From an uncultured Acidobacteriaceae bacterium (GTDB lineage: Bacteria; Acidobacteriota; Terriglobia; Bryobacterales; Bryobacteraceae): a stretch of 64,000 bases of DNA. Under the pieces are notes generated by a model. That model did no database searches. It was not told the DNA's origin and saw nothing but the letters and a program-made list of their open reading frames with translations. The stretch's first letter is position 1. Every line of letters starts with the position of its first letter. The stretch is taken from the NCBI GenBank assembly GCA_963808405.1, contig CAWEFG010000003.1:44564-108563 (forward strand), read 5' to 3'. The translations under genes and the position numbers were made by a program. This document shows, piece by piece, positions 1 through 64,000 of this stretch.

Positions 1-1464
1 CTCGCAAGAATCGATCTAACCCACGGGGTTAATGTTGCTTCCTACATACCGCCGGACACCGGGCTTCTCGCATTTTTCAAGACTATCGTTCATCCGGTGA
101 CAAGCCTTTTTACTATCCAGTTTCTCCCGCGGGGTTTCGCTGCGCGCATGTTTCTCGATCCGAATGGCTTCGACCGGGCGCATTACACATTCGAATACAA
201 CAGGCGTGAATTCCTGGGGGACGTTCGCTGCCTGGTGATCGACGTAAAGCCGCACAAGAACGAAAAGTCCAGGTTTTGGGGCCGAATTTGGGTTGAGGAC
301 CGCGACTACAACATCGTTCGTTTTGCGGGCACCTACGGAGCTGTGAGCGTGGGATATCTTCACTTCGACTCCTGGCGAGTGAACGGTGGCCCGCATCTTT
401 GGCTGCCGGCCGCGATCTACACCGAAGAAGAGTCGTACTCATCGCGCCCCTTCGAACACGTGATGCTCAAGGCCCAGACCCGTCTATGGAGTTACGAGCC
501 TGAGAAAGAGCAGCGCCAGGAAGCGTTCACAAACTTGACCGTCGACATTCCGCAAGGCGTAAAGGATCAGAGCGAGCAGGCATCGGATCCATCGCCGGTC
601 GAGGCGGAGCGGATGTGGCAACTGCAGGCGGAAGACAATATCATCGACCGGCTTCAGCGGGCCGGGCTGATTGCTCCGGTTGGCGAAGTGGACAAGGTAC
701 TCGACACGGTTCTGAATAATCTCGAAGTGTCCAACAATCTTCCTGCTATCGACCCGCCCATACGTGTTCGAATCCTGCTAACAACTCCACTCGAGTCGAT
801 GCCCGTGGGTCACACGATTGTGGTCAGCCGCGGTTTGATCGACGTGCTTCCGAACGAAGCTTGCCTCGCCGCGGTGTTGGCGCACGAGCTGGCGCACATC
901 CTGCTGGGGCATTCTGTCGATACTGAATACGCGTTCGCGGATCGTCTGATGTTCAAGGACAACGCAACGCTGATGGACGTGGCGGTGGCTCGGGCCAGAA
1001 ACGAGGAGGCGGCCGCGGATCAGAAAGCTTTGGAAATTCTGAAGAAATCTCCCTACGCCCCCAACCTGCGGCAAGTAGGACTCTTCCTTCGCATGCTTTC
1101 AGAGCGCAGCAATGAAGTTCCGCATCTGATTCGGCCGCTACTCGGCAACCGCTTGGCCGATACGCATAAAGATCTGCGGCTTTCGGGCTTGATGGATATA
1201 GCGCCAGAGCTGCAATTGAGGAATACGGAGCAGGTTGCCGCTTTACCGCTTGGCTCGCGAGTGCTGATGAACCCGTGGTCCGATCAGCTGCGCTTATCGA
1301 AGGCGCGCAGCGTGCCACTACTGTCGGCCAAGGAAAAGCTGCCGTTTCAAGTAGCGCCGTTCATGCTCCACCTGACGCGGGAAGATGAGGGTGTGAGCGC
1401 GCCGTCACAAGCTGATATGAGCGCCAATGCGCCTAGAAATATTTCGCCGGTCGGTAAGCAATAG
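1..1464 (+). CDS. M48-family (HExxH) zinc metallopeptidase, probably 5'-partial
   Basis: ORF track 97..1464 (GTG start). My codon-by-codon check shows the same frame has no stop back to base 1, so the gene may start upstream of the window. Contains LAHELAHILLGH (HExxH zinc motif). Confidence 0.65.
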   Translation, partial: LARIDLTHGVNVASYIPPDTGLLAFFKTIVHPVTSLFTIQFLPRGFAARMFLDPNGFDRAHYTFEYNRREFLGDVRCLVIDVKPHKNEKSRFWGRIWVEDRDYNIVRFAGTYGAVSVGYLHFDSWRVNGGPHLWLPAAIYTEEESYSSRPFEHVMLKAQTRLWSYEPEKEQRQEAFTNLTVDIPQGVKDQSEQASDPSPVEAERMWQLQAEDNIIDRLQRAGLIAPVGEVDKVLDTVLNNLEVSNNLPAIDPPIRVRILLTTPLESMPVGHTIVVSRGLIDVLPNEACLAAVLAHELAHILLGHSVDTEYAFADRLMFKDNATLMDVAVARARNEEAAADQKALEILKKSPYAPNLRQVGLFLRMLSERSNEVPHLIRPLLGNRLADTHKDLRLSGLMDIAPELQLRNTEQVAALPLGSRVLMNPWSDQLRLSKARSVPLLSAKEKLPFQVAPFMLHLTREDEGVSAPSQADMSANAPRNISPVGKQ

Positions 1465-1469
1465 CGCGT

Positions 1470-4400
1470 TTAAAAGCTGAACTTCAGGCTAAGCTCGGCT
1501 GTCCGGGGCCCGCCCGCCTGAAAAATCGGAGTCAGCCCGCTATTCGGACCTCCCGAGCCGAGCATCAAGCTCTGCATTGAAACGGGCTGCCCAAACAAAG
1601 CGCTGCCGAGATAGCCCACAGGATTTGAAAAGTTTGCGTGATTGAAGAGGTTGAAGGCGCTGGCATTCACTTCGAGGAAGCTCGCGCCGCGAACCCGGAA
1701 CTGCTTTCGCAAACTCGCGTCCACCTGAAAAAGACCGGGGCCGGTGAGGACGTTCCGCCCCAGCGTTCCGTTCGATGCGCCCATCGCAGCTTCGAAAGCT
1801 GCCGCGTTCAGCTCCCGGCCGCCGGGTACCTCGCGGTTCTGAATCCACAGCGGCACTCCCAAAAGCAAGTTCGGCCGTCCGGAATCGGCAAAGCCCAATC
1901 CGATGCTCCGGTCCACTGCCGCCACGTCGAATGGGAAGCCGGTTCGCGCTTCCATCGTCGAGCTTAAATTCCACCCGCTCAGCCATCGTGAGCCGCGCAG
2001 ATGAGATCCCGGTAACCGGTACGTCGCCGAAGCGCTCACGTTGTGCCGTATATCGAACGAGGACGACCCGCGGTCCGCCGCATTTCCATAATCCGGGCCT
2101 GTCAGAAAGATCGACGAATCCTGAGATCCCGTGTCAATCGAATGTCCCCAGGTATAGGAAACCAACGTGTAGAGGCTCGGCGTAATTTGCCCCCGGAACT
2201 GCGCCACCAGCGCGTCGTAGTCCGAAGTGCCGGTGCTCGTGAATGCAAACGCCTGAAGAATTTGGCTGCCCGGCGCCAAAGTCGCTTGTTCTCGCAGCAG
2301 CCGCCTGCCCGCCGATCCAACATAGGAAAGCGAAAGCGCCGACTTCTCTCCCATCGCTCTTTCCACGGACGCTCTCCATTCCCAAACCTTGGGCAAGAAT
2401 AGCGGCGGCGCATCGGGCAGCGCTGTCGTAGGAGCTACAGAATTGGGATTGATGTCATGAGGCACAAAGATCCAGCTATTCAGCGGAGAAAGATTGACGG
2501 GATTAATCAGTGAGCCCAGCGCATCGTCATAGAAAATGCCTGCGCCAAGCCGAAAGACCAAAGCAGGGGCATTCGCGCGATAGGCGAGTCCAAGACGCGG
2601 CGCTACTTGCCCGTACCGCATCGGCCAGCGTATCGGGTTAATGTCGTAAACACTTGCGATGCGATTGAAATTCGTGCCAGCTCCGTTCCACGTGCCGAAA
2701 TCTAATGAGGTGCTGTATCCCGAATCGGAAGGATGAGTAATCTCCCAGCGGACTCCATAGAGAATGGTCAGACGGTCGCCGCGTTTGTAGGTATCCTGTA
2801 CAAACGTGGATCCAATCGGGATGCGTCCGCTGGCGCCTACCAAGCGGCCAGACGAGAGAGTAACGCCGAGAGCATCTCCTGCCAGCACTCCTTCCACACT
2901 TTCCGCTGCGACAGATACGGTGGGAACATCTGCGCTCAACGTCCTCGGGAACAGCTCGATGAAATCGGCTCCGGCGCGCACGTCATGCCGGCCGAACTGC
3001 TTGGCTGCCGTATACGCTGCCTCCCACTGCCTTTGCACGCCGTCGCCTTGATGACCGGAAAGCACCTGTCCGATGCCCGCAATGGACAGCGCCGTGACGA
3101 CGTTATCCGGCGTGAAATATGGCTCCGCGGTTGAGAAGGCCGCAAGCGCTGTTCCCTCCCGATCATTCCCCGCAGCCCAGGACCAGCCAGCCCGCACGAA
3201 CGAGTAATTGAAGCGCAGGTCCTGTATCGCGCCTTTCCGCTCGAATGTCGAACCCAGGGTTGCGCTCATCCAACCGAACCGGGCGTCCGTGATCCCGAGT
3301 TCCTGTGTCGTCGAACACGAAGGTACATTCGCGTAGCGCGCAAAAACCCGCGCGCTGTTCCCGATCGTCTGATCGACTCGCCCGCTGTAATTCTTAACGC
3401 CTGCCTGCTTGCCGAGCGCTACTGTTCCGAGCGATTCATTCGGGCTTACTTGCGGCCCGACGGGCAAAGGGAAAGCGTTCAACAGCACCTGATAATCCGC
3501 AGGCGCTGCCTGGCGCGCGGCGAGCGAAGGCGTCGGCACCAACTGCAGCGCGGTATCGTTTACGTTGACCTGCTCGAATGCCGCAAAGAAGAATGTGCGA
3601 TTTGGCCATACTGCGCCCCCCAGGCTTGCGCCATACCCGTTCAACGACGCAGGCGCAAGCGCGGTCTTATACTTCTGCGCGAACCAGTCGCGGCTATCGA
3701 ACATTTGTGGCCGCAGATACCCGAACGCGCTCCCATGGAGGTCGTTGGACCCCGACCTGGTCTCGATAAGCACCTGAGCGCCGGGCCGGTCGCCATACTC
3801 CGGCGCAAAGTCGGACGATCGCATTTCGACGCGCTGAATTTCTTCTTTGGAGGCCAGGCTCTGGGTACTGCCGATCACCGTCATGCCCGGCAAGCTGGAG
3901 CCTGGAAAAGTTCCGGGCAGCGCGGAAATCCCGATACCGGTATTCCCGCTAATCCCGTCGATGCGAAAGGTATTCGTGTTCGGCCGCTGTCCAGTCACGG
4001 TAAACTGGCCGCCGTCGCTCGCGGCCGCAGGCGTGGCGGCGGCTCCGGGCATGAGGCCATAAAGGCCGTGCAAGTCCCGCCCGTTCATGGGAAGCGAGTT
4101 TGCCGAAGACTCCCGGCTCACCGCGAGACCGTTGGCGGTCGGGTCGCTATTGTCGCGGGCGCTCTCTACCGTCACCTCCTGCGCCAGCGGCAACAAATCG
4201 ATGAGAAAATCGGCCTCGCGGGTCTGCCCCGCTTCCACTCTGATGCCCGTCTCCGAGACAGTTCGGAATCCTTCGTTCCGCACTGTTACCTTGTAATCGC
4301 CCGCCGCCAGCTCGGAGCTCACATACTTGCCTTCAGCGTCGCAGTTCGTCTTTTGGCGCGCCCCGGTAAACTCACTCTGGATGCGGACTTCCGCGCCCGC

Positions 4401-4532
4401 AACCAACGCACCGGACCGCTCGCGCACTACGCCCGCGATGAAGCCGCCCTGCTGTCCCATCAGCAATGGCGCGGCCGTCCACAAGAGCAGCAGACCGCCT
4501 AATTCATTCAGCCCCGGCTTGCCAACGCGCAA
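1470..4532 (-). CDS. TonB-dependent-receptor-like outer-membrane beta-barrel with N-terminal carboxypeptidase-regulatory-like domain
   Basis: 1020-aa ORF with a signal peptide. N-terminus GVVRERSGALVAGAEVRI...GDYKVTVRNEGF resembles CarboxypepD_reg. Long Gly/Ser/Asn-rich barrel ends in an aromatic residue (...LSLKFSF), typical of OM barrels. Confidence 0.8.
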   Translation of the reverse strand: MRVGKPGLNELGGLLLLWTAAPLLMGQQGGFIAGVVRERSGALVAGAEVRIQSEFTGARQKTNCDAEGKYVSSELAAGDYKVTVRNEGFRTVSETGIRVEAGQTREADFLIDLLPLAQEVTVESARDNSDPTANGLAVSRESSANSLPMNGRDLHGLYGLMPGAAATPAAASDGGQFTVTGQRPNTNTFRIDGISGNTGIGISALPGTFPGSSLPGMTVIGSTQSLASKEEIQRVEMRSSDFAPEYGDRPGAQVLIETRSGSNDLHGSAFGYLRPQMFDSRDWFAQKYKTALAPASLNGYGASLGGAVWPNRTFFFAAFEQVNVNDTALQLVPTPSLAARQAAPADYQVLLNAFPLPVGPQVSPNESLGTVALGKQAGVKNYSGRVDQTIGNSARVFARYANVPSCSTTQELGITDARFGWMSATLGSTFERKGAIQDLRFNYSFVRAGWSWAAGNDREGTALAAFSTAEPYFTPDNVVTALSIAGIGQVLSGHQGDGVQRQWEAAYTAAKQFGRHDVRAGADFIELFPRTLSADVPTVSVAAESVEGVLAGDALGVTLSSGRLVGASGRIPIGSTFVQDTYKRGDRLTILYGVRWEITHPSDSGYSTSLDFGTWNGAGTNFNRIASVYDINPIRWPMRYGQVAPRLGLAYRANAPALVFRLGAGIFYDDALGSLINPVNLSPLNSWIFVPHDINPNSVAPTTALPDAPPLFLPKVWEWRASVERAMGEKSALSLSYVGSAGRRLLREQATLAPGSQILQAFAFTSTGTSDYDALVAQFRGQITPSLYTLVSYTWGHSIDTGSQDSSIFLTGPDYGNAADRGSSSFDIRHNVSASATYRLPGSHLRGSRWLSGWNLSSTMEARTGFPFDVAAVDRSIGLGFADSGRPNLLLGVPLWIQNREVPGGRELNAAAFEAAMGASNGTLGRNVLTGPGLFQVDASLRKQFRVRGASFLEVNASAFNLFNHANFSNPVGYLGSALFGQPVSMQSLMLGSGGPNSGLTPIFQAGGPRTAELSLKFSF

Positions 4533-6102
4533 GTGCCTCCATGCTCTCCAAATCTTTCGGCAACTGACCTGATACGCTCTCCGCGGCCTGTTGTGAATAG
4601 CCGGCGGCGAGCAACCGGCTCACGGATTCATCCAGCGCGCGAGCATGGTCAAACAATTTCGCAGCCCCGGCTTGCCATGACGCATTCGGCTCATTGCCGG
4701 TTCCGCCTGAAGCATCCGCGTTGGCATCCGGCGCTTTCATCAGCGGCTTGAGTGCTTCCTCCAATTGTAAAATCGTCTGCTGAACAGCAATTGCGTGGCG
4801 ATGCCGCAGCTTGCGCAGAGTCACCCGCTGTTCGTCATCGAAGGCCGCTTCGATCTCAGGCGGAAACACTTGCGCCAAAACGAGCAGGGCATGGGCCTGT
4901 GCCAGCAGCGAATTGCCCGCATCCAAGGCCCGGTCGGTGATCAATTGAAGCTGCTGCGCTCCACCCGCGCGTTCTTCGAGGGTATGGCGAAGCGGCGCAC
5001 TCATATCGGCCGAGTACGCTTCTTGCTTTGTGCTCCGCGCGCCTTCCCGCGGAGCCTGCGCCGAATCAAAGCGCACAATCGCATTCGGCACGGTCGTCAA
5101 TGCTTCGCGAATCTCGCGCTCCCGCGCGGCGGCAATCCCCATTCCGGTCACAAGCACGTGCTGCTTGCCGGCGTCCGTTTCAACTCTTAGCGGCTCACCC
5201 ACGTCGGCGCCAATTTCACTGAGCGCCGCAAACACCCGCAGCTCGTCCGCAGCGCTGACCTTCTGCTCCACGGGCTCCGGCGCTCGCAAATTCCCTTTTG
5301 CCGCCGAACGCGTCTCGGCCGGCCTGGCGTCGGAATCCTGGCCCATGTCGGCTATGGTCACGCGCTCTCGATCCTCAAACTCGAAAGCACCGTCTACCAC
5401 CGCCAGATTGTCGGCGCGCAGCGTCAGCGATGCCGTACGCAGCGCTCCGTCCGGCGTCTCGGTTCGCAGCCGGTACAGCCGTTTCAACCCATCCGCGCCC
5501 GCCATTGACGTTACACGGTCGCGCTTGCACGACAGCCGGTTGCGCCAGGCGGAAAACGAACGGGCGCTCAACGGATCTTCCCAGCTATAGTTCGCTTTCA
5601 CGAATAGCGCTTGGATGTGCTCCAAACTCGCGGCGCTTGCGCTGCCCCGCAAAACCGCCGGCCGGAACCAGGTTCGTCCGGCAGCGCTCAACTGAATCCT
5701 GCGATGCGGCGAAGGGGGCGCTTGCGCAGCTTCTGTCAGCAATTGCTGCATCTGGCGCGCCTGGGGCGCCCCGCGAAAATACACGGCCACCAGCAAAAGG
5801 CATACGGCGACCAGGGCGCCGGCCCACCACACAACTGGTTTTGCAAACCAGCTGCTCTTTCCGACGCCTGACTTCAAGTCCAGCTGCGGCCACTTTGCCG
5901 GCGTGACGGCAAGCCCAGGCTTAAGAACCTGGCGATGGAACTGCTCATAAGACGCCGCAGCGCTCTGCAAGCTGGCCAGCCTCGTCCGGCATGCGGCGCA
6001 TCCATGCAAATGCCGTTCAATCGCGGACGCGCGGTCGCCCCCGATTTCCCGGTCGGCAAACCCCATCAGCTTGCCATCGGAAACGTGAGATGCTCTACCC
6101 AT
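4504..6102 (-). CDS. Anti-sigma factor (zf-HC2 type) with one TM helix and a large extracytoplasmic domain
   Basis: N-terminal HLHGCAACRTRL (H-x3-C-x2-C zinc motif). TM segment WWAGALVAVCLLLVAVYF. Start overlaps the ECF sigma stop by 8 nt. Confidence 0.7.
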   Translation of the reverse strand: MGRASHVSDGKLMGFADREIGGDRASAIERHLHGCAACRTRLASLQSAAASYEQFHRQVLKPGLAVTPAKWPQLDLKSGVGKSSWFAKPVVWWAGALVAVCLLLVAVYFRGAPQARQMQQLLTEAAQAPPSPHRRIQLSAAGRTWFRPAVLRGSASAASLEHIQALFVKANYSWEDPLSARSFSAWRNRLSCKRDRVTSMAGADGLKRLYRLRTETPDGALRTASLTLRADNLAVVDGAFEFEDRERVTIADMGQDSDARPAETRSAAKGNLRAPEPVEQKVSAADELRVFAALSEIGADVGEPLRVETDAGKQHVLVTGMGIAAAREREIREALTTVPNAIVRFDSAQAPREGARSTKQEAYSADMSAPLRHTLEERAGGAQQLQLITDRALDAGNSLLAQAHALLVLAQVFPPEIEAAFDDEQRVTLRKLRHRHAIAVQQTILQLEEALKPLMKAPDANADASGGTGNEPNASWQAGAAKLFDHARALDESVSRLLAAGYSQQAAESVSGQLPKDLESMEALARWQAGAE

Positions 6103-6667
6103 TCACCGCCTCCGCCAAGCGCGCAATCGCCCGCCGCAAAAACTCGTTCACCGTTGAGGAGCTCACGGACATCACCTCTGCAATCTCGCGGTACCGCAGG
6201 CCTTCGCTTCGGAGATACAGGCAGTTCCTCTGCTGCGCAGACAGGCTCTCGAGCGCCGTCTTTACCAGCCTGATCTTCTCTCTATCCAGCATGCTCCGCT
6301 CCGGCGATTCCACTGTTAAATTTGTAAACCGCTCCCAGTCCGGGCTGATCGCACGAAGCGCTTTCTCTCGCGATCGCACCTTCAGCCCAAGGTTATGCGC
6401 AACCCGGAACAGCCATGCTCGCAGGTTTAAAATCTGCTCGCCCTTACGCATGCTTTGATAGAGCCGCAGGTACACCTCCTGAGTAACTTCCTGGCCCTGC
6501 GCTGACGGCACTCCGAGATAGAGCAGATAAGAGCAAATTGCCTGGCGGGTGTCCCGATACACTTGCTCGAGGTCGGCCTCAATCGTCGATGCGCCCGTCT
6601 GGCGAGATTCCGTCAGAACTGCGTGCTCCCTAAACCTAAGCGAAACCGCGCCATTGCTATTTCGCAA
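6095..6667 (-). CDS. ECF-subfamily RNA polymerase sigma-70 factor
   Basis: 190 aa. Region 2-like LRAWLFRVAHNL and region 4 HTH LRYREIAEVMSVSSSTVNEFLRRA. Followed by an anti-sigma gene. Confidence 0.85.
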   Translation of the reverse strand: MRNSNGAVSLRFREHAVLTESRQTGASTIEADLEQVYRDTRQAICSYLLYLGVPSAQGQEVTQEVYLRLYQSMRKGEQILNLRAWLFRVAHNLGLKVRSREKALRAISPDWERFTNLTVESPERSMLDREKIRLVKTALESLSAQQRNCLYLRSEGLRYREIAEVMSVSSSTVNEFLRRAIARLAEAVNG

Positions 6668-6670
6668 GCA

Positions 6671-7276
6671 TTAACGTCCGAATCGAATGCCGAAATCCGC
6701 GGACCACGTTGCCCACTCTTGCCGCGCGCTTCCGAAATTCGAATAAAAGTGTCCAGATGTTCCCAGCCAAAAATGATGCCCTTGGTCTAGCGCAACACGC
6801 CCTCCGAGGTTTGCCTGGATGAGCATGGCATCGCGGAAATTACCGAAATCTGCGTGAAACGCATAGGCCCCGCCGCCGCCCGCAAACAACTCCACACGAT
6901 CAGATCGAACGGGCAGAATTGCCTTTAACCCAAACGGAACCAATGTAACGCGCGTCCTAGCGGGTTGAATGACGAGCAGGCAAGGCGCGCACTGGCCGGT
7001 TTGTATTAGGTTTGCGCCGTTCAATACGGAGAACGCTTGAAAATTCTCCGTCTTCGGAAGCATAGTATTCACCCCGGCTTCCAAACTCAAATATTTCAAA
7101 ATGCGGAATTCATAATTGCCGCTGAAAACCGGGCCGCTCGATTCGCCAAAGTCGTTCCGCGTCGGGACTTCCCCGCCCGCGCTCAAAGTAATCGTGCTGG
7201 TATGAAGTCCATCCTGCGCGAAAAGAGTTAAAGCGGGCAGGGAGGCCAAAAGAATGGTCCGAAATACTCGGTGCAT
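6671..7276 (-). CDS. Small outer-membrane beta-barrel protein (hypothetical)
   Basis: 201 aa. Signal peptide MHRVFRTILLASLPALTLFAQ followed by an alternating hydrophobic pattern. Stop lies 3 nt upstream of the ECF sigma start. Confidence 0.45.
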   Translation of the reverse strand: MHRVFRTILLASLPALTLFAQDGLHTSTITLSAGGEVPTRNDFGESSGPVFSGNYEFRILKYLSLEAGVNTMLPKTENFQAFSVLNGANLIQTGQCAPCLLVIQPARTRVTLVPFGLKAILPVRSDRVELFAGGGGAYAFHADFGNFRDAMLIQANLGGRVALDQGHHFWLGTSGHFYSNFGSARQEWATWSADFGIRFGR

Positions 7277-7338
7277 GCTCTCAAAGACCCTCGCACCTCG
7301 GTTTTAGCGACAGCCGTCCAAAAAATTGATAGACAGCG

Positions 7339-8274
7339 CTATGATTTCCGAAGGGGCCTTGAGTCGCCCTGGCAGCCAGCCGCTGCGATCGCCAGTGCGG
7401 CTTTCGAGGTGATATTTCGACCGAGAGTGCCGCAGATCGCGCGTCCCGCGGCGGCAACTTTCCGCAGGTCGACTCCGGTTTCGATTCCCATTCCGTCGAG
7501 CATGTAAACGACATCTTCGGTTGCAACATTCCCGGTAGCACCGGGCGCGTAGGGACAGCCGCCTAGGCCAGCCACGGAACTGTCGATGGTCGCGATGCCA
7601 AGCTCTAACGAAGCGAGAATATTGGCCAGCGCCTGACCCCAGGTGTCATGAAAATGCACTGCGAGCCGGTCGAATGGAACATACTGTGCGACCGTCCGTA
7701 ACATCGTTTGGGTTTTCAAGGGCGTTCCTACGCCGATCGTATCGCCCAGCGATATTTCATTGCAACCCATCCGGTGGAGCTCGTCGGCAACACGAGCGAC
7801 GGCCTCTGGCGCGATCTTTCCCTCGTAAGGACAACCTAGAACACAGGAGACGTAGCCGCGCACTTGAATGCCTCGGGCAAGCGCTGCCTGGGCGACTGAG
7901 CGCAAGCGCGCCAGACTCTCGTCGATCGAGCAGTTGATATTCCGCTGGGAGAAAGTTTCGGACGCGGCGGCAAACACTGCAATTTCCTCCACGCCGCACT
8001 CGATTGCAGTCTCCAGACCTTTGAGATTGGGCACCAGAACTGGGTAGGAGACGCCTGGACGCCGGCCAATTTTTGATAACACCAGGCCCGTGTCGGCCAT
8101 TTGCGGCACGCGTTTAGCGGAGACGAAGCTGCCTGCTTCAATGGTCTTTAAGCCCGCTTGCGCCAACGATTCGATCAGCAAGACCTTGGCTTCGAGCGGC
8201 ACAACGCCCTTCTCGTTCTGCAAGCCATCTCGAGGGCCCACCTCCACCATGCGAACACTTTTCGGAAGGCTCAT
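7339..8274 (-). CDS. Hydroxymethylglutaryl-CoA lyase
   Basis: VEVGPRDGLQNEKG near the N-terminus and GLGGCPYAPGATGNVATEDVVYML near the C-terminus (HMGL-like family signatures). ATGA overlap with the upstream crotonase gene. Confidence 0.88.
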   Translation of the reverse strand: MSLPKSVRMVEVGPRDGLQNEKGVVPLEAKVLLIESLAQAGLKTIEAGSFVSAKRVPQMADTGLVLSKIGRRPGVSYPVLVPNLKGLETAIECGVEEIAVFAAASETFSQRNINCSIDESLARLRSVAQAALARGIQVRGYVSCVLGCPYEGKIAPEAVARVADELHRMGCNEISLGDTIGVGTPLKTQTMLRTVAQYVPFDRLAVHFHDTWGQALANILASLELGIATIDSSVAGLGGCPYAPGATGNVATEDVVYMLDGMGIETGVDLRKVAAAGRAICGTLGRNITSKAALAIAAAGCQGDSRPLRKS

Positions 8275-9032
8275 TGCTTTGATCTTGCCGAGAACTGTTC
8301 GAGGCGCAAACGCGTTTCAGGATCGCGAAAATGCTCCAGCAGCGACTCTCGTTCTGCTCGTAGGATTTTATCGATGTCGTTTCTGACCAGACGCTTGGTC
8401 CGCCGGATTGCAGGCCGCGAGTGGCGGGCAATAGCGGCGGCCATCGAAGCAGCCATGGTCTGCAGCTCGGCATCGGGTACAACGCGGTTGATTAACCCGA
8501 TGCGCTCTGCCTCGTCAGCATCGATGAACTCACCCGAGAGCAGCAGCCATCGGGCGCGGCGCTCGCCTATCATTCTGCTAAGCAGGACGGACGAACCTGC
8601 ACCGGGATGCAGGCCGTAGTTGATGTGACCGTCGGCAAATCGCGCGCTCCCGGCCGCTACAGCCAAGTCACAGATGCAGACGAGCTCGAGGCCGCCGGCG
8701 ACCGCTACGCCGTTGACGGCGGCTATGGTGACACCAGGGTAATCTGCGATGCCGACAAATAGATCGGCCAACAGATGAAAATAGCGGCGCAACCCGTCAT
8801 GATCGTCGAGCCTTGCGAAGTATGATTTGAGGTCTCCGCCAGTACAGAAGGCTCTTCCAGCGCCGGTGATAATCAGCGGACGTCCCGGATCGTCAATCTG
8901 CTGAACCGTCCGCACGAGATCGCGCAACATAGGCTCATCGAAGGCATTGAGCAGGTGTGGGCGATTTAGCGTCAGCCAATAATTGCCCTCGCGCTCCTCG
9001 AGGCGAACAGCGCTCTCGATCTCAGAAGGCAC
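8271..9032 (-). CDS. Enoyl-CoA hydratase/isomerase (crotonase) family protein
   Basis: ITGAGRAFCTGGDLK and AAVNGVAVAGGLEL motifs. 253 aa. Coupled to HMG-CoA lyase, a leucine/isovalerate catabolism-like pairing. Confidence 0.85.
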   Translation of the reverse strand: MPSEIESAVRLEEREGNYWLTLNRPHLLNAFDEPMLRDLVRTVQQIDDPGRPLIITGAGRAFCTGGDLKSYFARLDDHDGLRRYFHLLADLFVGIADYPGVTIAAVNGVAVAGGLELVCICDLAVAAGSARFADGHINYGLHPGAGSSVLLSRMIGERRARWLLLSGEFIDADEAERIGLINRVVPDAELQTMAASMAAAIARHSRPAIRRTKRLVRNDIDKILRAERESLLEHFRDPETRLRLEQFSARSKQ

Positions 9033-9210
9033 GGTGCTAGAACTCTTCTCCAGGCTCTTCGGTCCAGGTTTTCTTGTGTTTTGGTTTTAGACGGATAAGC
9101 TTTTCTTTTATGGCTCGCGCGGGCGGAGGGCTGCCTACGCGCTTTCTGGCTATCGCTTTTACTGCTTTTGTCTTATCGTATTTGGCTCGCTTGATGGCCA
9201 CGGCAGGAGG

Positions 9211-9756
9211 TCAGACCACCCGGTCGTCCGATGTGCGGGTAGCTATCGCAGGATCAGTCTCGCCGACGGTCAGCATGTTAAATGCAATTTTCGCGCGCGT
9301 AGGTATGAAGTGCCAAACCGCCTCTGCGCCTTGGCGTTCCTCGGCCTGTATCTCGCGAGCCAAGGTCTCAGTAGCGGTATCGCCCGCGGCCGCAGCCACG
9401 GTCGCCAGGGCTTCATACATAGCGCACTCGCTGCTCTCGATCGTAAATACGGTCATGAGATTCTGCGCGGTACGCTCCTGTGGCTGGTGTGCGGCTTGAA
9501 GCGTCTTGGGAGTCGAGCTGAAGATTCCGGCCAGGAATCCTTTTGCGGCGGAGGGGCTGCCCCCGAGCTCCTTCAGCCGCGCAGTTAGGCGTTCGGAGTG
9601 CCGCCCCGTCTCGTCCGCATGCGCGAGAAACACCGCGCGCACTTCCTCGTCGTCTCCCTCGCCGGCGAAGCTTTGCAGTTGTGTTTGGAAGCTCTTCTCC
9701 GCGGTGATAGCGTCTTCCAGGTACCGCCGGATCACTTCTTGACTGGTTTCCGCCAC
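9211..9756 (-). CDS. Ferritin-like DUF892 (YciE/YciF-type) stress protein
   Basis: 181 aa. N-terminus RRYLEDAITAEKSFQTQLQSFA and an overall helical ferritin-like pattern. Family assignment is from memory. Confidence 0.55.
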   Translation of the reverse strand: MAETSQEVIRRYLEDAITAEKSFQTQLQSFAGEGDDEEVRAVFLAHADETGRHSERLTARLKELGGSPSAAKGFLAGIFSSTPKTLQAAHQPQERTAQNLMTVFTIESSECAMYEALATVAAAAGDTATETLAREIQAEERQGAEAVWHFIPTRAKIAFNMLTVGETDPAIATRTSDDRVV

Positions 9757-9758
9757 AA

Positions 9759-10022
9759 TTACGCTGCGATCTTCTGAGAACTATTCGGCCAGATGCCGAG
9801 CTCGACGAACTCAGTTTCGAAGCGCGATTGTTCTCTCGCGTCCTCGGATGGCCGAAGGTGGCGGCAAACTTCGCGAAGAGTATCCTCCAGGGGTCTCCCC
9901 GCGGCATCCTCGCCAAGCACCGCTCGGACCAGCTCGCGGGCGGCTCTGCGGGCGCTTTCAGGAGACTTGGCAAACATCAGCGCATCGTAGCGCTCATTGA
10001 TCAGTTGGACATTTCGGTTCAT
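9759..10022 (-). CDS. Hypothetical small protein
   Basis: 87-aa ORF. Stop lies 3 nt upstream of the DUF892 start. No recognisable motif. Confidence 0.35.
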   Translation of the reverse strand: MNRNVQLINERYDALMFAKSPESARRAARELVRAVLGEDAAGRPLEDTLREVCRHLRPSEDAREQSRFETEFVELGIWPNSSQKIAA

Positions 10023-10089
10023 GCAGGCCTCAAATGTTGGATGCGCGCCGGCGAAATTTTGGTGCGACGCTTGTAACCGGGCAGGAACG

Positions 10090-11427
10090 CTAAACGGACG
10101 CTAGTAAGTGCCGCTGAAACCAGTCACTTGCCAACCGGGCCACTTGTTCGAGCGCTCCCGCTTCTTCAAACAAGTGAGTTGCGCCGGGAATAATCTCCAG
10201 CTTCTTCTCGCAGCGAAGTTGCTCCAGCGCAGTTTTGTTCAAGTCGATTACTTGCTGATCGTGCCCACCAACGATCAGCAGCGTAGGCGCTTTCACATTG
10301 TCGAGCGCCTCACCAGCCAAATCGGGCCTGCCTCCGCGCGAGACCACGGCCGCGACGCTTTCGGGCATCTCCGCCGCTGCAACCAAGGCAGCGCCGCCGC
10401 CTGTGCTCGCGCCGAAGTATCCGATGCGGAAGCTGCTGGTTTCGGGGTTGTCCCGCAGCCACTCCGTTGCCTGGACCAGTCTGCCGGCCAGCAGCTGAAT
10501 GTCGAATCGCAGGTGCCCGGTACGCAGATCCGCCTTCTCCTCGTCGGACGTGAGCAGATCCAGCAGCAATGTCGCTAATCCGTTCCGGTGCAGCGCTTCC
10601 GCTACAAACCGATTGCGTGAGCTGAACCGGCTGCTGCCGCTGCCATGCGCGAACAGAACAACGGCTCTCGCGTCAACAGGCACAACCAAGTCGCCCGTCA
10701 GCCCTATTGGCGGAATTTGAATCGATCGTTCCTCGCGAGACTTGCCGGGCGTCCCTGCGGCTGCTTGCTCCAGCAACTCGCGAACCTCGTCGTCGGTAGT
10801 TTGAGAAAAATCTTCGTACCAGATCCCGACCGCGGCAAAGGGGTGCGGAGTCTCCGCGCAAACGATCTCATCCACCTCCTGGCGAAGCTGGTCGCACGTC
10901 TGCCGCGCAGCCACCGGAACGGCGACAATGATCTTCTTGGCGCCTTGCAAGCGCAGAGCTCTGCTTGCGGCCAGCATGGAAGCGCCCGTCGCCAGACCAT
11001 CGTCGACCACCACCACGGTTCGGCCCTGGACCGGAATAGCGGGGCGGCCTTCCCGATACAGCTCCTCGCGGCGTTCGAGCTCGCGTTCTTCACGCTCCGT
11101 CAGGCGATTAATGACGTCTTCAGAAACGCGCAGATGATCGATCAGCTCTCGATTCAAGACCCGGACGCCGCCACTCGCGAGCGCCCCGATAGCTAGTTCC
11201 TCCTCACCGGGCATTCCCAACTTGCGAACCAGAAACACATCCAATTCCGCCTGTAAGACGCAAGCTACTTGGAATGCTACGGGCACGCCGCCGCGCGGGA
11301 GACCCAGCACCAGAACGTTGGAATCGCGAACATAAGGCCCCAGGCGCTCGGCCAGGATGCGCCCGGCTTCACTGCGGTTTTGAAACAGTGGCATATCTAT
11401 GTTCGTCCGACGTTTCCCTGCACTCAC
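10090..11427 (-). CDS. Phosphoribosyltransferase-like domain fused to a dienelactone-hydrolase-like alpha/beta hydrolase
   Basis: N-terminal half has FQNRSEAGRILAERL...VLGLPRGGVPVA and VVVVDDGLATGASM (PRPP-binding loop). C-terminal half has VVLFAHGSGSSRFS and YFGASTGGGAAL (nucleophile elbow). Start may be the internal ATG at 11394. Confidence 0.75.
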   Translation of the reverse strand: MSAGKRRTNIDMPLFQNRSEAGRILAERLGPYVRDSNVLVLGLPRGGVPVAFQVACVLQAELDVFLVRKLGMPGEEELAIGALASGGVRVLNRELIDHLRVSEDVINRLTEREERELERREELYREGRPAIPVQGRTVVVVDDGLATGASMLAASRALRLQGAKKIIVAVPVAARQTCDQLRQEVDEIVCAETPHPFAAVGIWYEDFSQTTDDEVRELLEQAAAGTPGKSREERSIQIPPIGLTGDLVVPVDARAVVLFAHGSGSSRFSSRNRFVAEALHRNGLATLLLDLLTSDEEKADLRTGHLRFDIQLLAGRLVQATEWLRDNPETSSFRIGYFGASTGGGAALVAAAEMPESVAAVVSRGGRPDLAGEALDNVKAPTLLIVGGHDQQVIDLNKTALEQLRCEKKLEIIPGATHLFEEAGALEQVARLASDWFQRHLLASV

Positions 11428-12193
11428 GCCAGACGCTACGCACGAGATCGCGGCTATAGGACAGGTAGTGCGGATCGGGAGTGAATACTTCGAGAGTTAT
11501 GGTGTGATCGTATCCGCACCTTTGAAGAGCCAGCAGATTGCGGCGCAAGTCCACGGTTCCTGTCCCCAACGGCAGATGCAAATCGGCTTGGCCGCCTTTG
11601 TTGTCGTGCAGATGTACGTGGCGAAGCCGGTTACCGTAAGCGGCGAGAATTTCTTCGGTGGTGTTCTGCGGAACCTGCAAATTCGCGTGACCGATGTCGA
11701 GATGCAGGCCCAGTTCCGGCATAGGATCCAGCAGTTCACCCAGCTGAGGCGCGGAATTGTAATCGCCCGGCAAGTTCTCGATCATCAGCCCTACGCCGCA
11801 CTTCTGAACGTCGGGCAGCAACTCGCGCAGGGAGTCCAAATTTCGCTCGATGAAAAAGCGGCGCGGGTGCCATGGGGTATGGCGGTCGGGGTGGATATTC
11901 ATCCACTTCGCACCGACGTCGCTAAATTTTTCGAGACAACGCCGCAACTCCGCAACTGCGCCTTTCCGCACCTCCGGAATTGCACTGGCCATTGGAAGGT
12001 ACCAGGCGGTGTGCCCGACCACCTGCATTCCGGTCCGTCGGAGCGCCGCGCGAATCGCCTTAGTGTCCACCTCCCACGAGGCAGCGCCGGGCGGTTCCAG
12101 CGTGAGATCGATAAATTCCATTCCCGCATCGGCCATCCACGAGATCTCGTCGACGATGTTCCGCTCAGGATGATTCATGGTGCCGATCAGCAT
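11369..12193 (-). CDS. Sugar phosphate isomerase/epimerase (xylose-isomerase-like TIM barrel)
   Basis: 274 aa. Pattern ...ENLPGDY...HLDIGHANL...HVHLHDNKG typical of the AP_endonuc_2 / TIM-barrel family. Confidence 0.7.
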   Translation of the reverse strand: MLIGTMNHPERNIVDEISWMADAGMEFIDLTLEPPGAASWEVDTKAIRAALRRTGMQVVGHTAWYLPMASAIPEVRKGAVAELRRCLEKFSDVGAKWMNIHPDRHTPWHPRRFFIERNLDSLRELLPDVQKCGVGLMIENLPGDYNSAPQLGELLDPMPELGLHLDIGHANLQVPQNTTEEILAAYGNRLRHVHLHDNKGGQADLHLPLGTGTVDLRRNLLALQRCGYDHTITLEVFTPDPHYLSYSRDLVRSVWRECRETSDEHRYATVSKPQ

Positions 12194-13014
12194 CCTTTCA
12201 ACTCCTTATCATCATTTTCCAGAGTAGGGGTGAACCACGGGCGCGAATCTAACAAAGGCGCGTGACGAGCCGTCACTTCGCCATTGCCCTCTTCCGGCGA
12301 TCGCGCCCCAAGCTCGCCCCAGATCCACGACGGCAATTCACGCGCGCCATCGGGACACACCCATCCGAAGACCGTTAATAAGCCGCTCAATAGAGGCGCG
12401 TCTTCTTTTATTCGGTCCAGCACGCGGCGCCAGTTAAGCTCTGGCCCGACCCCGAACAACAAGTTCAGCGCATCCGGCCAATCGCATCGTTCGCGCTGCA
12501 TGACGTAAACTTTGCTCCACAGCGCTTCTTCCGGTGCGATCAGATGAAAGCGCTCGCCGTCTACTTGGACTTCGGGCCCTTCGAGCCAGGTTTCATCCAC
12601 CACGGCGCGCTGGTTTGCCATGGCCCAGATCAGGTCGACAATGGTGTCCTCTTTGTAGCTGCGATAGATCCATTTCCGGTCGTAACTTTGTTTTTCGTAA
12701 TAATCTCCAAGGCCAAGATCGGTAACAACCTGGATCATGCGGTCGCGCTCGGCGGGCAGGATGTAGAGGTCGATGTCTTTAGTGTTTCGCCACTGGCCGG
12801 CGTAGGCCATTGCGGCGAGTCCGCCTCCCACGGCGAATCGTAGGCCACGATTCTGCGCTTCTGAAATGGCGCTTTTATAAAGAAACCATTGTTCGGGCGG
12901 AAAGCGCTCAGGCCAGGACGCACACCGTGCTACCCGCTCTTGAATGGTTTGCGTCCGCACGGCCTCCGGCTTGTGGGATGTGGAACGAGCTGATTCTGTT
13001 TCTGCCGGGGACAC
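12187..13014 (-). CDS. Hypothetical protein, possible nucleotidyltransferase-fold
   Basis: 275 aa. FAVGGGLAAMAYAGQWRNTKDIDLYI resembles the G-G...DxD segment of uncharacterised nucleotidyltransferases. Weak assignment. Confidence 0.4.
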   Translation of the reverse strand: MSPAETESARSTSHKPEAVRTQTIQERVARCASWPERFPPEQWFLYKSAISEAQNRGLRFAVGGGLAAMAYAGQWRNTKDIDLYILPAERDRMIQVVTDLGLGDYYEKQSYDRKWIYRSYKEDTIVDLIWAMANQRAVVDETWLEGPEVQVDGERFHLIAPEEALWSKVYVMQRERCDWPDALNLLFGVGPELNWRRVLDRIKEDAPLLSGLLTVFGWVCPDGARELPSWIWGELGARSPEEGNGEVTARHAPLLDSRPWFTPTLENDDKELKGC

Positions 13015-13104
13015 TTTGGGGTCCGCGGGGATGTGAGTTTGGATGCGTCAGGCGACATACACCGGCCAGCCAAATCGCAGCCACGGATGGTCACCCGTTA
13101 ACGC

Positions 13105-13443
13105 GTGCAGTATGCTTCGCGCGAGTACACCAACTTGCTCGTTGAACACGAAATCCGAATCAGCATGAGCCGGCGTGGAAGTCCGTACGAGAATGCGCGA
13201 GCGGAGCGGTTTATGCGCACGCTGAAAGAGGAGGAAGTACAAGGACGTAGCTATCAAAACCTGGACGACGCACGCCGCCGTATCGGCGAGTTTCTGGAAG
13301 AAATCTATAACCGGCAACGTCTGCACTCCGCTTTGCGCTATGCGACGCCAGAAGAATTTGAGCAATCCATGAAGATTGTGGAAAGTGACGGCGCTGATGG
13401 AAACAGTGGAAAACCGAAAGCAGGTTTCCCGGATATTAATTAA
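13105..13443 (+). mobile_element. IS3-family transposase (OrfB / rve integrase core), C-terminal remnant, 5'-truncated
   Basis: QYASREYTNLLVEHEIRISMSRRGSPYENARAERFMRTLKEEEV...IYNRQRLHSALRYATPEEFE is the canonical C-terminal third of IS3 OrfB. There is an in-frame TAA at 13099-13101 and no OrfA or catalytic N-terminal part upstream. Confidence 0.8.
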
Positions 13444-13516
13444 AATGCTAAGAACGCGGTGTTCCCATTTCTCGGAAGGCTAGTTTGTCTCAGAAGAGGG
13501 GTGCAGTGCCGACGTC

Positions 13517-13544
13517 CCCGGCAATGTTACCCCGGCAATGTTAC
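13517..13544. repeat. Perfect tandem duplication, 2 x 14 bp (cccggcaatgttac)
   Basis: Read directly: copy 1 at 13517-13530 and copy 2 at 13531-13544. It sits between the IS3 remnant and the GT9 stop codon. Confidence 0.9.
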
Positions 13545-13545
13545 C

Positions 13546-14361
13546 TCAACGTGTGAAGCCGTTCGATAGCTCGAGTGCACCAAGCACCGCCTGCACTTCT
13601 AGCTCTTCGATAGGATTGCAGCGCAGAACTGTGACGTTTTCTCCGCGAGGGCCCCAAGTCTCTGGAGAAGATGACCCAAACAGGGCGATAGTTTTAACGC
13701 CTAGCGCGGCGGCCAGGTGCGTGATTCCTGAATCGTTGCCGATGTAGAGACGCGCTCCACCCAGCCAGACGGCAAGATCTCCCAAGCTTCGGAAGCGTAC
13801 GGCGCCGGAAAGTTCTTCTTCAGGACCGGCGCTCCACTCCACGGGGCACGCAAGACGATCTGCGAGTTCCTGGTATAAATGCAACGGCCAATTCTTGCGC
13901 GCGCTGCCCGAGAAGGGATGGATCACCACACTTGCTCGAGCCGGCGCCGGTGCGATTTCGATCTGAGGAATGAGCCCTTCGGGCGCGCCTACCTGATTGG
14001 CGAAGAAGTCTGTCGCGTGACCCGAATGTGTCACTGGCGGCAGGGCTGCGTGGAACTCACACGGAACACCGAGGCCGAGCAGCGCCTCGCGAAACTCGGG
14101 TCGATTTGCGCCGTACCAACTCACGATGGAATCGAAGCTTTTTAGTTGGTCTATCAGCCGCGCCGGCATCTGCAAATCGCCCACTCCGGCTAAATCGAGA
14201 CCTGTCGACGCGAGCGGCCGCACGGCATCGGCGAATGTAACAAGCGGCACAACGGGCGAAGGTATCCAGACCTCGGTGTAATCCGCCCTCACGTGCTGGA
14301 GCGCGGGGAGAGAAAGAATGCAGTCGCCGATTGCCCCGGGGCGAATCAGAAGCCGACGCAT
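13546..14361 (-). CDS. Glycosyltransferase family 9 (heptosyltransferase-like)
   Basis: N-terminal RRLLIRPGAIGDCILSLPAL and C-terminal LYIGNDSGITHLAAALGVKTIALFG are GT9 signatures. Confidence 0.75.
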   Translation of the reverse strand: MRRLLIRPGAIGDCILSLPALQHVRADYTEVWIPSPVVPLVTFADAVRPLASTGLDLAGVGDLQMPARLIDQLKSFDSIVSWYGANRPEFREALLGLGVPCEFHAALPPVTHSGHATDFFANQVGAPEGLIPQIEIAPAPARASVVIHPFSGSARKNWPLHLYQELADRLACPVEWSAGPEEELSGAVRFRSLGDLAVWLGGARLYIGNDSGITHLAAALGVKTIALFGSSSPETWGPRGENVTVLRCNPIEELEVQAVLGALELSNGFTR

Positions 14362-14370
14362 GTCGGGCCT

Positions 14371-15699
14371 TCAGAATCCGTACAATTGGCGCGCATTCTC
14401 CCGCATCACCATGTGCGCGATCTGCTTGGCTCGATCGGCCGTGATCTCGCCGTCCTGCATCATGCCGGTCAGAGCCAGTCCCAGTGCTTGCCTGCCCGTC
14501 GTCGACCCGATCCAGGCGGTTTCTTCCCAACCGACTGTGTTCGTGAACGGGCTGGCGTCGGAACCGTACAGGACCTTTTCCGGCGCAGCTTCCAAGTAGA
14601 GGCGTATGGCGCGTGAAGCTTCCGCGGGATACGTCAAATAGGCGAACCCCGAAAAATCTACGTAGACGTTCGGCTTCAAGATGAGCGCCGCAGCTTGACT
14701 CGCAAACGGCCACGCGCCATGCAGCATCACGAATTTTGTCTTACGGAGCGCCGCATCGTTGAACAGAGGTTCCATCGCGAACGGATTCGCGTTCGCATCC
14801 CGGAAATAGCTGCCGACCCCAATCGACGAATGAATGTGTACAGGCATTCCCAACCTGCCCGCCTCCTGCGCAATATGGCGGAAAACGTAGTCCTGCAGAA
14901 TTTTGTATTCGTCCGCGGAGGGTTCCGACGATTGAGCATAGATGGAGTAAACCCGGTCCGCGTTCTCCTTCTGCGGATTGCCGATCTGCAGGTCTCGCAA
15001 ATAAGCTAGTTCGAACTTCACCGCAACAGCCCCGTTCGCCTTCCATCTCTCGACCATGTGAGAAACGAAAGTCAGGTAATCGTCGAAGCTGCCCGGCAGG
15101 CGCTGCAATTGCGCGCCCGCTAAGTAATTCTTCAACAGCTTCTCCTCATTGGTGATAAAAGCGCGGTGCTCGGGATCTTCGGCCTTGATCGTGTCGTTGT
15201 TCAGAGGGAACAGGAACATGTCGGCAAACGGCACCCACTTGAAGCGATCGCTCGAAAGTCCGCGGCCCATAGCGACGCGATTGGCAAGCATGATTTCGGT
15301 ATTCGCCTGGTTCAAAACCCACACCGGATACAGATCGCCCTTCTTTTTCGCGACATTGCGTTTTCTTTTTTCGAGATCCGCTAGCCGATCTTTATTCGCA
15401 TCCGAGTAGTTATAGCCAAAGAGAGCGTGCCAGGCTTCCGGGAAATAAGGACTGCCTTCCCTGAAAGGCGTAGGCAGCGCGAGATCCTGAATCGCGTCGG
15501 CCGGGAGCGCGTCATAGTCCTGATCTTCTTCACCCGGGGAGACGACTTTCATCGGATGAGCGTGGTTATCGATCGCGTGAATCTGCCGGAGCTCCGCTTC
15601 AATCGAGCTGTCGACGTACAAGCCGGAACGATGCGGGTCGTTGCACGAAATCAGCAGCAATGGAAGAAGAAGCGGAAGGGGAAATAGCGATCGGCGCAA
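14371..15699 (-). CDS. Secreted/lipoprotein amidohydrolase-family metal-dependent hydrolase
   Basis: 442 aa. Signal/lipobox-like LLLPLLLISC, IDNHAHP near the N-terminus, later PVHIHSS and YGSDAS. TIM-barrel amidohydrolase pattern. Confidence 0.6.
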   Translation of the reverse strand: MRRSLFPLPLLLPLLLISCNDPHRSGLYVDSSIEAELRQIHAIDNHAHPMKVVSPGEEDQDYDALPADAIQDLALPTPFREGSPYFPEAWHALFGYNYSDANKDRLADLEKRKRNVAKKKGDLYPVWVLNQANTEIMLANRVAMGRGLSSDRFKWVPFADMFLFPLNNDTIKAEDPEHRAFITNEEKLLKNYLAGAQLQRLPGSFDDYLTFVSHMVERWKANGAVAVKFELAYLRDLQIGNPQKENADRVYSIYAQSSEPSADEYKILQDYVFRHIAQEAGRLGMPVHIHSSIGVGSYFRDANANPFAMEPLFNDAALRKTKFVMLHGAWPFASQAAALILKPNVYVDFSGFAYLTYPAEASRAIRLYLEAAPEKVLYGSDASPFTNTVGWEETAWIGSTTGRQALGLALTGMMQDGEITADRAKQIAHMVMRENARQLYGF

Positions 15700-15726
15700 G
15701 CTCGATTGTACGAAAGCGAACGGCTG

Positions 15727-16236
15727 CTATTGAATAGAAACCGGCAGCCGAACGTCTAAGGTGGCGGGTCGAAAGCACATTTCGTTATTGCACGCCTGGT
15801 ACCGCAGCTTTCCGGTGATCTCGACACTGCCCGGCGCCACATTTCCAGGCGCCTTGAACTCAGTCTGAATGTTAAAAGCGCCGGTGTACACCGTGAGCAT
15901 CTCCTGGCCCACTTTGATCTCTTCCGGTTTCGGATACGTAATCGATTTCGCTTCGAGCGGCCCGCTTGTCCAGGTCAGCTTCAGCGGAATCAGGAATTCG
16001 TCTTTTGGCTTGTCACTGTTGACATGAAAGCCTGGTTGCACAACCACCCTGAGGGTCTGAGTAACCGCCCCGCCCGGCTTCAGGCTAATTTGTTCGACCG
16101 GGCTGATAGCGAGCTTATTCTGCTGGCCCTGGGATAGGAACGGCAGACAGAGGGCGCATAATGCCACGCGAAGCACTTGTCTGTTTAACTCCAAGCAGGC
16201 TCTGAATTTCATTGAGATACTCATTCTTTCCGGCAA
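15727..16236 (-). CDS. DsbD/DsbC N-terminal-domain-like thiol:disulfide protein (secreted)
   Basis: Signal peptide RVALCALCLPFLSQG. C-terminal YQACNNEMCFRP cysteine pair typical of DsbD-alpha-like domains. Start uncertain (ATG 16212 or GTG 16176 are alternatives). Confidence 0.55.
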   Translation of the reverse strand: MPERMSISMKFRACLELNRQVLRVALCALCLPFLSQGQQNKLAISPVEQISLKPGGAVTQTLRVVVQPGFHVNSDKPKDEFLIPLKLTWTSGPLEAKSITYPKPEEIKVGQEMLTVYTGAFNIQTEFKAPGNVAPGSVEITGKLRYQACNNEMCFRPATLDVRLPVSIQ

Positions 16237-16762
16237 GGCCCACGTGCGGCGAGAAGGCGAACTTCCCCTCCCGATCGATGATGAAAGTGGTTGGCAAGTC
16301 TTCTACGCCGCCATAAAGCTGCGTGACGTAATCGTTACCTAAGAGAATCCGATAATTGATTTTCCGTTCTGTGATATAGGGCTTGATAACGGTCCAGCCC
16401 TCCTCATCCATGGCGACCCCCAGCACTTCAAAGCCGCGCGATTTATACTGCTGCTCGAATTCGACAAACCAGGGAATCTCCACTGCGCACGGTCCACACC
16501 ACGTCGCCCAGAAGTTCAAAAGGACCACTTTCCCGTGGTAATCGGAGAGCTTGACGTGGCTGCCATTCGCGTCAGTCAACGTGAAATCGGGCGCAGGCTT
16601 TCGCTCGCTGGATTGTTTGGTTGACACATTCTCTCTAGAAGCATCTACCACCGAGCTGCCCGAGCAAGAGACCAGTAATGCGCCCACGGCGATGGTTACG
16701 AATGCGCAAGATTTCCGGTTTTTCAATGGGGCCTCAGGTTCCAGTGTATCGCCTTGCAACAC
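16115..16762 (-). CDS. TlpA/redoxin-family thiol-disulfide oxidoreductase
   Basis: VVLLNFWATWCGPC (CxxC thioredoxin motif). N-terminal membrane/lipid anchor AFVTIAVGALLVSC. Confidence 0.8.
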   Translation of the reverse strand: MLQGDTLEPEAPLKNRKSCAFVTIAVGALLVSCSGSSVVDASRENVSTKQSSERKPAPDFTLTDANGSHVKLSDYHGKVVLLNFWATWCGPCAVEIPWFVEFEQQYKSRGFEVLGVAMDEEGWTVIKPYITERKINYRILLGNDYVTQLYGGVEDLPTTFIIDREGKFAFSPHVGLAGKNEYLNEIQSLLGVKQTSASRGIMRPLSAVPIPGPAE

Positions 16763-16765
16763 CTC

Positions 16766-17413
16766 CTAGCATTTGCAGCAGCGCGCAAACCTGAGACAGA
16801 ACCATGCCTTCCGGCGGTCCCTCCACCTGCTCGAAAGTGTAAATCCCCGGTAACGGCTCACGCCCGAATAGACCCACGCGGCGGTGTCGCAGAAACTCTC
16901 GCACACATACTCGCGCCATACTCGAGAGTTGTTGAGTGACGCCGCTCGGGTTATGGAAGCCTTCTTTATGGCGGAAGATTCCCCTAGTTCTCCCTTAGCT
17001 CCGCTGCTCGATTCTCGGGTGAGCAGTGCGTTGAATTCATTTCGAAGTCCGTTACCCAGGCGCGTCCAGACGAAATGGAACACCTCATGCATCACGATGA
17101 GACGCAGCACCTGAGGGCGGCCGAGGAGCTGAGTTTCCAAGACGACTCTTCGTTTTCGGATGAACGAGGCAGCGTGGACCGCATTCCCGCAATCCGGCCG
17201 GTTTGACAGCAGCTTACCTCGATGAGCGCTTAGTTTAGGACGGAGAGAAATGAAAATAGGGTGCCCCGCAAGTTCGGGCAACCGGACTAAGACGCAATCG
17301 ATCCGGGCCTGCGCCTCAGTGGATAACCTGGGGCTTGACAGTACCCGTAACGGGCTGCGAACCGCCTGGTTTTTCGAGCGAAGGAATTTTTTGCGTAGGG
17401 GCGCTCGAGGCAT
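16766..17413 (-). CDS. Hypothetical protein with HExxH motif (possible SprT-like zinc peptidase fold)
   Basis: LRLIVMHEVFHFVW. Cys-rich C-terminus. The longest ORF overlaps the upstream PPIase gene by 98 nt, so the true start may be an internal TTG. Confidence 0.4.
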   Translation of the reverse strand: MPRAPLRKKFLRSKNQAVRSPLRVLSSPRLSTEAQARIDCVLVRLPELAGHPIFISLRPKLSAHRGKLLSNRPDCGNAVHAASFIRKRRVVLETQLLGRPQVLRLIVMHEVFHFVWTRLGNGLRNEFNALLTRESSSGAKGELGESSAIKKASITRAASLNNSRVWREYVCESFCDTAAWVYSGVSRYRGFTLSSRWRDRRKAWFCLRFARCCKC

Positions 17414-18347
17414 TGAAAAAGTCCGGGTCTTGAACCTGAATCTTAAATTTATCGAATTCCTGCTTTACCAGAATTCCTGAGCGAGCTTCCTCGAACGGCT
17501 GCCTGGTCCGGCTGACCACTTTTATGATGTAAAAGCCGCCTTGCACTCGGATGGGTTCCGATACTTGGCCGGTCTGAAGCTTAAATACTGCTGTTTTAAA
17601 ATCGGCGGGGGCATTGGGTGCGCTCGGCGTCAGGATTCCCAGGTCGCCGCCGCGAGCCGCGGCCTTCTGATCGTCCGATTCCGCACGCGCGAGCGTTGTA
17701 AAATCCGCTCCGCCCTTAATTTTTTTCTCCAGATCGTCGGCTTTCTGACGAGCGTCTTCTTCTGTGCGAGGACCGCTCCCGGACGTCGACGGCGTTCCGG
17801 GTGCGGCGAACGACACGAAAATGCCGCTTATTTTGGCTTGGTCGAACTCGTCGGGATGGCTATCGTAGTAAGCCTTTGCTGCATCCGAGGCTGCGCCGGG
17901 ATTACTCGTAAGCCGGTTGATAAAAGCTTGAGCCAGGATAGTGGCGCGGTTAAATTCGAGTTGATCCTTCACCGCCGGCTGCTGCTCGAGCTTCAGCTTC
18001 GTTGCTTCATCGGAGAGTTGATCGATCATGTAGACGCGCTCGATGAGCGTTTCGAGATTCGGAAGGGCGCGTCTCTGATCGGCGGGCACTGTCTTGAGCA
18101 TCGACAGCGCCTGCTGGGCAGTGACGGGCTTGCCGCCAATGGTTGCAACCACCCGGTTGGGATCCTGTTGCGCGACGGCTTCCGGTCCTCTCGCCTTCAG
18201 CTGCACGGGAGCCGGCGGTGTCGCTGGCGTGGAGGGCTTCTGGCTAGCCGGGGGCGGGTTCTGAGTCGCCTGGGGCGTGGGCGTCCCCTGAGATAGCGCA
18301 AGGCCGGCGCAGGAGATCAGCAAGGGCAAAAAGACACTACTCTTCAT
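17316..18347 (-). CDS. Parvulin-type peptidyl-prolyl cis-trans isomerase (SurA/PrsA-like lipoprotein)
   Basis: Lipobox LLISCAG, a Pro/Thr-rich linker, and a PPIC domain GGDLGILTP...QTGQVSEPIRVQGGFYIIKV. Confidence 0.75.
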   Translation of the reverse strand: MKSSVFLPLLISCAGLALSQGTPTPQATQNPPPASQKPSTPATPPAPVQLKARGPEAVAQQDPNRVVATIGGKPVTAQQALSMLKTVPADQRRALPNLETLIERVYMIDQLSDEATKLKLEQQPAVKDQLEFNRATILAQAFINRLTSNPGAASDAAKAYYDSHPDEFDQAKISGIFVSFAAPGTPSTSGSGPRTEEDARQKADDLEKKIKGGADFTTLARAESDDQKAAARGGDLGILTPSAPNAPADFKTAVFKLQTGQVSEPIRVQGGFYIIKVVSRTRQPFEEARSGILVKQEFDKFKIQVQDPDFFNASSAPTQKIPSLEKPGGSQPVTGTVKPQVIH

Positions 18348-18452
18348 TAGAATTGGCTTTAGATATCTTCAACTCTAACACGCTATTCCAGCCTGGACGC
18401 GCGCGGCGGCGACCGAATAAGCTGATACACTGGACCGTTTCAGGAGAGAGAA

Positions 18453-21400
18453 ATGTCGCACATGGTCCGCTCGCGAAGCCGGTATTTGGTGGCTCGTTAT
18501 CTTCCATTACTGGCCTTAGCGCTGGTTGGACTGGCAGGGTTGGCAGCCGCCCAGTCCATCGATCCCAAGCTCTATTCGGAGATGCACTGGCGCGAGATCG
18601 GACCGCCGCGCGCCGGGCGCGCACGCGCACTCGCCGGCGTACCCAGCCAACCGAACGTCTTCTATATAGGTTTCGATAACGGCGGCGTATGGCGGTCTAC
18701 AGACTTCGGTTCCACCTGGGTTCCGCTCTTCGACAACCAGCCTACCGGCTCTATCGGCGCGATTGCGGTGGCTCCATCGGATCCCAATATCATTTATGTC
18801 GGTTCCGGAGCCGGCATCATTCGCCCCGATTTAGCGGTCGGCGACGGCGTATATAAATCGAGCGATGCGGGTAAGACCTGGACACATCTTGGGCTCCGCG
18901 ATTCGCAGATGATCGCGAACATCGACGTGGATCCGAAGAACCCCGAGCGCGTTTTTGTGGCCGCCTTGGGGCACCCCTACGGACCGAATGCGGAACGCGG
19001 TATTTTCCGCTCCACCGACGGCGGCTCCAATTTCGAAAAAGTGCTGTACAAGGACGAATACACCAGCGGGAACGACGTTCGTATCGACCCCAGCAATCCC
19101 AATACGGTCTATGCAGCGCTATGGCAGCAGCAGCAAGGGTTTTTTGAGAATGGCGCGTTCGGCGGAACAGATGGCGGCATCTTCAAATCCACAGATGGCG
19201 GCTCTAGCTGGAAGAAACTGGCCGGCGGTCTGCCGCCCATCATTCAGGCGAACCTTGCTATCGCGCCGAGTAACCCTGCAATCCTCTATGCAACCGTCGC
19301 TGCGGGGACGCCTGTGTCGGCAGAGCCCGCTGGACCCGGACCTGCGGCCGCCGCCGGTCGCGCACCTCGCGGCGGACGCGGTGGCAACATCTCGTTCTAT
19401 AAGACCACGGATGGCGGAGAACATTGGGCATTGGCCACCGACGATTCGCGCGTATACGAAACGGGATCGACGGGCCGCCACCCGCCGGATACGCGTCCGC
19501 TTGGGCGCATAGGCGGAGGCGACCTCCCCACCATCACGGTCGACCCTAAGAATGAAAACGTTATCTACAGCTGCTCTACGGTTTTTTGGCGCACCGAAGA
19601 TGGAGGCGTCACCTGGACGGCGGTGCGCGGGGCACCCGGCGGCGACGATTACCAGAAGAGCTGGGTGAATCCTAATTACCCCAGCATCATCCTGCTGGTA
19701 AGCGATCAAGGGGGCGTGGTTTCGGCGAATCGCGGCCAGTCCTGGAGTAACTGGTACACCCAACCGACCGCGGCTATGTATCACGTCACCGCCGATAATG
19801 CGTTTCCCTATCGGCTCTGCGGGGGCCAGCAGGATTCCGGATCGGCGTGCGTCGAAAGCCGCAGCATGGACGGTGAAATCACCTTCCACGATTGGCATCC
19901 GGTCGGGATTGAAGAATACGGCGAGGCCGCCCCGGATCCCACGAATTCGAATCTGGTTTACGGCGGGAAAGTAACGGTTTACAATCGCGTCACCGGGCAG
20001 AAGGCGAACGTCGGACCGCCGGCCGCAGCGAACCGCTCAGCAGGCGCTGCTCCAAGCTCTGAACCGCCGGCCCGCACGGTGCGTACCCAGCCGCTCATCT
20101 GGTCGTCCAAGGATTCCAAAGTTCTTTTCTACGCCACTGCCGGGGTTTGGAAAACTCTTGATGGCGGACATAGCTGGACACCGATCAGCGGCGATCTGAC
20201 GCGCCAGACCTGGCAAGTCCCCGCGAACGCTGGTAAATACGGATCCAGCGTGACGCCTGCGCCACAAGGCTCCGTGACCGCGCTCGCGCCTTCGCCCCTG
20301 GATGTAAATGTGCTCTGGGCAGGCACCGGAGATGGCCTCATTCAAGTGACGAACGATGGCGGCCGCAAATGGACCGACGTGACTCCGCCGCAGATCAAGC
20401 CGTGGACGCGCATCTTTAATATGGATGCCGGCCACTTCGACACCAAGACCGCTTACGCCGCGGCAAATACGCTGCGTCTGGATGACATGAATCCGCACCT
20501 TTGGCGGACCCACGACGGGGGAAAGACGTGGACCGAAATCGACAAAGGGATTGCCCCCGGCGCAGTGACCAACTCGATCCGCGAAGATCCCCGCAAGAAA
20601 GGCCTGCTCTACGCCGCAACCGACACGCAAGTCTGGTTTTCAGTCGACGACGGCGACAACTGGAACTCGCTCCGGCTGGACATGCCCGCGATTTCGGTAC
20701 GCGATATCGAAGTCAAGGACGACGAGTCCTGCATGTGCTCGGACCTGGTGGCCGGTACCCACGGCCGAGGCTTCTGGATTCTCGATGACGTTACGCCGTT
20801 GCGTCAAGCTGCTGAAGCCGCTGCTCGATCCTCCGCTTATCTGTTCAAACCCGCTACCGGGATTCGCATTCGCTTCGGCACGAACGATCCGACGCCCTGG
20901 CCCCCGGAATTACCTGCCGGCGAAAACCCGCCTGCCGGCGCTGTTGTCGATTATTATCTGCCGTCCGGCGCGAGCGAAGTGAAATTGGAGTTCCTCGACA
21001 CGCAAGGTCAAGTTCTAAGGAGTTACTCTAGCACCGCACGCGTGTTAACTCCCGATCCGGCGATCGACCCGGCCGCTTACAACAAGGTGTGCCAACAGAC
21101 GCCAAGCGCCCCCGATTGCGGTCTGCCGCTCTACTGGCCTGCACCGCAGCAGATCCTGAAGACCTCCGCCGGCATGCACCGCTTTACCTGGGACATGCAC
21201 TATGACCCTCTCCCCGGCACCACTGGCGGGCGAGGCGGCGGGGGCGGAGGAGCAAACGGCGCAGTGCCGCATCGAACGTATCCGGCCGTGAACGCGCCCT
21301 GGGTCGCGCCCGGCAATTACATGGTGCGCCTCACTGTGGATGGACATGCCGAAAATCAGCCGATCACAATTAAGCTCGATCCGCGGGTCAGGATCACACC

Positions 21401-21830
21401 CGAAGTGCGTCAGATCTTCACGTTGACCGCGCAGGCGGAGAACGACGCAAGAAACGCCATGAAGGCGCACTCGGAAGCGGTCGCCTTGATCGGCAAGGTA
21501 CAGGCTCGCCCGAAATCGGCTGAGAACGACGCTCTGCTGAAGTTGCTCCGGGAAATGACGCCGGCCGAAGCGCCCGCACGCCCCGCTGGCGGTTTCGGTT
21601 TTGGCGCGAACAATACGCCGCCGGCCGCCCCGACTCTCACTAACATTGCGGGTGAACTAATCGCTTCGGTAATGCCCATGCAGAGCTCGGAGATGCCGCC
21701 AACTGCAGTTGAACTGGAAGGCAACAGGAAACAGCAAGCCGCCTACCTTGCGTTGATGGCGAAATGGTCCGCGCTTAAAGCAAAAACCAACGGCGCGGCC
21801 GGTGCGAAACACACCCCTGCGACGCAATGA
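18453..21830 (+). CDS. Large secreted BNR/sortilin(VPS10)-like beta-propeller repeat protein
   Basis: 1125 aa with a signal peptide. Repeated S-x-D-x-G-x-T-W type BNR motifs (STDFGSTW, SSDAGKTW, STDGGSNF, STDGGSSW, TTDGGEHW, TEDGGVTW, TLDGGHSW, TNDGGRKW, THDGGKTW, VDDGDNW). Confidence 0.75.
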   Translation: MSHMVRSRSRYLVARYLPLLALALVGLAGLAAAQSIDPKLYSEMHWREIGPPRAGRARALAGVPSQPNVFYIGFDNGGVWRSTDFGSTWVPLFDNQPTGSIGAIAVAPSDPNIIYVGSGAGIIRPDLAVGDGVYKSSDAGKTWTHLGLRDSQMIANIDVDPKNPERVFVAALGHPYGPNAERGIFRSTDGGSNFEKVLYKDEYTSGNDVRIDPSNPNTVYAALWQQQQGFFENGAFGGTDGGIFKSTDGGSSWKKLAGGLPPIIQANLAIAPSNPAILYATVAAGTPVSAEPAGPGPAAAAGRAPRGGRGGNISFYKTTDGGEHWALATDDSRVYETGSTGRHPPDTRPLGRIGGGDLPTITVDPKNENVIYSCSTVFWRTEDGGVTWTAVRGAPGGDDYQKSWVNPNYPSIILLVSDQGGVVSANRGQSWSNWYTQPTAAMYHVTADNAFPYRLCGGQQDSGSACVESRSMDGEITFHDWHPVGIEEYGEAAPDPTNSNLVYGGKVTVYNRVTGQKANVGPPAAANRSAGAAPSSEPPARTVRTQPLIWSSKDSKVLFYATAGVWKTLDGGHSWTPISGDLTRQTWQVPANAGKYGSSVTPAPQGSVTALAPSPLDVNVLWAGTGDGLIQVTNDGGRKWTDVTPPQIKPWTRIFNMDAGHFDTKTAYAAANTLRLDDMNPHLWRTHDGGKTWTEIDKGIAPGAVTNSIREDPRKKGLLYAATDTQVWFSVDDGDNWNSLRLDMPAISVRDIEVKDDESCMCSDLVAGTHGRGFWILDDVTPLRQAAEAAARSSAYLFKPATGIRIRFGTNDPTPWPPELPAGENPPAGAVVDYYLPSGASEVKLEFLDTQGQVLRSYSSTARVLTPDPAIDPAAYNKVCQQTPSAPDCGLPLYWPAPQQILKTSAGMHRFTWDMHYDPLPGTTGGRGGGGGGANGAVPHRTYPAVNAPWVAPGNYMVRLTVDGHAENQPITIKLDPRVRITPEVRQIFTLTAQAENDARNAMKAHSEAVALIGKVQARPKSAENDALLKLLREMTPAEAPARPAGGFGFGANNTPPAAPTLTNIAGELIASVMPMQSSEMPPTAVELEGNRKQQAAYLALMAKWSALKAKTNGAAGAKHTPATQ

Positions 21831-22426
21831 GGTTGACGCTTTCGATACTCGCCGGAACTTACGCAGCGGTGTTCGTCGCGGAGATCGTGGGCGACAAACT
21901 ACTCTACACGACGGGAGTGCTGGCGACCCGCTATCGCACCGTGCCAATCGTGATCGGCATGCTCCTCGCCTTCATGGCCAAGATGGCGGTGGCGGTGGCA
22001 GTGGGACAAGCCATATCGAAGCTGCCTCCCTTGGTAGTCGCCGGTGTCACCAGCGCGAGTTTTATCGGGGTAGCGATTACGCTTTGGCGTAAGCCGGTCG
22101 AGCGCGCTTCCTTTGAGAAGGACCACCGGATTTCGAGGTCGGCAATGGTGTCTTTTGCCGCAATCTTTTTTTCGGAATGGGGCGATGTCGGGCAGATCAC
22201 TGCCGCTGCTATGGCCGCGCGTTTCGGAGCGCCCGTTCTCGTTTGGGTAGGCGCTGTGGCCGCAATGGCCACCAAAGGAGCGCTGGCTGCCTCCATCGGC
22301 GCAGGAGTTCGCCAGTGGATTGTCACGCGCGTCCCGCCGAAAGCCGTGCGCTATGCGGGCGTCAGCGCCCTGCTGGTGTTAGGCGTGCTGTCGGTTCTCG
22401 AAACGCTGTCAAGCGAGCACAGCTAA
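21827..22426 (+). CDS. GDT1/TMEM165 (UPF0016) family cation transporter
   Basis: Two E-x-G-D motifs (AEIVGDKLL and SEWGDVGQI) within a 6-TM-like 199-aa protein. ATGA overlap with the upstream gene. Confidence 0.8.
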   Translation: MRLTLSILAGTYAAVFVAEIVGDKLLYTTGVLATRYRTVPIVIGMLLAFMAKMAVAVAVGQAISKLPPLVVAGVTSASFIGVAITLWRKPVERASFEKDHRISRSAMVSFAAIFFSEWGDVGQITAAAMAARFGAPVLVWVGAVAAMATKGALAASIGAGVRQWIVTRVPPKAVRYAGVSALLVLGVLSVLETLSSEHS

Positions 22427-23616
22427 CCGTTTATGATGTTGGCCGTGAACATTCCCCGCAGCCGGTAGAACATCACCACCGCCATTAGCTGCGCAAGCAC
22501 TCCGAACAGAACCAGCGCAAGCAAAGAGCGTGAATATAACAAGCCCATCACGAGACTGCCAAGAAACCACATCACGCCATAAACGCCGTTAAAGGCGCCA
22601 AACGCACCACCCCGTTTGTTCATCGATACCACAGTCGCGATCCCCGAGCGTAGACAGGCGTCCTGTGCACCGAGTCCGGTCGCCCAACACCCAACGCTCG
22701 CAATAGCCCCGGTAGAGCCGCCCAGAAATCCGAGCGGAAGCGCTAGCAGAGAAATAAGGATCCCCAACACCAATGCGTTCAGGCCAATGCGATCGAAGAG
22801 GCGGCCGAAGAGCAGCGCGGTTAGACCATTCACGGCCATGGCGCCCGAATACAGCAAAGGTATTTCGACAGCCGTGGAAATTCTTGCGGCCTGGAAGTGG
22901 AAAGCGAGCAGAGGAAAATCGACCATGCCGCAGGCAAGCAATCCAGCCGCCGCCACATAGATCCAGAACACCCGCGGGAGCACTTGACCGGTCTGCGTCT
23001 TTAGCGTCCGCACGCGATCCGGATTCAGCACGCGAGCGATTGACAACGCAATCAAGGTTCCCACTGCAGGAAATGCCAGCCACAAAAATGGCGGGCCGAA
23101 GTGGTGCGAGCGAGCGACCGCCGCGACCATCAGCAAAGGGCCGATCACCGCGCCGGTTTGATCCATGATGGAGTGCAGTCCAAATCCCCAGCCATGCCCC
23201 ACGTCCTCCGTCGCGCCGGAAAGCAGCACATCGCGCGCCGGACCACGGAAGGCTTTGCCCGTGCGCTCCACCACGATCAGCAAAGCCGCGAGTTTCCAGT
23301 TGCCGGCAAATGCCAGCGCAGGCACCGCAATGACATTCATCGCGTAACCGCAGAAGGTGATGGCCCAGTAGGATTGTGTTCGGTCCGCGAATCGCCCGGA
23401 AAACAAACGCAGGCTCGCCGCGAGCATTTCGCCAAGCCCGGCGATGAGGGCCACTTCGAATGCGGTAGCCCCCAGCTCCTTCAGGTATGGCCCGATGATG
23501 CTGTGCGCGCCTTCATAGGTCATGTCCGCGAATAGACTCACCAGGCCAAGGCAGAAAATAAACCGCAGTGCCGACGCTCGTCTTTGAGAAGCCGCTTGCT
23601 CTTGTGAACCGATCAT
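22423..23616 (-). CDS. MFS transporter
   Basis: 397 aa, about 12 hydrophobic segments, GRFADR-type loop (SGRFADRTQ) between TM2 and TM3. Confidence 0.8.
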   Translation of the reverse strand: MIGSQEQAASQRRASALRFIFCLGLVSLFADMTYEGAHSIIGPYLKELGATAFEVALIAGLGEMLAASLRLFSGRFADRTQSYWAITFCGYAMNVIAVPALAFAGNWKLAALLIVVERTGKAFRGPARDVLLSGATEDVGHGWGFGLHSIMDQTGAVIGPLLMVAAVARSHHFGPPFLWLAFPAVGTLIALSIARVLNPDRVRTLKTQTGQVLPRVFWIYVAAAGLLACGMVDFPLLAFHFQAARISTAVEIPLLYSGAMAVNGLTALLFGRLFDRIGLNALVLGILISLLALPLGFLGGSTGAIASVGCWATGLGAQDACLRSGIATVVSMNKRGGAFGAFNGVYGVMWFLGSLVMGLLYSRSLLALVLFGVLAQLMAVVMFYRLRGMFTANIING

Positions 23617-23746
23617 CGCGCTTATGCCGCATCATAACGTGGGGCCTGGGATTGGCCTGAATCGCGATCGGAAAGCGCGCTCCGGTTCAAATGGAATACT
23701 TGGCAGACGGGAGCTATGAATTTCCGCGAGGTCGTTGTAATTCTGT

Positions 23747-23831
23747 TGGTGCGGAGAGGGGGACTTGAACCCCCACGGTGTTACCCGCTAGCACCTCAAG
23801 CTAGTGCGTCTGCCAATTCCGCCATCTCCGC
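23747..23831 (-). tRNA. tRNA-Leu (anticodon GAG), CCA-encoded
   Basis: Hand-folded. Acceptor GCGGAGA/TCTCCGC. Anticodon stem CTAGC/GCTAG with loop TTGAGGT (GAG, G37). Long variable arm. T-arm GGGGG-TTCAAGT-CCCCC. Discriminator A plus CCA. Confidence 0.9.
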
Positions 23832-23840
23832 AATGCAAAC

Positions 23841-24158
23841 TTACTTTTTGTTCTTCGTCGGCGGCGGCGCGGTCTTTTGAACCACGGGCGCCTTGCGGTG
23901 CTCAAGAACGCTGCCGGTCGTGGGCGCTCTGTTGTTTGCCATGATGACCAGAATCAGCGATGTCACCATAAATAACGTGGCAGCGATCGTGGTCACCTTC
24001 GATAACAACGTCGTTGTTCCGCGAGGTCCGAACACCGTCTGAGATCCCATTCCTCCAAACGCGCCTGCCAAATCGGCAGCTTTGCCGCTCTGCAGGAGAA
24101 CAACAATAATCAAGATAAAACAAATAACGACGTGCACCGCTGTTACCAAAATCAACAT
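23841..24158 (-). CDS. secG: Preprotein translocase subunit SecG
   Basis: Internal ATG at 24158 gives a 105-aa protein: MLILVTAVHVVICFILIIVVLLQSGKAADLAGAFGG...TTIAATLFMVTSLILVI. This shows two TM helices and the LLQxGKG-like loop of SecG. The upstream 90 codons of the listed ORF look non-coding. Confidence 0.8.
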   Translation of the reverse strand: MLILVTAVHVVICFILIIVVLLQSGKAADLAGAFGGMGSQTVFGPRGTTTLLSKVTTIAATLFMVTSLILVIMANNRAPTTGSVLEHRKAPVVQKTAPPPTKNKK

Positions 24159-24248
24159 GCCAGATTCGAGTATAACAACCAAAGATAGCGGCCTGAGCCG
24201 GCCGGCAAGAGCGATAATTCTATACATCGCGCTATTGGAAAAACCACG

Positions 24249-24806
24249 ATGAACGTGTTTATCTCGATGCTCAGAGGCGTTAATGTCGGAGGTCACAATC
24301 GGATCAAGATGGATGCTTTGCGCGAGCTGTACGAATCGCTGAAGTTGCGAGACCCACAAACTTACGTACAGAGCGGCAACGTCGTTTTCAAAACGAAAGA
24401 ACGGGACGCGGGACTTCTCGCCGCGCACATCGAGAACGGGATTGAGCGCAGCTTCGGCTTCCGGCCCGCGGTCGTTGTTCGTACCGCCTCCGATCTAAGG
24501 AAGGTGATTGCAAGAAATCCGTTTGCGACCCGGACCGGCATCGATCCAAGTAAACTGCTGGTCACGTTTCTTGCCAATGATCCGGAGCCGGAAGGCCGTG
24601 ACAAAATTCTCAAGATCAAAGCCGATCCCGATGAATTGAGGATCGACGGCCGCGAGGTCTACACCTATTTCCCAGACGGAATGGCGCGTCCGAAAGTGCC
24701 CTGGGCGCTGATTGAGAAGACGCTGAAAACGTCCGGGACCGGGAGAAACTGGAATAGCGTAATGAAGTTGCTTGAGATTGCGGAGAAACTGGAGCTTTCT
24801 CAATGA
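24249..24806 (+). CDS. DUF1697 domain protein
   Basis: N-terminus MNVFISMLRGVNVGGHNRIKMDALRELY matches my memory of the DUF1697 family start. 185 aa. Confidence 0.7.
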   Translation: MNVFISMLRGVNVGGHNRIKMDALRELYESLKLRDPQTYVQSGNVVFKTKERDAGLLAAHIENGIERSFGFRPAVVVRTASDLRKVIARNPFATRTGIDPSKLLVTFLANDPEPEGRDKILKIKADPDELRIDGREVYTYFPDGMARPKVPWALIEKTLKTSGTGRNWNSVMKLLEIAEKLELSQ

Positions 24807-25714
24807 TGCTCGCCATCATTCCTTCGATGCTGGTCTTTGCGCTCGCCAGTCCTGAGACTGTCGCGCCAGGAGCAACGGGTCCGCGCGTAATGGGGGCGCA
24901 GATTCTGTTGGATCGCGCACGGTTCTCGCCGGGTGAAATTGACGCGCACTACGGCGACGATCTCGGAATTGCAATCAAGGGGTATCAGGAGAATCATGGC
25001 TTCGAGCCGACGGGCATAATCGATGCGGATATGTGGAAGTTGCTGGACGCGGACCGCCGCCCCTTGCTGATGACCTATATCATCACCAGGGCGGATGTCA
25101 GAGGCCCTTTCGTGCCGATTCCAAAAGACGTTCAGGAACGCGCGCGCATGAAGTGGCTTGGCTATGAATCGCCGGAAGAGGAGCTGGGCGAAAAATTTCA
25201 CATTTCTCCGAAATTACTTGCGGAGCTGAATCCCGGCAAGAGTCTGAAACGCGCCGGCGAGAGGATTCGGGTGCCAAACGTTCGGCGTGGTCCGCCCCAT
25301 CGCGCCGTCCGGGTTGTGGTCTCGAAGTCGAAGCGGACAGTAACGGCATGCGGCCCAGGCCAGAAACTATTAGCGCAGTACCCGGCCACGCTTGGCGGCG
25401 AACACGATCCGCTGCCGATCGGCCATTGGATCATCACAGTCGTTCAGCATTACCCGTGGTTTTATTACGATCCCGCGCACTTTTGGAACGCCAGCCCGGA
25501 AGAGGCGAAGGCGAAGCTTCCGCCCGGTCCTAACAATCCGGCCGGTGTCGTGTGGATGGGGCTTTCAAAGAAACACTATGGAATCCACGGAACGCCGGAT
25601 CCCGGACATATCCGCCACGACGAATCTTACGGCTGCATCCGCCTGACGAATTGGGATGCGGAAGATTTGTCGCACATGGTTCGGCGCGGCACTCCGGTCA
25701 TATGCGAGGAATAG
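24803..25714 (+). CDS. L,D-transpeptidase (YkuD) with peptidoglycan-binding domain
   Basis: HGTPDPGHIRHDESYGCIRLTNWD (catalytic His/Cys motif). N-terminal PG_binding-like GDDLGIAIKGYQENHGFEPTGIID. Confidence 0.85.
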   Translation: MMLAIIPSMLVFALASPETVAPGATGPRVMGAQILLDRARFSPGEIDAHYGDDLGIAIKGYQENHGFEPTGIIDADMWKLLDADRRPLLMTYIITRADVRGPFVPIPKDVQERARMKWLGYESPEEELGEKFHISPKLLAELNPGKSLKRAGERIRVPNVRRGPPHRAVRVVVSKSKRTVTACGPGQKLLAQYPATLGGEHDPLPIGHWIITVVQHYPWFYYDPAHFWNASPEEAKAKLPPGPNNPAGVVWMGLSKKHYGIHGTPDPGHIRHDESYGCIRLTNWDAEDLSHMVRRGTPVICEE

Positions 25715-26226
25715 GGGCAGCGAAGACTCGCCTGCCTGCGGTAGTTTTGGCGGTTTCGTTCGCATTTTGCTCCACCTCTTCCACTCTTGACATAATGCCG
25801 CCAATCGAGGGGTTGGCGCTCGCCGACCTGCACGATACATTCGCCGAAATCCACAACGGACATCCGCATGAGGCGATCGACATCGTGAAGCCGAGAGGGA
25901 CGCCCGTGCATGCGGTTGTCTCCGGTATCGCGCGTAAACTCTTCCTGAGCAAACCGGGCGGCATCACAATTTATGAGTTCGACGAGGCGGGCGAGTACTG
26001 CTATTACTATGCGCACCTGGATCGTTACGCGGAAGGTTTACGCGAGGGGATGCGGATTGCTCGTGGAGATGTGATCGGTTTTGTAGGGTCTACCGGAAAT
26101 GCCGATGCACGAACACCGCATCTGCACTTTGCAATCGTCGCATTGGGGCCGGAAAAGCAGTGGTGGCGGGGAAAGGCCATCAACCCCTATCCGCCGCTGG
26201 TCGAAGCCGTGAAGCGGGCGAAGTAA
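25702..26226 (+). CDS. M23-family metallopeptidase
   Basis: HEAIDI ... GDVIGFVGSTGNADARTPHLHFAI (HxxxD and HxH motifs). Start placed at the internal ATG 25702, which gives a signal peptide; the longer ORF would overlap the L,D-transpeptidase gene. Confidence 0.8.
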   Translation: MRGIGAAKTRLPAVVLAVSFAFCSTSSTLDIMPPIEGLALADLHDTFAEIHNGHPHEAIDIVKPRGTPVHAVVSGIARKLFLSKPGGITIYEFDEAGEYCYYYAHLDRYAEGLREGMRIARGDVIGFVGSTGNADARTPHLHFAIVALGPEKQWWRGKAINPYPPLVEAVKRAK

Positions 26227-26415
26227 AACGGGCGCGCGTGCTTGCGAACAAGCGAGACGTCCTCTATCAATCTCTGCTGAAGGTATTTCTAGCGGAGCGC
26301 CTGGAGAGAGAACGCCGACGGGCATTGTGTGCGCAATGAATCAGGTCTTAAATCGGTATATTACGACTTAACGTCAAGCCGAGCACCTCTGGTAAACTGA
26401 GTGTTCTGAAGCAGC

Positions 26416-26491
26416 GGCCAGGTAGCTCAGTCGGTAGAGCGCAGCCCTGAAAAGGCTGGCGTCGGCGGTTCGATTCCGTCCCTGGCCACCA
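26416..26491 (+). tRNA. tRNA-Phe (anticodon GAA), CCA-encoded
   Basis: Hand-folded. Acceptor GGCCAGG/CCTGGCC. D-arm GCTC-AGTCGGTA-GAGC. Anticodon stem CAGCC/GGCTG with loop CTGAAAA. T-loop TTCGATT. 76 nt. Confidence 0.92.
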
Positions 26492-26865
26492 TAACTTTCA
26501 ACGATTTAACGGCAACCAGAAACATTACTTTGCACTCGCCCGAACAATACCCGAATTCAGCCGGCTCAGCATGCGCCACAAATGCGCGCAATGGATGGCA
26601 GGACAATCCGGGGAATCTCTTGTCCTTGGCATTCGACATTGCGCATGCACCCGATAGTGATCCACGGATTAAAGGCACTAAGGCTTTGCTCACGGAATTT
26701 GCTGACTCATTGTTATCGTCAGCGGGAGTGAAGATGTCCAGAATGTCTCAGTTTGCGGTAAGACTATCCCCGACCAACCAAACAACGACCCGTTCGCCAA
26801 TATTCCAATTGTCTCCTGCAGGGAGCTGGCGGGGCTTGATGAGGATGAAGTACGCGTTGGTTCAC

Positions 26866-27186
26866 CTACGGCTCCCGAGGTTTCAAGGGATTAATTCCAG
26901 CCGCTCGTTCCTTTGCAACTTGTGGTGATCTTCTTGCGTGAAGGCACGCGACGATCAGAACATGATTTTTGACCGTAAAGTAAAGCGCATAAGGAAACTG
27001 CTGCAGGTTTACTTTCCGGGCTTCCCCAATGCGTTTGGCATACCCCGCCGGGTTCTGCGCGATCCGTCCGGCTGCTTCTCGCACGCGCCCGAGAAATTGC
27101 TCGCCTAGCCCTTCCTGTCTCGCCTCGTACCACTCCGAAGCCTCGCGGATATCCGCTTCAGCGGACGCGGATACCCTTACCTGCAT
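26866..27186 (-). CDS. ParE/RelE-superfamily toxin (plasmid-stabilisation type)
   Basis: 106 aa. AEADIREASEWYEARQEGLGEQF...NPAGYAKRIGEARKVNLQQFPYALYFTVKNHVLIVACLHARR matches the ParE-like toxin pattern. Its start abuts the stop of a small upstream ORF (TAG followed directly by ATG). Confidence 0.8.
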   Translation of the reverse strand: MQVRVSASAEADIREASEWYEARQEGLGEQFLGRVREAAGRIAQNPAGYAKRIGEARKVNLQQFPYALYFTVKNHVLIVACLHARRSPQVAKERAAGINPLKPREP

Positions 27187-27351
27187 CTATCGGGGCGACG
27201 GTTGTTTGAGGGACTGCGCGGCGTCTTTCAGAACGGCATCCAGATCGCGGCTCGGCTCGCGCTCGGCCTTTTCCAGCCGCTCACGGACGAGCTTTTCCGT
27301 TTCGGGGTCTTCCCGATCCTTCGCCGGGCGGACTGGATTCTGGGTTGCCAT
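27187..27351 (-). CDS. Putative cognate antitoxin (small charged protein)
   Basis: 54-aa reading from ATG 27351: MATQNPVRPAKDREDPETEKLVRERLEKAEREPSRDLDAVLKDAAQSLKQPSPR. Position and size fit an antitoxin. The frame stays open upstream to 27915, so the start is uncertain. Confidence 0.4.
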   Translation of the reverse strand: MATQNPVRPAKDREDPETEKLVRERLEKAEREPSRDLDAVLKDAAQSLKQPSPR

Positions 27352-28058
27352 GACTTGAGTTTGGCAGAAAACCAGAAATGCGGCAATGCCATCGTAAACC
27401 ACGCCGAAGTCGACGACCAGCGACCTCGCCAGTGCTTCTTGCACCAGCTCAGCGTCGCAGCGCCCTCGCGTCTTGCCAATCGCCGAGTTTAGGGCCGAAG
27501 CGAAGATGAAGGTGCCGGGTTGTGGAATTACGTCATTCCCAATTTTCAGGGATTTCTCAATAACCTTGAGCATTGGCCGAAAGAGCACATGGACGCCGAG
27601 GCAAAAGCCGAACGGATAGCTCGCAAGCTGTTCGCGAAAATTTCCCAGACTACCTAGTTTTTGACAACCGATGTTACGCCATCGTCGGCTCTTATCGCAA
27701 AGGAGCGGCTGCCCGACCAAAACCGACGTTGACATGATCTTTGTCGTCAATCCGAGCGAGTATCCTCGTATCAACGGTCTCGTCCGCCGGCAATCCGCAT
27801 GACTGCAGGAGATCAACACGAGCTTCTGGACCGACGGCCGAAAACGGACGCGCGCGGAGGCGGCCCCGTGGTCAAATTCCATTTGACAGCTATGAGTTCG
27901 AGGTCTGTCCGGCATTTCGCGTGTATAATCACGCGGATCTCTTCATCCGCCGCATACGAACAACAGCGGACGGTGGGGATACACCAACCGACCGGCGAAA
28001 TCGCCGATCTCCGCGCCGACGACGAAGCGAGCCTGGGAAGGCCACCCATCTTGTAAAG

Positions 28059-28451
28059 ATGTTCAACGCATGGAAGCGCGAATGCAACGTCGAAATGCGC
28101 TCAATCTGCCTGGAAGCTGCCGCTGTCGTCTTCATCAAACAATGGGAAGTCCGGCTGCAACGCACGCTTTCCTATCACGATTGGATGGTCCGCGATTTCT
28201 TCGCATTCCTTCTTCGTTATCAGTCAACCGGATCGTGGGCAAAACCGGCTGGTATTGACGAACTCATTCCCCTTGGCGACAAATGGCAAAGCAAAGCGCT
28301 CACCGCGTACACAAATGCCGTCAAAGCTAGTGAACTCGAAAATCCCGATGAGATCGTCGAAGCCCCGTCACGCTGGGCGAAGATTTTCGGTAATCAGTTT
28401 GAGGCGAGCTGGATGTCATCGATGCGAGCATTGCTTCCCAAGCGTGCGTGA
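28059..28451 (+). CDS. Hypothetical protein (orphan)
   Basis: 130-aa reading from ATG 28059 (MFNAWKRECNVEMRS...). Codon third positions look coding-like. No motif recognised. The Arg-rich 5' extension of the listed ORF was rejected. Confidence 0.35.
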   Translation: MFNAWKRECNVEMRSICLEAAAVVFIKQWEVRLQRTLSYHDWMVRDFFAFLLRYQSTGSWAKPAGIDELIPLGDKWQSKALTAYTNAVKASELENPDEIVEAPSRWAKIFGNQFEASWMSSMRALLPKRA

Positions 28452-28683
28452 ACAGAGACATCCAATTCATTCTGGCCACCGCGGGAGCTGTACGGGAGGG
28501 CGGTTTACAGCCATAACGTTCATGCAGTCGAACGGGAGTTACGATCTCGTTCCCTCGCGCCATGAACATCGTCAATATCGCGCTGGCGGCGATGACGACC
28601 ATTCTCGCTGTCAGATCCGCATCCCTCAAGCCGGCCGACGACCTCCCTCAAACATCGAGAACTCCACGCGTAAAGCGCAGAAG

Positions 28684-29667
28684 CTACGTCCGCTTTTTTC
28701 GCCGCAGCGGGGCCGTGCTGGCGCGCTCCGGCGTCTGCTGGTCTGAGGCTGCGGGCTTCTTCAGATTCGCCAGGCTCCTGCGGAGCGCGTCGGCGATGTC
28801 CACGACCTCCGCTGATTTCTGAGGCGCTTCCGCTCGCGCCACCGGCTGGCCCTGAACCTTTTTCGCGATGATCGATTCCACCCTTTCCCGATACGTGTCT
28901 CGATACTTCTCCGGCTCGAAAGGCCCAGCCAGCGAGTGGATCAGCGTCTGCGCTAAATCCAGCTCTTTTTCCGCAACCGCGCTTGTGTCCGTCCGATATT
29001 CCTCGTCAGCTCGCACTTCCGAGCTGAAAAACATTGTATGCGCGAGAACCCCCGTCTTGCCGGGACGCAAAACGACGACGTGCTCCCGATTATGCATAGC
29101 GAATTGCGCAATTGCAACCAATCCGGTCTGCTGCATGGAACGGTACAGAAGCGCGTATGCCTTCTCACCCGCTTGTTCCGGTGTTAGGTAATAGGAAGTC
29201 TCGAAATACACCGGATCGATTTCGGCAAGCTGCACGAATTCCTGAATTTCCATTTCTGTGGAGGTGCTGCGGGCCGCACTCTTCAATTCCTCGGGCTCGA
29301 TGACAACAAAACGATTCTTCTCATATTCGTACCCTTTCACCACTGACCGTTCCGGGAGCACCTCGTCCGTTCCCTTGCGTACCGAGACCTGCTGAACAGG
29401 TGTCAGAATAGGTGTCGGTTGCTCCTCGCGCGCAGCACGAGTTCCGGGGGAATTCATTGGGGTGACGAGTGGTTGGTCTCCATACGCCACTCGTTTCAGC
29501 GGCGCAACAGTAAAGGACTCTTGCCGCGGACGTTCGGCCGCTTGTCTCGGCTCTTCGCGATAAAGTCGCCGGAAGCTGACCTTCTCCGCGCGCGCGGCGC
29601 GAAAGAGCCGTACAGGAATTGAGATCAGACCAAAAGTGATGTAGCCACGCCACACAGTCGAAGCCAT
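28684..29667 (-). CDS. ku: Ku protein (bacterial NHEJ DNA-end-binding protein)
   Basis: From ATG 29667: MASTVWRGYITFGLISIPVRLF..., VVKGYEYEKNRFVVIEPEEL, PVYFETSYYLTPEQAGEKAYALL, VAIAQFAMHNREHVVVLRP, and a basic C-terminal tail. Classical Ku core. Confidence 0.85.
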   Translation of the reverse strand: MASTVWRGYITFGLISIPVRLFRAARAEKVSFRRLYREEPRQAAERPRQESFTVAPLKRVAYGDQPLVTPMNSPGTRAAREEQPTPILTPVQQVSVRKGTDEVLPERSVVKGYEYEKNRFVVIEPEELKSAARSTSTEMEIQEFVQLAEIDPVYFETSYYLTPEQAGEKAYALLYRSMQQTGLVAIAQFAMHNREHVVVLRPGKTGVLAHTMFFSSEVRADEEYRTDTSAVAEKELDLAQTLIHSLAGPFEPEKYRDTYRERVESIIAKKVQGQPVARAEAPQKSAEVVDIADALRRSLANLKKPAASDQQTPERASTAPLRRKKRT

Positions 29668-29761
29668 TTTGCCCTCTACTAGTGGGATTTCAAGGGCCCA
29701 AAACAGTTTCATTGCAGGGTTGCAATGCCGAACTCCGCTACCCTGAAGCGGGACTCCGATT

Positions 29762-30568
29762 TTGACGTTACAGCGCCTGTGGCCCTCATCCCTCATAGCA
29801 TTCGCTCTCGCGGCGTCTCAACTGTCCGCGCAGTTCACGACCACGCTACAGCCGCGCACAGTCGTAGAATTCGATCAATACGCGGCTAAGGTGGAACAGC
29901 AGCTGTCCAACCGTTGGCACGGCGAACGCCCGTTTCTTTCGATCGAGGATAACCCGTCTGAGCATGAGCAGGTCTTGCGCGGAGACCTGGTTATCCGCCC
30001 CGGCACGCCGGCCAATCCTGTCGCGATCTCAAATGGATTGATTCACGATTGGACGGGCGCGATTTTCATGCCAAACACGACCGTGACCAAGGTTCTGGCG
30101 ATTCTGCAGGACTTCGATCGGCACTCGCAAATCTATCCGGAAATCATCAGTTCCCATTTGCTCCGGCGCGAGGGAAACGATCTGTGGGGGTATTGGCGCT
30201 TGCAGCGAAAGGATCAGGTCGTTCCTGTCGTACTCGACGTCAACGAAGAAGCGCATTATCGGGAAGCTGGGCCAGGCAAATGGATTTGCCGCGCCTACGC
30301 AAAAGATATTTCAGAAGTCGAAAACCCTGGAACCCCACGTGAAAAGAAATGGCCGGCGGGGCAAGGCACCGGATTTCTGTGGCGGCTTTACGCCTACTGG
30401 AGCATTGAAGCGGCAAACGGCGGCGTTTTGGCCGAGTGCCGCACGCTCTCTTTATCGCGGAGCATTCCCGCTGCCCTGTCCTGGGCCATCAAGCCGTTTG
30501 TGCAGACACTCCCCCGTGAATCTCTGGCTTCAACGCTGCGGAACACGCGCGCGGCAGCGGCAAAATAG
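29762..30568 (+). CDS. Secreted hypothetical protein (possibly SRPBCC/START-like fold)
   Basis: 268 aa, TTG start, signal peptide LIAFALAASQLSAQ. No catalytic motif recognised. Confidence 0.45.
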   Translation: MTLQRLWPSSLIAFALAASQLSAQFTTTLQPRTVVEFDQYAAKVEQQLSNRWHGERPFLSIEDNPSEHEQVLRGDLVIRPGTPANPVAISNGLIHDWTGAIFMPNTTVTKVLAILQDFDRHSQIYPEIISSHLLRREGNDLWGYWRLQRKDQVVPVVLDVNEEAHYREAGPGKWICRAYAKDISEVENPGTPREKKWPAGQGTGFLWRLYAYWSIEAANGGVLAECRTLSLSRSIPAALSWAIKPFVQTLPRESLASTLRNTRAAAAK

Positions 30569-30640
30569 AACTCGAACGAAACGCATGTTTGTGTAGCACT
30601 TGCTTACCGTCGAGCGTCCATTGGGAAAGGATCATCGAAC

Positions 30641-30835
30641 ATGACAGACGCCCAGAGCCGCAACCTGAAATTCGCCTATTTCGTGCTGGGAATCTCTTTA
30701 CCGATAGCTGCGTATGCGTTCTGGCCGAATATCGCGCGTCTTTGGTCCTGCGGTAGAAAAGAACGTGTCGACAAAGCCCACGACATCACGGTCGAGGACA
30801 GTTTTCCCGCTAGTGATCCGCCTTCCGCCTGGTGA
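30641..30835 (+). CDS. Small membrane protein with C-terminal SFPASDPPS motif
   Basis: 64 aa. One TM helix (FAYFVLGISLPIAAYAFW). C-terminus EDSFPASDPPSAW. Confidence 0.4.
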   Translation: MTDAQSRNLKFAYFVLGISLPIAAYAFWPNIARLWSCGRKERVDKAHDITVEDSFPASDPPSAW

Positions 30836-30873
30836 TCTTGATCCACGCGCTTTCCGCTATACTGAAGCTCAGA

Positions 30874-31434
30874 ATGGATCAAAAAAAGCCTTCCTTTCAG
30901 CCCCTTGCTTTCACGCTAACTGTGGCGGCGGCCCTGTTGCGGCTTGTGCCGCATCCTCCAAATTTCGCTCCCGTAGGCAGTGTCGCTTTGTTCGGGGGCG
31001 CCAAGTTGCGTGGTTGGCAGGCCTACTGCGTACCCGTGCTCGCAATGTTGGTGACGGATCCGATTCGCAGCCGATTAGAAGGAAATTACGCTCCATACTC
31101 TTGGGCAACTCTGATCATTTACGCATCGTTTTTGATTAACGTCGCCCTGGGCCGGATCTTCCTCCGGCGTTCTTCGAGTGCCGTGAAGATCGCCTCTATC
31201 GCGGTCGCCGGCAGCGTTCAGTTCTACCTCATCACGAATTTCTTTGAGTGGCTAGCAGGCCTATCCCTCTACGCGCACACCGTCCCAGGATTGATTGCGT
31301 GCTATGTTGCCGCGCTGCCATTCTTCGGCCGAACCCTGCTTGGAGATTTGTTCTACACGGGCGTTTTGTTTACCGCGTACGCGCTTCTGAGGCGGCGAGT
31401 ACCTGCTGAGAATCGAACACTCTCGGCCGCGTAG
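30874..31434 (+). CDS. Integral membrane protein (DUF6580-like)
   Basis: From ATG 30874: MDQKKPSFQPLAFTLTVAAALLRLVPHPPNFAPVGSVALFGG..., with about 5 TM segments. Family name is from memory. Confidence 0.5.
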   Translation: MDQKKPSFQPLAFTLTVAAALLRLVPHPPNFAPVGSVALFGGAKLRGWQAYCVPVLAMLVTDPIRSRLEGNYAPYSWATLIIYASFLINVALGRIFLRRSSSAVKIASIAVAGSVQFYLITNFFEWLAGLSLYAHTVPGLIACYVAALPFFGRTLLGDLFYTGVLFTAYALLRRRVPAENRTLSAA

Positions 31435-31442
31435 CTATTCTC

Positions 31443-33392
31443 TTGCGCCACAGACTAGTCGCATTCGCGATACTCTGCGCCGCGCTATGCCGGATAGCGG
31501 GCGCGGCGGTTACCTCTGTAGAGTTGATCAGCCGCACGAACGTGCTCAACGGAGCGCCGTTTGGCAAAACCGGCGCGTATGAGTGCATCGTCGCAAAAGT
31601 TCACTTTGCTGTCGACCCAAAGCTCGCGGCGAACCGAATTATTGCCGATATCGATCTCGCGTCAAAAGCGAAGAATGGACTGGTTGAGTTTTCCTCCGAT
31701 CTCTACATGCTTAAGCCGCGGAATCCGGCAAACGGTAACGGTACGGCTCTGGTGGAAATATCGAATCGCGGCGGCAAGGCGCTGCTTAATGAATTCGATT
31801 TTGCTCGCGGCCAGTTGAGTCCGACCTCCCCGGAAACTTTAGGCGACGGCTTCTTGCTTCAGCAGGGTTTCACGCTGGTGTGGGTGGGATGGGAGTTCGA
31901 CGTTCCATCGCGGCCCGGCCTCCTGCGTGCGGATCTTCCGATTGCGATAAATCGCGACACCCCCATTACGGGCGTGGTCCGATCGGAATGGATAGGCGAC
32001 CAGACAGAACAAATCATTCCCTTGGGCGATAAGGGACAGACCGGTTACGCGGTGTCGGATGTGAACTCACGCGAGAATAAATTGTTCGTCCGGGATAGTG
32101 TGATGGGTCCCCGCACGTTAATTCCGCGTTCGGATTGGAAATTCAGCGATCCCACGCATGTTTCCTTGGAGGGCGGGTTTACACCCGGCCGCATATACGA
32201 AGTCGTGTACCGGGCGAAGGACCCGGTTGTTGCGGGTCTGGGCCTCGCCGCGGTAAGAGACTTCGTTTCCTTTCTGAAATACGGAGGAGTGAAAACTGCG
32301 CTCGACGAGCAGCCCTTGAAGCGAGCCTTAGGTTTCGGTGTCTCGCAAAGCGGGCGCTTTCTACGAGAATATCTCTACGATGGCTTCAATGAAGATGAGC
32401 TTCATCGACAGGTATTCGATGGCGTTTGGGCGCATGTCGCAGGCGCTGGCCGAGGCAGCTTCAACCAGCGCTTTGCGCAGCCTTCGCGAGATGGTCATGC
32501 CTTCCTGAATGTGTTCTATCCCGTGGACATTCCACCCTTTGACGAAGAGCACCTTCTCGACAAATCGCACCGGGCACATGTCGTGCCGAAGCTGTTTCTG
32601 ACGAACGGCTCTTATGAGTATTGGGGCCGCTGCGCCTCTCTGATTCACACCACAGCGGATGGAAAGGCCGACGCTCCTCCATCTGGCGCGACCCGTATCT
32701 ACTTTTTCTCCGGATCGCAGCACACCACCGGCTCCATTCCACCGCGCGCGGCGCCGGCGCAGAATCTGACGAACACGAACGATTACCGGTACGGGTTGCG
32801 TGCGCTTCTGATAGCCATGCAGAATTGGTTGAAGGATGGGACTGAGCCTCCGCCATCGCAGTTTCCCCGGTTGGCGAAAAGCGAGCTCACGTCGATCGCA
32901 GCATTGAGATTTCCAAAAATCCCCGGTGTGAACATCCCGCGGCACAAACGCGAAGCCTATCGTCTCGATTTCTCAGTGGAACCACCGGAAACCGGTGCGC
33001 CATTCCCTACATTCGTGCCGCAAGTGGACGCAGACGGAAACGACCTCGGCGGAATCAAGATGCCTGAGGTCGCAGTACCCTTGGCTTCTTACACCGGTTG
33101 GAACTTGCGAAGCCCGTCCATTGGAGCACCGGCGGAGTTGCTCAGTTTCGTAGGCTCGTGGATTCCATTTGCTCGAACTCACGAGGAAGGCGTTCAGACA
33201 GGCGACCCAAGGCCCTCAATCGCGGAGCGCTACGCGTCTGAGGAGCAGTACCTCGACGCCATAGATAAGGCCAGCGACGCGCTGGTTCGCCAAGGCTATG
33301 TTCTCCAGGCCGATATCTCGTTACTTCACGAGCGCGCGGCTAAGGAATGGGAATTTCGCGAGAAATTTACTCGTACCGCAACGCCTCAGTAG
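31443..33392 (+). CDS. Large secreted hypothetical protein (possible alpha/beta-hydrolase-like)
   Basis: 649-aa ORF with a signal peptide (LVAFAILCAALCRIAGA). Contains GVSQSGRF, a possible G-x-S-x-G nucleophile elbow. Otherwise unassigned. Confidence 0.5.
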   Translation: MRHRLVAFAILCAALCRIAGAAVTSVELISRTNVLNGAPFGKTGAYECIVAKVHFAVDPKLAANRIIADIDLASKAKNGLVEFSSDLYMLKPRNPANGNGTALVEISNRGGKALLNEFDFARGQLSPTSPETLGDGFLLQQGFTLVWVGWEFDVPSRPGLLRADLPIAINRDTPITGVVRSEWIGDQTEQIIPLGDKGQTGYAVSDVNSRENKLFVRDSVMGPRTLIPRSDWKFSDPTHVSLEGGFTPGRIYEVVYRAKDPVVAGLGLAAVRDFVSFLKYGGVKTALDEQPLKRALGFGVSQSGRFLREYLYDGFNEDELHRQVFDGVWAHVAGAGRGSFNQRFAQPSRDGHAFLNVFYPVDIPPFDEEHLLDKSHRAHVVPKLFLTNGSYEYWGRCASLIHTTADGKADAPPSGATRIYFFSGSQHTTGSIPPRAAPAQNLTNTNDYRYGLRALLIAMQNWLKDGTEPPPSQFPRLAKSELTSIAALRFPKIPGVNIPRHKREAYRLDFSVEPPETGAPFPTFVPQVDADGNDLGGIKMPEVAVPLASYTGWNLRSPSIGAPAELLSFVGSWIPFARTHEEGVQTGDPRPSIAERYASEEQYLDAIDKASDALVRQGYVLQADISLLHERAAKEWEFREKFTRTATPQ

Positions 33393-34572
33393 GATTCAAT
33401 TGCGAAGCGCGGCGCGCGGGCAGCAGACCGAAACCAACGCCCACCGTGAATGACACCGCAAACGCTACCAGCACGGAAACGGGGGAAATGGGCACGCGAA
33501 ACTGTTCGGTGAATAGCCGCACGCTCAACGGCAGCGCGAGACCGACAATGATCCCGATTACGCCTCCCGCCAGGCTGATCAGCACCGCCTCTACCAAAAA
33601 TTGCACCATCACTTCGCGGCGCGATGCACCGACTGCCATGCGCAAGCCAATCTCGCGGGTGCGCTCAGTGACGGTCACCAGCATGATGTTCATGATTCCG
33701 ATTCCGGAAATGATCAGCGCGATGGCGGAAACGACTACGAGCACAACGGTCAGTACATTGGCGATTTTGTCGGCTGTATCGAGGATCGCGCTTAGGTCCT
33801 GCACGTTGTATTTCGCTCCCGCGCGGTGACGCCTCTCGAGAATGTCGTTCACTTCCTGACGAACCGCCGGCACATCGGCTGCATTGCGCACCTCTACGTA
33901 GACCGGCTCGATGCGCTCGTACTGCATGAAGTACTTCATCACGGTAATCGGAATCAAGATGGTTTCATCCGTGATCTCGCCTTGACCGAACGTGCTGGTC
34001 TTCTCACGGAAAGTGCCGATCACCGTGAATTGCAGTTGACTGATCTTAATAGTCTGCCCTAACGATGCATCCTGGCTGCCAAAAATCCGGATAGCAAGCT
34101 TGTCGGTCAGCATGGCCACGCGCTCGCGCAATGTCAGATCGCTTTCATCGAACGCGCGGCCGCGCAGAACCAGCAGGTTCCGCACGCGCGCATAGTGCTC
34201 GTCCACTCCGTCGATGGTGACCTCGCGAACCTTGCCATTCACGACAATCTGATCGTTAGTAGTCATGACCGCCGATGCGGCAATAATTGTGCTGCCCAGT
34301 GTGTCGCGTATCGCTTGCACATCGGCGAGTTTCACGAAGTCGGCTTGCACTCGGGCGGTATTCTGCCCACCCGCTTCGTAATCCGCATAAACCAGATTCG
34401 ATCCGATGCCCCGAATCTGGTCAAGAATCAAGTCTTTGCTCGCGAGGGAAATAGTGACCACGAGAATAACGGACGCATTCCCGATAATTAAGCCGAGCGC
34501 GGTCAGGAATGTGCGCAGCCGGTTGGCCCGCAATGCTTGCAGACTGAAGTTGATCGCCTCGGCGAGATTCAT
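33367..34572 (-). CDS. MacB-type ABC transporter permease (MacB_PCD + FtsX domains)
   Basis: LRANRLRTFLTALGLIIGNASVILVVTI at the N-terminus, a periplasmic domain, then REIGLRMAVGASRREVMVQFLVEAVLISLAGGVIGI and a C-terminal PARRASQLNPTEALRYE. Confidence 0.85.
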   Translation of the reverse strand: MNLAEAINFSLQALRANRLRTFLTALGLIIGNASVILVVTISLASKDLILDQIRGIGSNLVYADYEAGGQNTARVQADFVKLADVQAIRDTLGSTIIAASAVMTTNDQIVVNGKVREVTIDGVDEHYARVRNLLVLRGRAFDESDLTLRERVAMLTDKLAIRIFGSQDASLGQTIKISQLQFTVIGTFREKTSTFGQGEITDETILIPITVMKYFMQYERIEPVYVEVRNAADVPAVRQEVNDILERRHRAGAKYNVQDLSAILDTADKIANVLTVVLVVVSAIALIISGIGIMNIMLVTVTERTREIGLRMAVGASRREVMVQFLVEAVLISLAGGVIGIIVGLALPLSVRLFTEQFRVPISPVSVLVAFAVSFTVGVGFGLLPARRASQLNPTEALRYE

Positions 34573-34592
34573 CTCATCTGCGGAATAGACGT

Positions 34593-35456
34593 CTAAGTGC
34601 CGCCGGCCTGCTTCAACAAACGGGCGGCGTCTTCTTTGGGCGGATCGTCGACCGTGATCGGCGCCTGCATGTATTTCTGAAGAAGAAGCTTCGCTTCGTC
34701 CAGGTTGCGCTTCTGTTTCACCAGGACATCCGCCCGCGCATACCAGATCTTAGGCGCGTTCGGCGCCACCTTCTGCGCTTCGAGGAACACCGCATCGCTT
34801 TCCCGCGTGCGCCCTTCGTCGGCCAACAACTTAGCCAGCGCGATCAGGTGACCGATCTCGCGAGGGGCAATGGCGATCGCTTTACGCAGATGTTGCTCGG
34901 CGGCGCCGAACTCGTTGCGTTTTTGCGCCAGTTGTGCCTTTAAGAAGAAGTCTTCGGCCGGATCGACGGCAGAAATCCGGTCCGCCACTCTCACCGCTTT
35001 GTCATAGCCGCCGCCCAGGAACCCCGGCGCTTCCAAGTAGTAGTCGAACAGATCGCTCAGCGCATCGCTGTTTGTCGGGTCGAGTTCTACCGATTTCTCA
35101 AACGCCTGCCGGGCCTTGGACGCAAGCGCGGGCGCCAGCAGCGGATTCGATGTCTCGGCCCGTTTCCCATATACGCGCCCCACCCAATCCATGTACTCGC
35201 CGTTCTTCGGCTGCAAGAGCGCCGCCTTCTGTAAGTAGTCACTGGCCTGCTTGAAATTCGCCAGCATGAAATAATCACGGCCTATCAGGAACTGGGTCCT
35301 CGAATCGGCGCTCTGCTTGTCCAGCAGCGCCAGAGATGCTCCGTAAGCTGTTCGCGTGTACAGCTCCTCCGCTTTGGTGAGAGTCTGGGCACGCGCGGGC
35401 CACGCGCATATCGCGAGTGCGGCTAAGGACACCAGTGAACCTATGCCACGAACCAT
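34593..35456 (-). CDS. Secreted TPR-repeat protein
   Basis: 287 aa with a signal peptide. Repeated 34-aa A/Y/L-rich helical repeats (e.g. AQLAQKRNEFGAAEQHLRKAIAIAP). Confidence 0.7.
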   Translation of the reverse strand: MVRGIGSLVSLAALAICAWPARAQTLTKAEELYTRTAYGASLALLDKQSADSRTQFLIGRDYFMLANFKQASDYLQKAALLQPKNGEYMDWVGRVYGKRAETSNPLLAPALASKARQAFEKSVELDPTNSDALSDLFDYYLEAPGFLGGGYDKAVRVADRISAVDPAEDFFLKAQLAQKRNEFGAAEQHLRKAIAIAPREIGHLIALAKLLADEGRTRESDAVFLEAQKVAPNAPKIWYARADVLVKQKRNLDEAKLLLQKYMQAPITVDDPPKEDAARLLKQAGGT

Positions 35457-35600
35457 TCCTTACATCCGATGCTGCCTAAGCGCTAGAGGTTGCCGGAACC
35501 TGGCATATCAACCAATATCTGTTGTATTCTGCTTCACTTAAACCCCAAAACGATATAGTATTCTTAGGCGGAAATTCGGAAAACAGGAGAGGAAAACATT

Positions 35601-36788
35601 ATGCTCGCCCCGTTGCGACGTGCGCTGTTTCTAAGCGGTTTCGTTGTCCTGATGGCCGGCACTACTTGGGCCCAGACTACTACTCTGGAAGGCGACGTAA
35701 AGGACCAGAATGGCCAGCCTTTGAAGGGTGCCGTCGTAAAACTGGACCGCACCGATATCAAAGGCCATTACCAGGTGAAGTCGGACAAGAAGGGCCACTG
35801 GCTCTACACGGGCCTGCCGTTCGGGAAGTACGACGTCTCCTGCGAAGTAGATGGCCAGGTAGTCGACAAGGTAAGCGGCGTGCAATCGAAGTATGGCGAT
35901 TCTACCGTCGTCAATTTCGATTTGAGCAAGCTGAAACAGCAGAAGGCGGCAGCGGCTCCGGCGAACGCAAACGGGGAACTGACTCCCGAGCAGGAGCGCG
36001 GGATGAGCAAGGAGCAGAAGGCGCAGTACGAGGCGCAGATGAAGCAACGCTCCGAGCAGATGAAGAAGAACAAGGCCCTCAACGACGCGTATAACGCGGG
36101 TAAAGACGCGCTTACCGCAGCGGGCGCGGAGCAGGACAAAGCAAAGAAGGCGGCCGATTTTCAGACCGCTGTCGACAACTTCCAAAAGGCCTCTGAGATG
36201 GACGCCACGCAGGAGGCTGTGTGGGCCGGGTTAGGGGATGCGTACTACGGCCTCGGCCAGGCGCAAACCGGTGACGATAAGACAAAATCGTTTGACGCAG
36301 CGCTTGCGGCATACAACAAGGTGTTAGGCATAAAGCCGGATGAAGCTCCCATCTATATCCAGATCGGCAATATCTATGGAGCCGAGAAAAAGATCCCCGA
36401 GGCGACCGAAGCGTTGACCAAGGCCGTTCAGCTGGATCCATCGTTGGGGAAAAAAGCATATTTCAACATGGGCGCGAACCTCGTCAATAGCGGCCAGCCT
36501 GACAAAGCAACGGAGTTCTTCAAAAAAGCGACGGATGCCGATCCCACCTACGCCGAGGCTTGGTATCAGTATGGAAGTTTGCTGATGATGAAGGGCGCGG
36601 TTGATCCGAAGACCGGCCAGCAGTCGTATCCACCGGATACGGCCCCCGCATTGCAGAAGTATCTTCAATTAGACCCGAATGGGGCGCACGCGCAAGAAGC
36701 GACGGCGATGTTGCAGGCCATGGGCGAAAAGGTGGAGACAAAGGTAAGCAATCCGAGCGCCACGAAGAAGAAGAGACCGCCGCAATAA
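35601..36788 (+). CDS. Secreted carboxypeptidase-regulatory-like domain / coiled-coil / TPR protein
   Basis: Good SD (aggagaggaaaacattATG). N-terminal LEGDVKDQNGQPLKGAVVKLDR...GKYDVSCEVDG (CarboxypepD_reg-like). C-terminal TPR repeats. Confidence 0.65.
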   Translation: MLAPLRRALFLSGFVVLMAGTTWAQTTTLEGDVKDQNGQPLKGAVVKLDRTDIKGHYQVKSDKKGHWLYTGLPFGKYDVSCEVDGQVVDKVSGVQSKYGDSTVVNFDLSKLKQQKAAAAPANANGELTPEQERGMSKEQKAQYEAQMKQRSEQMKKNKALNDAYNAGKDALTAAGAEQDKAKKAADFQTAVDNFQKASEMDATQEAVWAGLGDAYYGLGQAQTGDDKTKSFDAALAAYNKVLGIKPDEAPIYIQIGNIYGAEKKIPEATEALTKAVQLDPSLGKKAYFNMGANLVNSGQPDKATEFFKKATDADPTYAEAWYQYGSLLMMKGAVDPKTGQQSYPPDTAPALQKYLQLDPNGAHAQEATAMLQAMGEKVETKVSNPSATKKKRPPQ

Positions 36789-36842
36789 TGGCGGTCGCAA
36801 GGGCACATTCGAGATGCCCTGAACGCTCCTGAGAAGTTCCTG

Positions 36843-37151
36843 ATGTTTCGTGCTCTGATCGAGTTACTGTTTACAATTCTGATCGCGCTGTTGGCTCGCG
36901 CAGTATTCCGGAGTGTGCTCAGAGGTTTCGGGAACGCGGCCTCACAAGCCTTTCGAGATCGCGTTGCACAGGGTAGGCCAGGTTCGGCTCCGGGCGCGCC
37001 CCCCACTTCTCAGGGTGGTGAGCTTCATAAGGATCCGGTCTGCGGCACATATGTTGCCGAGTCGACACCGTTCCGCAGCCAGATAGCCGGTCAAAGCTTC
37101 TATTACTGCTCAGAGAATTGCCGCGAGAAGCACGCCCTGGTGGCTCGTTAG
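36843..37151 (+). CDS. Membrane-anchored YHS-domain protein
   Basis: N-terminal TM helix. C-terminal HKDPVCGTYVAESTPFRSQIAGQSFYYCSENCREKH (YHS/TRASH-like metal-binding module). Confidence 0.7.
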   Translation: MFRALIELLFTILIALLARAVFRSVLRGFGNAASQAFRDRVAQGRPGSAPGAPPTSQGGELHKDPVCGTYVAESTPFRSQIAGQSFYYCSENCREKHALVAR

Positions 37152-37154
37152 AAC

Positions 37155-38447
37155 ATGATTCGGCGGCGAGCGTTCTTATCTTCCGCAATCGGAGTGGGCG
37201 CTCTCGCTAATGTTGCCGGAGCTCAGCGGCGCGAAACGGACGCAGGACCGCCCGGTACTGTTCCGCCCGCGATCGCAGCTTTGAAGAACAGGCGAGCTGA
37301 AGCGACCCCCATCACCGTGGCCGAGCGCAAGGACCGCTTCGAACGCGCGCGCCAGCTCATGCAGCAGCACAAGATCGATGCCGTTTGCATGATCGGAGGC
37401 ACATCACTCGCTTATTTCACGGGCATTCGCTGGGGCAACAGCGAACGGCTGTTTGCATTGGTGGTACCGCAGAAAGGCAATCCCTTGTACGTCAGTCCGT
37501 CGTTTGAGGAGGACCGGGCCAAGGAACAGATTGCGCAAGCGCCAGATGGCGATTCCTCACGGGTTTTAACGTGGCAGGAAGATCAGAATCCGTACTCACT
37601 TGTGGCTCAGGGACTGAAAGACGCCGGCGTGAGGACAGGGCGCATCGGCATTGAGGAGCGCACCACATTTGTGTTTTCCGATGGCATTGCCAAGGCTAAT
37701 CCCGGAGCGGAAATCGTCAGCGCCACGCCGGTCACGGCGGGATGCCGAATGATCAAGAGCCCCGCCGAGATTGCATTAATGCGGCTGGCGGCGCAGGTTT
37801 CCCTCGCGGCCTACGAGGCGGCATGGAAGAGCTTGGAACCTGGCATGACGCAGAACCAATTCGGCGGATTGGTCACGGCGGCACACCGGCAACTCGGTTT
37901 CACCGGGGAAGCAAGCATACAGGCGGGAGAGTATTCGGCCTTGCCGCATGGATCGCGAACGCCACAGACGATTCGCGAGGGCACTGTCTTGCTTATGGAT
38001 GGCGGGTGCAGCGTGGAAGGCTATGCGTCCGATATCAGCCGCACATTCGTGCTGGGCAAAGCGACGGATAAAATGAAGCGCGTTTTCGCCATCGTGCACC
38101 AGGCGCAAACAGCGGCTGTGAAGACAGCGCGGCCGGGCCCGCCGGCAGGCGATGTGGATGCCGCAGCGCGAAAGGTGATTACCGACGCCGGTTACGGACC
38201 GGGGTACAAATACTTCAAGCACCGGGTGGGCCATGGAATGGGCATGGATGGACACGAGTGGCCCTATTTAGTGAAAGGCAACCCGCTTCCCCTCGAAGCG
38301 GAGATGACTTTCAGCGATGAGCCCGGCATTTACATACGCGGTGAGTTCGGCGTGCGGCTCGAAGACGACATGCACATCACCAATGCCGGCGCGGAATTGT
38401 TTACCCCGCAGAGTCCATCGCCCGAACAGCCGTTCGCGAGAGTCTAA
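37155..38447 (+). CDS. M24-family Xaa-Pro peptidase with twin-arginine signal peptide
   Basis: MIRRRAFLSSAIGVGALANVAGA (RRxFL). M24 core LLMDGGCSVEGYASDISRTF, HRVGHGMGMDGHEWPYL, SDEPGIY, GVRLEDDMHIT. Confidence 0.85.
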   Translation: MIRRRAFLSSAIGVGALANVAGAQRRETDAGPPGTVPPAIAALKNRRAEATPITVAERKDRFERARQLMQQHKIDAVCMIGGTSLAYFTGIRWGNSERLFALVVPQKGNPLYVSPSFEEDRAKEQIAQAPDGDSSRVLTWQEDQNPYSLVAQGLKDAGVRTGRIGIEERTTFVFSDGIAKANPGAEIVSATPVTAGCRMIKSPAEIALMRLAAQVSLAAYEAAWKSLEPGMTQNQFGGLVTAAHRQLGFTGEASIQAGEYSALPHGSRTPQTIREGTVLLMDGGCSVEGYASDISRTFVLGKATDKMKRVFAIVHQAQTAAVKTARPGPPAGDVDAAARKVITDAGYGPGYKYFKHRVGHGMGMDGHEWPYLVKGNPLPLEAEMTFSDEPGIYIRGEFGVRLEDDMHITNAGAELFTPQSPSPEQPFARV

Positions 38448-39082
38448 GCGCCGCGCGTTCGAGCGCGAATCTCGAGCAACGTCCGATGACCCAGGCCATC
38501 GGGCAGCTCGTAGCGGCAGAGCACGCCCACGGTGACAGGATGCTTCTTTGCCTCGGCCAAATCGCTTTCCACGTCTGGTCCCTTATAAAGAATGATGCGA
38601 GTACCCTCCCGAAGAGCCTTGCTGAATAGCTCCAGGATGCGCGTCATGGGCGCGACGGCTCGGGCTGCGATAATGTCCGGGTGCCGCCAGGCTGCGCGTT
38701 CTTCGGCACGCTGGGCGACGACATGCACGTTGGGCAATTCCAGAGACTCTACCGCGGAATCGACAAAGCGCGCCTTCTTCTGAGTCGATTCGGAAAGAGT
38801 GAAGCGGATTTCCGGCAGTGCGAGTGAAAGCGGAATGCCGGGGAAGCCCGCGCCCGTGCCTGCGTCCAGAACCCGCTTTACTCCGCAGAAGTGCCGCCAG
38901 GGAGCAACCGAATCGTAAACGTGTTTGATAGCCGCTTGCTGCGGACTGGTGATCCGCGTGAGATTCATGTACTCGTTGGTCGACACGATCAGACGCAAGT
39001 GTTGCGCCGCCTTCAAAATGAGCCGATCCCGATGAGGGATATCGGGCGGCAACACCCGCGCAAGCTCCTCTTCGAACTGCAC
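38444..39082 (-). CDS. rsmG: 16S rRNA (guanine527-N7)-methyltransferase RsmG
   Basis: 212 aa. NLTRITSPQQAAIKHVYDS and VLDAGTGAGFPGIPLSL (SAM-binding motif) are typical of GidB/RsmG. Confidence 0.85.
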   Translation of the reverse strand: MQFEEELARVLPPDIPHRDRLILKAAQHLRLIVSTNEYMNLTRITSPQQAAIKHVYDSVAPWRHFCGVKRVLDAGTGAGFPGIPLSLALPEIRFTLSESTQKKARFVDSAVESLELPNVHVVAQRAEERAAWRHPDIIAARAVAPMTRILELFSKALREGTRIILYKGPDVESDLAEAKKHPVTVGVLCRYELPDGLGHRTLLEIRARTRGA

Positions 39083-39117
39083 ATCCGAATGATCGCATTC
39101 GGCGACACTAGGGGTGA

Positions 39118-40221
39118 ATGTTAAGAGCTGGAATTATAGGGCTTCCCAACGTGGGGAAGAGCACCCTGTTCAACGCCGTCACGCAGACGCGCAAGGCCAT
39201 GGCGGCGAATTACCGGTTTTGCACTATCGAGCCCAACACAGGCGTGGTCACAGTGCCGGACGATCGATTAGACGTACTTGCAAAGATCAGCTCATCACAG
39301 AAGATCGTGCCGGCCGTGTTTGAGTTTGTCGATATCGCAGGACTGGTGAAGGGCGCGAGCAAGGGTGAAGGGCTGGGCAACCAGTTTCTTGGCCATATAC
39401 GCGAAGTGGACGCGATTATCCAGGTGGTCCGCTGTTTTGAGAATTCGAATATCGAGCACGTTATGGATACAATCGACCCGGTTCGCGATATCGAAATCGT
39501 GAACACGGAGCTCGTGCTCGCAGATTTGGAGGCGGTGGAGAAGAGGAAAGCGAAACAACAGAAGACGGCAAAAAGCGGCGACAAGAAGGCGCTTGCGGAA
39601 GTGGATCTCCTCGAAAAACTCGAGAAGCACCTGAACACGGGGAAAACGGCTGTAACGCTCGGGCTGACGCCGGAGGAAAAAACGGCGCTGAAAGGGTTCT
39701 TTCTACTGACCGCGAAGCCGACATTGTTCGCGTGCAATGTGGCCGAAGAAGATCTTGGCACGGCGGACAGTAACGAGTTCGTCCGCAGAGTGCGCTCGTA
39801 TGTAGCCGAACATCACGATACCAGCGCGGTGGTGGTGTCCGCCGAGATTGAATCGGAACTCGCCAGCTTGTCGCCGCAAGACCGCGCTGAATATCTGCAG
39901 AGCCTCGGAGTGGCCGATACGGGCGTGGGCAACTTAATTCAGGAGGCGTACCGGCTGCTTGGATTGCGCACCTTCCTGACCACCGGCGAGAAAGAAAGCC
40001 GCGCCTGGACCATTCATGCGGGCGACAAAGCGCCGCAAGCCGCGGGCGTGATTCACTCGGATTTTGAAAAGAGCTTCATCTCTGCGGAGTGCGTCTCTTA
40101 CGAAGACCTGGTAGAGCTCGGCTCATTCGCGCGAGCGCGCGAGCTTGGAAAACTGCGCACAGAAGGTAAGGAATATATAGTGCAGGACGGCGACGTCATC
40201 GAGTTCAAGACCTTCCTTTAG
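39118..40221 (+). CDS. ychF: Redox-regulated ribosome-binding ATPase YchF
   Basis: GIIGLPNVGKSTLFNA, FVDIAGLVKGASKGEGLGNQFL, C-terminal TGS-like domain ...YIVQDGDVIEFKTFL. 367 aa. Confidence 0.92.
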   Translation: MLRAGIIGLPNVGKSTLFNAVTQTRKAMAANYRFCTIEPNTGVVTVPDDRLDVLAKISSSQKIVPAVFEFVDIAGLVKGASKGEGLGNQFLGHIREVDAIIQVVRCFENSNIEHVMDTIDPVRDIEIVNTELVLADLEAVEKRKAKQQKTAKSGDKKALAEVDLLEKLEKHLNTGKTAVTLGLTPEEKTALKGFFLLTAKPTLFACNVAEEDLGTADSNEFVRRVRSYVAEHHDTSAVVVSAEIESELASLSPQDRAEYLQSLGVADTGVGNLIQEAYRLLGLRTFLTTGEKESRAWTIHAGDKAPQAAGVIHSDFEKSFISAECVSYEDLVELGSFARARELGKLRTEGKEYIVQDGDVIEFKTFL

Positions 40222-40234
40222 GACCTGGCGCGGC

Positions 40235-42433
40235 CTACTTTTGCTGATCGAAGAGCTCGGACCGGGACACGCGCTCGCCGCGAAACATCACCAGTGAAAT
40301 TCGTTCTGTGTTCGAGATATCCTGCAGCGGGTCTCCGTCGAGCAGAACCATCGTAGCGTCGCGACCGGGCTGAATGGAGCCGATGCGGTCCTCCGCCCGC
40401 AGCACCTTCGCAGCGTTGTATGTCGCAGCTTGCAGCGCAACCGCTGAAGGGATGCCGGCCTTCACCCAAAGCTCCAGCTCGTGCTGAACGGTCGGTCCGT
40501 GAATGACCAGCAAGTTTCCGGCATCGCTGCCGGTAATCAACAGCACTCCCGCTTTATAGGCATTCATGAGATTTTGATTCAGCCGCTCGAGGAAACCCTT
40601 GAAATGCTCGGGAGGCTCGGGCTTCTGCTTTAAAAGCATGTCGCGAGTTGAGTTCAGAAGATCGGTCGGACCGACTTGCAGTACGAGAGAGCGGTTTAGC
40701 GGCTCCGGGTTCGACGTCCTCAAATCGACCAAAGCTTCGAAGACGCTCAGTGTAGGATCGTACGCGATCCCCTTCGTCCTCATTTCCACAAAAGTTGCGG
40801 GCGGAATAAGATCGATCATCGAGCCGTGTTCGACGCTGCTGGTACCGGCATCGGCTGCATCTTTCACATCAGCGGCATTGCCGGTATGGGTTGCTGACGG
40901 GATATTGTCCTTGATCGCCTCGGAAATAACGGCGTCATAGATTCCGGTATCGAGCCTGTTGAACAGGCCCCACTCCGAGTTCCCGGCTTCAAGAACGGCC
41001 TTTATGCAGTCGACTCCCGCCTTTTTGAGATCGTCTACTTGCTTGCGCGCTTCATCCGCGGATTTCGGCAAGCGTACGAACTGCTGCCGCGCAGTGTTTT
41101 TTTGCGTGTCGGGAATGTACTTCAGCAATTCCATTGGATGGCCGCCTTCCGCTGTAAAAAGAGGACCGCACGCAAAGAATTGAGCGTCCAGATATTGGCC
41201 GGAATTGACTAGTCTGCGGAGTTTAAGCGAAGCGTCCAGCCAGTCTCCGGTGCTTCTTACGGCCGTGACGCCGCTGTAGAGATAAGCAGCAAGCCTGCGC
41301 CTCTCAGCGTTCGGATCGGCATACTTGGAGACGTCGCTATACAGGCCGCCCGGCGCGCCGATGTGGACATGCATATCGATCATGCCCGGCATTAGAGTTT
41401 TGCCGGCAGCCTCTATCACGTCGGCGTCGAAAGACTTGGTGTCGCTTGGAGGCGTCTGAAATACCCGGGCGATTTTCCCGTTTCTCACGAGCACTGCGCC
41501 GCTGCGGATGATGGTGCCATTACCGACGAAGATGGTCGGGTTCTGAAACAGAACAGAGCGGTTGCGCTGGGCATTGCGAAACAAAATTTTGGCTTTCTCG
41601 ATGTTTTGTTTCGTCCGGGCCTGGTAGATGCCCATCACGAGGAACGGGGCGAGCACAGCCAGAATCCAGAGCTTCGATGCGCCGCTGATCTTTTCTTCCT
41701 TTTCCCAGCGGAAGAGCTTGATGCCGACGAATAAGGCGACGGCCAACGTGATCAACAGCGCTACAACCGAGAGAAGATTCGCCCAGACGCCTTCGCCGCC
41801 GATCATGATCGACTGCATGCCCTGATACAGATAAGTGGCGGGCATGAACTGCGCGATGACTTGAACCCAGATGGGCATGATGCTGACGGGGAATGTCGCG
41901 CCGCTGAGAAACAGCATCGGCAGATATAAGAGCTGGGTCAAAAATCCGCGCTTCCTGCGCGGAATTCACGACTGCCGCGATGATCATGCCCATCGAGCGA
42001 AACGCGACCACACCGATGCCCACGAACACAAAGACTGAGAAATGTTCTGCGGCACCGGCATGTGATAAAATGAGCCTGGCGAAAAACAAGAAGAGAAACA
42101 CGGACGGGAGAAAAGCCACCAGGCCCGACACTCAGCGATGCAACGATAATGGGCGCGGCATCACGGGGGCGACTTTGAACCGCCGCAAGACATTGGTTTC
42201 GCGATCCTGCACCGCGCGCATGCCCGCCCCGAAGAAACCGTTCCCCAGGACGCCGATGATCAGCACCATCGAGATCACCTGCGCCATCGCGGCCGGACTT
42301 TCCTTGGCATCGAACAATTGCGCAAACAGGAAGAAAAAAACCAGCGGGAAAAGATAGCTGAAGAATAGGATGGAGCGGTCACGCCCCATCAAGCCGCAGA
42401 TTGCTTCTGCATCTGAGCGATATAGGGTCTCAT
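40235..42433 (-). pseudogene. ABC-2-type permease fused via an extra TM helix to an amidohydrolase domain; N-terminal ~165 codons disrupted by several frameshifts
   Basis: ORF 40235..41941 is continuous. It contains the permease C-terminal TMs (LYLPMLFLSGATFP...FMPATYLYQGMQ...IKLFRWEKEEK), an additional TM (LWILAVLAPFLVMGIY), and an amidohydrolase (MPGMIDMHVHIG ... ITGSDAGN ... DRIGSIQPGRDATMVLLDGDP). Earlier permease parts lie in two other frames (ORFs 41520..42131 and 42132..42392). A likely ATG at 42433 overlaps the ATPase stop (TAATG). Confidence 0.65.
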
Positions 42434-43364
42434 TATTCGCGCAGCTTCTTTCCAGTCAGTTCGATAAATACATCTTCGAGTGTCGGACGCTTCATATGGA
42501 TGTCGACCAGCCGCAGATTCTGTTGATCGATCCATTTGACAAGTTCAACTATAAGCGCCGCTGCCGAGTCGGTCTGCACGGAAAGCGTGCGGCCGTCGTC
42601 GCGAGTAACGTATTTCTCTTTTCGCAAGCCCATCGGGAATCTGGTCAAGCGGCATGGGTTCGTTCGTCGTTACCTCGACAAGCGTATGGCCTAAGACGCG
42701 CTGCTGAATTTCCCGCGGCGTACCGAGCTCGATGATCTTGCCCGCATCGATGATCGCCACGCGGTCGCAAAGCCGTTCGGCTTCCTCGATGTAATGCGTG
42801 GTGATGAGAATCGAGCGGCGATTTTCTTTCAACTCTTGAATGACGCCGTGAATCTCGTGCCGCACCTGCGGGTCGAGCCCCGTGGTCGGCTCGTCCAGAA
42901 ACAACAGCGTGGGCTCATTCAGTAGCGCCAGCGCTAACGCGACACGCTGCTTCTGGCCGCCCGAAAGCGATTTATAAAAGGCATCTTTCTTGTCCCAAAG
43001 TTGAAGGCGCTTCAGCAACGCCATCGCGATCGGTGTGCTGGTCGTAGAAAGCATCGAAGAGCTCGAGCGCCTCATGGACTTTCATTTTGTCCGGGAGGTT
43101 AGTGGCTTGCAGGCACACGCCTATACGGTTCTTGATCTCTTTGCGGCTGGAGGGCCGGGTCGAATCCGAGCACAGAGACTTCCCCGCTTGTCCGCGGGCG
43201 CAGTCCTTCCAGAATTTCGATGGTGGTAGTCTTCCCTGCGCCGTTCGGTCCGAGCAGTCCGAAGACTTCGCCCCTGCCGACTTCGAGATCGATTCCGCTG
43301 ACAGCCTCAAAATCGCCATAGGATTTGTGCAGGTCTGCACGGAGATTGCAAGCGAGTCGTTCAT
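42433..43364 (-). pseudogene. ABC transporter ATP-binding protein, disrupted by at least 4 frameshifts
   Basis: Start is MNDSLAISV (ATG 43364). Walker A GLLGPNGAGKTTTIEIL is readable only in a frame not listed as an ORF (about 43222-43260). LSGGQKQRVALALALLNEPTLLFLDEPTTGLD lies in ORF 42545..43075. C-terminal RPTLEDVFIELTGKKLRE lies in ORF 42433..42648. Confidence 0.8.
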
Positions 43365-43476
43365 CTGATGGCTGAGTTCTAGTACAGTATGCACGATCGT
43401 TACCCGACGAAGCACGGACAAAGTTCGCCGCGGATCAGGTCTATACGGTAGACGTCTCGCCGCATGATGCGAAGGC

Positions 43477-44669
<1,193 letters not shown>

Positions 44670-44709
44670 TCCGATATGAAAATTCGTCGCGAGAAGATCA
44701 TCAATACGG

Positions 44710-46470
44710 CTAAAGGACCCTCATCGCGATCAGGGTTTGATCGTCGGTCAGAGGCGTCGGGCCGCGGAACACGTCGATATCTTCAAAGATCGGCGTTCAC
44801 GATCTGGCTGCGGAGTCTGCTGCAGCTGCGATTTCATAAGCTGTTTCAGACGCTCCGCTCCATACTCCTTCAATTTCGCTTCTGCCAGTTGATCCTCTAC
44901 GCCGTCGGAGTACAGCAGGACAAGATCGTCCGGTTGAGCCACAAGCTGGACTTGGTCGTACTCCTGATCATCGAGCAGGCCGATGGGAACTCCTTCCGCT
45001 CGGATTCGATAATCTCTCCATTGCGGCAAATCATCGGCGGCAGAGTGCCGGCGCTCGCGACCGTGAATGTCCGCAGTTCGGGAGTCCCACAACACCAGGG
45101 AGAGCGTGGCATACTGCGCGTCCACTCTGCGCTCGAGCAACGCTTCGTTCAGCACTTCATCAGTTGCGCGGGGTGCGGCGGCTGGAGCGCGAGAATGCGC
45201 AGCAATCCGGAAATCAGCGCGCCGTAGAGAGCCGCGGCCGCGCCTTTTCCGCTCACATCGCCAAACGCGATGAGAGTGTATTCGTCGTTGTGCTCGAAAA
45301 AGTCGTATAGGTCGCCGCTGATCTCGCGAGCGGGCTGGCTCTGATGCCGATATCGAGCCCGATAACGTCCGAGACGTGCTGCGGCAGCAGAACGGACTGC
45401 AGTTTGTAAGCGGCCTTCAGATCCTGCTCCATCCGCTGTTCGCGCTGCGCCAGTTCTTCATACAAGCGCGCATTCTCGACCGACGTGGCGATCTGCGGAG
45501 CAAGCAAGCTAAGTGCTCGCGCATGATCTTCGGTGAAGAAGCTGGCGCGGACGCTCTCCAGATCCATGACTCCAATAACGCGGTCGCTGCAGGATCAGCG
45601 GAACGGCGACTTCCGAACGGATATCGGGGTGCGACGCGATATACCGCGGATCCTGCGTCACGTCGGCCACGCGGATCACCTGGCGGACTTGCGGCTGCAC
45701 CGCCGGTCAGCCCTTGCCGAACTCGATGTTGTCGACCGTGACCATTTCTGGTCGTAGCGCTGGCTGAAGCGGCACCGCAGCAAGCTTGCGATCCTCGTCG
45801 ACGAGAAAAATGCTAGAACGCATCGAAGTTGATGAGGGCGCGAATCGTGACCGCAATTTTAGTCAGCAGTTCGTCGATGTCGAGAATGGAGCTGAACTCC
45901 TGTGAGAGATGCGTGAGAACTCTCAGCGTGCGATTCTGGCGTTCGACGCGGCGATACAGGCGGGCATTGTCGATCGCGACGCCCACGCGGCTGGCGATCA
46001 GAGAAGTAGAGCGCGATCCTGCTCAGAAAATGCGTTCAGGCGCGTGGACTGCAGATCGATAACGCCGACCAGCTTGCCGCGCATGATCATCGGGACGGCG
46101 AGTTCCGCGCGCACCGCGTCGAGCGCGTTCAAATAGCGCGGGTCGGTCCGCACGTCGCGAACCAGATCGGCTGGCGGGATGGCGGCGGCGGAACCGGTGA
46201 TGCCTTCATTCGAGCCGAATGGAAAGATTCTTCGCTACCTCGTCGCGGTGGCCGATGGAGTAGCGCATGCTGCAGAGCGCGCGTGCGTTCGTTATAAAGC
46301 AGGATCGCGAAGAGCTCGTACGGGATGACGTCCTTGACGATTTCGGCTACATTCGCAAGCAGGCGATCGAGATCGAGCGTTTCCGGAGTGACCGAACTGA
46401 CCTCAAGCAGAAAATCGAGAAGCTCGGCGCGTTCCTGGAAGCGCACCTGGGCTTTACGAGGAGCAGGCAT
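44710..46470 (-). pseudogene. GAF-GAF-PP2C(SpoIIE)-type phosphatase, disrupted by numerous frameshifts
   Basis: Fragments in different frames. GAF1: LDRLLANVAEIVKDVIPYELFAILLYNERTRAL / RYSIGHRDEVAKNLSIRL / VRDVRTDPRYLNALDAVRAELAVPMIMRGKLVGVIDLQS. GAF2: VRQVIRVADVTQDPRYIASHPDIRSEVAVPLILQ / MDLESVRASFFTEDHARALSLLAPQIATSVENARLYEEL. SpoIIE: KLQSVLLPQ, LVLLYSDGVEDQ, C-terminal IFEDIDVFRGPTPLTDDQTLIAMRVL. Confidence 0.75.
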
Positions 46471-46480
46471 TCGTTAATAG

Positions 46481-47356
46481 CTAGTCGAGATGGCCGCCGG
46501 GAACGTTTGCTCCGCTGAGGCGAAGCGGCGCATCGAGTACATCTAGCACTGGAAGCTCGCGCAGAATGCTCACGCCCGAGCTGGTGCCGATGCGATTTGC
46601 GCCGGCGCCTACCATTTGACGAAGCGCTTCGAGCGTGCGCACCCCACCCGATGCTTTGACCCCAATAGACTCGCCCACTGCCTCGCGCATAAGGCGCACG
46701 TCTTCAACAGTCGCGCCGCCCGATGAAAAGCCGGTCGATGTCTTAACGAAGTCGGCGTTAGTTTCCCGCGCCAGACGGCAAGCGGCGAGCTTCTCCTCAC
46801 GATTGAGCAGACAGGTTTCAAAAATCACTTTCAAGATCGCGCCGCGAGCATGCGCTGCTTCGGCGACCTGTGCGATCTCTGTTCCGACTAACTGGAAATT
46901 TTGGGAGCGCAACGCCCCGATGTTCTGGACCATGTCGATCTCGTGCGCGCCTTCATTTAATGCAAGCTCGGCCTCGGCGAACTTAATGCGCATCTGGTTG
47001 GCGCCGAGCGGAAAGCCGATGACCGTGCAGACACGCACGGGAGAACCGCCCAGCGCCGCGGCCGCGAGCGGAACCCAGCAGGGATTCACGCAGACGGAAG
47101 CAAAGCCGAACCGACGAGCTTCTTCACAGACGCGTATGATATCCGCCTGCGTCGCCTCCGGCTTTAATAGCGTGTGATCGATGAGTGAGGCTATGGCTGC
47201 CGGATTGTCCAGATTGTCGTTCAGGTTCACAGTTTTTCGCGGATGCCGAGGCGAGATTTGGGCGCGTGTAGCACCCATTTGCGTCAAGGATAACATGCGC
47301 GTCCTGCAAGGCACGCCGCTATCTAAGTAGGCGACGAATGTGCACGGCGCCTGCAT
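46481..47356 (-). CDS. deoC: Deoxyribose-phosphate aldolase
   Basis: [32 protein letters not shown] (Schiff-base Lys), [10 protein letters not shown]. The true start is more likely an internal ATG (47296 or 47278), because DeoC is usually about 220-260 aa. Confidence 0.85.
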
Positions 47357-47504
47357 AAATCAGCAGGTACGCAACCGTGAACGGCGCGATCAGGAGCTCG
47401 CCAGTCAACCGAGCCAGCTTCATCGGCTTCGGAATGCGAATACGGCTCGCGAGCATCGCCCGTGCCATGCGGCGCGCGCTATTGACCCCGTCAGCGTCAG
47501 CCAT
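47319..47504 (-). CDS. Candidate 61-aa single-TM small protein, translationally coupled to the DinB gene
   Basis: ATG 47504 overlaps the DinB stop (ATGGCTGA). Hydrophobic helix [18 protein letters not shown]. Ends before the internal deoC start candidates. No homology recognised. Confidence 0.3.
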
Positions 47505-47979
47505 TGGGCAGCAACATCTTTTTCAAGAACACGAGCTGGCCAAGATGGTAGGAATTATGTGACGCAACCAGCAGCGCCTCGCGCAGGAGCGTCTGCCCAT
47601 CGCCGTGCTCGAACAGCTTGAATAGATATCGCCGATCATTCTGTACGAGTTTCTCCAGCTCCCGCGTATCGTTCTGAAAACCTCTAATGCTATCGTCCCA
47701 GGCTTTTGCGTCGGGAGGAGCTTCAGTCGCGGGCCAGTATCCTTCCGGCCACTTTGGAGATTCATGTTTGGGATCACGCGAAAAGTCGAGAATGTCCCGT
47801 TGCGCGAGTCGCATATGCTCGAGCAGCTGCCAGGCCGTGTGCGGAGCGCCGGATCGTTTGCTGCCGCGAAGCTTAGGCGGAAAATCCTTTACCGCGGAAT
47901 CGAACTCGATGTGAGCATTCTGCCCGCGCATCGCGTCTACCAGCATCCGGTAGAGAAATTCAGATTCTTTATCGCTCAT
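47497..47979 (-). CDS. DinB-family (DinB_2/YfiT-like) protein
   Basis: 160 aa four-helix-bundle pattern with His residues in WQLLEHMRLAQRDI and LLVASHNSYHLGQLV. ATGA overlap with the OM factor gene. Confidence 0.75.
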   Translation of the reverse strand: MSDKESEFLYRMLVDAMRGQNAHIEFDSAVKDFPPKLRGSKRSGAPHTAWQLLEHMRLAQRDILDFSRDPKHESPKWPEGYWPATEAPPDAKAWDDSIRGFQNDTRELEKLVQNDRRYLFKLFEHGDGQTLLREALLVASHNSYHLGQLVFLKKMLLPNG

Positions 47980-49760
47980 TGAAGTTCGCCTGGCGGCTTC
48001 GCGCCTGCCGGAGCGGTAGGGACTGGCTTGGGTGGAGGAGAATTGGGCGCTCCCGGTACCGGTGCTGAAGGACTGAGAGGCGGCGGGTTCGGAGCGGCGA
48101 GCGGTTGTGACGTTGCATTCGGCGAAGAAGCGTTTGACGAACTGTTCGGCTGCTTTGCGGTTAGCTGTTTTATATTCGGAAGTTCAGTATTGCCCCATCC
48201 GCCGCCAAGCGCCATAATCAACGATACGCTGGCCGTCATTTGGCGAAGCTGAATTTGCAGTTCAGTTTCGCGGTTGGTCAGCAGCGTGTTTTGCGCGGTA
48301 ATGACGTTCAAATAACTATCCACGCCTCCCCTGTAGCGGGTCAGCGAGAGATCCAGATAATGATTGGCTGAATTGACCGCGGTGTGCTGCTCTACTATCT
48401 CCTCCGAAAGAATGCGTAAAGCGGAAAGGTTGTCTTCGACAGTTTGAAATGCCGTAAGAACAGCTTGGCGATAGTTCGCGACTGTCCCCTCATAGGAGGC
48501 CTGCGCTTGTTGGTTCGCCGCGCGCCGCAACCCCGCATCGAAAATCGTCTGGGCGAGCGTAGGTCCCAGCGACCAAAAGCGACTCGGCCAATCGAACCAT
48601 TGCGTGAAGCTGGAACTCTGGAAACCAGCGCTGGCGCTGAGCGTCAGAGCCGGATAATAAGCCGCTCTGGCGACGCCTATCTCCGCGTTCGCTGCCGCAA
48701 CCTGGCGCTCGGCCGCTGCGATATCGGGTCTTCTCTCGAGCAGCTCGGACGGCAAGGCCACCGGTACCGGCGGAGGGTTTGGAACGAATGGCGCAACCGG
48801 CAGCTCAAATCTTGCAGGCGGTTTTCCGGTGAGTACGGCTATTGCGTGCTCGTATTGAGCTCGTGCCACGCCGAGATCCGTTTGCTGCGCAATCGCTGTA
48901 TCCAGCTGAGTTTGCGCCTGCGAGACGTCTTCATCGGAATCGATTCCGCCGCGGAAACGCGCGAGCGTCAGGTCAAGCGTCTGACGGTAATTGGCGACAG
49001 TATCTCGCAAGATCACCCGCTGCGCATCGATGGCCCGAACCTGGAAATAATCTTGCGCAAGCTCCCCCTGCGTGCTGAGCAGCGCGGTTGCAACATCCGC
49101 CGCGCTCGCTTGCGCTTGATACGCGCTGACCAGAACCGCATTGCGAAGCTTGTGCCAAAGGTCTATGGTGTACGAGACGTCGACCGGCAGCGAGAAATCG
49201 TTGATCACTCCCGTATTCGAACTGCCCGCTACGGCTGTGCTCGAACCCGTCCCGGCAACGCCGCCGCCGGTCGTTGTTCCAGTAGTCGTGGTTGTGGAGT
49301 TTGCCGCGCCCCCCGCTCCTATCACGTGCGCGCTCTTAGACGTTTGTGAGAAGCGGGAATTCGTGTATTGAGCCGATGCGGTAACCACCGGAAACAGCGA
49401 CGCTCTTCCGGAGAGCACAAGCGAGCGCGCTACCCGGAAATTCGCTTCCGCTCCCGCAATAGTCTGGTTCGAAATATGAACCTGCTCCTCGAGCGCGTTC
49501 AACTGAGGATCGTTGTACATCTCCCACCAATTGCCACGAATCTTATCGTCGCCAGGTTGTGCCAGTTTCCACCCGGTGCCTTCCTTATATTCCTGCGGAA
49601 TCGCCTCTTTGAAAGCAGTAGGCGTTTGCGCGGGAGGCTTTGCGTATTTCGGAGCGGGATTGCATGCGGAAAGCAGGCCCAATACAAGAGCGACTACGGT
49701 AAGTCCACTCGGCCCAGAGGGCATCCCACGTCGTGGTTCTGTACTAATTTTCAACTTCAT
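47976..49760 (-). CDS. RND efflux outer-membrane factor lipoprotein (NodT family) with Pro-rich C-terminal tail
   Basis: Lipobox LGLLSAC. Two OEP repeats (WWEMYNDPQLNALE..., RPDIAAAERQVAAANAEIGVARAAYYPALTLSA...). About 70-aa Pro/Ser/Ala-rich C-terminus. Confidence 0.88.
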   Translation of the reverse strand: MKLKISTEPRRGMPSGPSGLTVVALVLGLLSACNPAPKYAKPPAQTPTAFKEAIPQEYKEGTGWKLAQPGDDKIRGNWWEMYNDPQLNALEEQVHISNQTIAGAEANFRVARSLVLSGRASLFPVVTASAQYTNSRFSQTSKSAHVIGAGGAANSTTTTTGTTTGGGVAGTGSSTAVAGSSNTGVINDFSLPVDVSYTIDLWHKLRNAVLVSAYQAQASAADVATALLSTQGELAQDYFQVRAIDAQRVILRDTVANYRQTLDLTLARFRGGIDSDEDVSQAQTQLDTAIAQQTDLGVARAQYEHAIAVLTGKPPARFELPVAPFVPNPPPVPVALPSELLERRPDIAAAERQVAAANAEIGVARAAYYPALTLSASAGFQSSSFTQWFDWPSRFWSLGPTLAQTIFDAGLRRAANQQAQASYEGTVANYRQAVLTAFQTVEDNLSALRILSEEIVEQHTAVNSANHYLDLSLTRYRGGVDSYLNVITAQNTLLTNRETELQIQLRQMTASVSLIMALGGGWGNTELPNIKQLTAKQPNSSSNASSPNATSQPLAAPNPPPLSPSAPVPGAPNSPPPKPVPTAPAGAKPPGELQ

Positions 49761-50034
49761 CGCTCACCCGTGAAATCCAACGGCGCAGATAAATGGGACA
49801 GTTGACAAGCTTGATGTTGTCGGCAGCCTGCGCCGATATATACTGCACAGCTTTTCGATCCACCAGCGTCACCTCGCTCAAGTCGATGTAAATCCGTTGA
49901 TCGGCGCCTCTGAATTCGGAAATGGAATGTTCCAGTTCCGGCAGCGCGTCTTCACTGAATCTTCCGTTGAGCAGGAGCGTGACAGACCCTTCCGCCGGAT
50001 GCCGTTCCGCAATGATCTTGTAGTGAATTTCCAT
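49744..50034 (-). CDS. Small STAS-like (anti-sigma-antagonist fold) protein
   Basis: 96 aa from ATG 50034: ...VTLLLNGRFSEDALPELEHSISEFRGADQRIYIDLSEVTLVDRKAVQYI...IKLVNCP. This follows the SpoIIAA/STAS pattern but lacks the phosphorylatable Ser (VDRKAV instead of DSSG). Confidence 0.55.
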   Translation of the reverse strand: MEIHYKIIAERHPAEGSVTLLLNGRFSEDALPELEHSISEFRGADQRIYIDLSEVTLVDRKAVQYISAQAADNIKLVNCPIYLRRWISRVSDEVEN

Positions 50035-50042
50035 TGGGGTTC

Positions 50043-53000
50043 CTAGGCTGGACCAGCGGCTTCCGCCGGCGCTTCCGGCAATCGACCCCCGCGTAAACCT
50101 TCCACCCACAGGCGCATGCGATCCATATACAGATAAATCACCGGAGTGGTGTACAACGTCAGCGCTTGACTCACGATCAGCCCGCCCACGATCGTGATTC
50201 CGAGCGGGCGCCTTAGCTCGGATCCCGTGCCCGTTCCGAGCGCCAGCGGCAATCCTCCTAACATCGCGGCCATGGTGGTCATCATGATGGGCCGAAAACG
50301 AAGCAGGCACGCTTCGAAGACCGCATCCCTCGGACTCTTGTGATCGCGCCGCTCCACATCCAGCGCGAAATCGATCATCATGATCGCGTTCTTCTTCACA
50401 ATTCCAATCAGAAGGATGATCCCTATCAGCGCAATCACGCTCAGATCGGTGTGGGTGATCAGAAGCGCGAGAATCGCTCCTACTCCGGCCGAGGGCAGTG
50501 TCGACAAAATCGTGATCGGGTGAATATAACTCTCATAGAGGATTCCCAACACGATGTAAACGGCAGCGAGCGCCGCCGCAATTAGCACCGGCTCATTGGC
50601 GAGCGAGGATTGAAACGCTTGCGCCGTTCCGCTGAAACTTCCGGTGATCGAGGTGGGCATTCCCGCTTTCATCTCCATCGCATTGATTTCGGTCACGGCG
50701 GTCCCTAATGCCACGCCGGGCCCGAGATTAAAGGAGATAGTGACCGAAGGGAAAATGCCGGAATGGTTTACCGCCAGCGCTGCCGTCGATCGCTGAAAAT
50801 GCGTGAACGTCGCAAGTGGAATGCCTGGTCCGTCCGTTGTCGACGTTGTTGTGACATAGATCTCCTTCAAACCATCGGGGTTTTGCCAGAATACCGGATC
50901 CACCTCCATGACCACGAAATACTGATTCATCGCGGTATAGGTCTTGGCGATCTCGCGCTCTCCAAACGCATCGTAGAGAACGTTGTCGATCGCCTGCGGA
51001 GTAATGCCCATCCTCGATGCCGTGGGACGGTCGATAACCAGATTCGCTTCGAGCCCATTGTTCTGCTGATCGCTGTTGACGTCCGTCAAGTCCGGCATCT
51101 TCTTCATCAAATTCATCAGCAATGGCGCCCAATGCGTCAGCTCTTCCAGATTGTCGCTTTGAAGCGTGTATTGATACTGAGCGGGACTCTGACGTCCCCC
51201 AATGCGTAAATCTTGAGATGCCTGAAGCACCAAATTCACACCCGGAACAACCGCCAATTTCGGACGCAAGCGATTGATGATTTGGTCGGCTGTCACCTTG
51301 CGCTCGTTCAACGGCTTGAGTGCCATGAATGCGCGCCCTGTATTGGTGGTGGTGCCGCCGCCTCCCCCCGTAAACGCCTGCACGGTCGCTACCCCGGGAT
51401 CCGCTTGTACGATCTTGGCTAATTCGAAGATCTTCTTTTGCATCGCTTGGAACGATGTGCTTTGATCGCCGATAAAATTCCCGTTCATGCGGCCGGTGTC
51501 TTGCTGGGGGAAAAAGCCTTTCGGGATGATCACGTATAGATACACATTCAAAGCCAATGTCGCGATCGCGATCAGCAAAACCAACGCCGAATTCCTCAAA
51601 ACCCAGGCCAGGCTGTGCTCATAGACTTTAAGGATGAATTGAAATACCCGCTCGCTCGCTTGATACAGTCTTCCCCGTCCTTTCTCGTCGCTGAGCAAGC
51701 GCGAGCACATCATGGGCGTTGTCGTCAGAGAAATGGCCAGGGAAACAAGAATGGTGACCGACAACGTAATTGCAAATTCGCGAAATAGCCGTCCGATAAT
51801 TCCTCCCATCATCAAAATCGGGATGAACACGGCAACCAGCGAAATACTGATAGACAGAACCGTGGAACCGATCTCCGAAGCCCCTGTGAACGCCGCTTCC
51901 ATGGCTCCCATGCCCTGTTCGCGGTATCGGGTGATGTTCTCGAGGACTACAATGGCGTCGTCAACCACGAACCCGGTAGAGATAGTAAGGGCCATCAGCG
52001 ACAAATTGTCGATGCTGAAGCCCAACAGATACATGACCCCGCACGTACCGATCAGCGAGACGGGAACCGCAACGCTGGGAATCAAGGTAGCCCGCACGAT
52101 CGCGCAGGAAAACGAATACGACCAAAACGACCAGCGAAACCGAGATCAGAAGCGTTCGCTCCACATCTTTAACGGAGGCGCGGATGGTTACGGTCTGGTC
52201 CAAGGTGATGGTCATCTCCACAGCGCGGTTGATCGACGCCTGCAATTGCGGCATCGCGGACTTGATGCCGTCGACGGTATCGATAATATTCGCCCCCGGC
52301 TGGCGAAAGATAATCAGCAAGGCGGATCGCTTTCCGTTCGCCAAACCCAACGACCGCAGAGTTTGCACTGAATCCGTCACGCGCGCGACGTCCGATAGCC
52401 GCACGGCCGCGCCGCTGCGATAGCTGACAATCACAGGGGCGTAATCGGCTGCGTGCATCAGTTGATCGTTCCCATTGATCATCCAGGTTCTCTTTGCGTC
52501 GGAGAAAACTCCTTTCGCCAAATTCGCGGTTTGGGCGGCTACCCCGGTACGAATATTGTCGAGAGTTAACCCATAGCTGTTGATCTGCGTAGGGTTGACG
52601 TCGATGCGTACGGCTGGCGCTGAACTGCCTCCGACGGTAACCTGTCCAACGCCGCGAATTTGCGAGATCCTCTGCATCAAAATTGTCGATGCCGTGTCAT
52701 AAAGCGCGCTGGTGGGCAGCTTGTTCGATGTCAAAGCGACGATCATGATCGGCGAATCCGCCGGATTCACTTTTCGATAAGTGGGATTGCTGGGAAGATC
52801 GGCGGGAAGGTATCCTCGCGCTGCATTGATGGCGGCTTCCACGTCGCGCGCCGCCGCGTCAATGTTGCGGCTTAAATCGAATTGAAGCGTGATACTGGTT
52901 TGTCCCAGCGTGCTGGTCGAGGTCATTTCGGTGACGCCGGCAATTCGTCCGAACTGACGCTCCAGCGGAGTGGCGACGGAAGACGCCATAATTTCCGGGC

Positions 53001-53163
53001 TGGCGCCGGGCAGTCCCGTGGATACCGAAACGGTGGGAAAGTCAACCTGCGGAAGCGGAGACACGGGAAGAAGTCGAAACGCAACGGCGCCCCCGAGGGC
53101 AATCGCCGCCGTCAACAAGGTTGTGGCGATGGGCCGCTTGATAAATGGAGACGAGAGGCTCAC
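50043..53163 (-). pseudogene. RND efflux permease (MdtC-like second pump subunit) interrupted by a single +1 frameshift
   Basis: ORFs 51961..53163 (N-terminal 1/3) and 50043..52097 (C-terminal 2/3) join at FVFLRDRA|ATLIPSVAVP. Removing one G of the GGG run (plus-strand ccc 52091-52093) restores alignment to the paralog [18 protein letters not shown]. Total length 3121 nt = 1040 codons + 1. Confidence 0.85.
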
Positions 53164-53166
53164 AAA

Positions 53167-56100
53167 TTAATCTCCACTCGCGGGCGCCGGCTGCATACCC
53201 GCCGCCGGGCCCCGTCCTCGTTTGCGAAGCTCCGCGACTTTCGAAGCAAGCGTGTCGAAGAAGAGATAAATGACCGGCGTTGTGTATAAGGTCAGCAGCT
53301 GGCTGAAGATCAATCCGCCGATAATCGTTATTCCGAGCGGCCGCCGGAGCTCCGATCCGACACCTCGTCCAAAGGCCAGCGGCACCGCGCCCAGCAGGGC
53401 CGCCATCGTAGTCATCAAGATGGGGCGGAAACGAAGCAGCGCCGCTTGAAAAATCGCCTCGCGCGCAGGCTTGTGTTCGCTGCGCTCCGAATCGAGAGCG
53501 AAATCGATCATCATAATGGCGTTCTTCTGTACGATTCCTATCAGCAGAACGATGCCGATGATGGCGACGACGGTCAGCTCCGACCGGCATATCAGCAGCG
53601 CAAGAATCGCGCCGACTCCGGCCGAAGGAAGCGTCGAAAGTATGGTGATCGGATGGATATAACTTTCATACAGCACGCCGAGGACAATGTAGACCGTCAC
53701 CAGCGCCGCTAAAATCAACAGAGATTCATTCGTCAACGATGCGATGAACGCTTGCGCCGTGCCTTGAAACGACGTCTGCATGGCCGCGGGCGGCGGCAGC
53801 TGTTTCTCCACATTGCGTATGGCATTGACTGCTTCTCCAAGAGCCGCTCTCGGCGTGAGATTAAAAGACACAGTCGTCGCCGGAAACTGGCCGACGTGGC
53901 TGATCAGGATGGGCATCGAAGAACTCGACGTCTGAGTGAAAGCGCTCAGCGGAACCGGCGCGCCGTTGCTCGATTTTATGTAAATGTTCTGCAGATTCCG
54001 GGGATGCGTCTGGAATTGCGGCTGTACTTCCAAAATGACGTGATACTGGTTCAACTGCGTGAAAAGAGTGGAGACCTGCCGCTGGCCAAACGAATCGTAG
54101 AGCGTCGCATCGATGTTCTGCGCAGTGATGCCGACGCGCATGGCCGTTTCGCGGTCAATCGCCAGCGATGTCGCCAATCCGTGCGTCTGCAGATCGCTAG
54201 CAACGTCGGCCAGTTGAGGAAGCGCTTTCAGCTTGTCGACAAACTGCGCGGTATAACTCGCGAGCTCATTCGGATCGGGATCTTCAAGGCTGTATTGATA
54301 TTCCGTCCTGCTCACGATGTCTTCCACAGACAGGTCTTGCACCGGCTGCATGTAAAGCACCATGCCGTCCACTTTCGCGAGTTCCGGTTCCAGGCGCCGG
54401 ATCACGTCCGAGGCATTGACATGGTTGCGCTGTGCCAAGCCCTTTAAGTTGATCTGGATGCGGCCGCTGTTCAAAGTTGTATTCGTGCCGTCGACCCCGA
54501 TGAACGACGAGAGGCTGTCGACTGCGGGATCCTTCAAAATGACCCCCGCGATGCGCTGCTGCAGGCGGGACATTTCGGGAAACGAGATACTCTGGTCCGC
54601 TTCCGAAACACCCTGGATTTCGCCGGTATCCTGCACCGGGAAAAACCCTTTGGGAATGACGATATAGAGCAAAATGGTCAGAGCCAAGGTGCCCGCGGCG
54701 ATCGCCAGGGTCAGGTTTCGATGCTCGAGCACCCATTCCAGGGTCCTGCCGTAAAACGCAATGATCCGCTCAAATACTTTTTCCGAGGCCTTATAAAACC
54801 TGTTTTGCTGCGCTTCGGGCTTGTGCCGCAAGAGTTTCGCGCAAAGCATCGGCGTAAGCGTCAGCGAGACGGCCGCGGACACGATGATAGTGACAGCCAG
54901 CGTAACCGCGAATTCGCGGAACAGACGGCCAGTGATGTCGCCCATGAACAGCAGCGGAATCAATACCGCGATCAGCGAGACCGTCAACGACATGATGGTG
55001 AATCCAATCTGCTCGGCGCCCTTCAGCGCTGCCTCCAAAGCCGGCTCGCCTTGCTCCACGTAACGCATGATGTTCTCGATCATGACGATGGCGTCATCGA
55101 CCACGAACCCTGTCGAAATCGTCAAAGCCATCAGCGTCAGATTGTTCAAGCTGTATCCCAGCAGATACATCACTGCGAACGTGCCGACCAGCGATAACGG
55201 CACCGCAACGCTTGGGATGAAAGTGGCCGCAAGATTTCGCAGGAACACAAAGATGACCATCACGACCAGCACGATGCACAACAGCAGCTCGAATTCCACA
55301 TCGGAAACAGAAGAGCGAACCGTTATCGTTCTGTCGGTCAACACCTGGACGCCGATAGACGACGGGATGGTCGCCTGCAGCTTTGGCAGCAGCGCTTTCA
55401 CCCGATCCACGACTTGGATAATATTTGCGCCGGGCTGCCTCTGCACGTTCACGATCACCGCTGGAGTTTGATTCATCCAGGCGGCTTGCCGTATGTTCTC
55501 GATTCCGTCGATCACTTTCGCGACGTCCTTCAGCATGACCGGCGCGCCGTTCTTGTAAGCTACGATCACTTGCGCGTAATCGCTTGCGCTTAGAAGCTGA
55601 TCGTTCGCGCCGATTTGATACGCCTGGTGAGCGCCATCGAAGCTGCCCTTCGCCTGGTCAAGACTTGTAGCGGTCAGCGCTGTGTGTACGTCTTCGAGAT
55701 TCAAGCCATAAGAAGCGAGCTGGGTGGGGTTGGCCTGAATCCGAACTGCCGGCTTTTGTCCGCCGCTGATCGTCACCGCTCCTACGCCGGCGAGCTGCGA
55801 GATCTTTTGCGCCAAACGAGTGTCCGCGTAATCCTCTACCTGCTGCAATGCCATCGAGCTCGAGGTCAACGCGAGCGTCAGGATAGGCGCGTCCGCGGGA
55901 TTGGTTTTGCTGTAGATGGGAGGCAGCGGCAGGTCGGCAGGCAGAAAGGTCTGCGCGGCGTTGATGGCTGCCTGAACCTCTTGCTCCGCAACGTCTATGT
56001 TCAAGCTCAGGACGAACTGCAACGTGATAACCGATGCGCCCTGCGAGCTGGTCGATAGCATCTGGTTCAATCCCGGCACTTCGCCAAGCTGCCGTTCCAA

Positions 56101-56298
56101 GGGGGCCGTCACCGCGGAAGCAACCACGTCCGGACTGGCGCCCGGATAAAAGGTAACGATCTGCATCACCGGATAATCCACCTCCGGCAGCGCCGAAACC
56201 GGAAGCTGCTTATACGCGACAATGCCGACCAGCAGGATCGCGGCCATCAGCAGTGAAGTTGCAATCGGCCGCAGAATAAAAGGACGCGACGGATTCAT
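53167..56298 (-). CDS. RND efflux permease (MdtB-like)
   Basis: 1043 aa. [36 protein letters not shown], a 12-TM / two large periplasmic loop architecture. Confidence 0.92.
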
Positions 56299-57530
56299 TT
56301 CGGCTGCGCCTGCTGCTGACCACTACCTTCGGGGTTGCTTACGTTGTTGGATGGCGCCATGGACTTCCGAATCGCTACTTTGACTCCGTCCTGCAGCCGA
56401 TCGAAGCCGTCGGTGACCAGCGTCTCGCCGGGCTTGACCCCCGTCACTGCGGCAGTATCGCCATCGGTTGTCGCGATGTTGATATTCCGCGACTGTACGG
56501 TTTTCTTGGCTGGATCCACTACGTAGACAAATGCCGCATCCCCATTGCGCTGAATGGTCGCGGTGGGAATGAGATTCACGGTATTCAGCGTCCGCACAAG
56601 CAATTTCGCATTTACAAATTCATTCGGAAAAAGTTTGTTATCGCGATTCGCAAAAGTGGCGCGCACTTTCACCGTGCCCGTAGTCGTATCGATCTGGTTG
56701 TCGATCGTCAGAACGGTGCCCTGCGCCAGATCGGTTTGATCTGCGCGATCCAGAGCGTCCACGCGCAATTTGTGCCCGCCCCGCATCTGGCTGACCACTT
56801 CCGACAGGTAATCCTCAGCCATCGTGAAGATCACCGTAATCGGTTGCAGCTGCGTTATGGTCAGCAAATTCGTGGTGCCATTGGCTTGCACGATGTTGCC
56901 TGGATCCACTAACCGCAATCCCACGCGGCCGTCAATGGGCGCTGTGATTCGCGTGTATTCGACGTTTACTTTCGCAGCATCGAGATTTCCCTCGTCCAAT
57001 TTGACGGTGCCCTGATCTTGCTCGACAGTCGCCTGCTGCGTGGCAAGCTGCTGCTCGGGAATCGCCTTCTGCTGGTAAATCATTTTGTAACGGTCCAGGT
57101 CGATGAGCGCATTCTTCAGCAGCGCCTGATCGCGCGCGAGTTGTCCTTGCGCTTGTGTCATCACAGCTGCATATGGTCGCGCGTCGATCACCGCGAGCAG
57201 ATCGCCCTTATGAACAATCTGGCCTTCCCGGTAATGTACCTCCATCAGTTGACCCACTACACGGCTGGTTACATTGGCTGTGTAGACCGGCGTGACCGTC
57301 CCGATTGCAGTGATATAGACGCCGATGTTCCCTTGCCGAACGGTATCTACGGAAACGGATATCGCTCCCGTACCTTGCTTGCCGCTCTTCCCGCCCTTTC
57401 CACCCGCCGCCGGCGCTGTCGATCGCTGCGACAGCAGGTAGCCGCCGCCCAGTAGAATGCAGATCGCGGCTATCCAGACCGCCCAATGTCTCCTGGCGCG
57501 TGCAGTGCTCATACTCGGCATGTATCTCAA
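56295..57530 (-). CDS. RND efflux periplasmic adaptor (membrane fusion protein, MdtA-like)
   Basis: 411 aa. N-terminal TM anchor, a lipoyl / alpha-hairpin / beta-barrel pattern ([20 protein letters not shown]). ATGA overlap with the RND gene. Confidence 0.9.
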
Positions 57531-57665
57531 CTATGCTTCGCAAATAAATCTTTCCGCGACTGCCGAAAGATCTACCCTCGCCTCCGCCATTCGGCATAGG
57601 TCGCGACACGACTAAAACGATCCCTCTTCTGCTTCGATATACTTGCAGCGAAGCGGCTTTTCGTA

Positions 57666-60665
57666 GTGCATTCCCCCTTTTCGACCCGTATCGCGGCGCT
57701 CGTCGCACTCACTGCCGCGTTCATCCTTCCAAGCGCCGCGCTCGATCCGAGCAAGACCTTGGGGCAATATGCTCACCGCATTTGGGGCCAGGAAGAAGGA
57801 TTGTTTCAACCAACCATCTATTCCATCCTGCAGAGTCGCGATGGATTTTTGTGGCTCGGAACGCAAGACAGCCTGATCCGGTTCGATGGAATGCACTTCC
57901 GCGAATTCGAGTATCGCGGCGAGCCGGTTTTTCACCACAGCCTCATTCGCGCGTTGCTCGAGGACCGGCACGGAGATCTTTGGGTCGGCTCCATCGGCAG
58001 CGGCGCCGCGAGAATTGCCCCGGACGGTGCGGTCACCCGCTACACAACCAAACAGGGTCTGCCAAGCGACAACGTCTTTTGTCTTGCATCGGATCCCCAG
58101 GATCGTGTATGGGTCTGCACCGATCGCGGGTTGGCTCGCTTAGATCGTTTGGGCATGAAGGTATTCACCTCCGCGGATGGTCTCCCCTCAAATCAAATTC
58201 GGTCCACTTGTGAAGCCTCCGATGGCACTCGGTGGGTCGCTGGATTGGACTTCGGTTTGAGCCGGTGGAATGGCTCGCGCTTTGAGACCTACTCCGATTC
58301 GCAGATTTCACCTCGTGAGAATGTCACCGCGCTCTCCTGCGCAAACGACGGAAGCGTTTGGGTCGGAAAGGATTCAGGACTCACCCAAGTCCGTAAAGGA
58401 TTCTCGCATTCTTTCTCGAAACGCGGCGGTCTACCCGATAATGCCGTTTCCTCTCTCGCCCAAGCGCCCGATGGAAGCCTTTGGATTGGCACAAACGACG
58501 GAATCAGCCGGTACACAAATGGCGAGATCAACGTTTATCGCACCCGTGATGGTCTTTCGCACAGTCTTGTCCTCTCGCTCTATATCGATCGCGAAGGAAG
58601 CCTCTGGGCCGGTACCAAGGACGGCCTCGATCAGTTCACAGACGGCAAAGTGACGCCCTACAGCACTGAAAACGGCATGCTGAGCAACGATGCCGGTCCG
58701 GTACTTGAGGATGCGGCCGGACATCTCTGGATCGGCACGCTCGGCCGCGGCTTGAATTGGTTCGACGGCCATCGTTTTCGTGCGCTGACCACCCGCGACG
58801 GATTAATCGATGACACCATCCTCAGCCTGGAAATGGATCGAGCCGGCGATCTTTGGGTAGGCACCACCAAGGGTTTGAACCGGTTGCGCGATCGGACCGT
58901 CGTTGCCGTCTACACGCGAAGCCAAGGTCTTTCCGGCGCGGAAGTGCGCGCGTTGTTTGTCGACCCTGAAGGAACGTTATGGGCCGGCACCAATAAAGGC
59001 TTGGACCGCTTTACGGGATCCCGCTTTGTCAATGGCGGCGTCATCCCCCGGCTTGGCGCAAATCCTGTAATAGCGCTTGCAGGTGGCCACATCGTGCGCC
59101 TTTTCGCCAGTACCGATGGGCCTAGCCTCTATTATTTGCGCGATAACGCATCGAACAGTTATCCGCTCGACGTCATTCATCCGGTCGACTGCTACTATCT
59201 CGATCACCTCCGGCACACCGCCTGGATGGGAACGCTTGGCTCCGGGCTTCTGCGATTCGAGAATGGAAAGGTCGTCCATGTCCGGGTCAAAGACGGCCTC
59301 TACGACAACCGGATCTACAGCATCCTGAAAGACGAAAGCGCTAACTTTTGGCTCGCATCCAGCAAGGGCATTTTCCGCGTTAGCCAGAAAGAACTGGACG
59401 ATTTCGCCGACGGTAAAACGCGAAATGTCACCAGCATCCCATTCAGCACCGGCCAGCTTCGATTCGAGTGCCGCGCCGGCGTGCAGCCTGCCGCGGCTCG
59501 CACTCGGGATGGCCGTCTCTGGTTCTCAACTAACAACGGGTTGGTTGTTGTCGATCCCAATCATTTGCTGAGCAATAAAGTCCCTCCGCCGGTTCACATT
59601 ACCGCAATTGTCATAAATGGCCAACGCGTTGACCCGCAGCAGAATCTGGAATTGAAGTCTTTTGAAAAGAACGTAGAGATCCGATATTCAGGTCTCAGCT
59701 TCATATCTCCGGAAAAAGTCGTTTTCCGCTACATGCTCGAAGGATTCGACAAGACCTGGACTGATGCGGGCGTCAGAAGAGAAGCGTTTTTTACTAATTT
59801 GCCCCCGCGCAAATTCCACTTTAGAGTGATGGCCCGGAACGCCGACGGAATCTGGAGTACCGAGCCGGCTTCTTTAGAGTTCACAATTCAGCCGCGGATT
59901 TACCAGCGCTCTTGGTTTTTTCCGGTGCTTGCAGTGCTATTCGGTCTGGCGATCACAGCCGGATATCGGGTGCGCATCCGCCGCTTAAAGAATAGGTTCG
60001 ATCTGGTTCTGGCCGAACGCAGCCGCATCGCGCGCGAGCTGCACGACACGCTTCTCCAGGGCTTAGCCGGCATCACCATGCAAATGCAAGCGCTCTGGAC
60101 CAGGCTGCCGCTTTCCAAGGAGAGGCAGGTCCTTGGCGACATTATCAAGGACGCAGGGGCATGCTCTACCGAAGCGCGCCGCTCGCTTTGGGGCTTGCGG
60201 GCTATTGACACCGAGTCCGCCGATTTCTCCGAAAAGCTCGCGAAACTCGCGCGCGAGGCGGTCGCCGGACGGCCGATCTCTCTTTCGCTTCACCTCGAAT
60301 CTGTTGCTCTCGGCATGTTTCCCGAAACCGAGTATCAGCTTCTGCGAATCGCTCAGGAATCGATCTCGAACGCCCTTACGCACGCGCACGGAACAAGCCT
60401 TCGGATTCATCTAGCGGTCGACAAACAGAAGCTCCAGTTGACAATTGAAGATGATGGAATCGGCTTCGCAGCCGATATGGAGCATCAACGATTGGGGCAC
60501 TTTGGACTGATAGGCATTCGCGAGCGAGCCGGCGAAATCGGCGCGCAGCTAACGCTTTCCAGCTCACCGGAGCTTGGCACCAAAGTTTCCATCTTTCTTC
60601 CTTTCAGCCGGCCCAACGCATCGGAAAGTAACCCCGAACGTTCTTTGGAGCATCAAATAAGGTAG
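57666..60665 (+). CDS. Sensor histidine kinase with periplasmic beta-propeller / Y_Y_Y domains (HisKA_3 + HATPase_c)
   Basis: 999 aa. Repeated propeller motifs (DGFLWLGT, GDLWVGS, DRVWVCT, GSLWIGT, GHLWIGT, GDLWVGT, GTLWAGT). TM helix WFFPVLAVLFGLAITAGY. H-box RIARELHDTLLQGL. ATP lid IEDDGIGF. Confidence 0.88.
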   Translation: MHSPFSTRIAALVALTAAFILPSAALDPSKTLGQYAHRIWGQEEGLFQPTIYSILQSRDGFLWLGTQDSLIRFDGMHFREFEYRGEPVFHHSLIRALLEDRHGDLWVGSIGSGAARIAPDGAVTRYTTKQGLPSDNVFCLASDPQDRVWVCTDRGLARLDRLGMKVFTSADGLPSNQIRSTCEASDGTRWVAGLDFGLSRWNGSRFETYSDSQISPRENVTALSCANDGSVWVGKDSGLTQVRKGFSHSFSKRGGLPDNAVSSLAQAPDGSLWIGTNDGISRYTNGEINVYRTRDGLSHSLVLSLYIDREGSLWAGTKDGLDQFTDGKVTPYSTENGMLSNDAGPVLEDAAGHLWIGTLGRGLNWFDGHRFRALTTRDGLIDDTILSLEMDRAGDLWVGTTKGLNRLRDRTVVAVYTRSQGLSGAEVRALFVDPEGTLWAGTNKGLDRFTGSRFVNGGVIPRLGANPVIALAGGHIVRLFASTDGPSLYYLRDNASNSYPLDVIHPVDCYYLDHLRHTAWMGTLGSGLLRFENGKVVHVRVKDGLYDNRIYSILKDESANFWLASSKGIFRVSQKELDDFADGKTRNVTSIPFSTGQLRFECRAGVQPAAARTRDGRLWFSTNNGLVVVDPNHLLSNKVPPPVHITAIVINGQRVDPQQNLELKSFEKNVEIRYSGLSFISPEKVVFRYMLEGFDKTWTDAGVRREAFFTNLPPRKFHFRVMARNADGIWSTEPASLEFTIQPRIYQRSWFFPVLAVLFGLAITAGYRVRIRRLKNRFDLVLAERSRIARELHDTLLQGLAGITMQMQALWTRLPLSKERQVLGDIIKDAGACSTEARRSLWGLRAIDTESADFSEKLAKLAREAVAGRPISLSLHLESVALGMFPETEYQLLRIAQESISNALTHAHGTSLRIHLAVDKQKLQLTIEDDGIGFAADMEHQRLGHFGLIGIRERAGEIGAQLTLSSSPELGTKVSIFLPFSRPNASESNPERSLEHQIR

Positions 60666-60673
60666 GAACGACT

Positions 60674-61339
60674 TTGAACTCTGACCGCAGGATTACCGTT
60701 CTATCGGTCGACGATCACGACCTGGTGCGCAAAGGCCTTGCCGCCATTCTCTCGACTGAGGCTGATCTTCAATTGGTCGCTGAAGCAAGTACCGGCCAAG
60801 ATGCCGTCATGCTCCATCGACAGCACCGCCCCGACGTTACCCTGATGGATTTACGGCTGCCGGATAAAAGCGGCATCGAGACTACGCGCGAGATTCGCAA
60901 TGAATACCCGGCGGCGAAGATCATTGCGCTCACATCCTATGATGGCGATCAAGACATCTATCGCGCTCTCGAAGCCGGCGTTCGCGGCTATCTGTTGAAG
61001 GAGATGGTGCATACGGAAGTAGTCCATGCCATTCGCATCGTGCACGCCGGCAAGCGATTTATACCGCTCGAGGTTTCTCAGCAGCTCAACGGCTTTTTCC
61101 CGGAAGTCGCTCTGACGCCCCGGGAGATTGAGGTCCTCAGCTTAGTCGCCCGCGGCTTCGGCAATAAAGAAGTGGGCGACGTGCTCGGCACTGCTCCCGG
61201 CACAGTTAAGGCCCATGTCCAAAGCATTTTGAGCAAGCTAGGCGCAAAAGACCGTACGCACGCGGTGACGATTGCGCTGCGCCGCGGAATTATCCATCTG
61301 CACTCGCCCGATTTAGCAGCTTCCATTCCAAATGGCTGA
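60674..61339 (+). CDS. NarL/FixJ-family response regulator (REC + LuxR HTH)
   Basis: TTG start. VLSVDDHDLVRKGL, VTLMDLRLPD (phospho-acceptor Asp), LTPREIEVLSLVARGFGNKEVGDVLGTAPGTVKAHVQSILSKLG. Confidence 0.9.
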   Translation: MNSDRRITVLSVDDHDLVRKGLAAILSTEADLQLVAEASTGQDAVMLHRQHRPDVTLMDLRLPDKSGIETTREIRNEYPAAKIIALTSYDGDQDIYRALEAGVRGYLLKEMVHTEVVHAIRIVHAGKRFIPLEVSQQLNGFFPEVALTPREIEVLSLVARGFGNKEVGDVLGTAPGTVKAHVQSILSKLGAKDRTHAVTIALRRGIIHLHSPDLAASIPNG

Positions 61340-61646
61340 ACAGCGAACGGGGCGCGACATCATCAAGCGCTTCCTCAAACGCGCCTTCATCATCCTCGTT
61401 CTCTCAGTCGCAGGCTTGTACGGCTGCGATTATCTGCTGCTGCGCCTGCGCATCGCGACGAATCATACGCCTTATGGAACGGTTAAAATACAGCCCTACT
61501 ACGCAGTGCCGCAGAAAGACGGCAAGACCCAATTTCTTTTCGACGACCCCCAGGACCAAACCTGCGTACACTCGCTGTTTCCGCACGTCGGCGACGATCC
61601 GTGCTGGTATCTCAGCGGAAAAAAGGAACAGCGAATCGACATGTGA
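61332..61646 (+). CDS. Hypothetical small membrane-anchored protein
   Basis: 104 aa. TM helix AFIILVLSVAGLYG. Start overlaps the response-regulator stop by 8 nt. Confidence 0.4.
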   Translation: MAEQRTGRDIIKRFLKRAFIILVLSVAGLYGCDYLLLRLRIATNHTPYGTVKIQPYYAVPQKDGKTQFLFDDPQDQTCVHSLFPHVGDDPCWYLSGKKEQRIDM

Positions 61647-61668
61647 GCGATGTTAGGATAAAGCTGCA

Positions 61669-62247
61669 ATGTCTTCAGTGACGGCGACATACCTGACTCC
61701 AGAGCAATATCTTGAGCAGGAACGTAAGGCCGAATTCAAAAGTGAATACTTCCGCGGCGAAGTATTCGCAATGGCGGGTACGAGCTTGAGGCATGCCTTT
61801 ATCGTCGCGAATTTGATCAGGGAGTTGAGCGAACGCCTGAGAGCTGGCCCATGCAATGTCTGTGCGAACGACGTGCGTTTGGGCGTAAGCCCGACAGGAC
61901 TTTATACTTATCCCGACCTAATGGTCCTGTGTGCTGAAGCGGCTTCTATCGATGAACACTTCGATACGATCACAAATCCCATCGTCATCATCGAAGTTCT
62001 ATCCGAATCCACCAAAAATTACGACAGAGGTCAAAAATTCCAAAGCTATCGCACGCTCCCTTCGCTCAAGGAATATTTGACAGTCGCCCAAGACGAGATT
62101 CACGTCGAGCAGTATACGCGCACTCCCGACGATCGCTGGCTGCTTACAGAATTCGACAATGTCGAAGCGATCGTCGCGCTTCAATCAATCGGCGTCGAGC
62201 TCCATATCTCCGACGTATACGAGAAAATCGATTTGCCGGCAAAGTAA
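61669..62247 (+). CDS. Uma2-family (DUF820) putative endonuclease
   Basis: 192 aa. TPEQYLEQERKAEFKSEYFRGEVFAMAG...YTYPDLMVLC...PIVIIEVLSEST matches the PD-(D/E)xK Uma2 pattern as I remember it. Confidence 0.75.
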   Translation: MSSVTATYLTPEQYLEQERKAEFKSEYFRGEVFAMAGTSLRHAFIVANLIRELSERLRAGPCNVCANDVRLGVSPTGLYTYPDLMVLCAEAASIDEHFDTITNPIVIIEVLSESTKNYDRGQKFQSYRTLPSLKEYLTVAQDEIHVEQYTRTPDDRWLLTEFDNVEAIVALQSIGVELHISDVYEKIDLPAK

Positions 62248-62958
62248 TTACCGTTGCGTCTGCAACAGATCTTCCGCCACCAGCGGCATGCCCGGCTCCA
62301 TGCGCGCGTTTGAATTTACGTTGTACCTCGCCCGGGAGGCGAATAGTTTTTCCACTTCCTCGCGCGGCAGCGGCCGCGCTCCGCCAAGCATCTCGGCCAC
62401 CAACGTGATTCTGGCAAAATGTTCTACCGTTTCCATCCGGAAAAATGCTTCCCAAACATCCCGCCCGTAACAAGTGCATCCGTGATTTTCAAGCAGCAGC
62501 GCATCGTAGTTTGGGATAAAAGGAAGCATCCCTTCGCTCAACGCCGGCGTCCCCGGCAAGCCATAAGAAGCTAACGGTACCGCGCCAAGCTGAATGATGA
62601 CTTCCGGCAGCAGCGCCTTATCCAGCGCGCGGCCTGCTGCGGCAAATCCCGTAGCTACCGGAGGATGCGCATGAACCACCGAGCGCACGTCCGGCCGAAG
62701 TGAATAAATAGTCACGTGCATGGCGATCTCGCTGGTACGTTCGCGATGTCCGTTCACCTTATTCCCGGCCATGTCACAGACGATCAGATCGTCCAGCTCC
62801 ACCATGCCTTTACTGATGGCAGTCGGCGTACACAGAATGCGCCGCTCGTCAAGCCGGATACTCACGTTGCCGTCGTTCGCCGCCACCCAGCCTTTCTCAT
62901 ACACCAGGCGGCAGACGCGAACCAGCTCTTCGCGATGTTCCTGCTCCGTCTTGCTCAT
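62248..62958 (-). CDS. Class II aldolase/adducin-domain protein (fuculose-phosphate-aldolase-like)
   Basis: 236 aa. GWVAANDGNVSIR, TSEIAMHVTIY, VVHAHPPVATGFA (zinc His residues). Confidence 0.8.
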   Translation of the reverse strand: MSKTEQEHREELVRVCRLVYEKGWVAANDGNVSIRLDERRILCTPTAISKGMVELDDLIVCDMAGNKVNGHRERTSEIAMHVTIYSLRPDVRSVVHAHPPVATGFAAAGRALDKALLPEVIIQLGAVPLASYGLPGTPALSEGMLPFIPNYDALLLENHGCTCYGRDVWEAFFRMETVEHFARITLVAEMLGGARPLPREEVEKLFASRARYNVNSNARMEPGMPLVAEDLLQTQR

Positions 62959-63011
62959 GCGATTCTCGATTTTAGCAGGCGAACGTTGCTGCGGCCGCTA
63001 CAATTAAGACC

Positions 63012-63857
63012 GTGGAAAAGCGGCGCATGTGCCCAAACTGCCGGGCCTTCATCACGGTCAAAGACCGTATCTGCCCATACTGCGGCGTACAGCTCGGCCC
63101 GCGCGCAATCGACATGCGGGCCAGTCAGTTTGCCGCTTCCTTTGTTCCGGGCGCAAATCTCACAAGCATCATCCTCCTGACCATTAATGTTGCGTTTTTT
63201 CTGGCCGAGGTAATTGTCAACTACCAATTCACTCGCGGCTCTTTGGCAAGCGGGTTAAGCACTCAGGTCCTTGTACTGTTCGGGGCCAAGTACGGCCCGT
63301 TCATTTCCGCCGGCCAATGGTGGCGGTTGATCACTGCCGGGTTTTTGCATGGCGGCTTCATACACATTGCCATGAACTCATGGGCCTTGTTCATTCTGGT
63401 CACGGAGGCGGAACAGTTCTATGGCACCAGCCGCGTAATCGTCGCTTACATATTCTCCACCTTCACCGGATTTCTGCTCAGCATGCTCTGGGCGCCCCGC
63501 ACTCCTTCGATCGGCGCATCCGCCGCGTGCTTCGGCCTCTTCGGCATTATGCTGGCCATGGGATTGAGACAGCGCGCCGATCCGCTTGCCCAAGCTGTGC
63601 GTGCCCACTACGGCCAATGGCTCGTCCTCGGCCTCGTAATGAGTATTTTGCCCGGCATCGATATGGCCGCCCACATTGGTGGTTTCGCCGGCGGCTTTTT
63701 CGTCGGCATAGTTGCTGGCTTGCCCGGTCTGCCCAACACGCCTCGCGAGCTTTTTTGGAAAGTGCTGGCGGGCCTTGCCGTCGCCATTACCGTCTATGCC
63801 TTCTGGCAGGATTTCCTCTCCTATCGCGCGCTCATAACCCAAATAAGTAACACTTGA
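63012..63857 (+). CDS. Rhomboid-family intramembrane serine protease with N-terminal zinc-ribbon
   Basis: CPNCRAFITVKDRICPYCG. WWRLITAGFLHGGFIHIAMN. GASAACFGLFG (catalytic Ser). AHIGGFAGG (catalytic His). Confidence 0.85.
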   Translation: MEKRRMCPNCRAFITVKDRICPYCGVQLGPRAIDMRASQFAASFVPGANLTSIILLTINVAFFLAEVIVNYQFTRGSLASGLSTQVLVLFGAKYGPFISAGQWWRLITAGFLHGGFIHIAMNSWALFILVTEAEQFYGTSRVIVAYIFSTFTGFLLSMLWAPRTPSIGASAACFGLFGIMLAMGLRQRADPLAQAVRAHYGQWLVLGLVMSILPGIDMAAHIGGFAGGFFVGIVAGLPGLPNTPRELFWKVLAGLAVAITVYAFWQDFLSYRALITQISNT

Positions 63858-63890
63858 GCGCTGCCAGACGTCTAGTTCATCACAATCACA

Positions 63891-64000
63891 TTGGCACAAC
63901 CGATCCTGCTTCGCGGGGCCAAGCAAGTGCTCACATTGCGCGGTCCAAGTGGTGTGCGGCGCGGCTCAGCCCTCCACGATTTAGGAATCATTGAAGACGG
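63891..64000 (+). CDS. Amidohydrolase (imidazolonepropionase-like), 3'-partial; N-terminus only
   Basis: Frame opened by TTG 63891 after an in-frame TAG at 63873. My translation is LAQPILLRGAKQVLTLRGPSGVRRGSALHDLGIIEDG, which resembles the N-termini of HutI-like amidohydrolases. The gene runs off the window. Confidence 0.4.
   Translation, partial: MAQPILLRGAKQVLTLRGPSGVRRGSALHDLGIIED

Follow-up and report, generated by a model that had tools for sequence, protein, structure and literature searches.

The window analyzed here is a stretch of 64,000 nucleotides from an uncultured Acidobacteriaceae bacterium. Four genes lie on its minus strand between positions 40235 and 46470. They encode an ABC-2 permease fused to an amidohydrolase domain (about 732 amino acids, 40235..42436), an ABC transporter ATPase (about 310 amino acids, 42433..43364), the diaminopimelate decarboxylase LysA (lysA, 43400..44669) and a GAF-GAF-SpoIIE protein, a PP2C-type phosphatase (44710..46470). 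The original prediction had described dense frame-breaking indels on this strand between about 41945 and 46270, and its gene identities, fragments and coordinates proved right. Frameshift-aware protein-to-DNA alignment against the ORFs of up to about 50 related loci made the case stronger than described, showing about 40 (38-42) frameshifting indels of 1-2 nt and one nonsense codon from 41949 to 46269, a stretch referred to below as the patch. The earlier count of more than 20 lesions was too low. About 30 of the lesions in these 4.3 kb are extra bases, compared to about nine missing ones, and nearly all are 1 nt in length.

All four genes are affected. The N-terminal part of the permease (about 165 codons, 41942-42436, minus strand) contains seven lesions, at 41949, 42041, 42070, 42133, 42163, 42393 and 42408, each backed by 46-49 of 47-50 relatives. 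The rest of the gene, 568 codons, is one uninterrupted ORF (40235..41941, minus strand). Four lesions were found in the ATPase gene (42631 +1, 43016 +1, 43143 +1 and 43336 -1), backed by 38-45 of 43-49 relatives. The Walker A motif had been reported to be out of frame with the ORF 42972..43421, which is explained by the compensated pair at 43336 and 43143. The lysA gene carries about 13 frameshifts (43484, 43789, 43827, 43900, 43988, 44040, 44053, 44096, 44136, 44158, 44267, 44340 and 44542), and all 4-6 relatives spanning these sites support them. An apparent +1 at 44661 may result only from the choice of start codon (ATG at 44669). In addition, lysA contains an in-frame TAG on the minus strand (43601..43603); the sister genome reads TCG (Ser) at this position, and no other nonsense substitution was found in the patch. 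Between 44791 and 46269, the GAF-GAF-SpoIIE gene has 14-17 lesions, which were called against the ORFs of the relative L001 and against the intact orthologue of L022. Its first approximately 67 codons (46270-46470) are without lesions.

The lesions are spread roughly evenly over the patch with a mean spacing of about 105 nt (chi-square about 7 on 7 degrees of freedom for eight 540-nt bins). Its borders are sharp on both sides and lie within the permease gene and the GAF-GAF-SpoIIE gene, and the patch therefore ignores gene structure. From 41966 to 46483, the minus (coding) strand has no stop-free frame of at least 230 codons. Long ORFs cover only 0.20 of the patch, the lowest value of any 4.3-kb stretch in the window, compared to 0.82 elsewhere, and even this fraction stems from an antisense ORF. 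Neither edge shows an N run, a repeat or any other visible sign of a join.

The flanks had been described as clean. This was confirmed for the 14.5 kb checked against orthologues (28687-41948 and 46270-47496), which contain no majority-supported frameshift; outside 28.7-47.5 kb, cleanliness of the window was judged by ORF continuity alone. For about 40 lesions distributed evenly across the 18.8 kb checked, the chance of finding all of them in one 4.3-kb stretch would be about 0.23^39, roughly 1e-25. The isolated lesion reported at 52091-52093 is real: a single extra base in GCGGGC near 52092 splits an RND pump gene, and it is of the homopolymer type. A Ku-like ORF is located nearby, at 28684-29796.

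Beneath the lesions the coding signal is undisturbed. After frame correction, all four proteins yield full-length Pfam matches. These comprise ABC2_membrane and Amidohydro_1 for the permease, ABC_tran (profile positions 2-137 of 137) for the ATPase, and the SpoIIE profile (positions 2-191 of 192) together with two GAF stretches for the phosphatase. Corrected LysA covers Orn_Arg_deC_N (positions 3-247 of 247) and Orn_DAP_Arg_deC (2-95 of 95), that is, both the PLP-binding barrel and the C-terminal sheet domain in full length. Its top matches in a protein search are diaminopimelate decarboxylases (E = 1e-223); it is 87% identical to LysA of the sister genome, with the next matches at 77% or below, so that best-hit orthology agrees with the assignment. 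So does synteny, since the gene order around lysA is the same in L001.

Selective constraint was compared between the patch and its flanks. The patch has a nonsynonymous-to-synonymous ratio of 0.34 and the flanks have one of 0.37; second codon positions differ at 5.6% and 5.2% of sites, respectively. Amino-acid changes specific to the window are as frequent as those specific to the sister genome in the patch (22 versus 22 at 908 sites); in the flanks the numbers are 99 and 70 (3,530 sites). The fraction of mismatches reaches 17.1% inside the patch, with 15.5% and 17.4% for the flanks. At third positions, the divergence from L001 is a little greater inside the patch than outside (0.394 versus 0.339). 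This excess is limited to lysA and the GAF-GAF-SpoIIE gene (0.39-0.43, with most flank genes at 0.31-0.37), stays within the range of flank genes and was attributed to ordinary gene-to-gene variation; a faster evolution of this region was not seen in other locus pairs. The permease gene crosses the patch edge, and its two halves are equally diverged at third positions (0.354 and 0.350).

The lesions had been taken for 1-nt changes in short homopolymers, which does not hold for most sites: no run is lengthened by 21 of the 27 single-base insertions, and 8 of the 12 deletions lie outside homopolymers. Fourteen of the 27 single-base insertions create a GC dinucleotide (p = 2.6e-5 versus random insertion), a bias for which we found no match in the literature on error signatures of sequencing platforms. 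Insertions do not prefer a codon phase; 82% lie at codon boundaries versus 78% under the null model, which is not significant. Spontaneous indels in bacteria mostly arise in homopolymers and repeats, as expected for slippage, and lean towards deletion. The spectrum of the patch is the opposite of this pattern, and it is in keeping with the noise of raw reads.

In about 50 relatives, the same genes are present as uninterrupted ORFs. In the scan of genome contigs, L001 is the best of the matches listed, with about 83% nucleotide identity, and none of these matches is nearer to the window, whether within the patch or in its flanks. A foreign or recombinant origin of the patch was considered and dropped, since its composition is unchanged, flanking repeats are absent and L001 is nearest throughout among the matches listed. 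The locus pair L137/L145 shows many gaps upstream; gene content differs there, and the pair was set aside as not comparable. An exact-protein look-up of the flanking YchF gave no copy on record, and the best match in a scan of metagenome contigs for the same species reached only 77% protein identity. Thus, no same-species assembly was found among the listed genome contigs, metagenome contigs and protein collections, and the matches from all collections are too distant to call individual bases. The nearest relatives are Nanopore-only MAGs assembled with Flye and Medaka (PMC12313526), and the closest of these carries scattered frameshifts of its own. Together with the isolated homopolymer-type frameshift near 52092, this points to a likely long-read background of the record.

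Taken together, these sequence comparisons make it highly probable that the 4.3-kb patch is a poorly polished assembly artefact and not a real loss of genes. Of the two readings offered originally, a low-quality consensus patch is thus backed by the tests, and recent indel mutagenesis is disfavoured. The four genes are most likely intact in the organism, and 41949-46269 would be a low-accuracy consensus with an indel error of about 1%, chiefly spurious single-base insertions, and with a few substitution errors at most. Most likely, a single long read from single-molecule sequencing, or very few of them, backs the patch. Coverage may have dipped here, the segment may vary between strains, or a bridge or gap fill made from long reads may have been left unpolished, and the remainder of the contig would be well polished. 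The lesions, their clustering and spectrum and the undisturbed coding signal are shown by the sequence comparisons, and from them we infer both this technical origin and the type of read. Constraint beneath the lesions is normal, and they are spread uniformly between sharp edges, blind to genes and codons. Such an insertion-rich, non-slippage profile, which lacks surplus substitutions and disregards gene boundaries, fits a stretch whose quality is close to that of raw single-molecule reads. The lesion density also agrees with the read error of about 1% given for R10.4.1 (PMC12007338). Residual errors of polished long-read assemblies are mainly homopolymer-associated according to the same report (PMC12007338); the mostly non-homopolymer lesions of the patch depart from this profile, which counts against an artefact.

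The patch shares features with two known kinds of assembly fault. Long-read (Nanopore) assembly errors likewise consist of one-base indels that split conserved genes into frame-hopping fragments with signs of decay being absent, and the density of about 1% in the patch matches the read error given for present Nanopore chemistry. However, the errors are confined here to one sharply bounded 4.3-kb stretch instead of being scattered, and they are mostly non-homopolymer insertions in contrast to the residuals left after polishing. In hybrid or scaffolded assemblies, bridges or gap fills made from unpolished long reads leave kilobase-scale segments of read-level accuracy within accurate sequence, with edges unrelated to genes. 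The patch resembles them in its scale, its embedding and its gene-independent edges, but differs in that its edges show no join.

In a variant of this reading, the artefact would stem from two co-assembled strains collapsed into one consensus, or from a rare strain that contributed a chimeric stretch, and sites at which the strains differ would have come out as extra or missing bases. Microdiversity is said to hamper MAG recovery in the soil metagenomes of the relatives (PMC12313526), and the slightly higher third-position divergence of the patch would suit this variant. Moreover, at 16 of 28 +1 sites two alternative single-base removals lead to the same protein, as if both synonymous alleles had been kept. 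The idea that both alleles were kept was dropped, since simulated random insertions give this pattern in 44% of cases versus 57% observed, a difference that is not significant. Codon-phase preference is absent, the permease gene diverges equally inside and outside the patch, and by a rough clock a switch between strains of one species should leave the distance to other species unchanged. We therefore regard this variant as unlikely.

A second alternative is that the lesions are real and very recent, the result of a localized burst of indel mutagenesis, for example by error-prone synthesis across a repaired 4.3-kb tract, which would have inactivated lysA, the ABC transporter and the GAF-GAF-SpoIIE gene before substitutions could accumulate. 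The lesions are present in the sequence as given, and the missing excess of substitutions would also suit an extremely recent event. The bias towards GC-creating insertions indicates a non-random process that could in principle be enzymatic, and the Ku-like ORF lies nearby. Nevertheless, no bacterial process known to us introduces indels at 1% across 4 kb and leaves substitutions out, and the location of 21 of 27 insertions outside runs, together with a 3:1 ratio of extra to missing bases, is unlike spontaneous bacterial indels. Forty independent hits in one tract with edges within genes would require a single catastrophic event, which must also have become fixed in the population despite the loss of lysine synthesis. 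Such a burst is very unlikely. Slimmer still is the prospect that the lesions reflect an unknown, tightly localized and insertion-biased process, adding C after G or G before C in one 4.3-kb tract of the chromosome of this soil acidobacterium, with either a knockout of the four genes or read-through by recoding.

Long neutral decay of the four genes into old pseudogenes is refuted, as the original prediction had already argued. Several adjacent genes carrying frameshifts and a stop codon are also typical of pseudogene decay in reductive bacterial genomes, but the many frameshifts and the one stop codon are all that speaks for it here. Normal constraint and the lack of excess amino-acid changes rule it out, and the full-length Pfam matches likewise contradict it. 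Neutral decay brings several substitutions per indel; forty indels should thus be accompanied by hundreds of substitutions, of which none are detectable. Large deletions are absent, the patch halts mid-gene in two genes, and the indels are insertion-rich and 1-2 nt long, without the slippage character, deletion bias or range of sizes expected of decay. Programmed recoding or RNA editing, by which bases would be corrected in transcription or translation as in some organelles, would share with organelle frameshift decoding and insertional editing the dense frame breaks in perfectly conserved coding sequence, and the GC-creating context is non-random, but its likelihood is negligible: a comparison of local contexts showed no common slippery or signal motif, the lesions are mixed (+1, +2, -1 and a stop codon), the patch spans parts of four unrelated genes and is not a gene unit, about 50 relatives encode these genes free of lesions, and to our knowledge no such system exists in bacteria.

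The proposal that the organism has lost lysA, made on the condition that the lesions are real, is consequently unlikely, because constraint, edges, even spread and spectrum all back an artefact. With a sister genome and outgroups, indel density can be set against lineage-specific substitutions and against constraint at the codon positions, a practical test that requires no reads. If the lesions were real, they would indicate an unknown localized mutational process, for which the evidence leaves little room. Recognizing a local quality failure averts misannotation and marks the stretch for re-polishing. Taken at face value, the record would lead to four genes being annotated as pseudogenes and to the organism being counted as auxotrophic for lysine, with neither an ABC exporter nor a signalling phosphatase, which would mislead metabolic reconstruction and pseudogene counts.

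The minus strand lacks a long open frame between 41,966 and 46,483, while the remaining window is tiled with long ORFs. Stop-free frames of at least 230 codons cover 0.20 of the patch, the stretch from 41,949 to 46,269 in which minus-strand genes carry dense indels of 1-2 nt, compared with 0.82 elsewhere in the window; the 0.20 stems from an antisense ORF, and this coverage is the minimum among all 4.3-kb stretches of the window. The host is an acidobacterium, the GC content of the window is ~57-58%, and its relatives are labelled as Acidobacteriaceae, Bryobacteraceae or Terriglobia MAGs. Another stretch, 26224-28750, has no confident long ORF and a lower GC content (53-58%); same-strand ORFs at 27741-28451 and 28255-28746 overlap there in different frames, and a Ku-like ORF (28684-29796) comes next.

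The closest relative among the matches listed is locus L001 (contig CAWFWH010000009.1, a Microflora Danica MAG), which is collinear with the window from 47,297 to 30,309 at ~83% nucleotide identity. None of the matches listed was an assembly of the same species. Its lysA (414 aa), ABC ATPase (322 aa) and ABC-2 permease-amidohydrolase fusion (732 aa) are intact, and most of the GAF-SpoIIE gene is present. Nucleotide alignment with L001 showed ~44 indels of 1-2 nt from 46,269 to 41,949 and about a dozen in the flanks, the latter being intergenic or frameshifts of L001 itself. Flank coding indels were ascribed to L001 because the ORFs of the window and of other relatives are intact at those points. 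The frameshifts of L001 are scattered (for example at L001 ~5426, 5979, 16187, 18827 and 20881), some lie outside homopolymers, and they hit deoC, the GAF gene and several flank genes, all intact there in the window and other relatives. The nearest relatives found, L001 included, are Nanopore-only Flye+Medaka MAGs (PMC12313526).

To locate the lesions, that is, frameshifting extra or missing bases relative to orthologues, 317 ORFs from 49 related loci were compared with the window using a purpose-written frameshift-aware protein-to-DNA aligner. On the minus strand, the permease N-terminus is hit at 41949, 42041, 42070, 42133, 42163, 42393 and 42408 (supported by 46-49 of 47-50 relatives) and the ABC ATPase gene at 42631, 43016, 43143 and 43336 (38-45 of 43-49 relatives). 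lysA, also on the minus strand, contains ~13 sites, each supported by all 4-6 relatives spanning it, and an in-frame TAG where L001 has TCG; an apparent +1 at 44,661 may be a mere start-codon difference. The minus-strand GAF-SpoIIE gene has 14-17 sites according to L001 ORFs and an intact orthologue at a second related locus, L022; a candidate at 46,040 was rejected, since this error belongs to L001. Altogether, the patch holds 38-42 frameshifts, ~30 with extra bases and 9 with missing bases. Across the full orthologue-checkable range of the flanks (28,687-41,948 and 46,270-47,496), no majority-supported frameshift was found; outside 28.7-47.5 kb, cleanliness was judged from ORF continuity alone. 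Both patch edges are intragenic: in the permease-amidohydrolase gene the remaining 568 codons are clean, and in the GAF gene the first 67. The cluster with clean flanks put forward in the original prediction is even more pronounced than claimed, and the frameshift-aware alignment proposed with it revealed no comparable indel density in the checked neighbouring genes.

The lysA reading frame does not stop at 43477, the ORF end given in the original prediction, but runs on in a third frame and terminates with 'DLIRGELCPCFVG' at a TAA further on (43400-43402). Compared with L001, the region encoding this C-terminus (43418-43500) contains a real in-frame insertion of ~12 nt plus a frameshift. The permease gene encodes an ABC-2 permease and a C-terminal Amidohydro_1 domain in a single ~732-aa protein (window 40235-42436, L001 9509-11707 and many other loci). 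This fusion gave >400 matching stretches in the genome scan and likewise >400 in the metagenome scan, and its gene adjoins the ABC ATPase gene in close relatives.

The lesions had been described as gains or losses in short homopolymers, which is wrong for most of them: the affected base is unlike both neighbours in 21/27 single-base insertions and 8/12 deletions. Insertions outside runs make up 78%, compared with 60% when insertions placed at random were run through this aligner (p = 0.04), and homopolymer-extending insertions are under-represented. A 5'-GC-3' dinucleotide is created by 14/27 single-base insertions versus 16.5% at random (p = 2.6e-5), several of them being CAG^C or G^CTG. Retention of both alleles of a synonymous difference and a preference of insertions for codon boundaries were suggested by eye; both failed against simulation. 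Lesion placement thus ignores coding structure but is not fully random with regard to sequence context.

After frame correction, all four proteins gave full-length Pfam matches (SpoIIE and two GAF stretches; both decarboxylase domains; ABC_tran; ABC2_membrane and Amidohydro_1), and a protein search matched corrected LysA to diaminopimelate decarboxylases with E = 1e-223. Relative rates were tested taking L001 as the sister and as many as 29 outgroups; amino-acid changes numbered 22 window-specific versus 22 L001-specific in the patch (908 sites) and 99 versus 70 in the flanks (3,530 sites). Codon by codon against L001, patch and flanks have nonsynonymous/synonymous ratios of 0.34 and 0.37 and second-position differences of 5.6% and 5.2%, respectively. 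Third-position difference is somewhat raised in lysA and the GAF gene; in the permease gene it is 0.354 for the half inside and 0.350 for the half outside the patch. Judged from these comparisons, the coding sequence beneath the lesions is not decaying. No repeats flanking the patch were found. Since L001 stays the nearest relative among the matches listed across patch and flanks, the patch is not foreign DNA.

The single lesion noticed outside the patch, at 52091-52093, was confirmed as one extra base in GCGGGC (~52092). It splits an MdtC/AcrB-type RND efflux pump gene (50043-53163) into ORFs of 400 and 684 aa; an intact paralogue with 54% identity lies directly upstream (53167-56298). The split gene may be a genuine pseudogene, or the extra base may be a sequencing error of the homopolymer type.

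We infer that the patch is very probably low-quality consensus, one of the two readings in the original prediction and well supported here. It would be a stretch of roughly read-level accuracy embedded in a clean contig. At ~1%, its lesion density is the same as the error given for present-day Nanopore reads (PMC12007338), and the isolated homopolymer-type frameshift at 52,092 suggests a long-read-based assembly. Were the lesions instead real and the product of a very recent mutational burst, some forty independent events, mostly insertion-type and non-slippage, would have had to strike one tract that cuts through two genes, and no substitutions would have come with them. We know of no process that produces such a localized burst. 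Neutral decay leaves several substitutions for each indel, favours deletions and produces indels of varied size; the patch shows none of these hallmarks, and old pseudogenes are therefore excluded, as the original prediction had argued, with constraint normal and Pfam matches full-length. Programmed recoding is excluded because no motif is common to the sites, several lesion types occur together and the genes are uninterrupted in ~50 relatives. With low-quality consensus the favoured reading, the patch would be a technical artefact that reflects assembly quality rather than biology, and it is unlikely that the organism has lost lysA.
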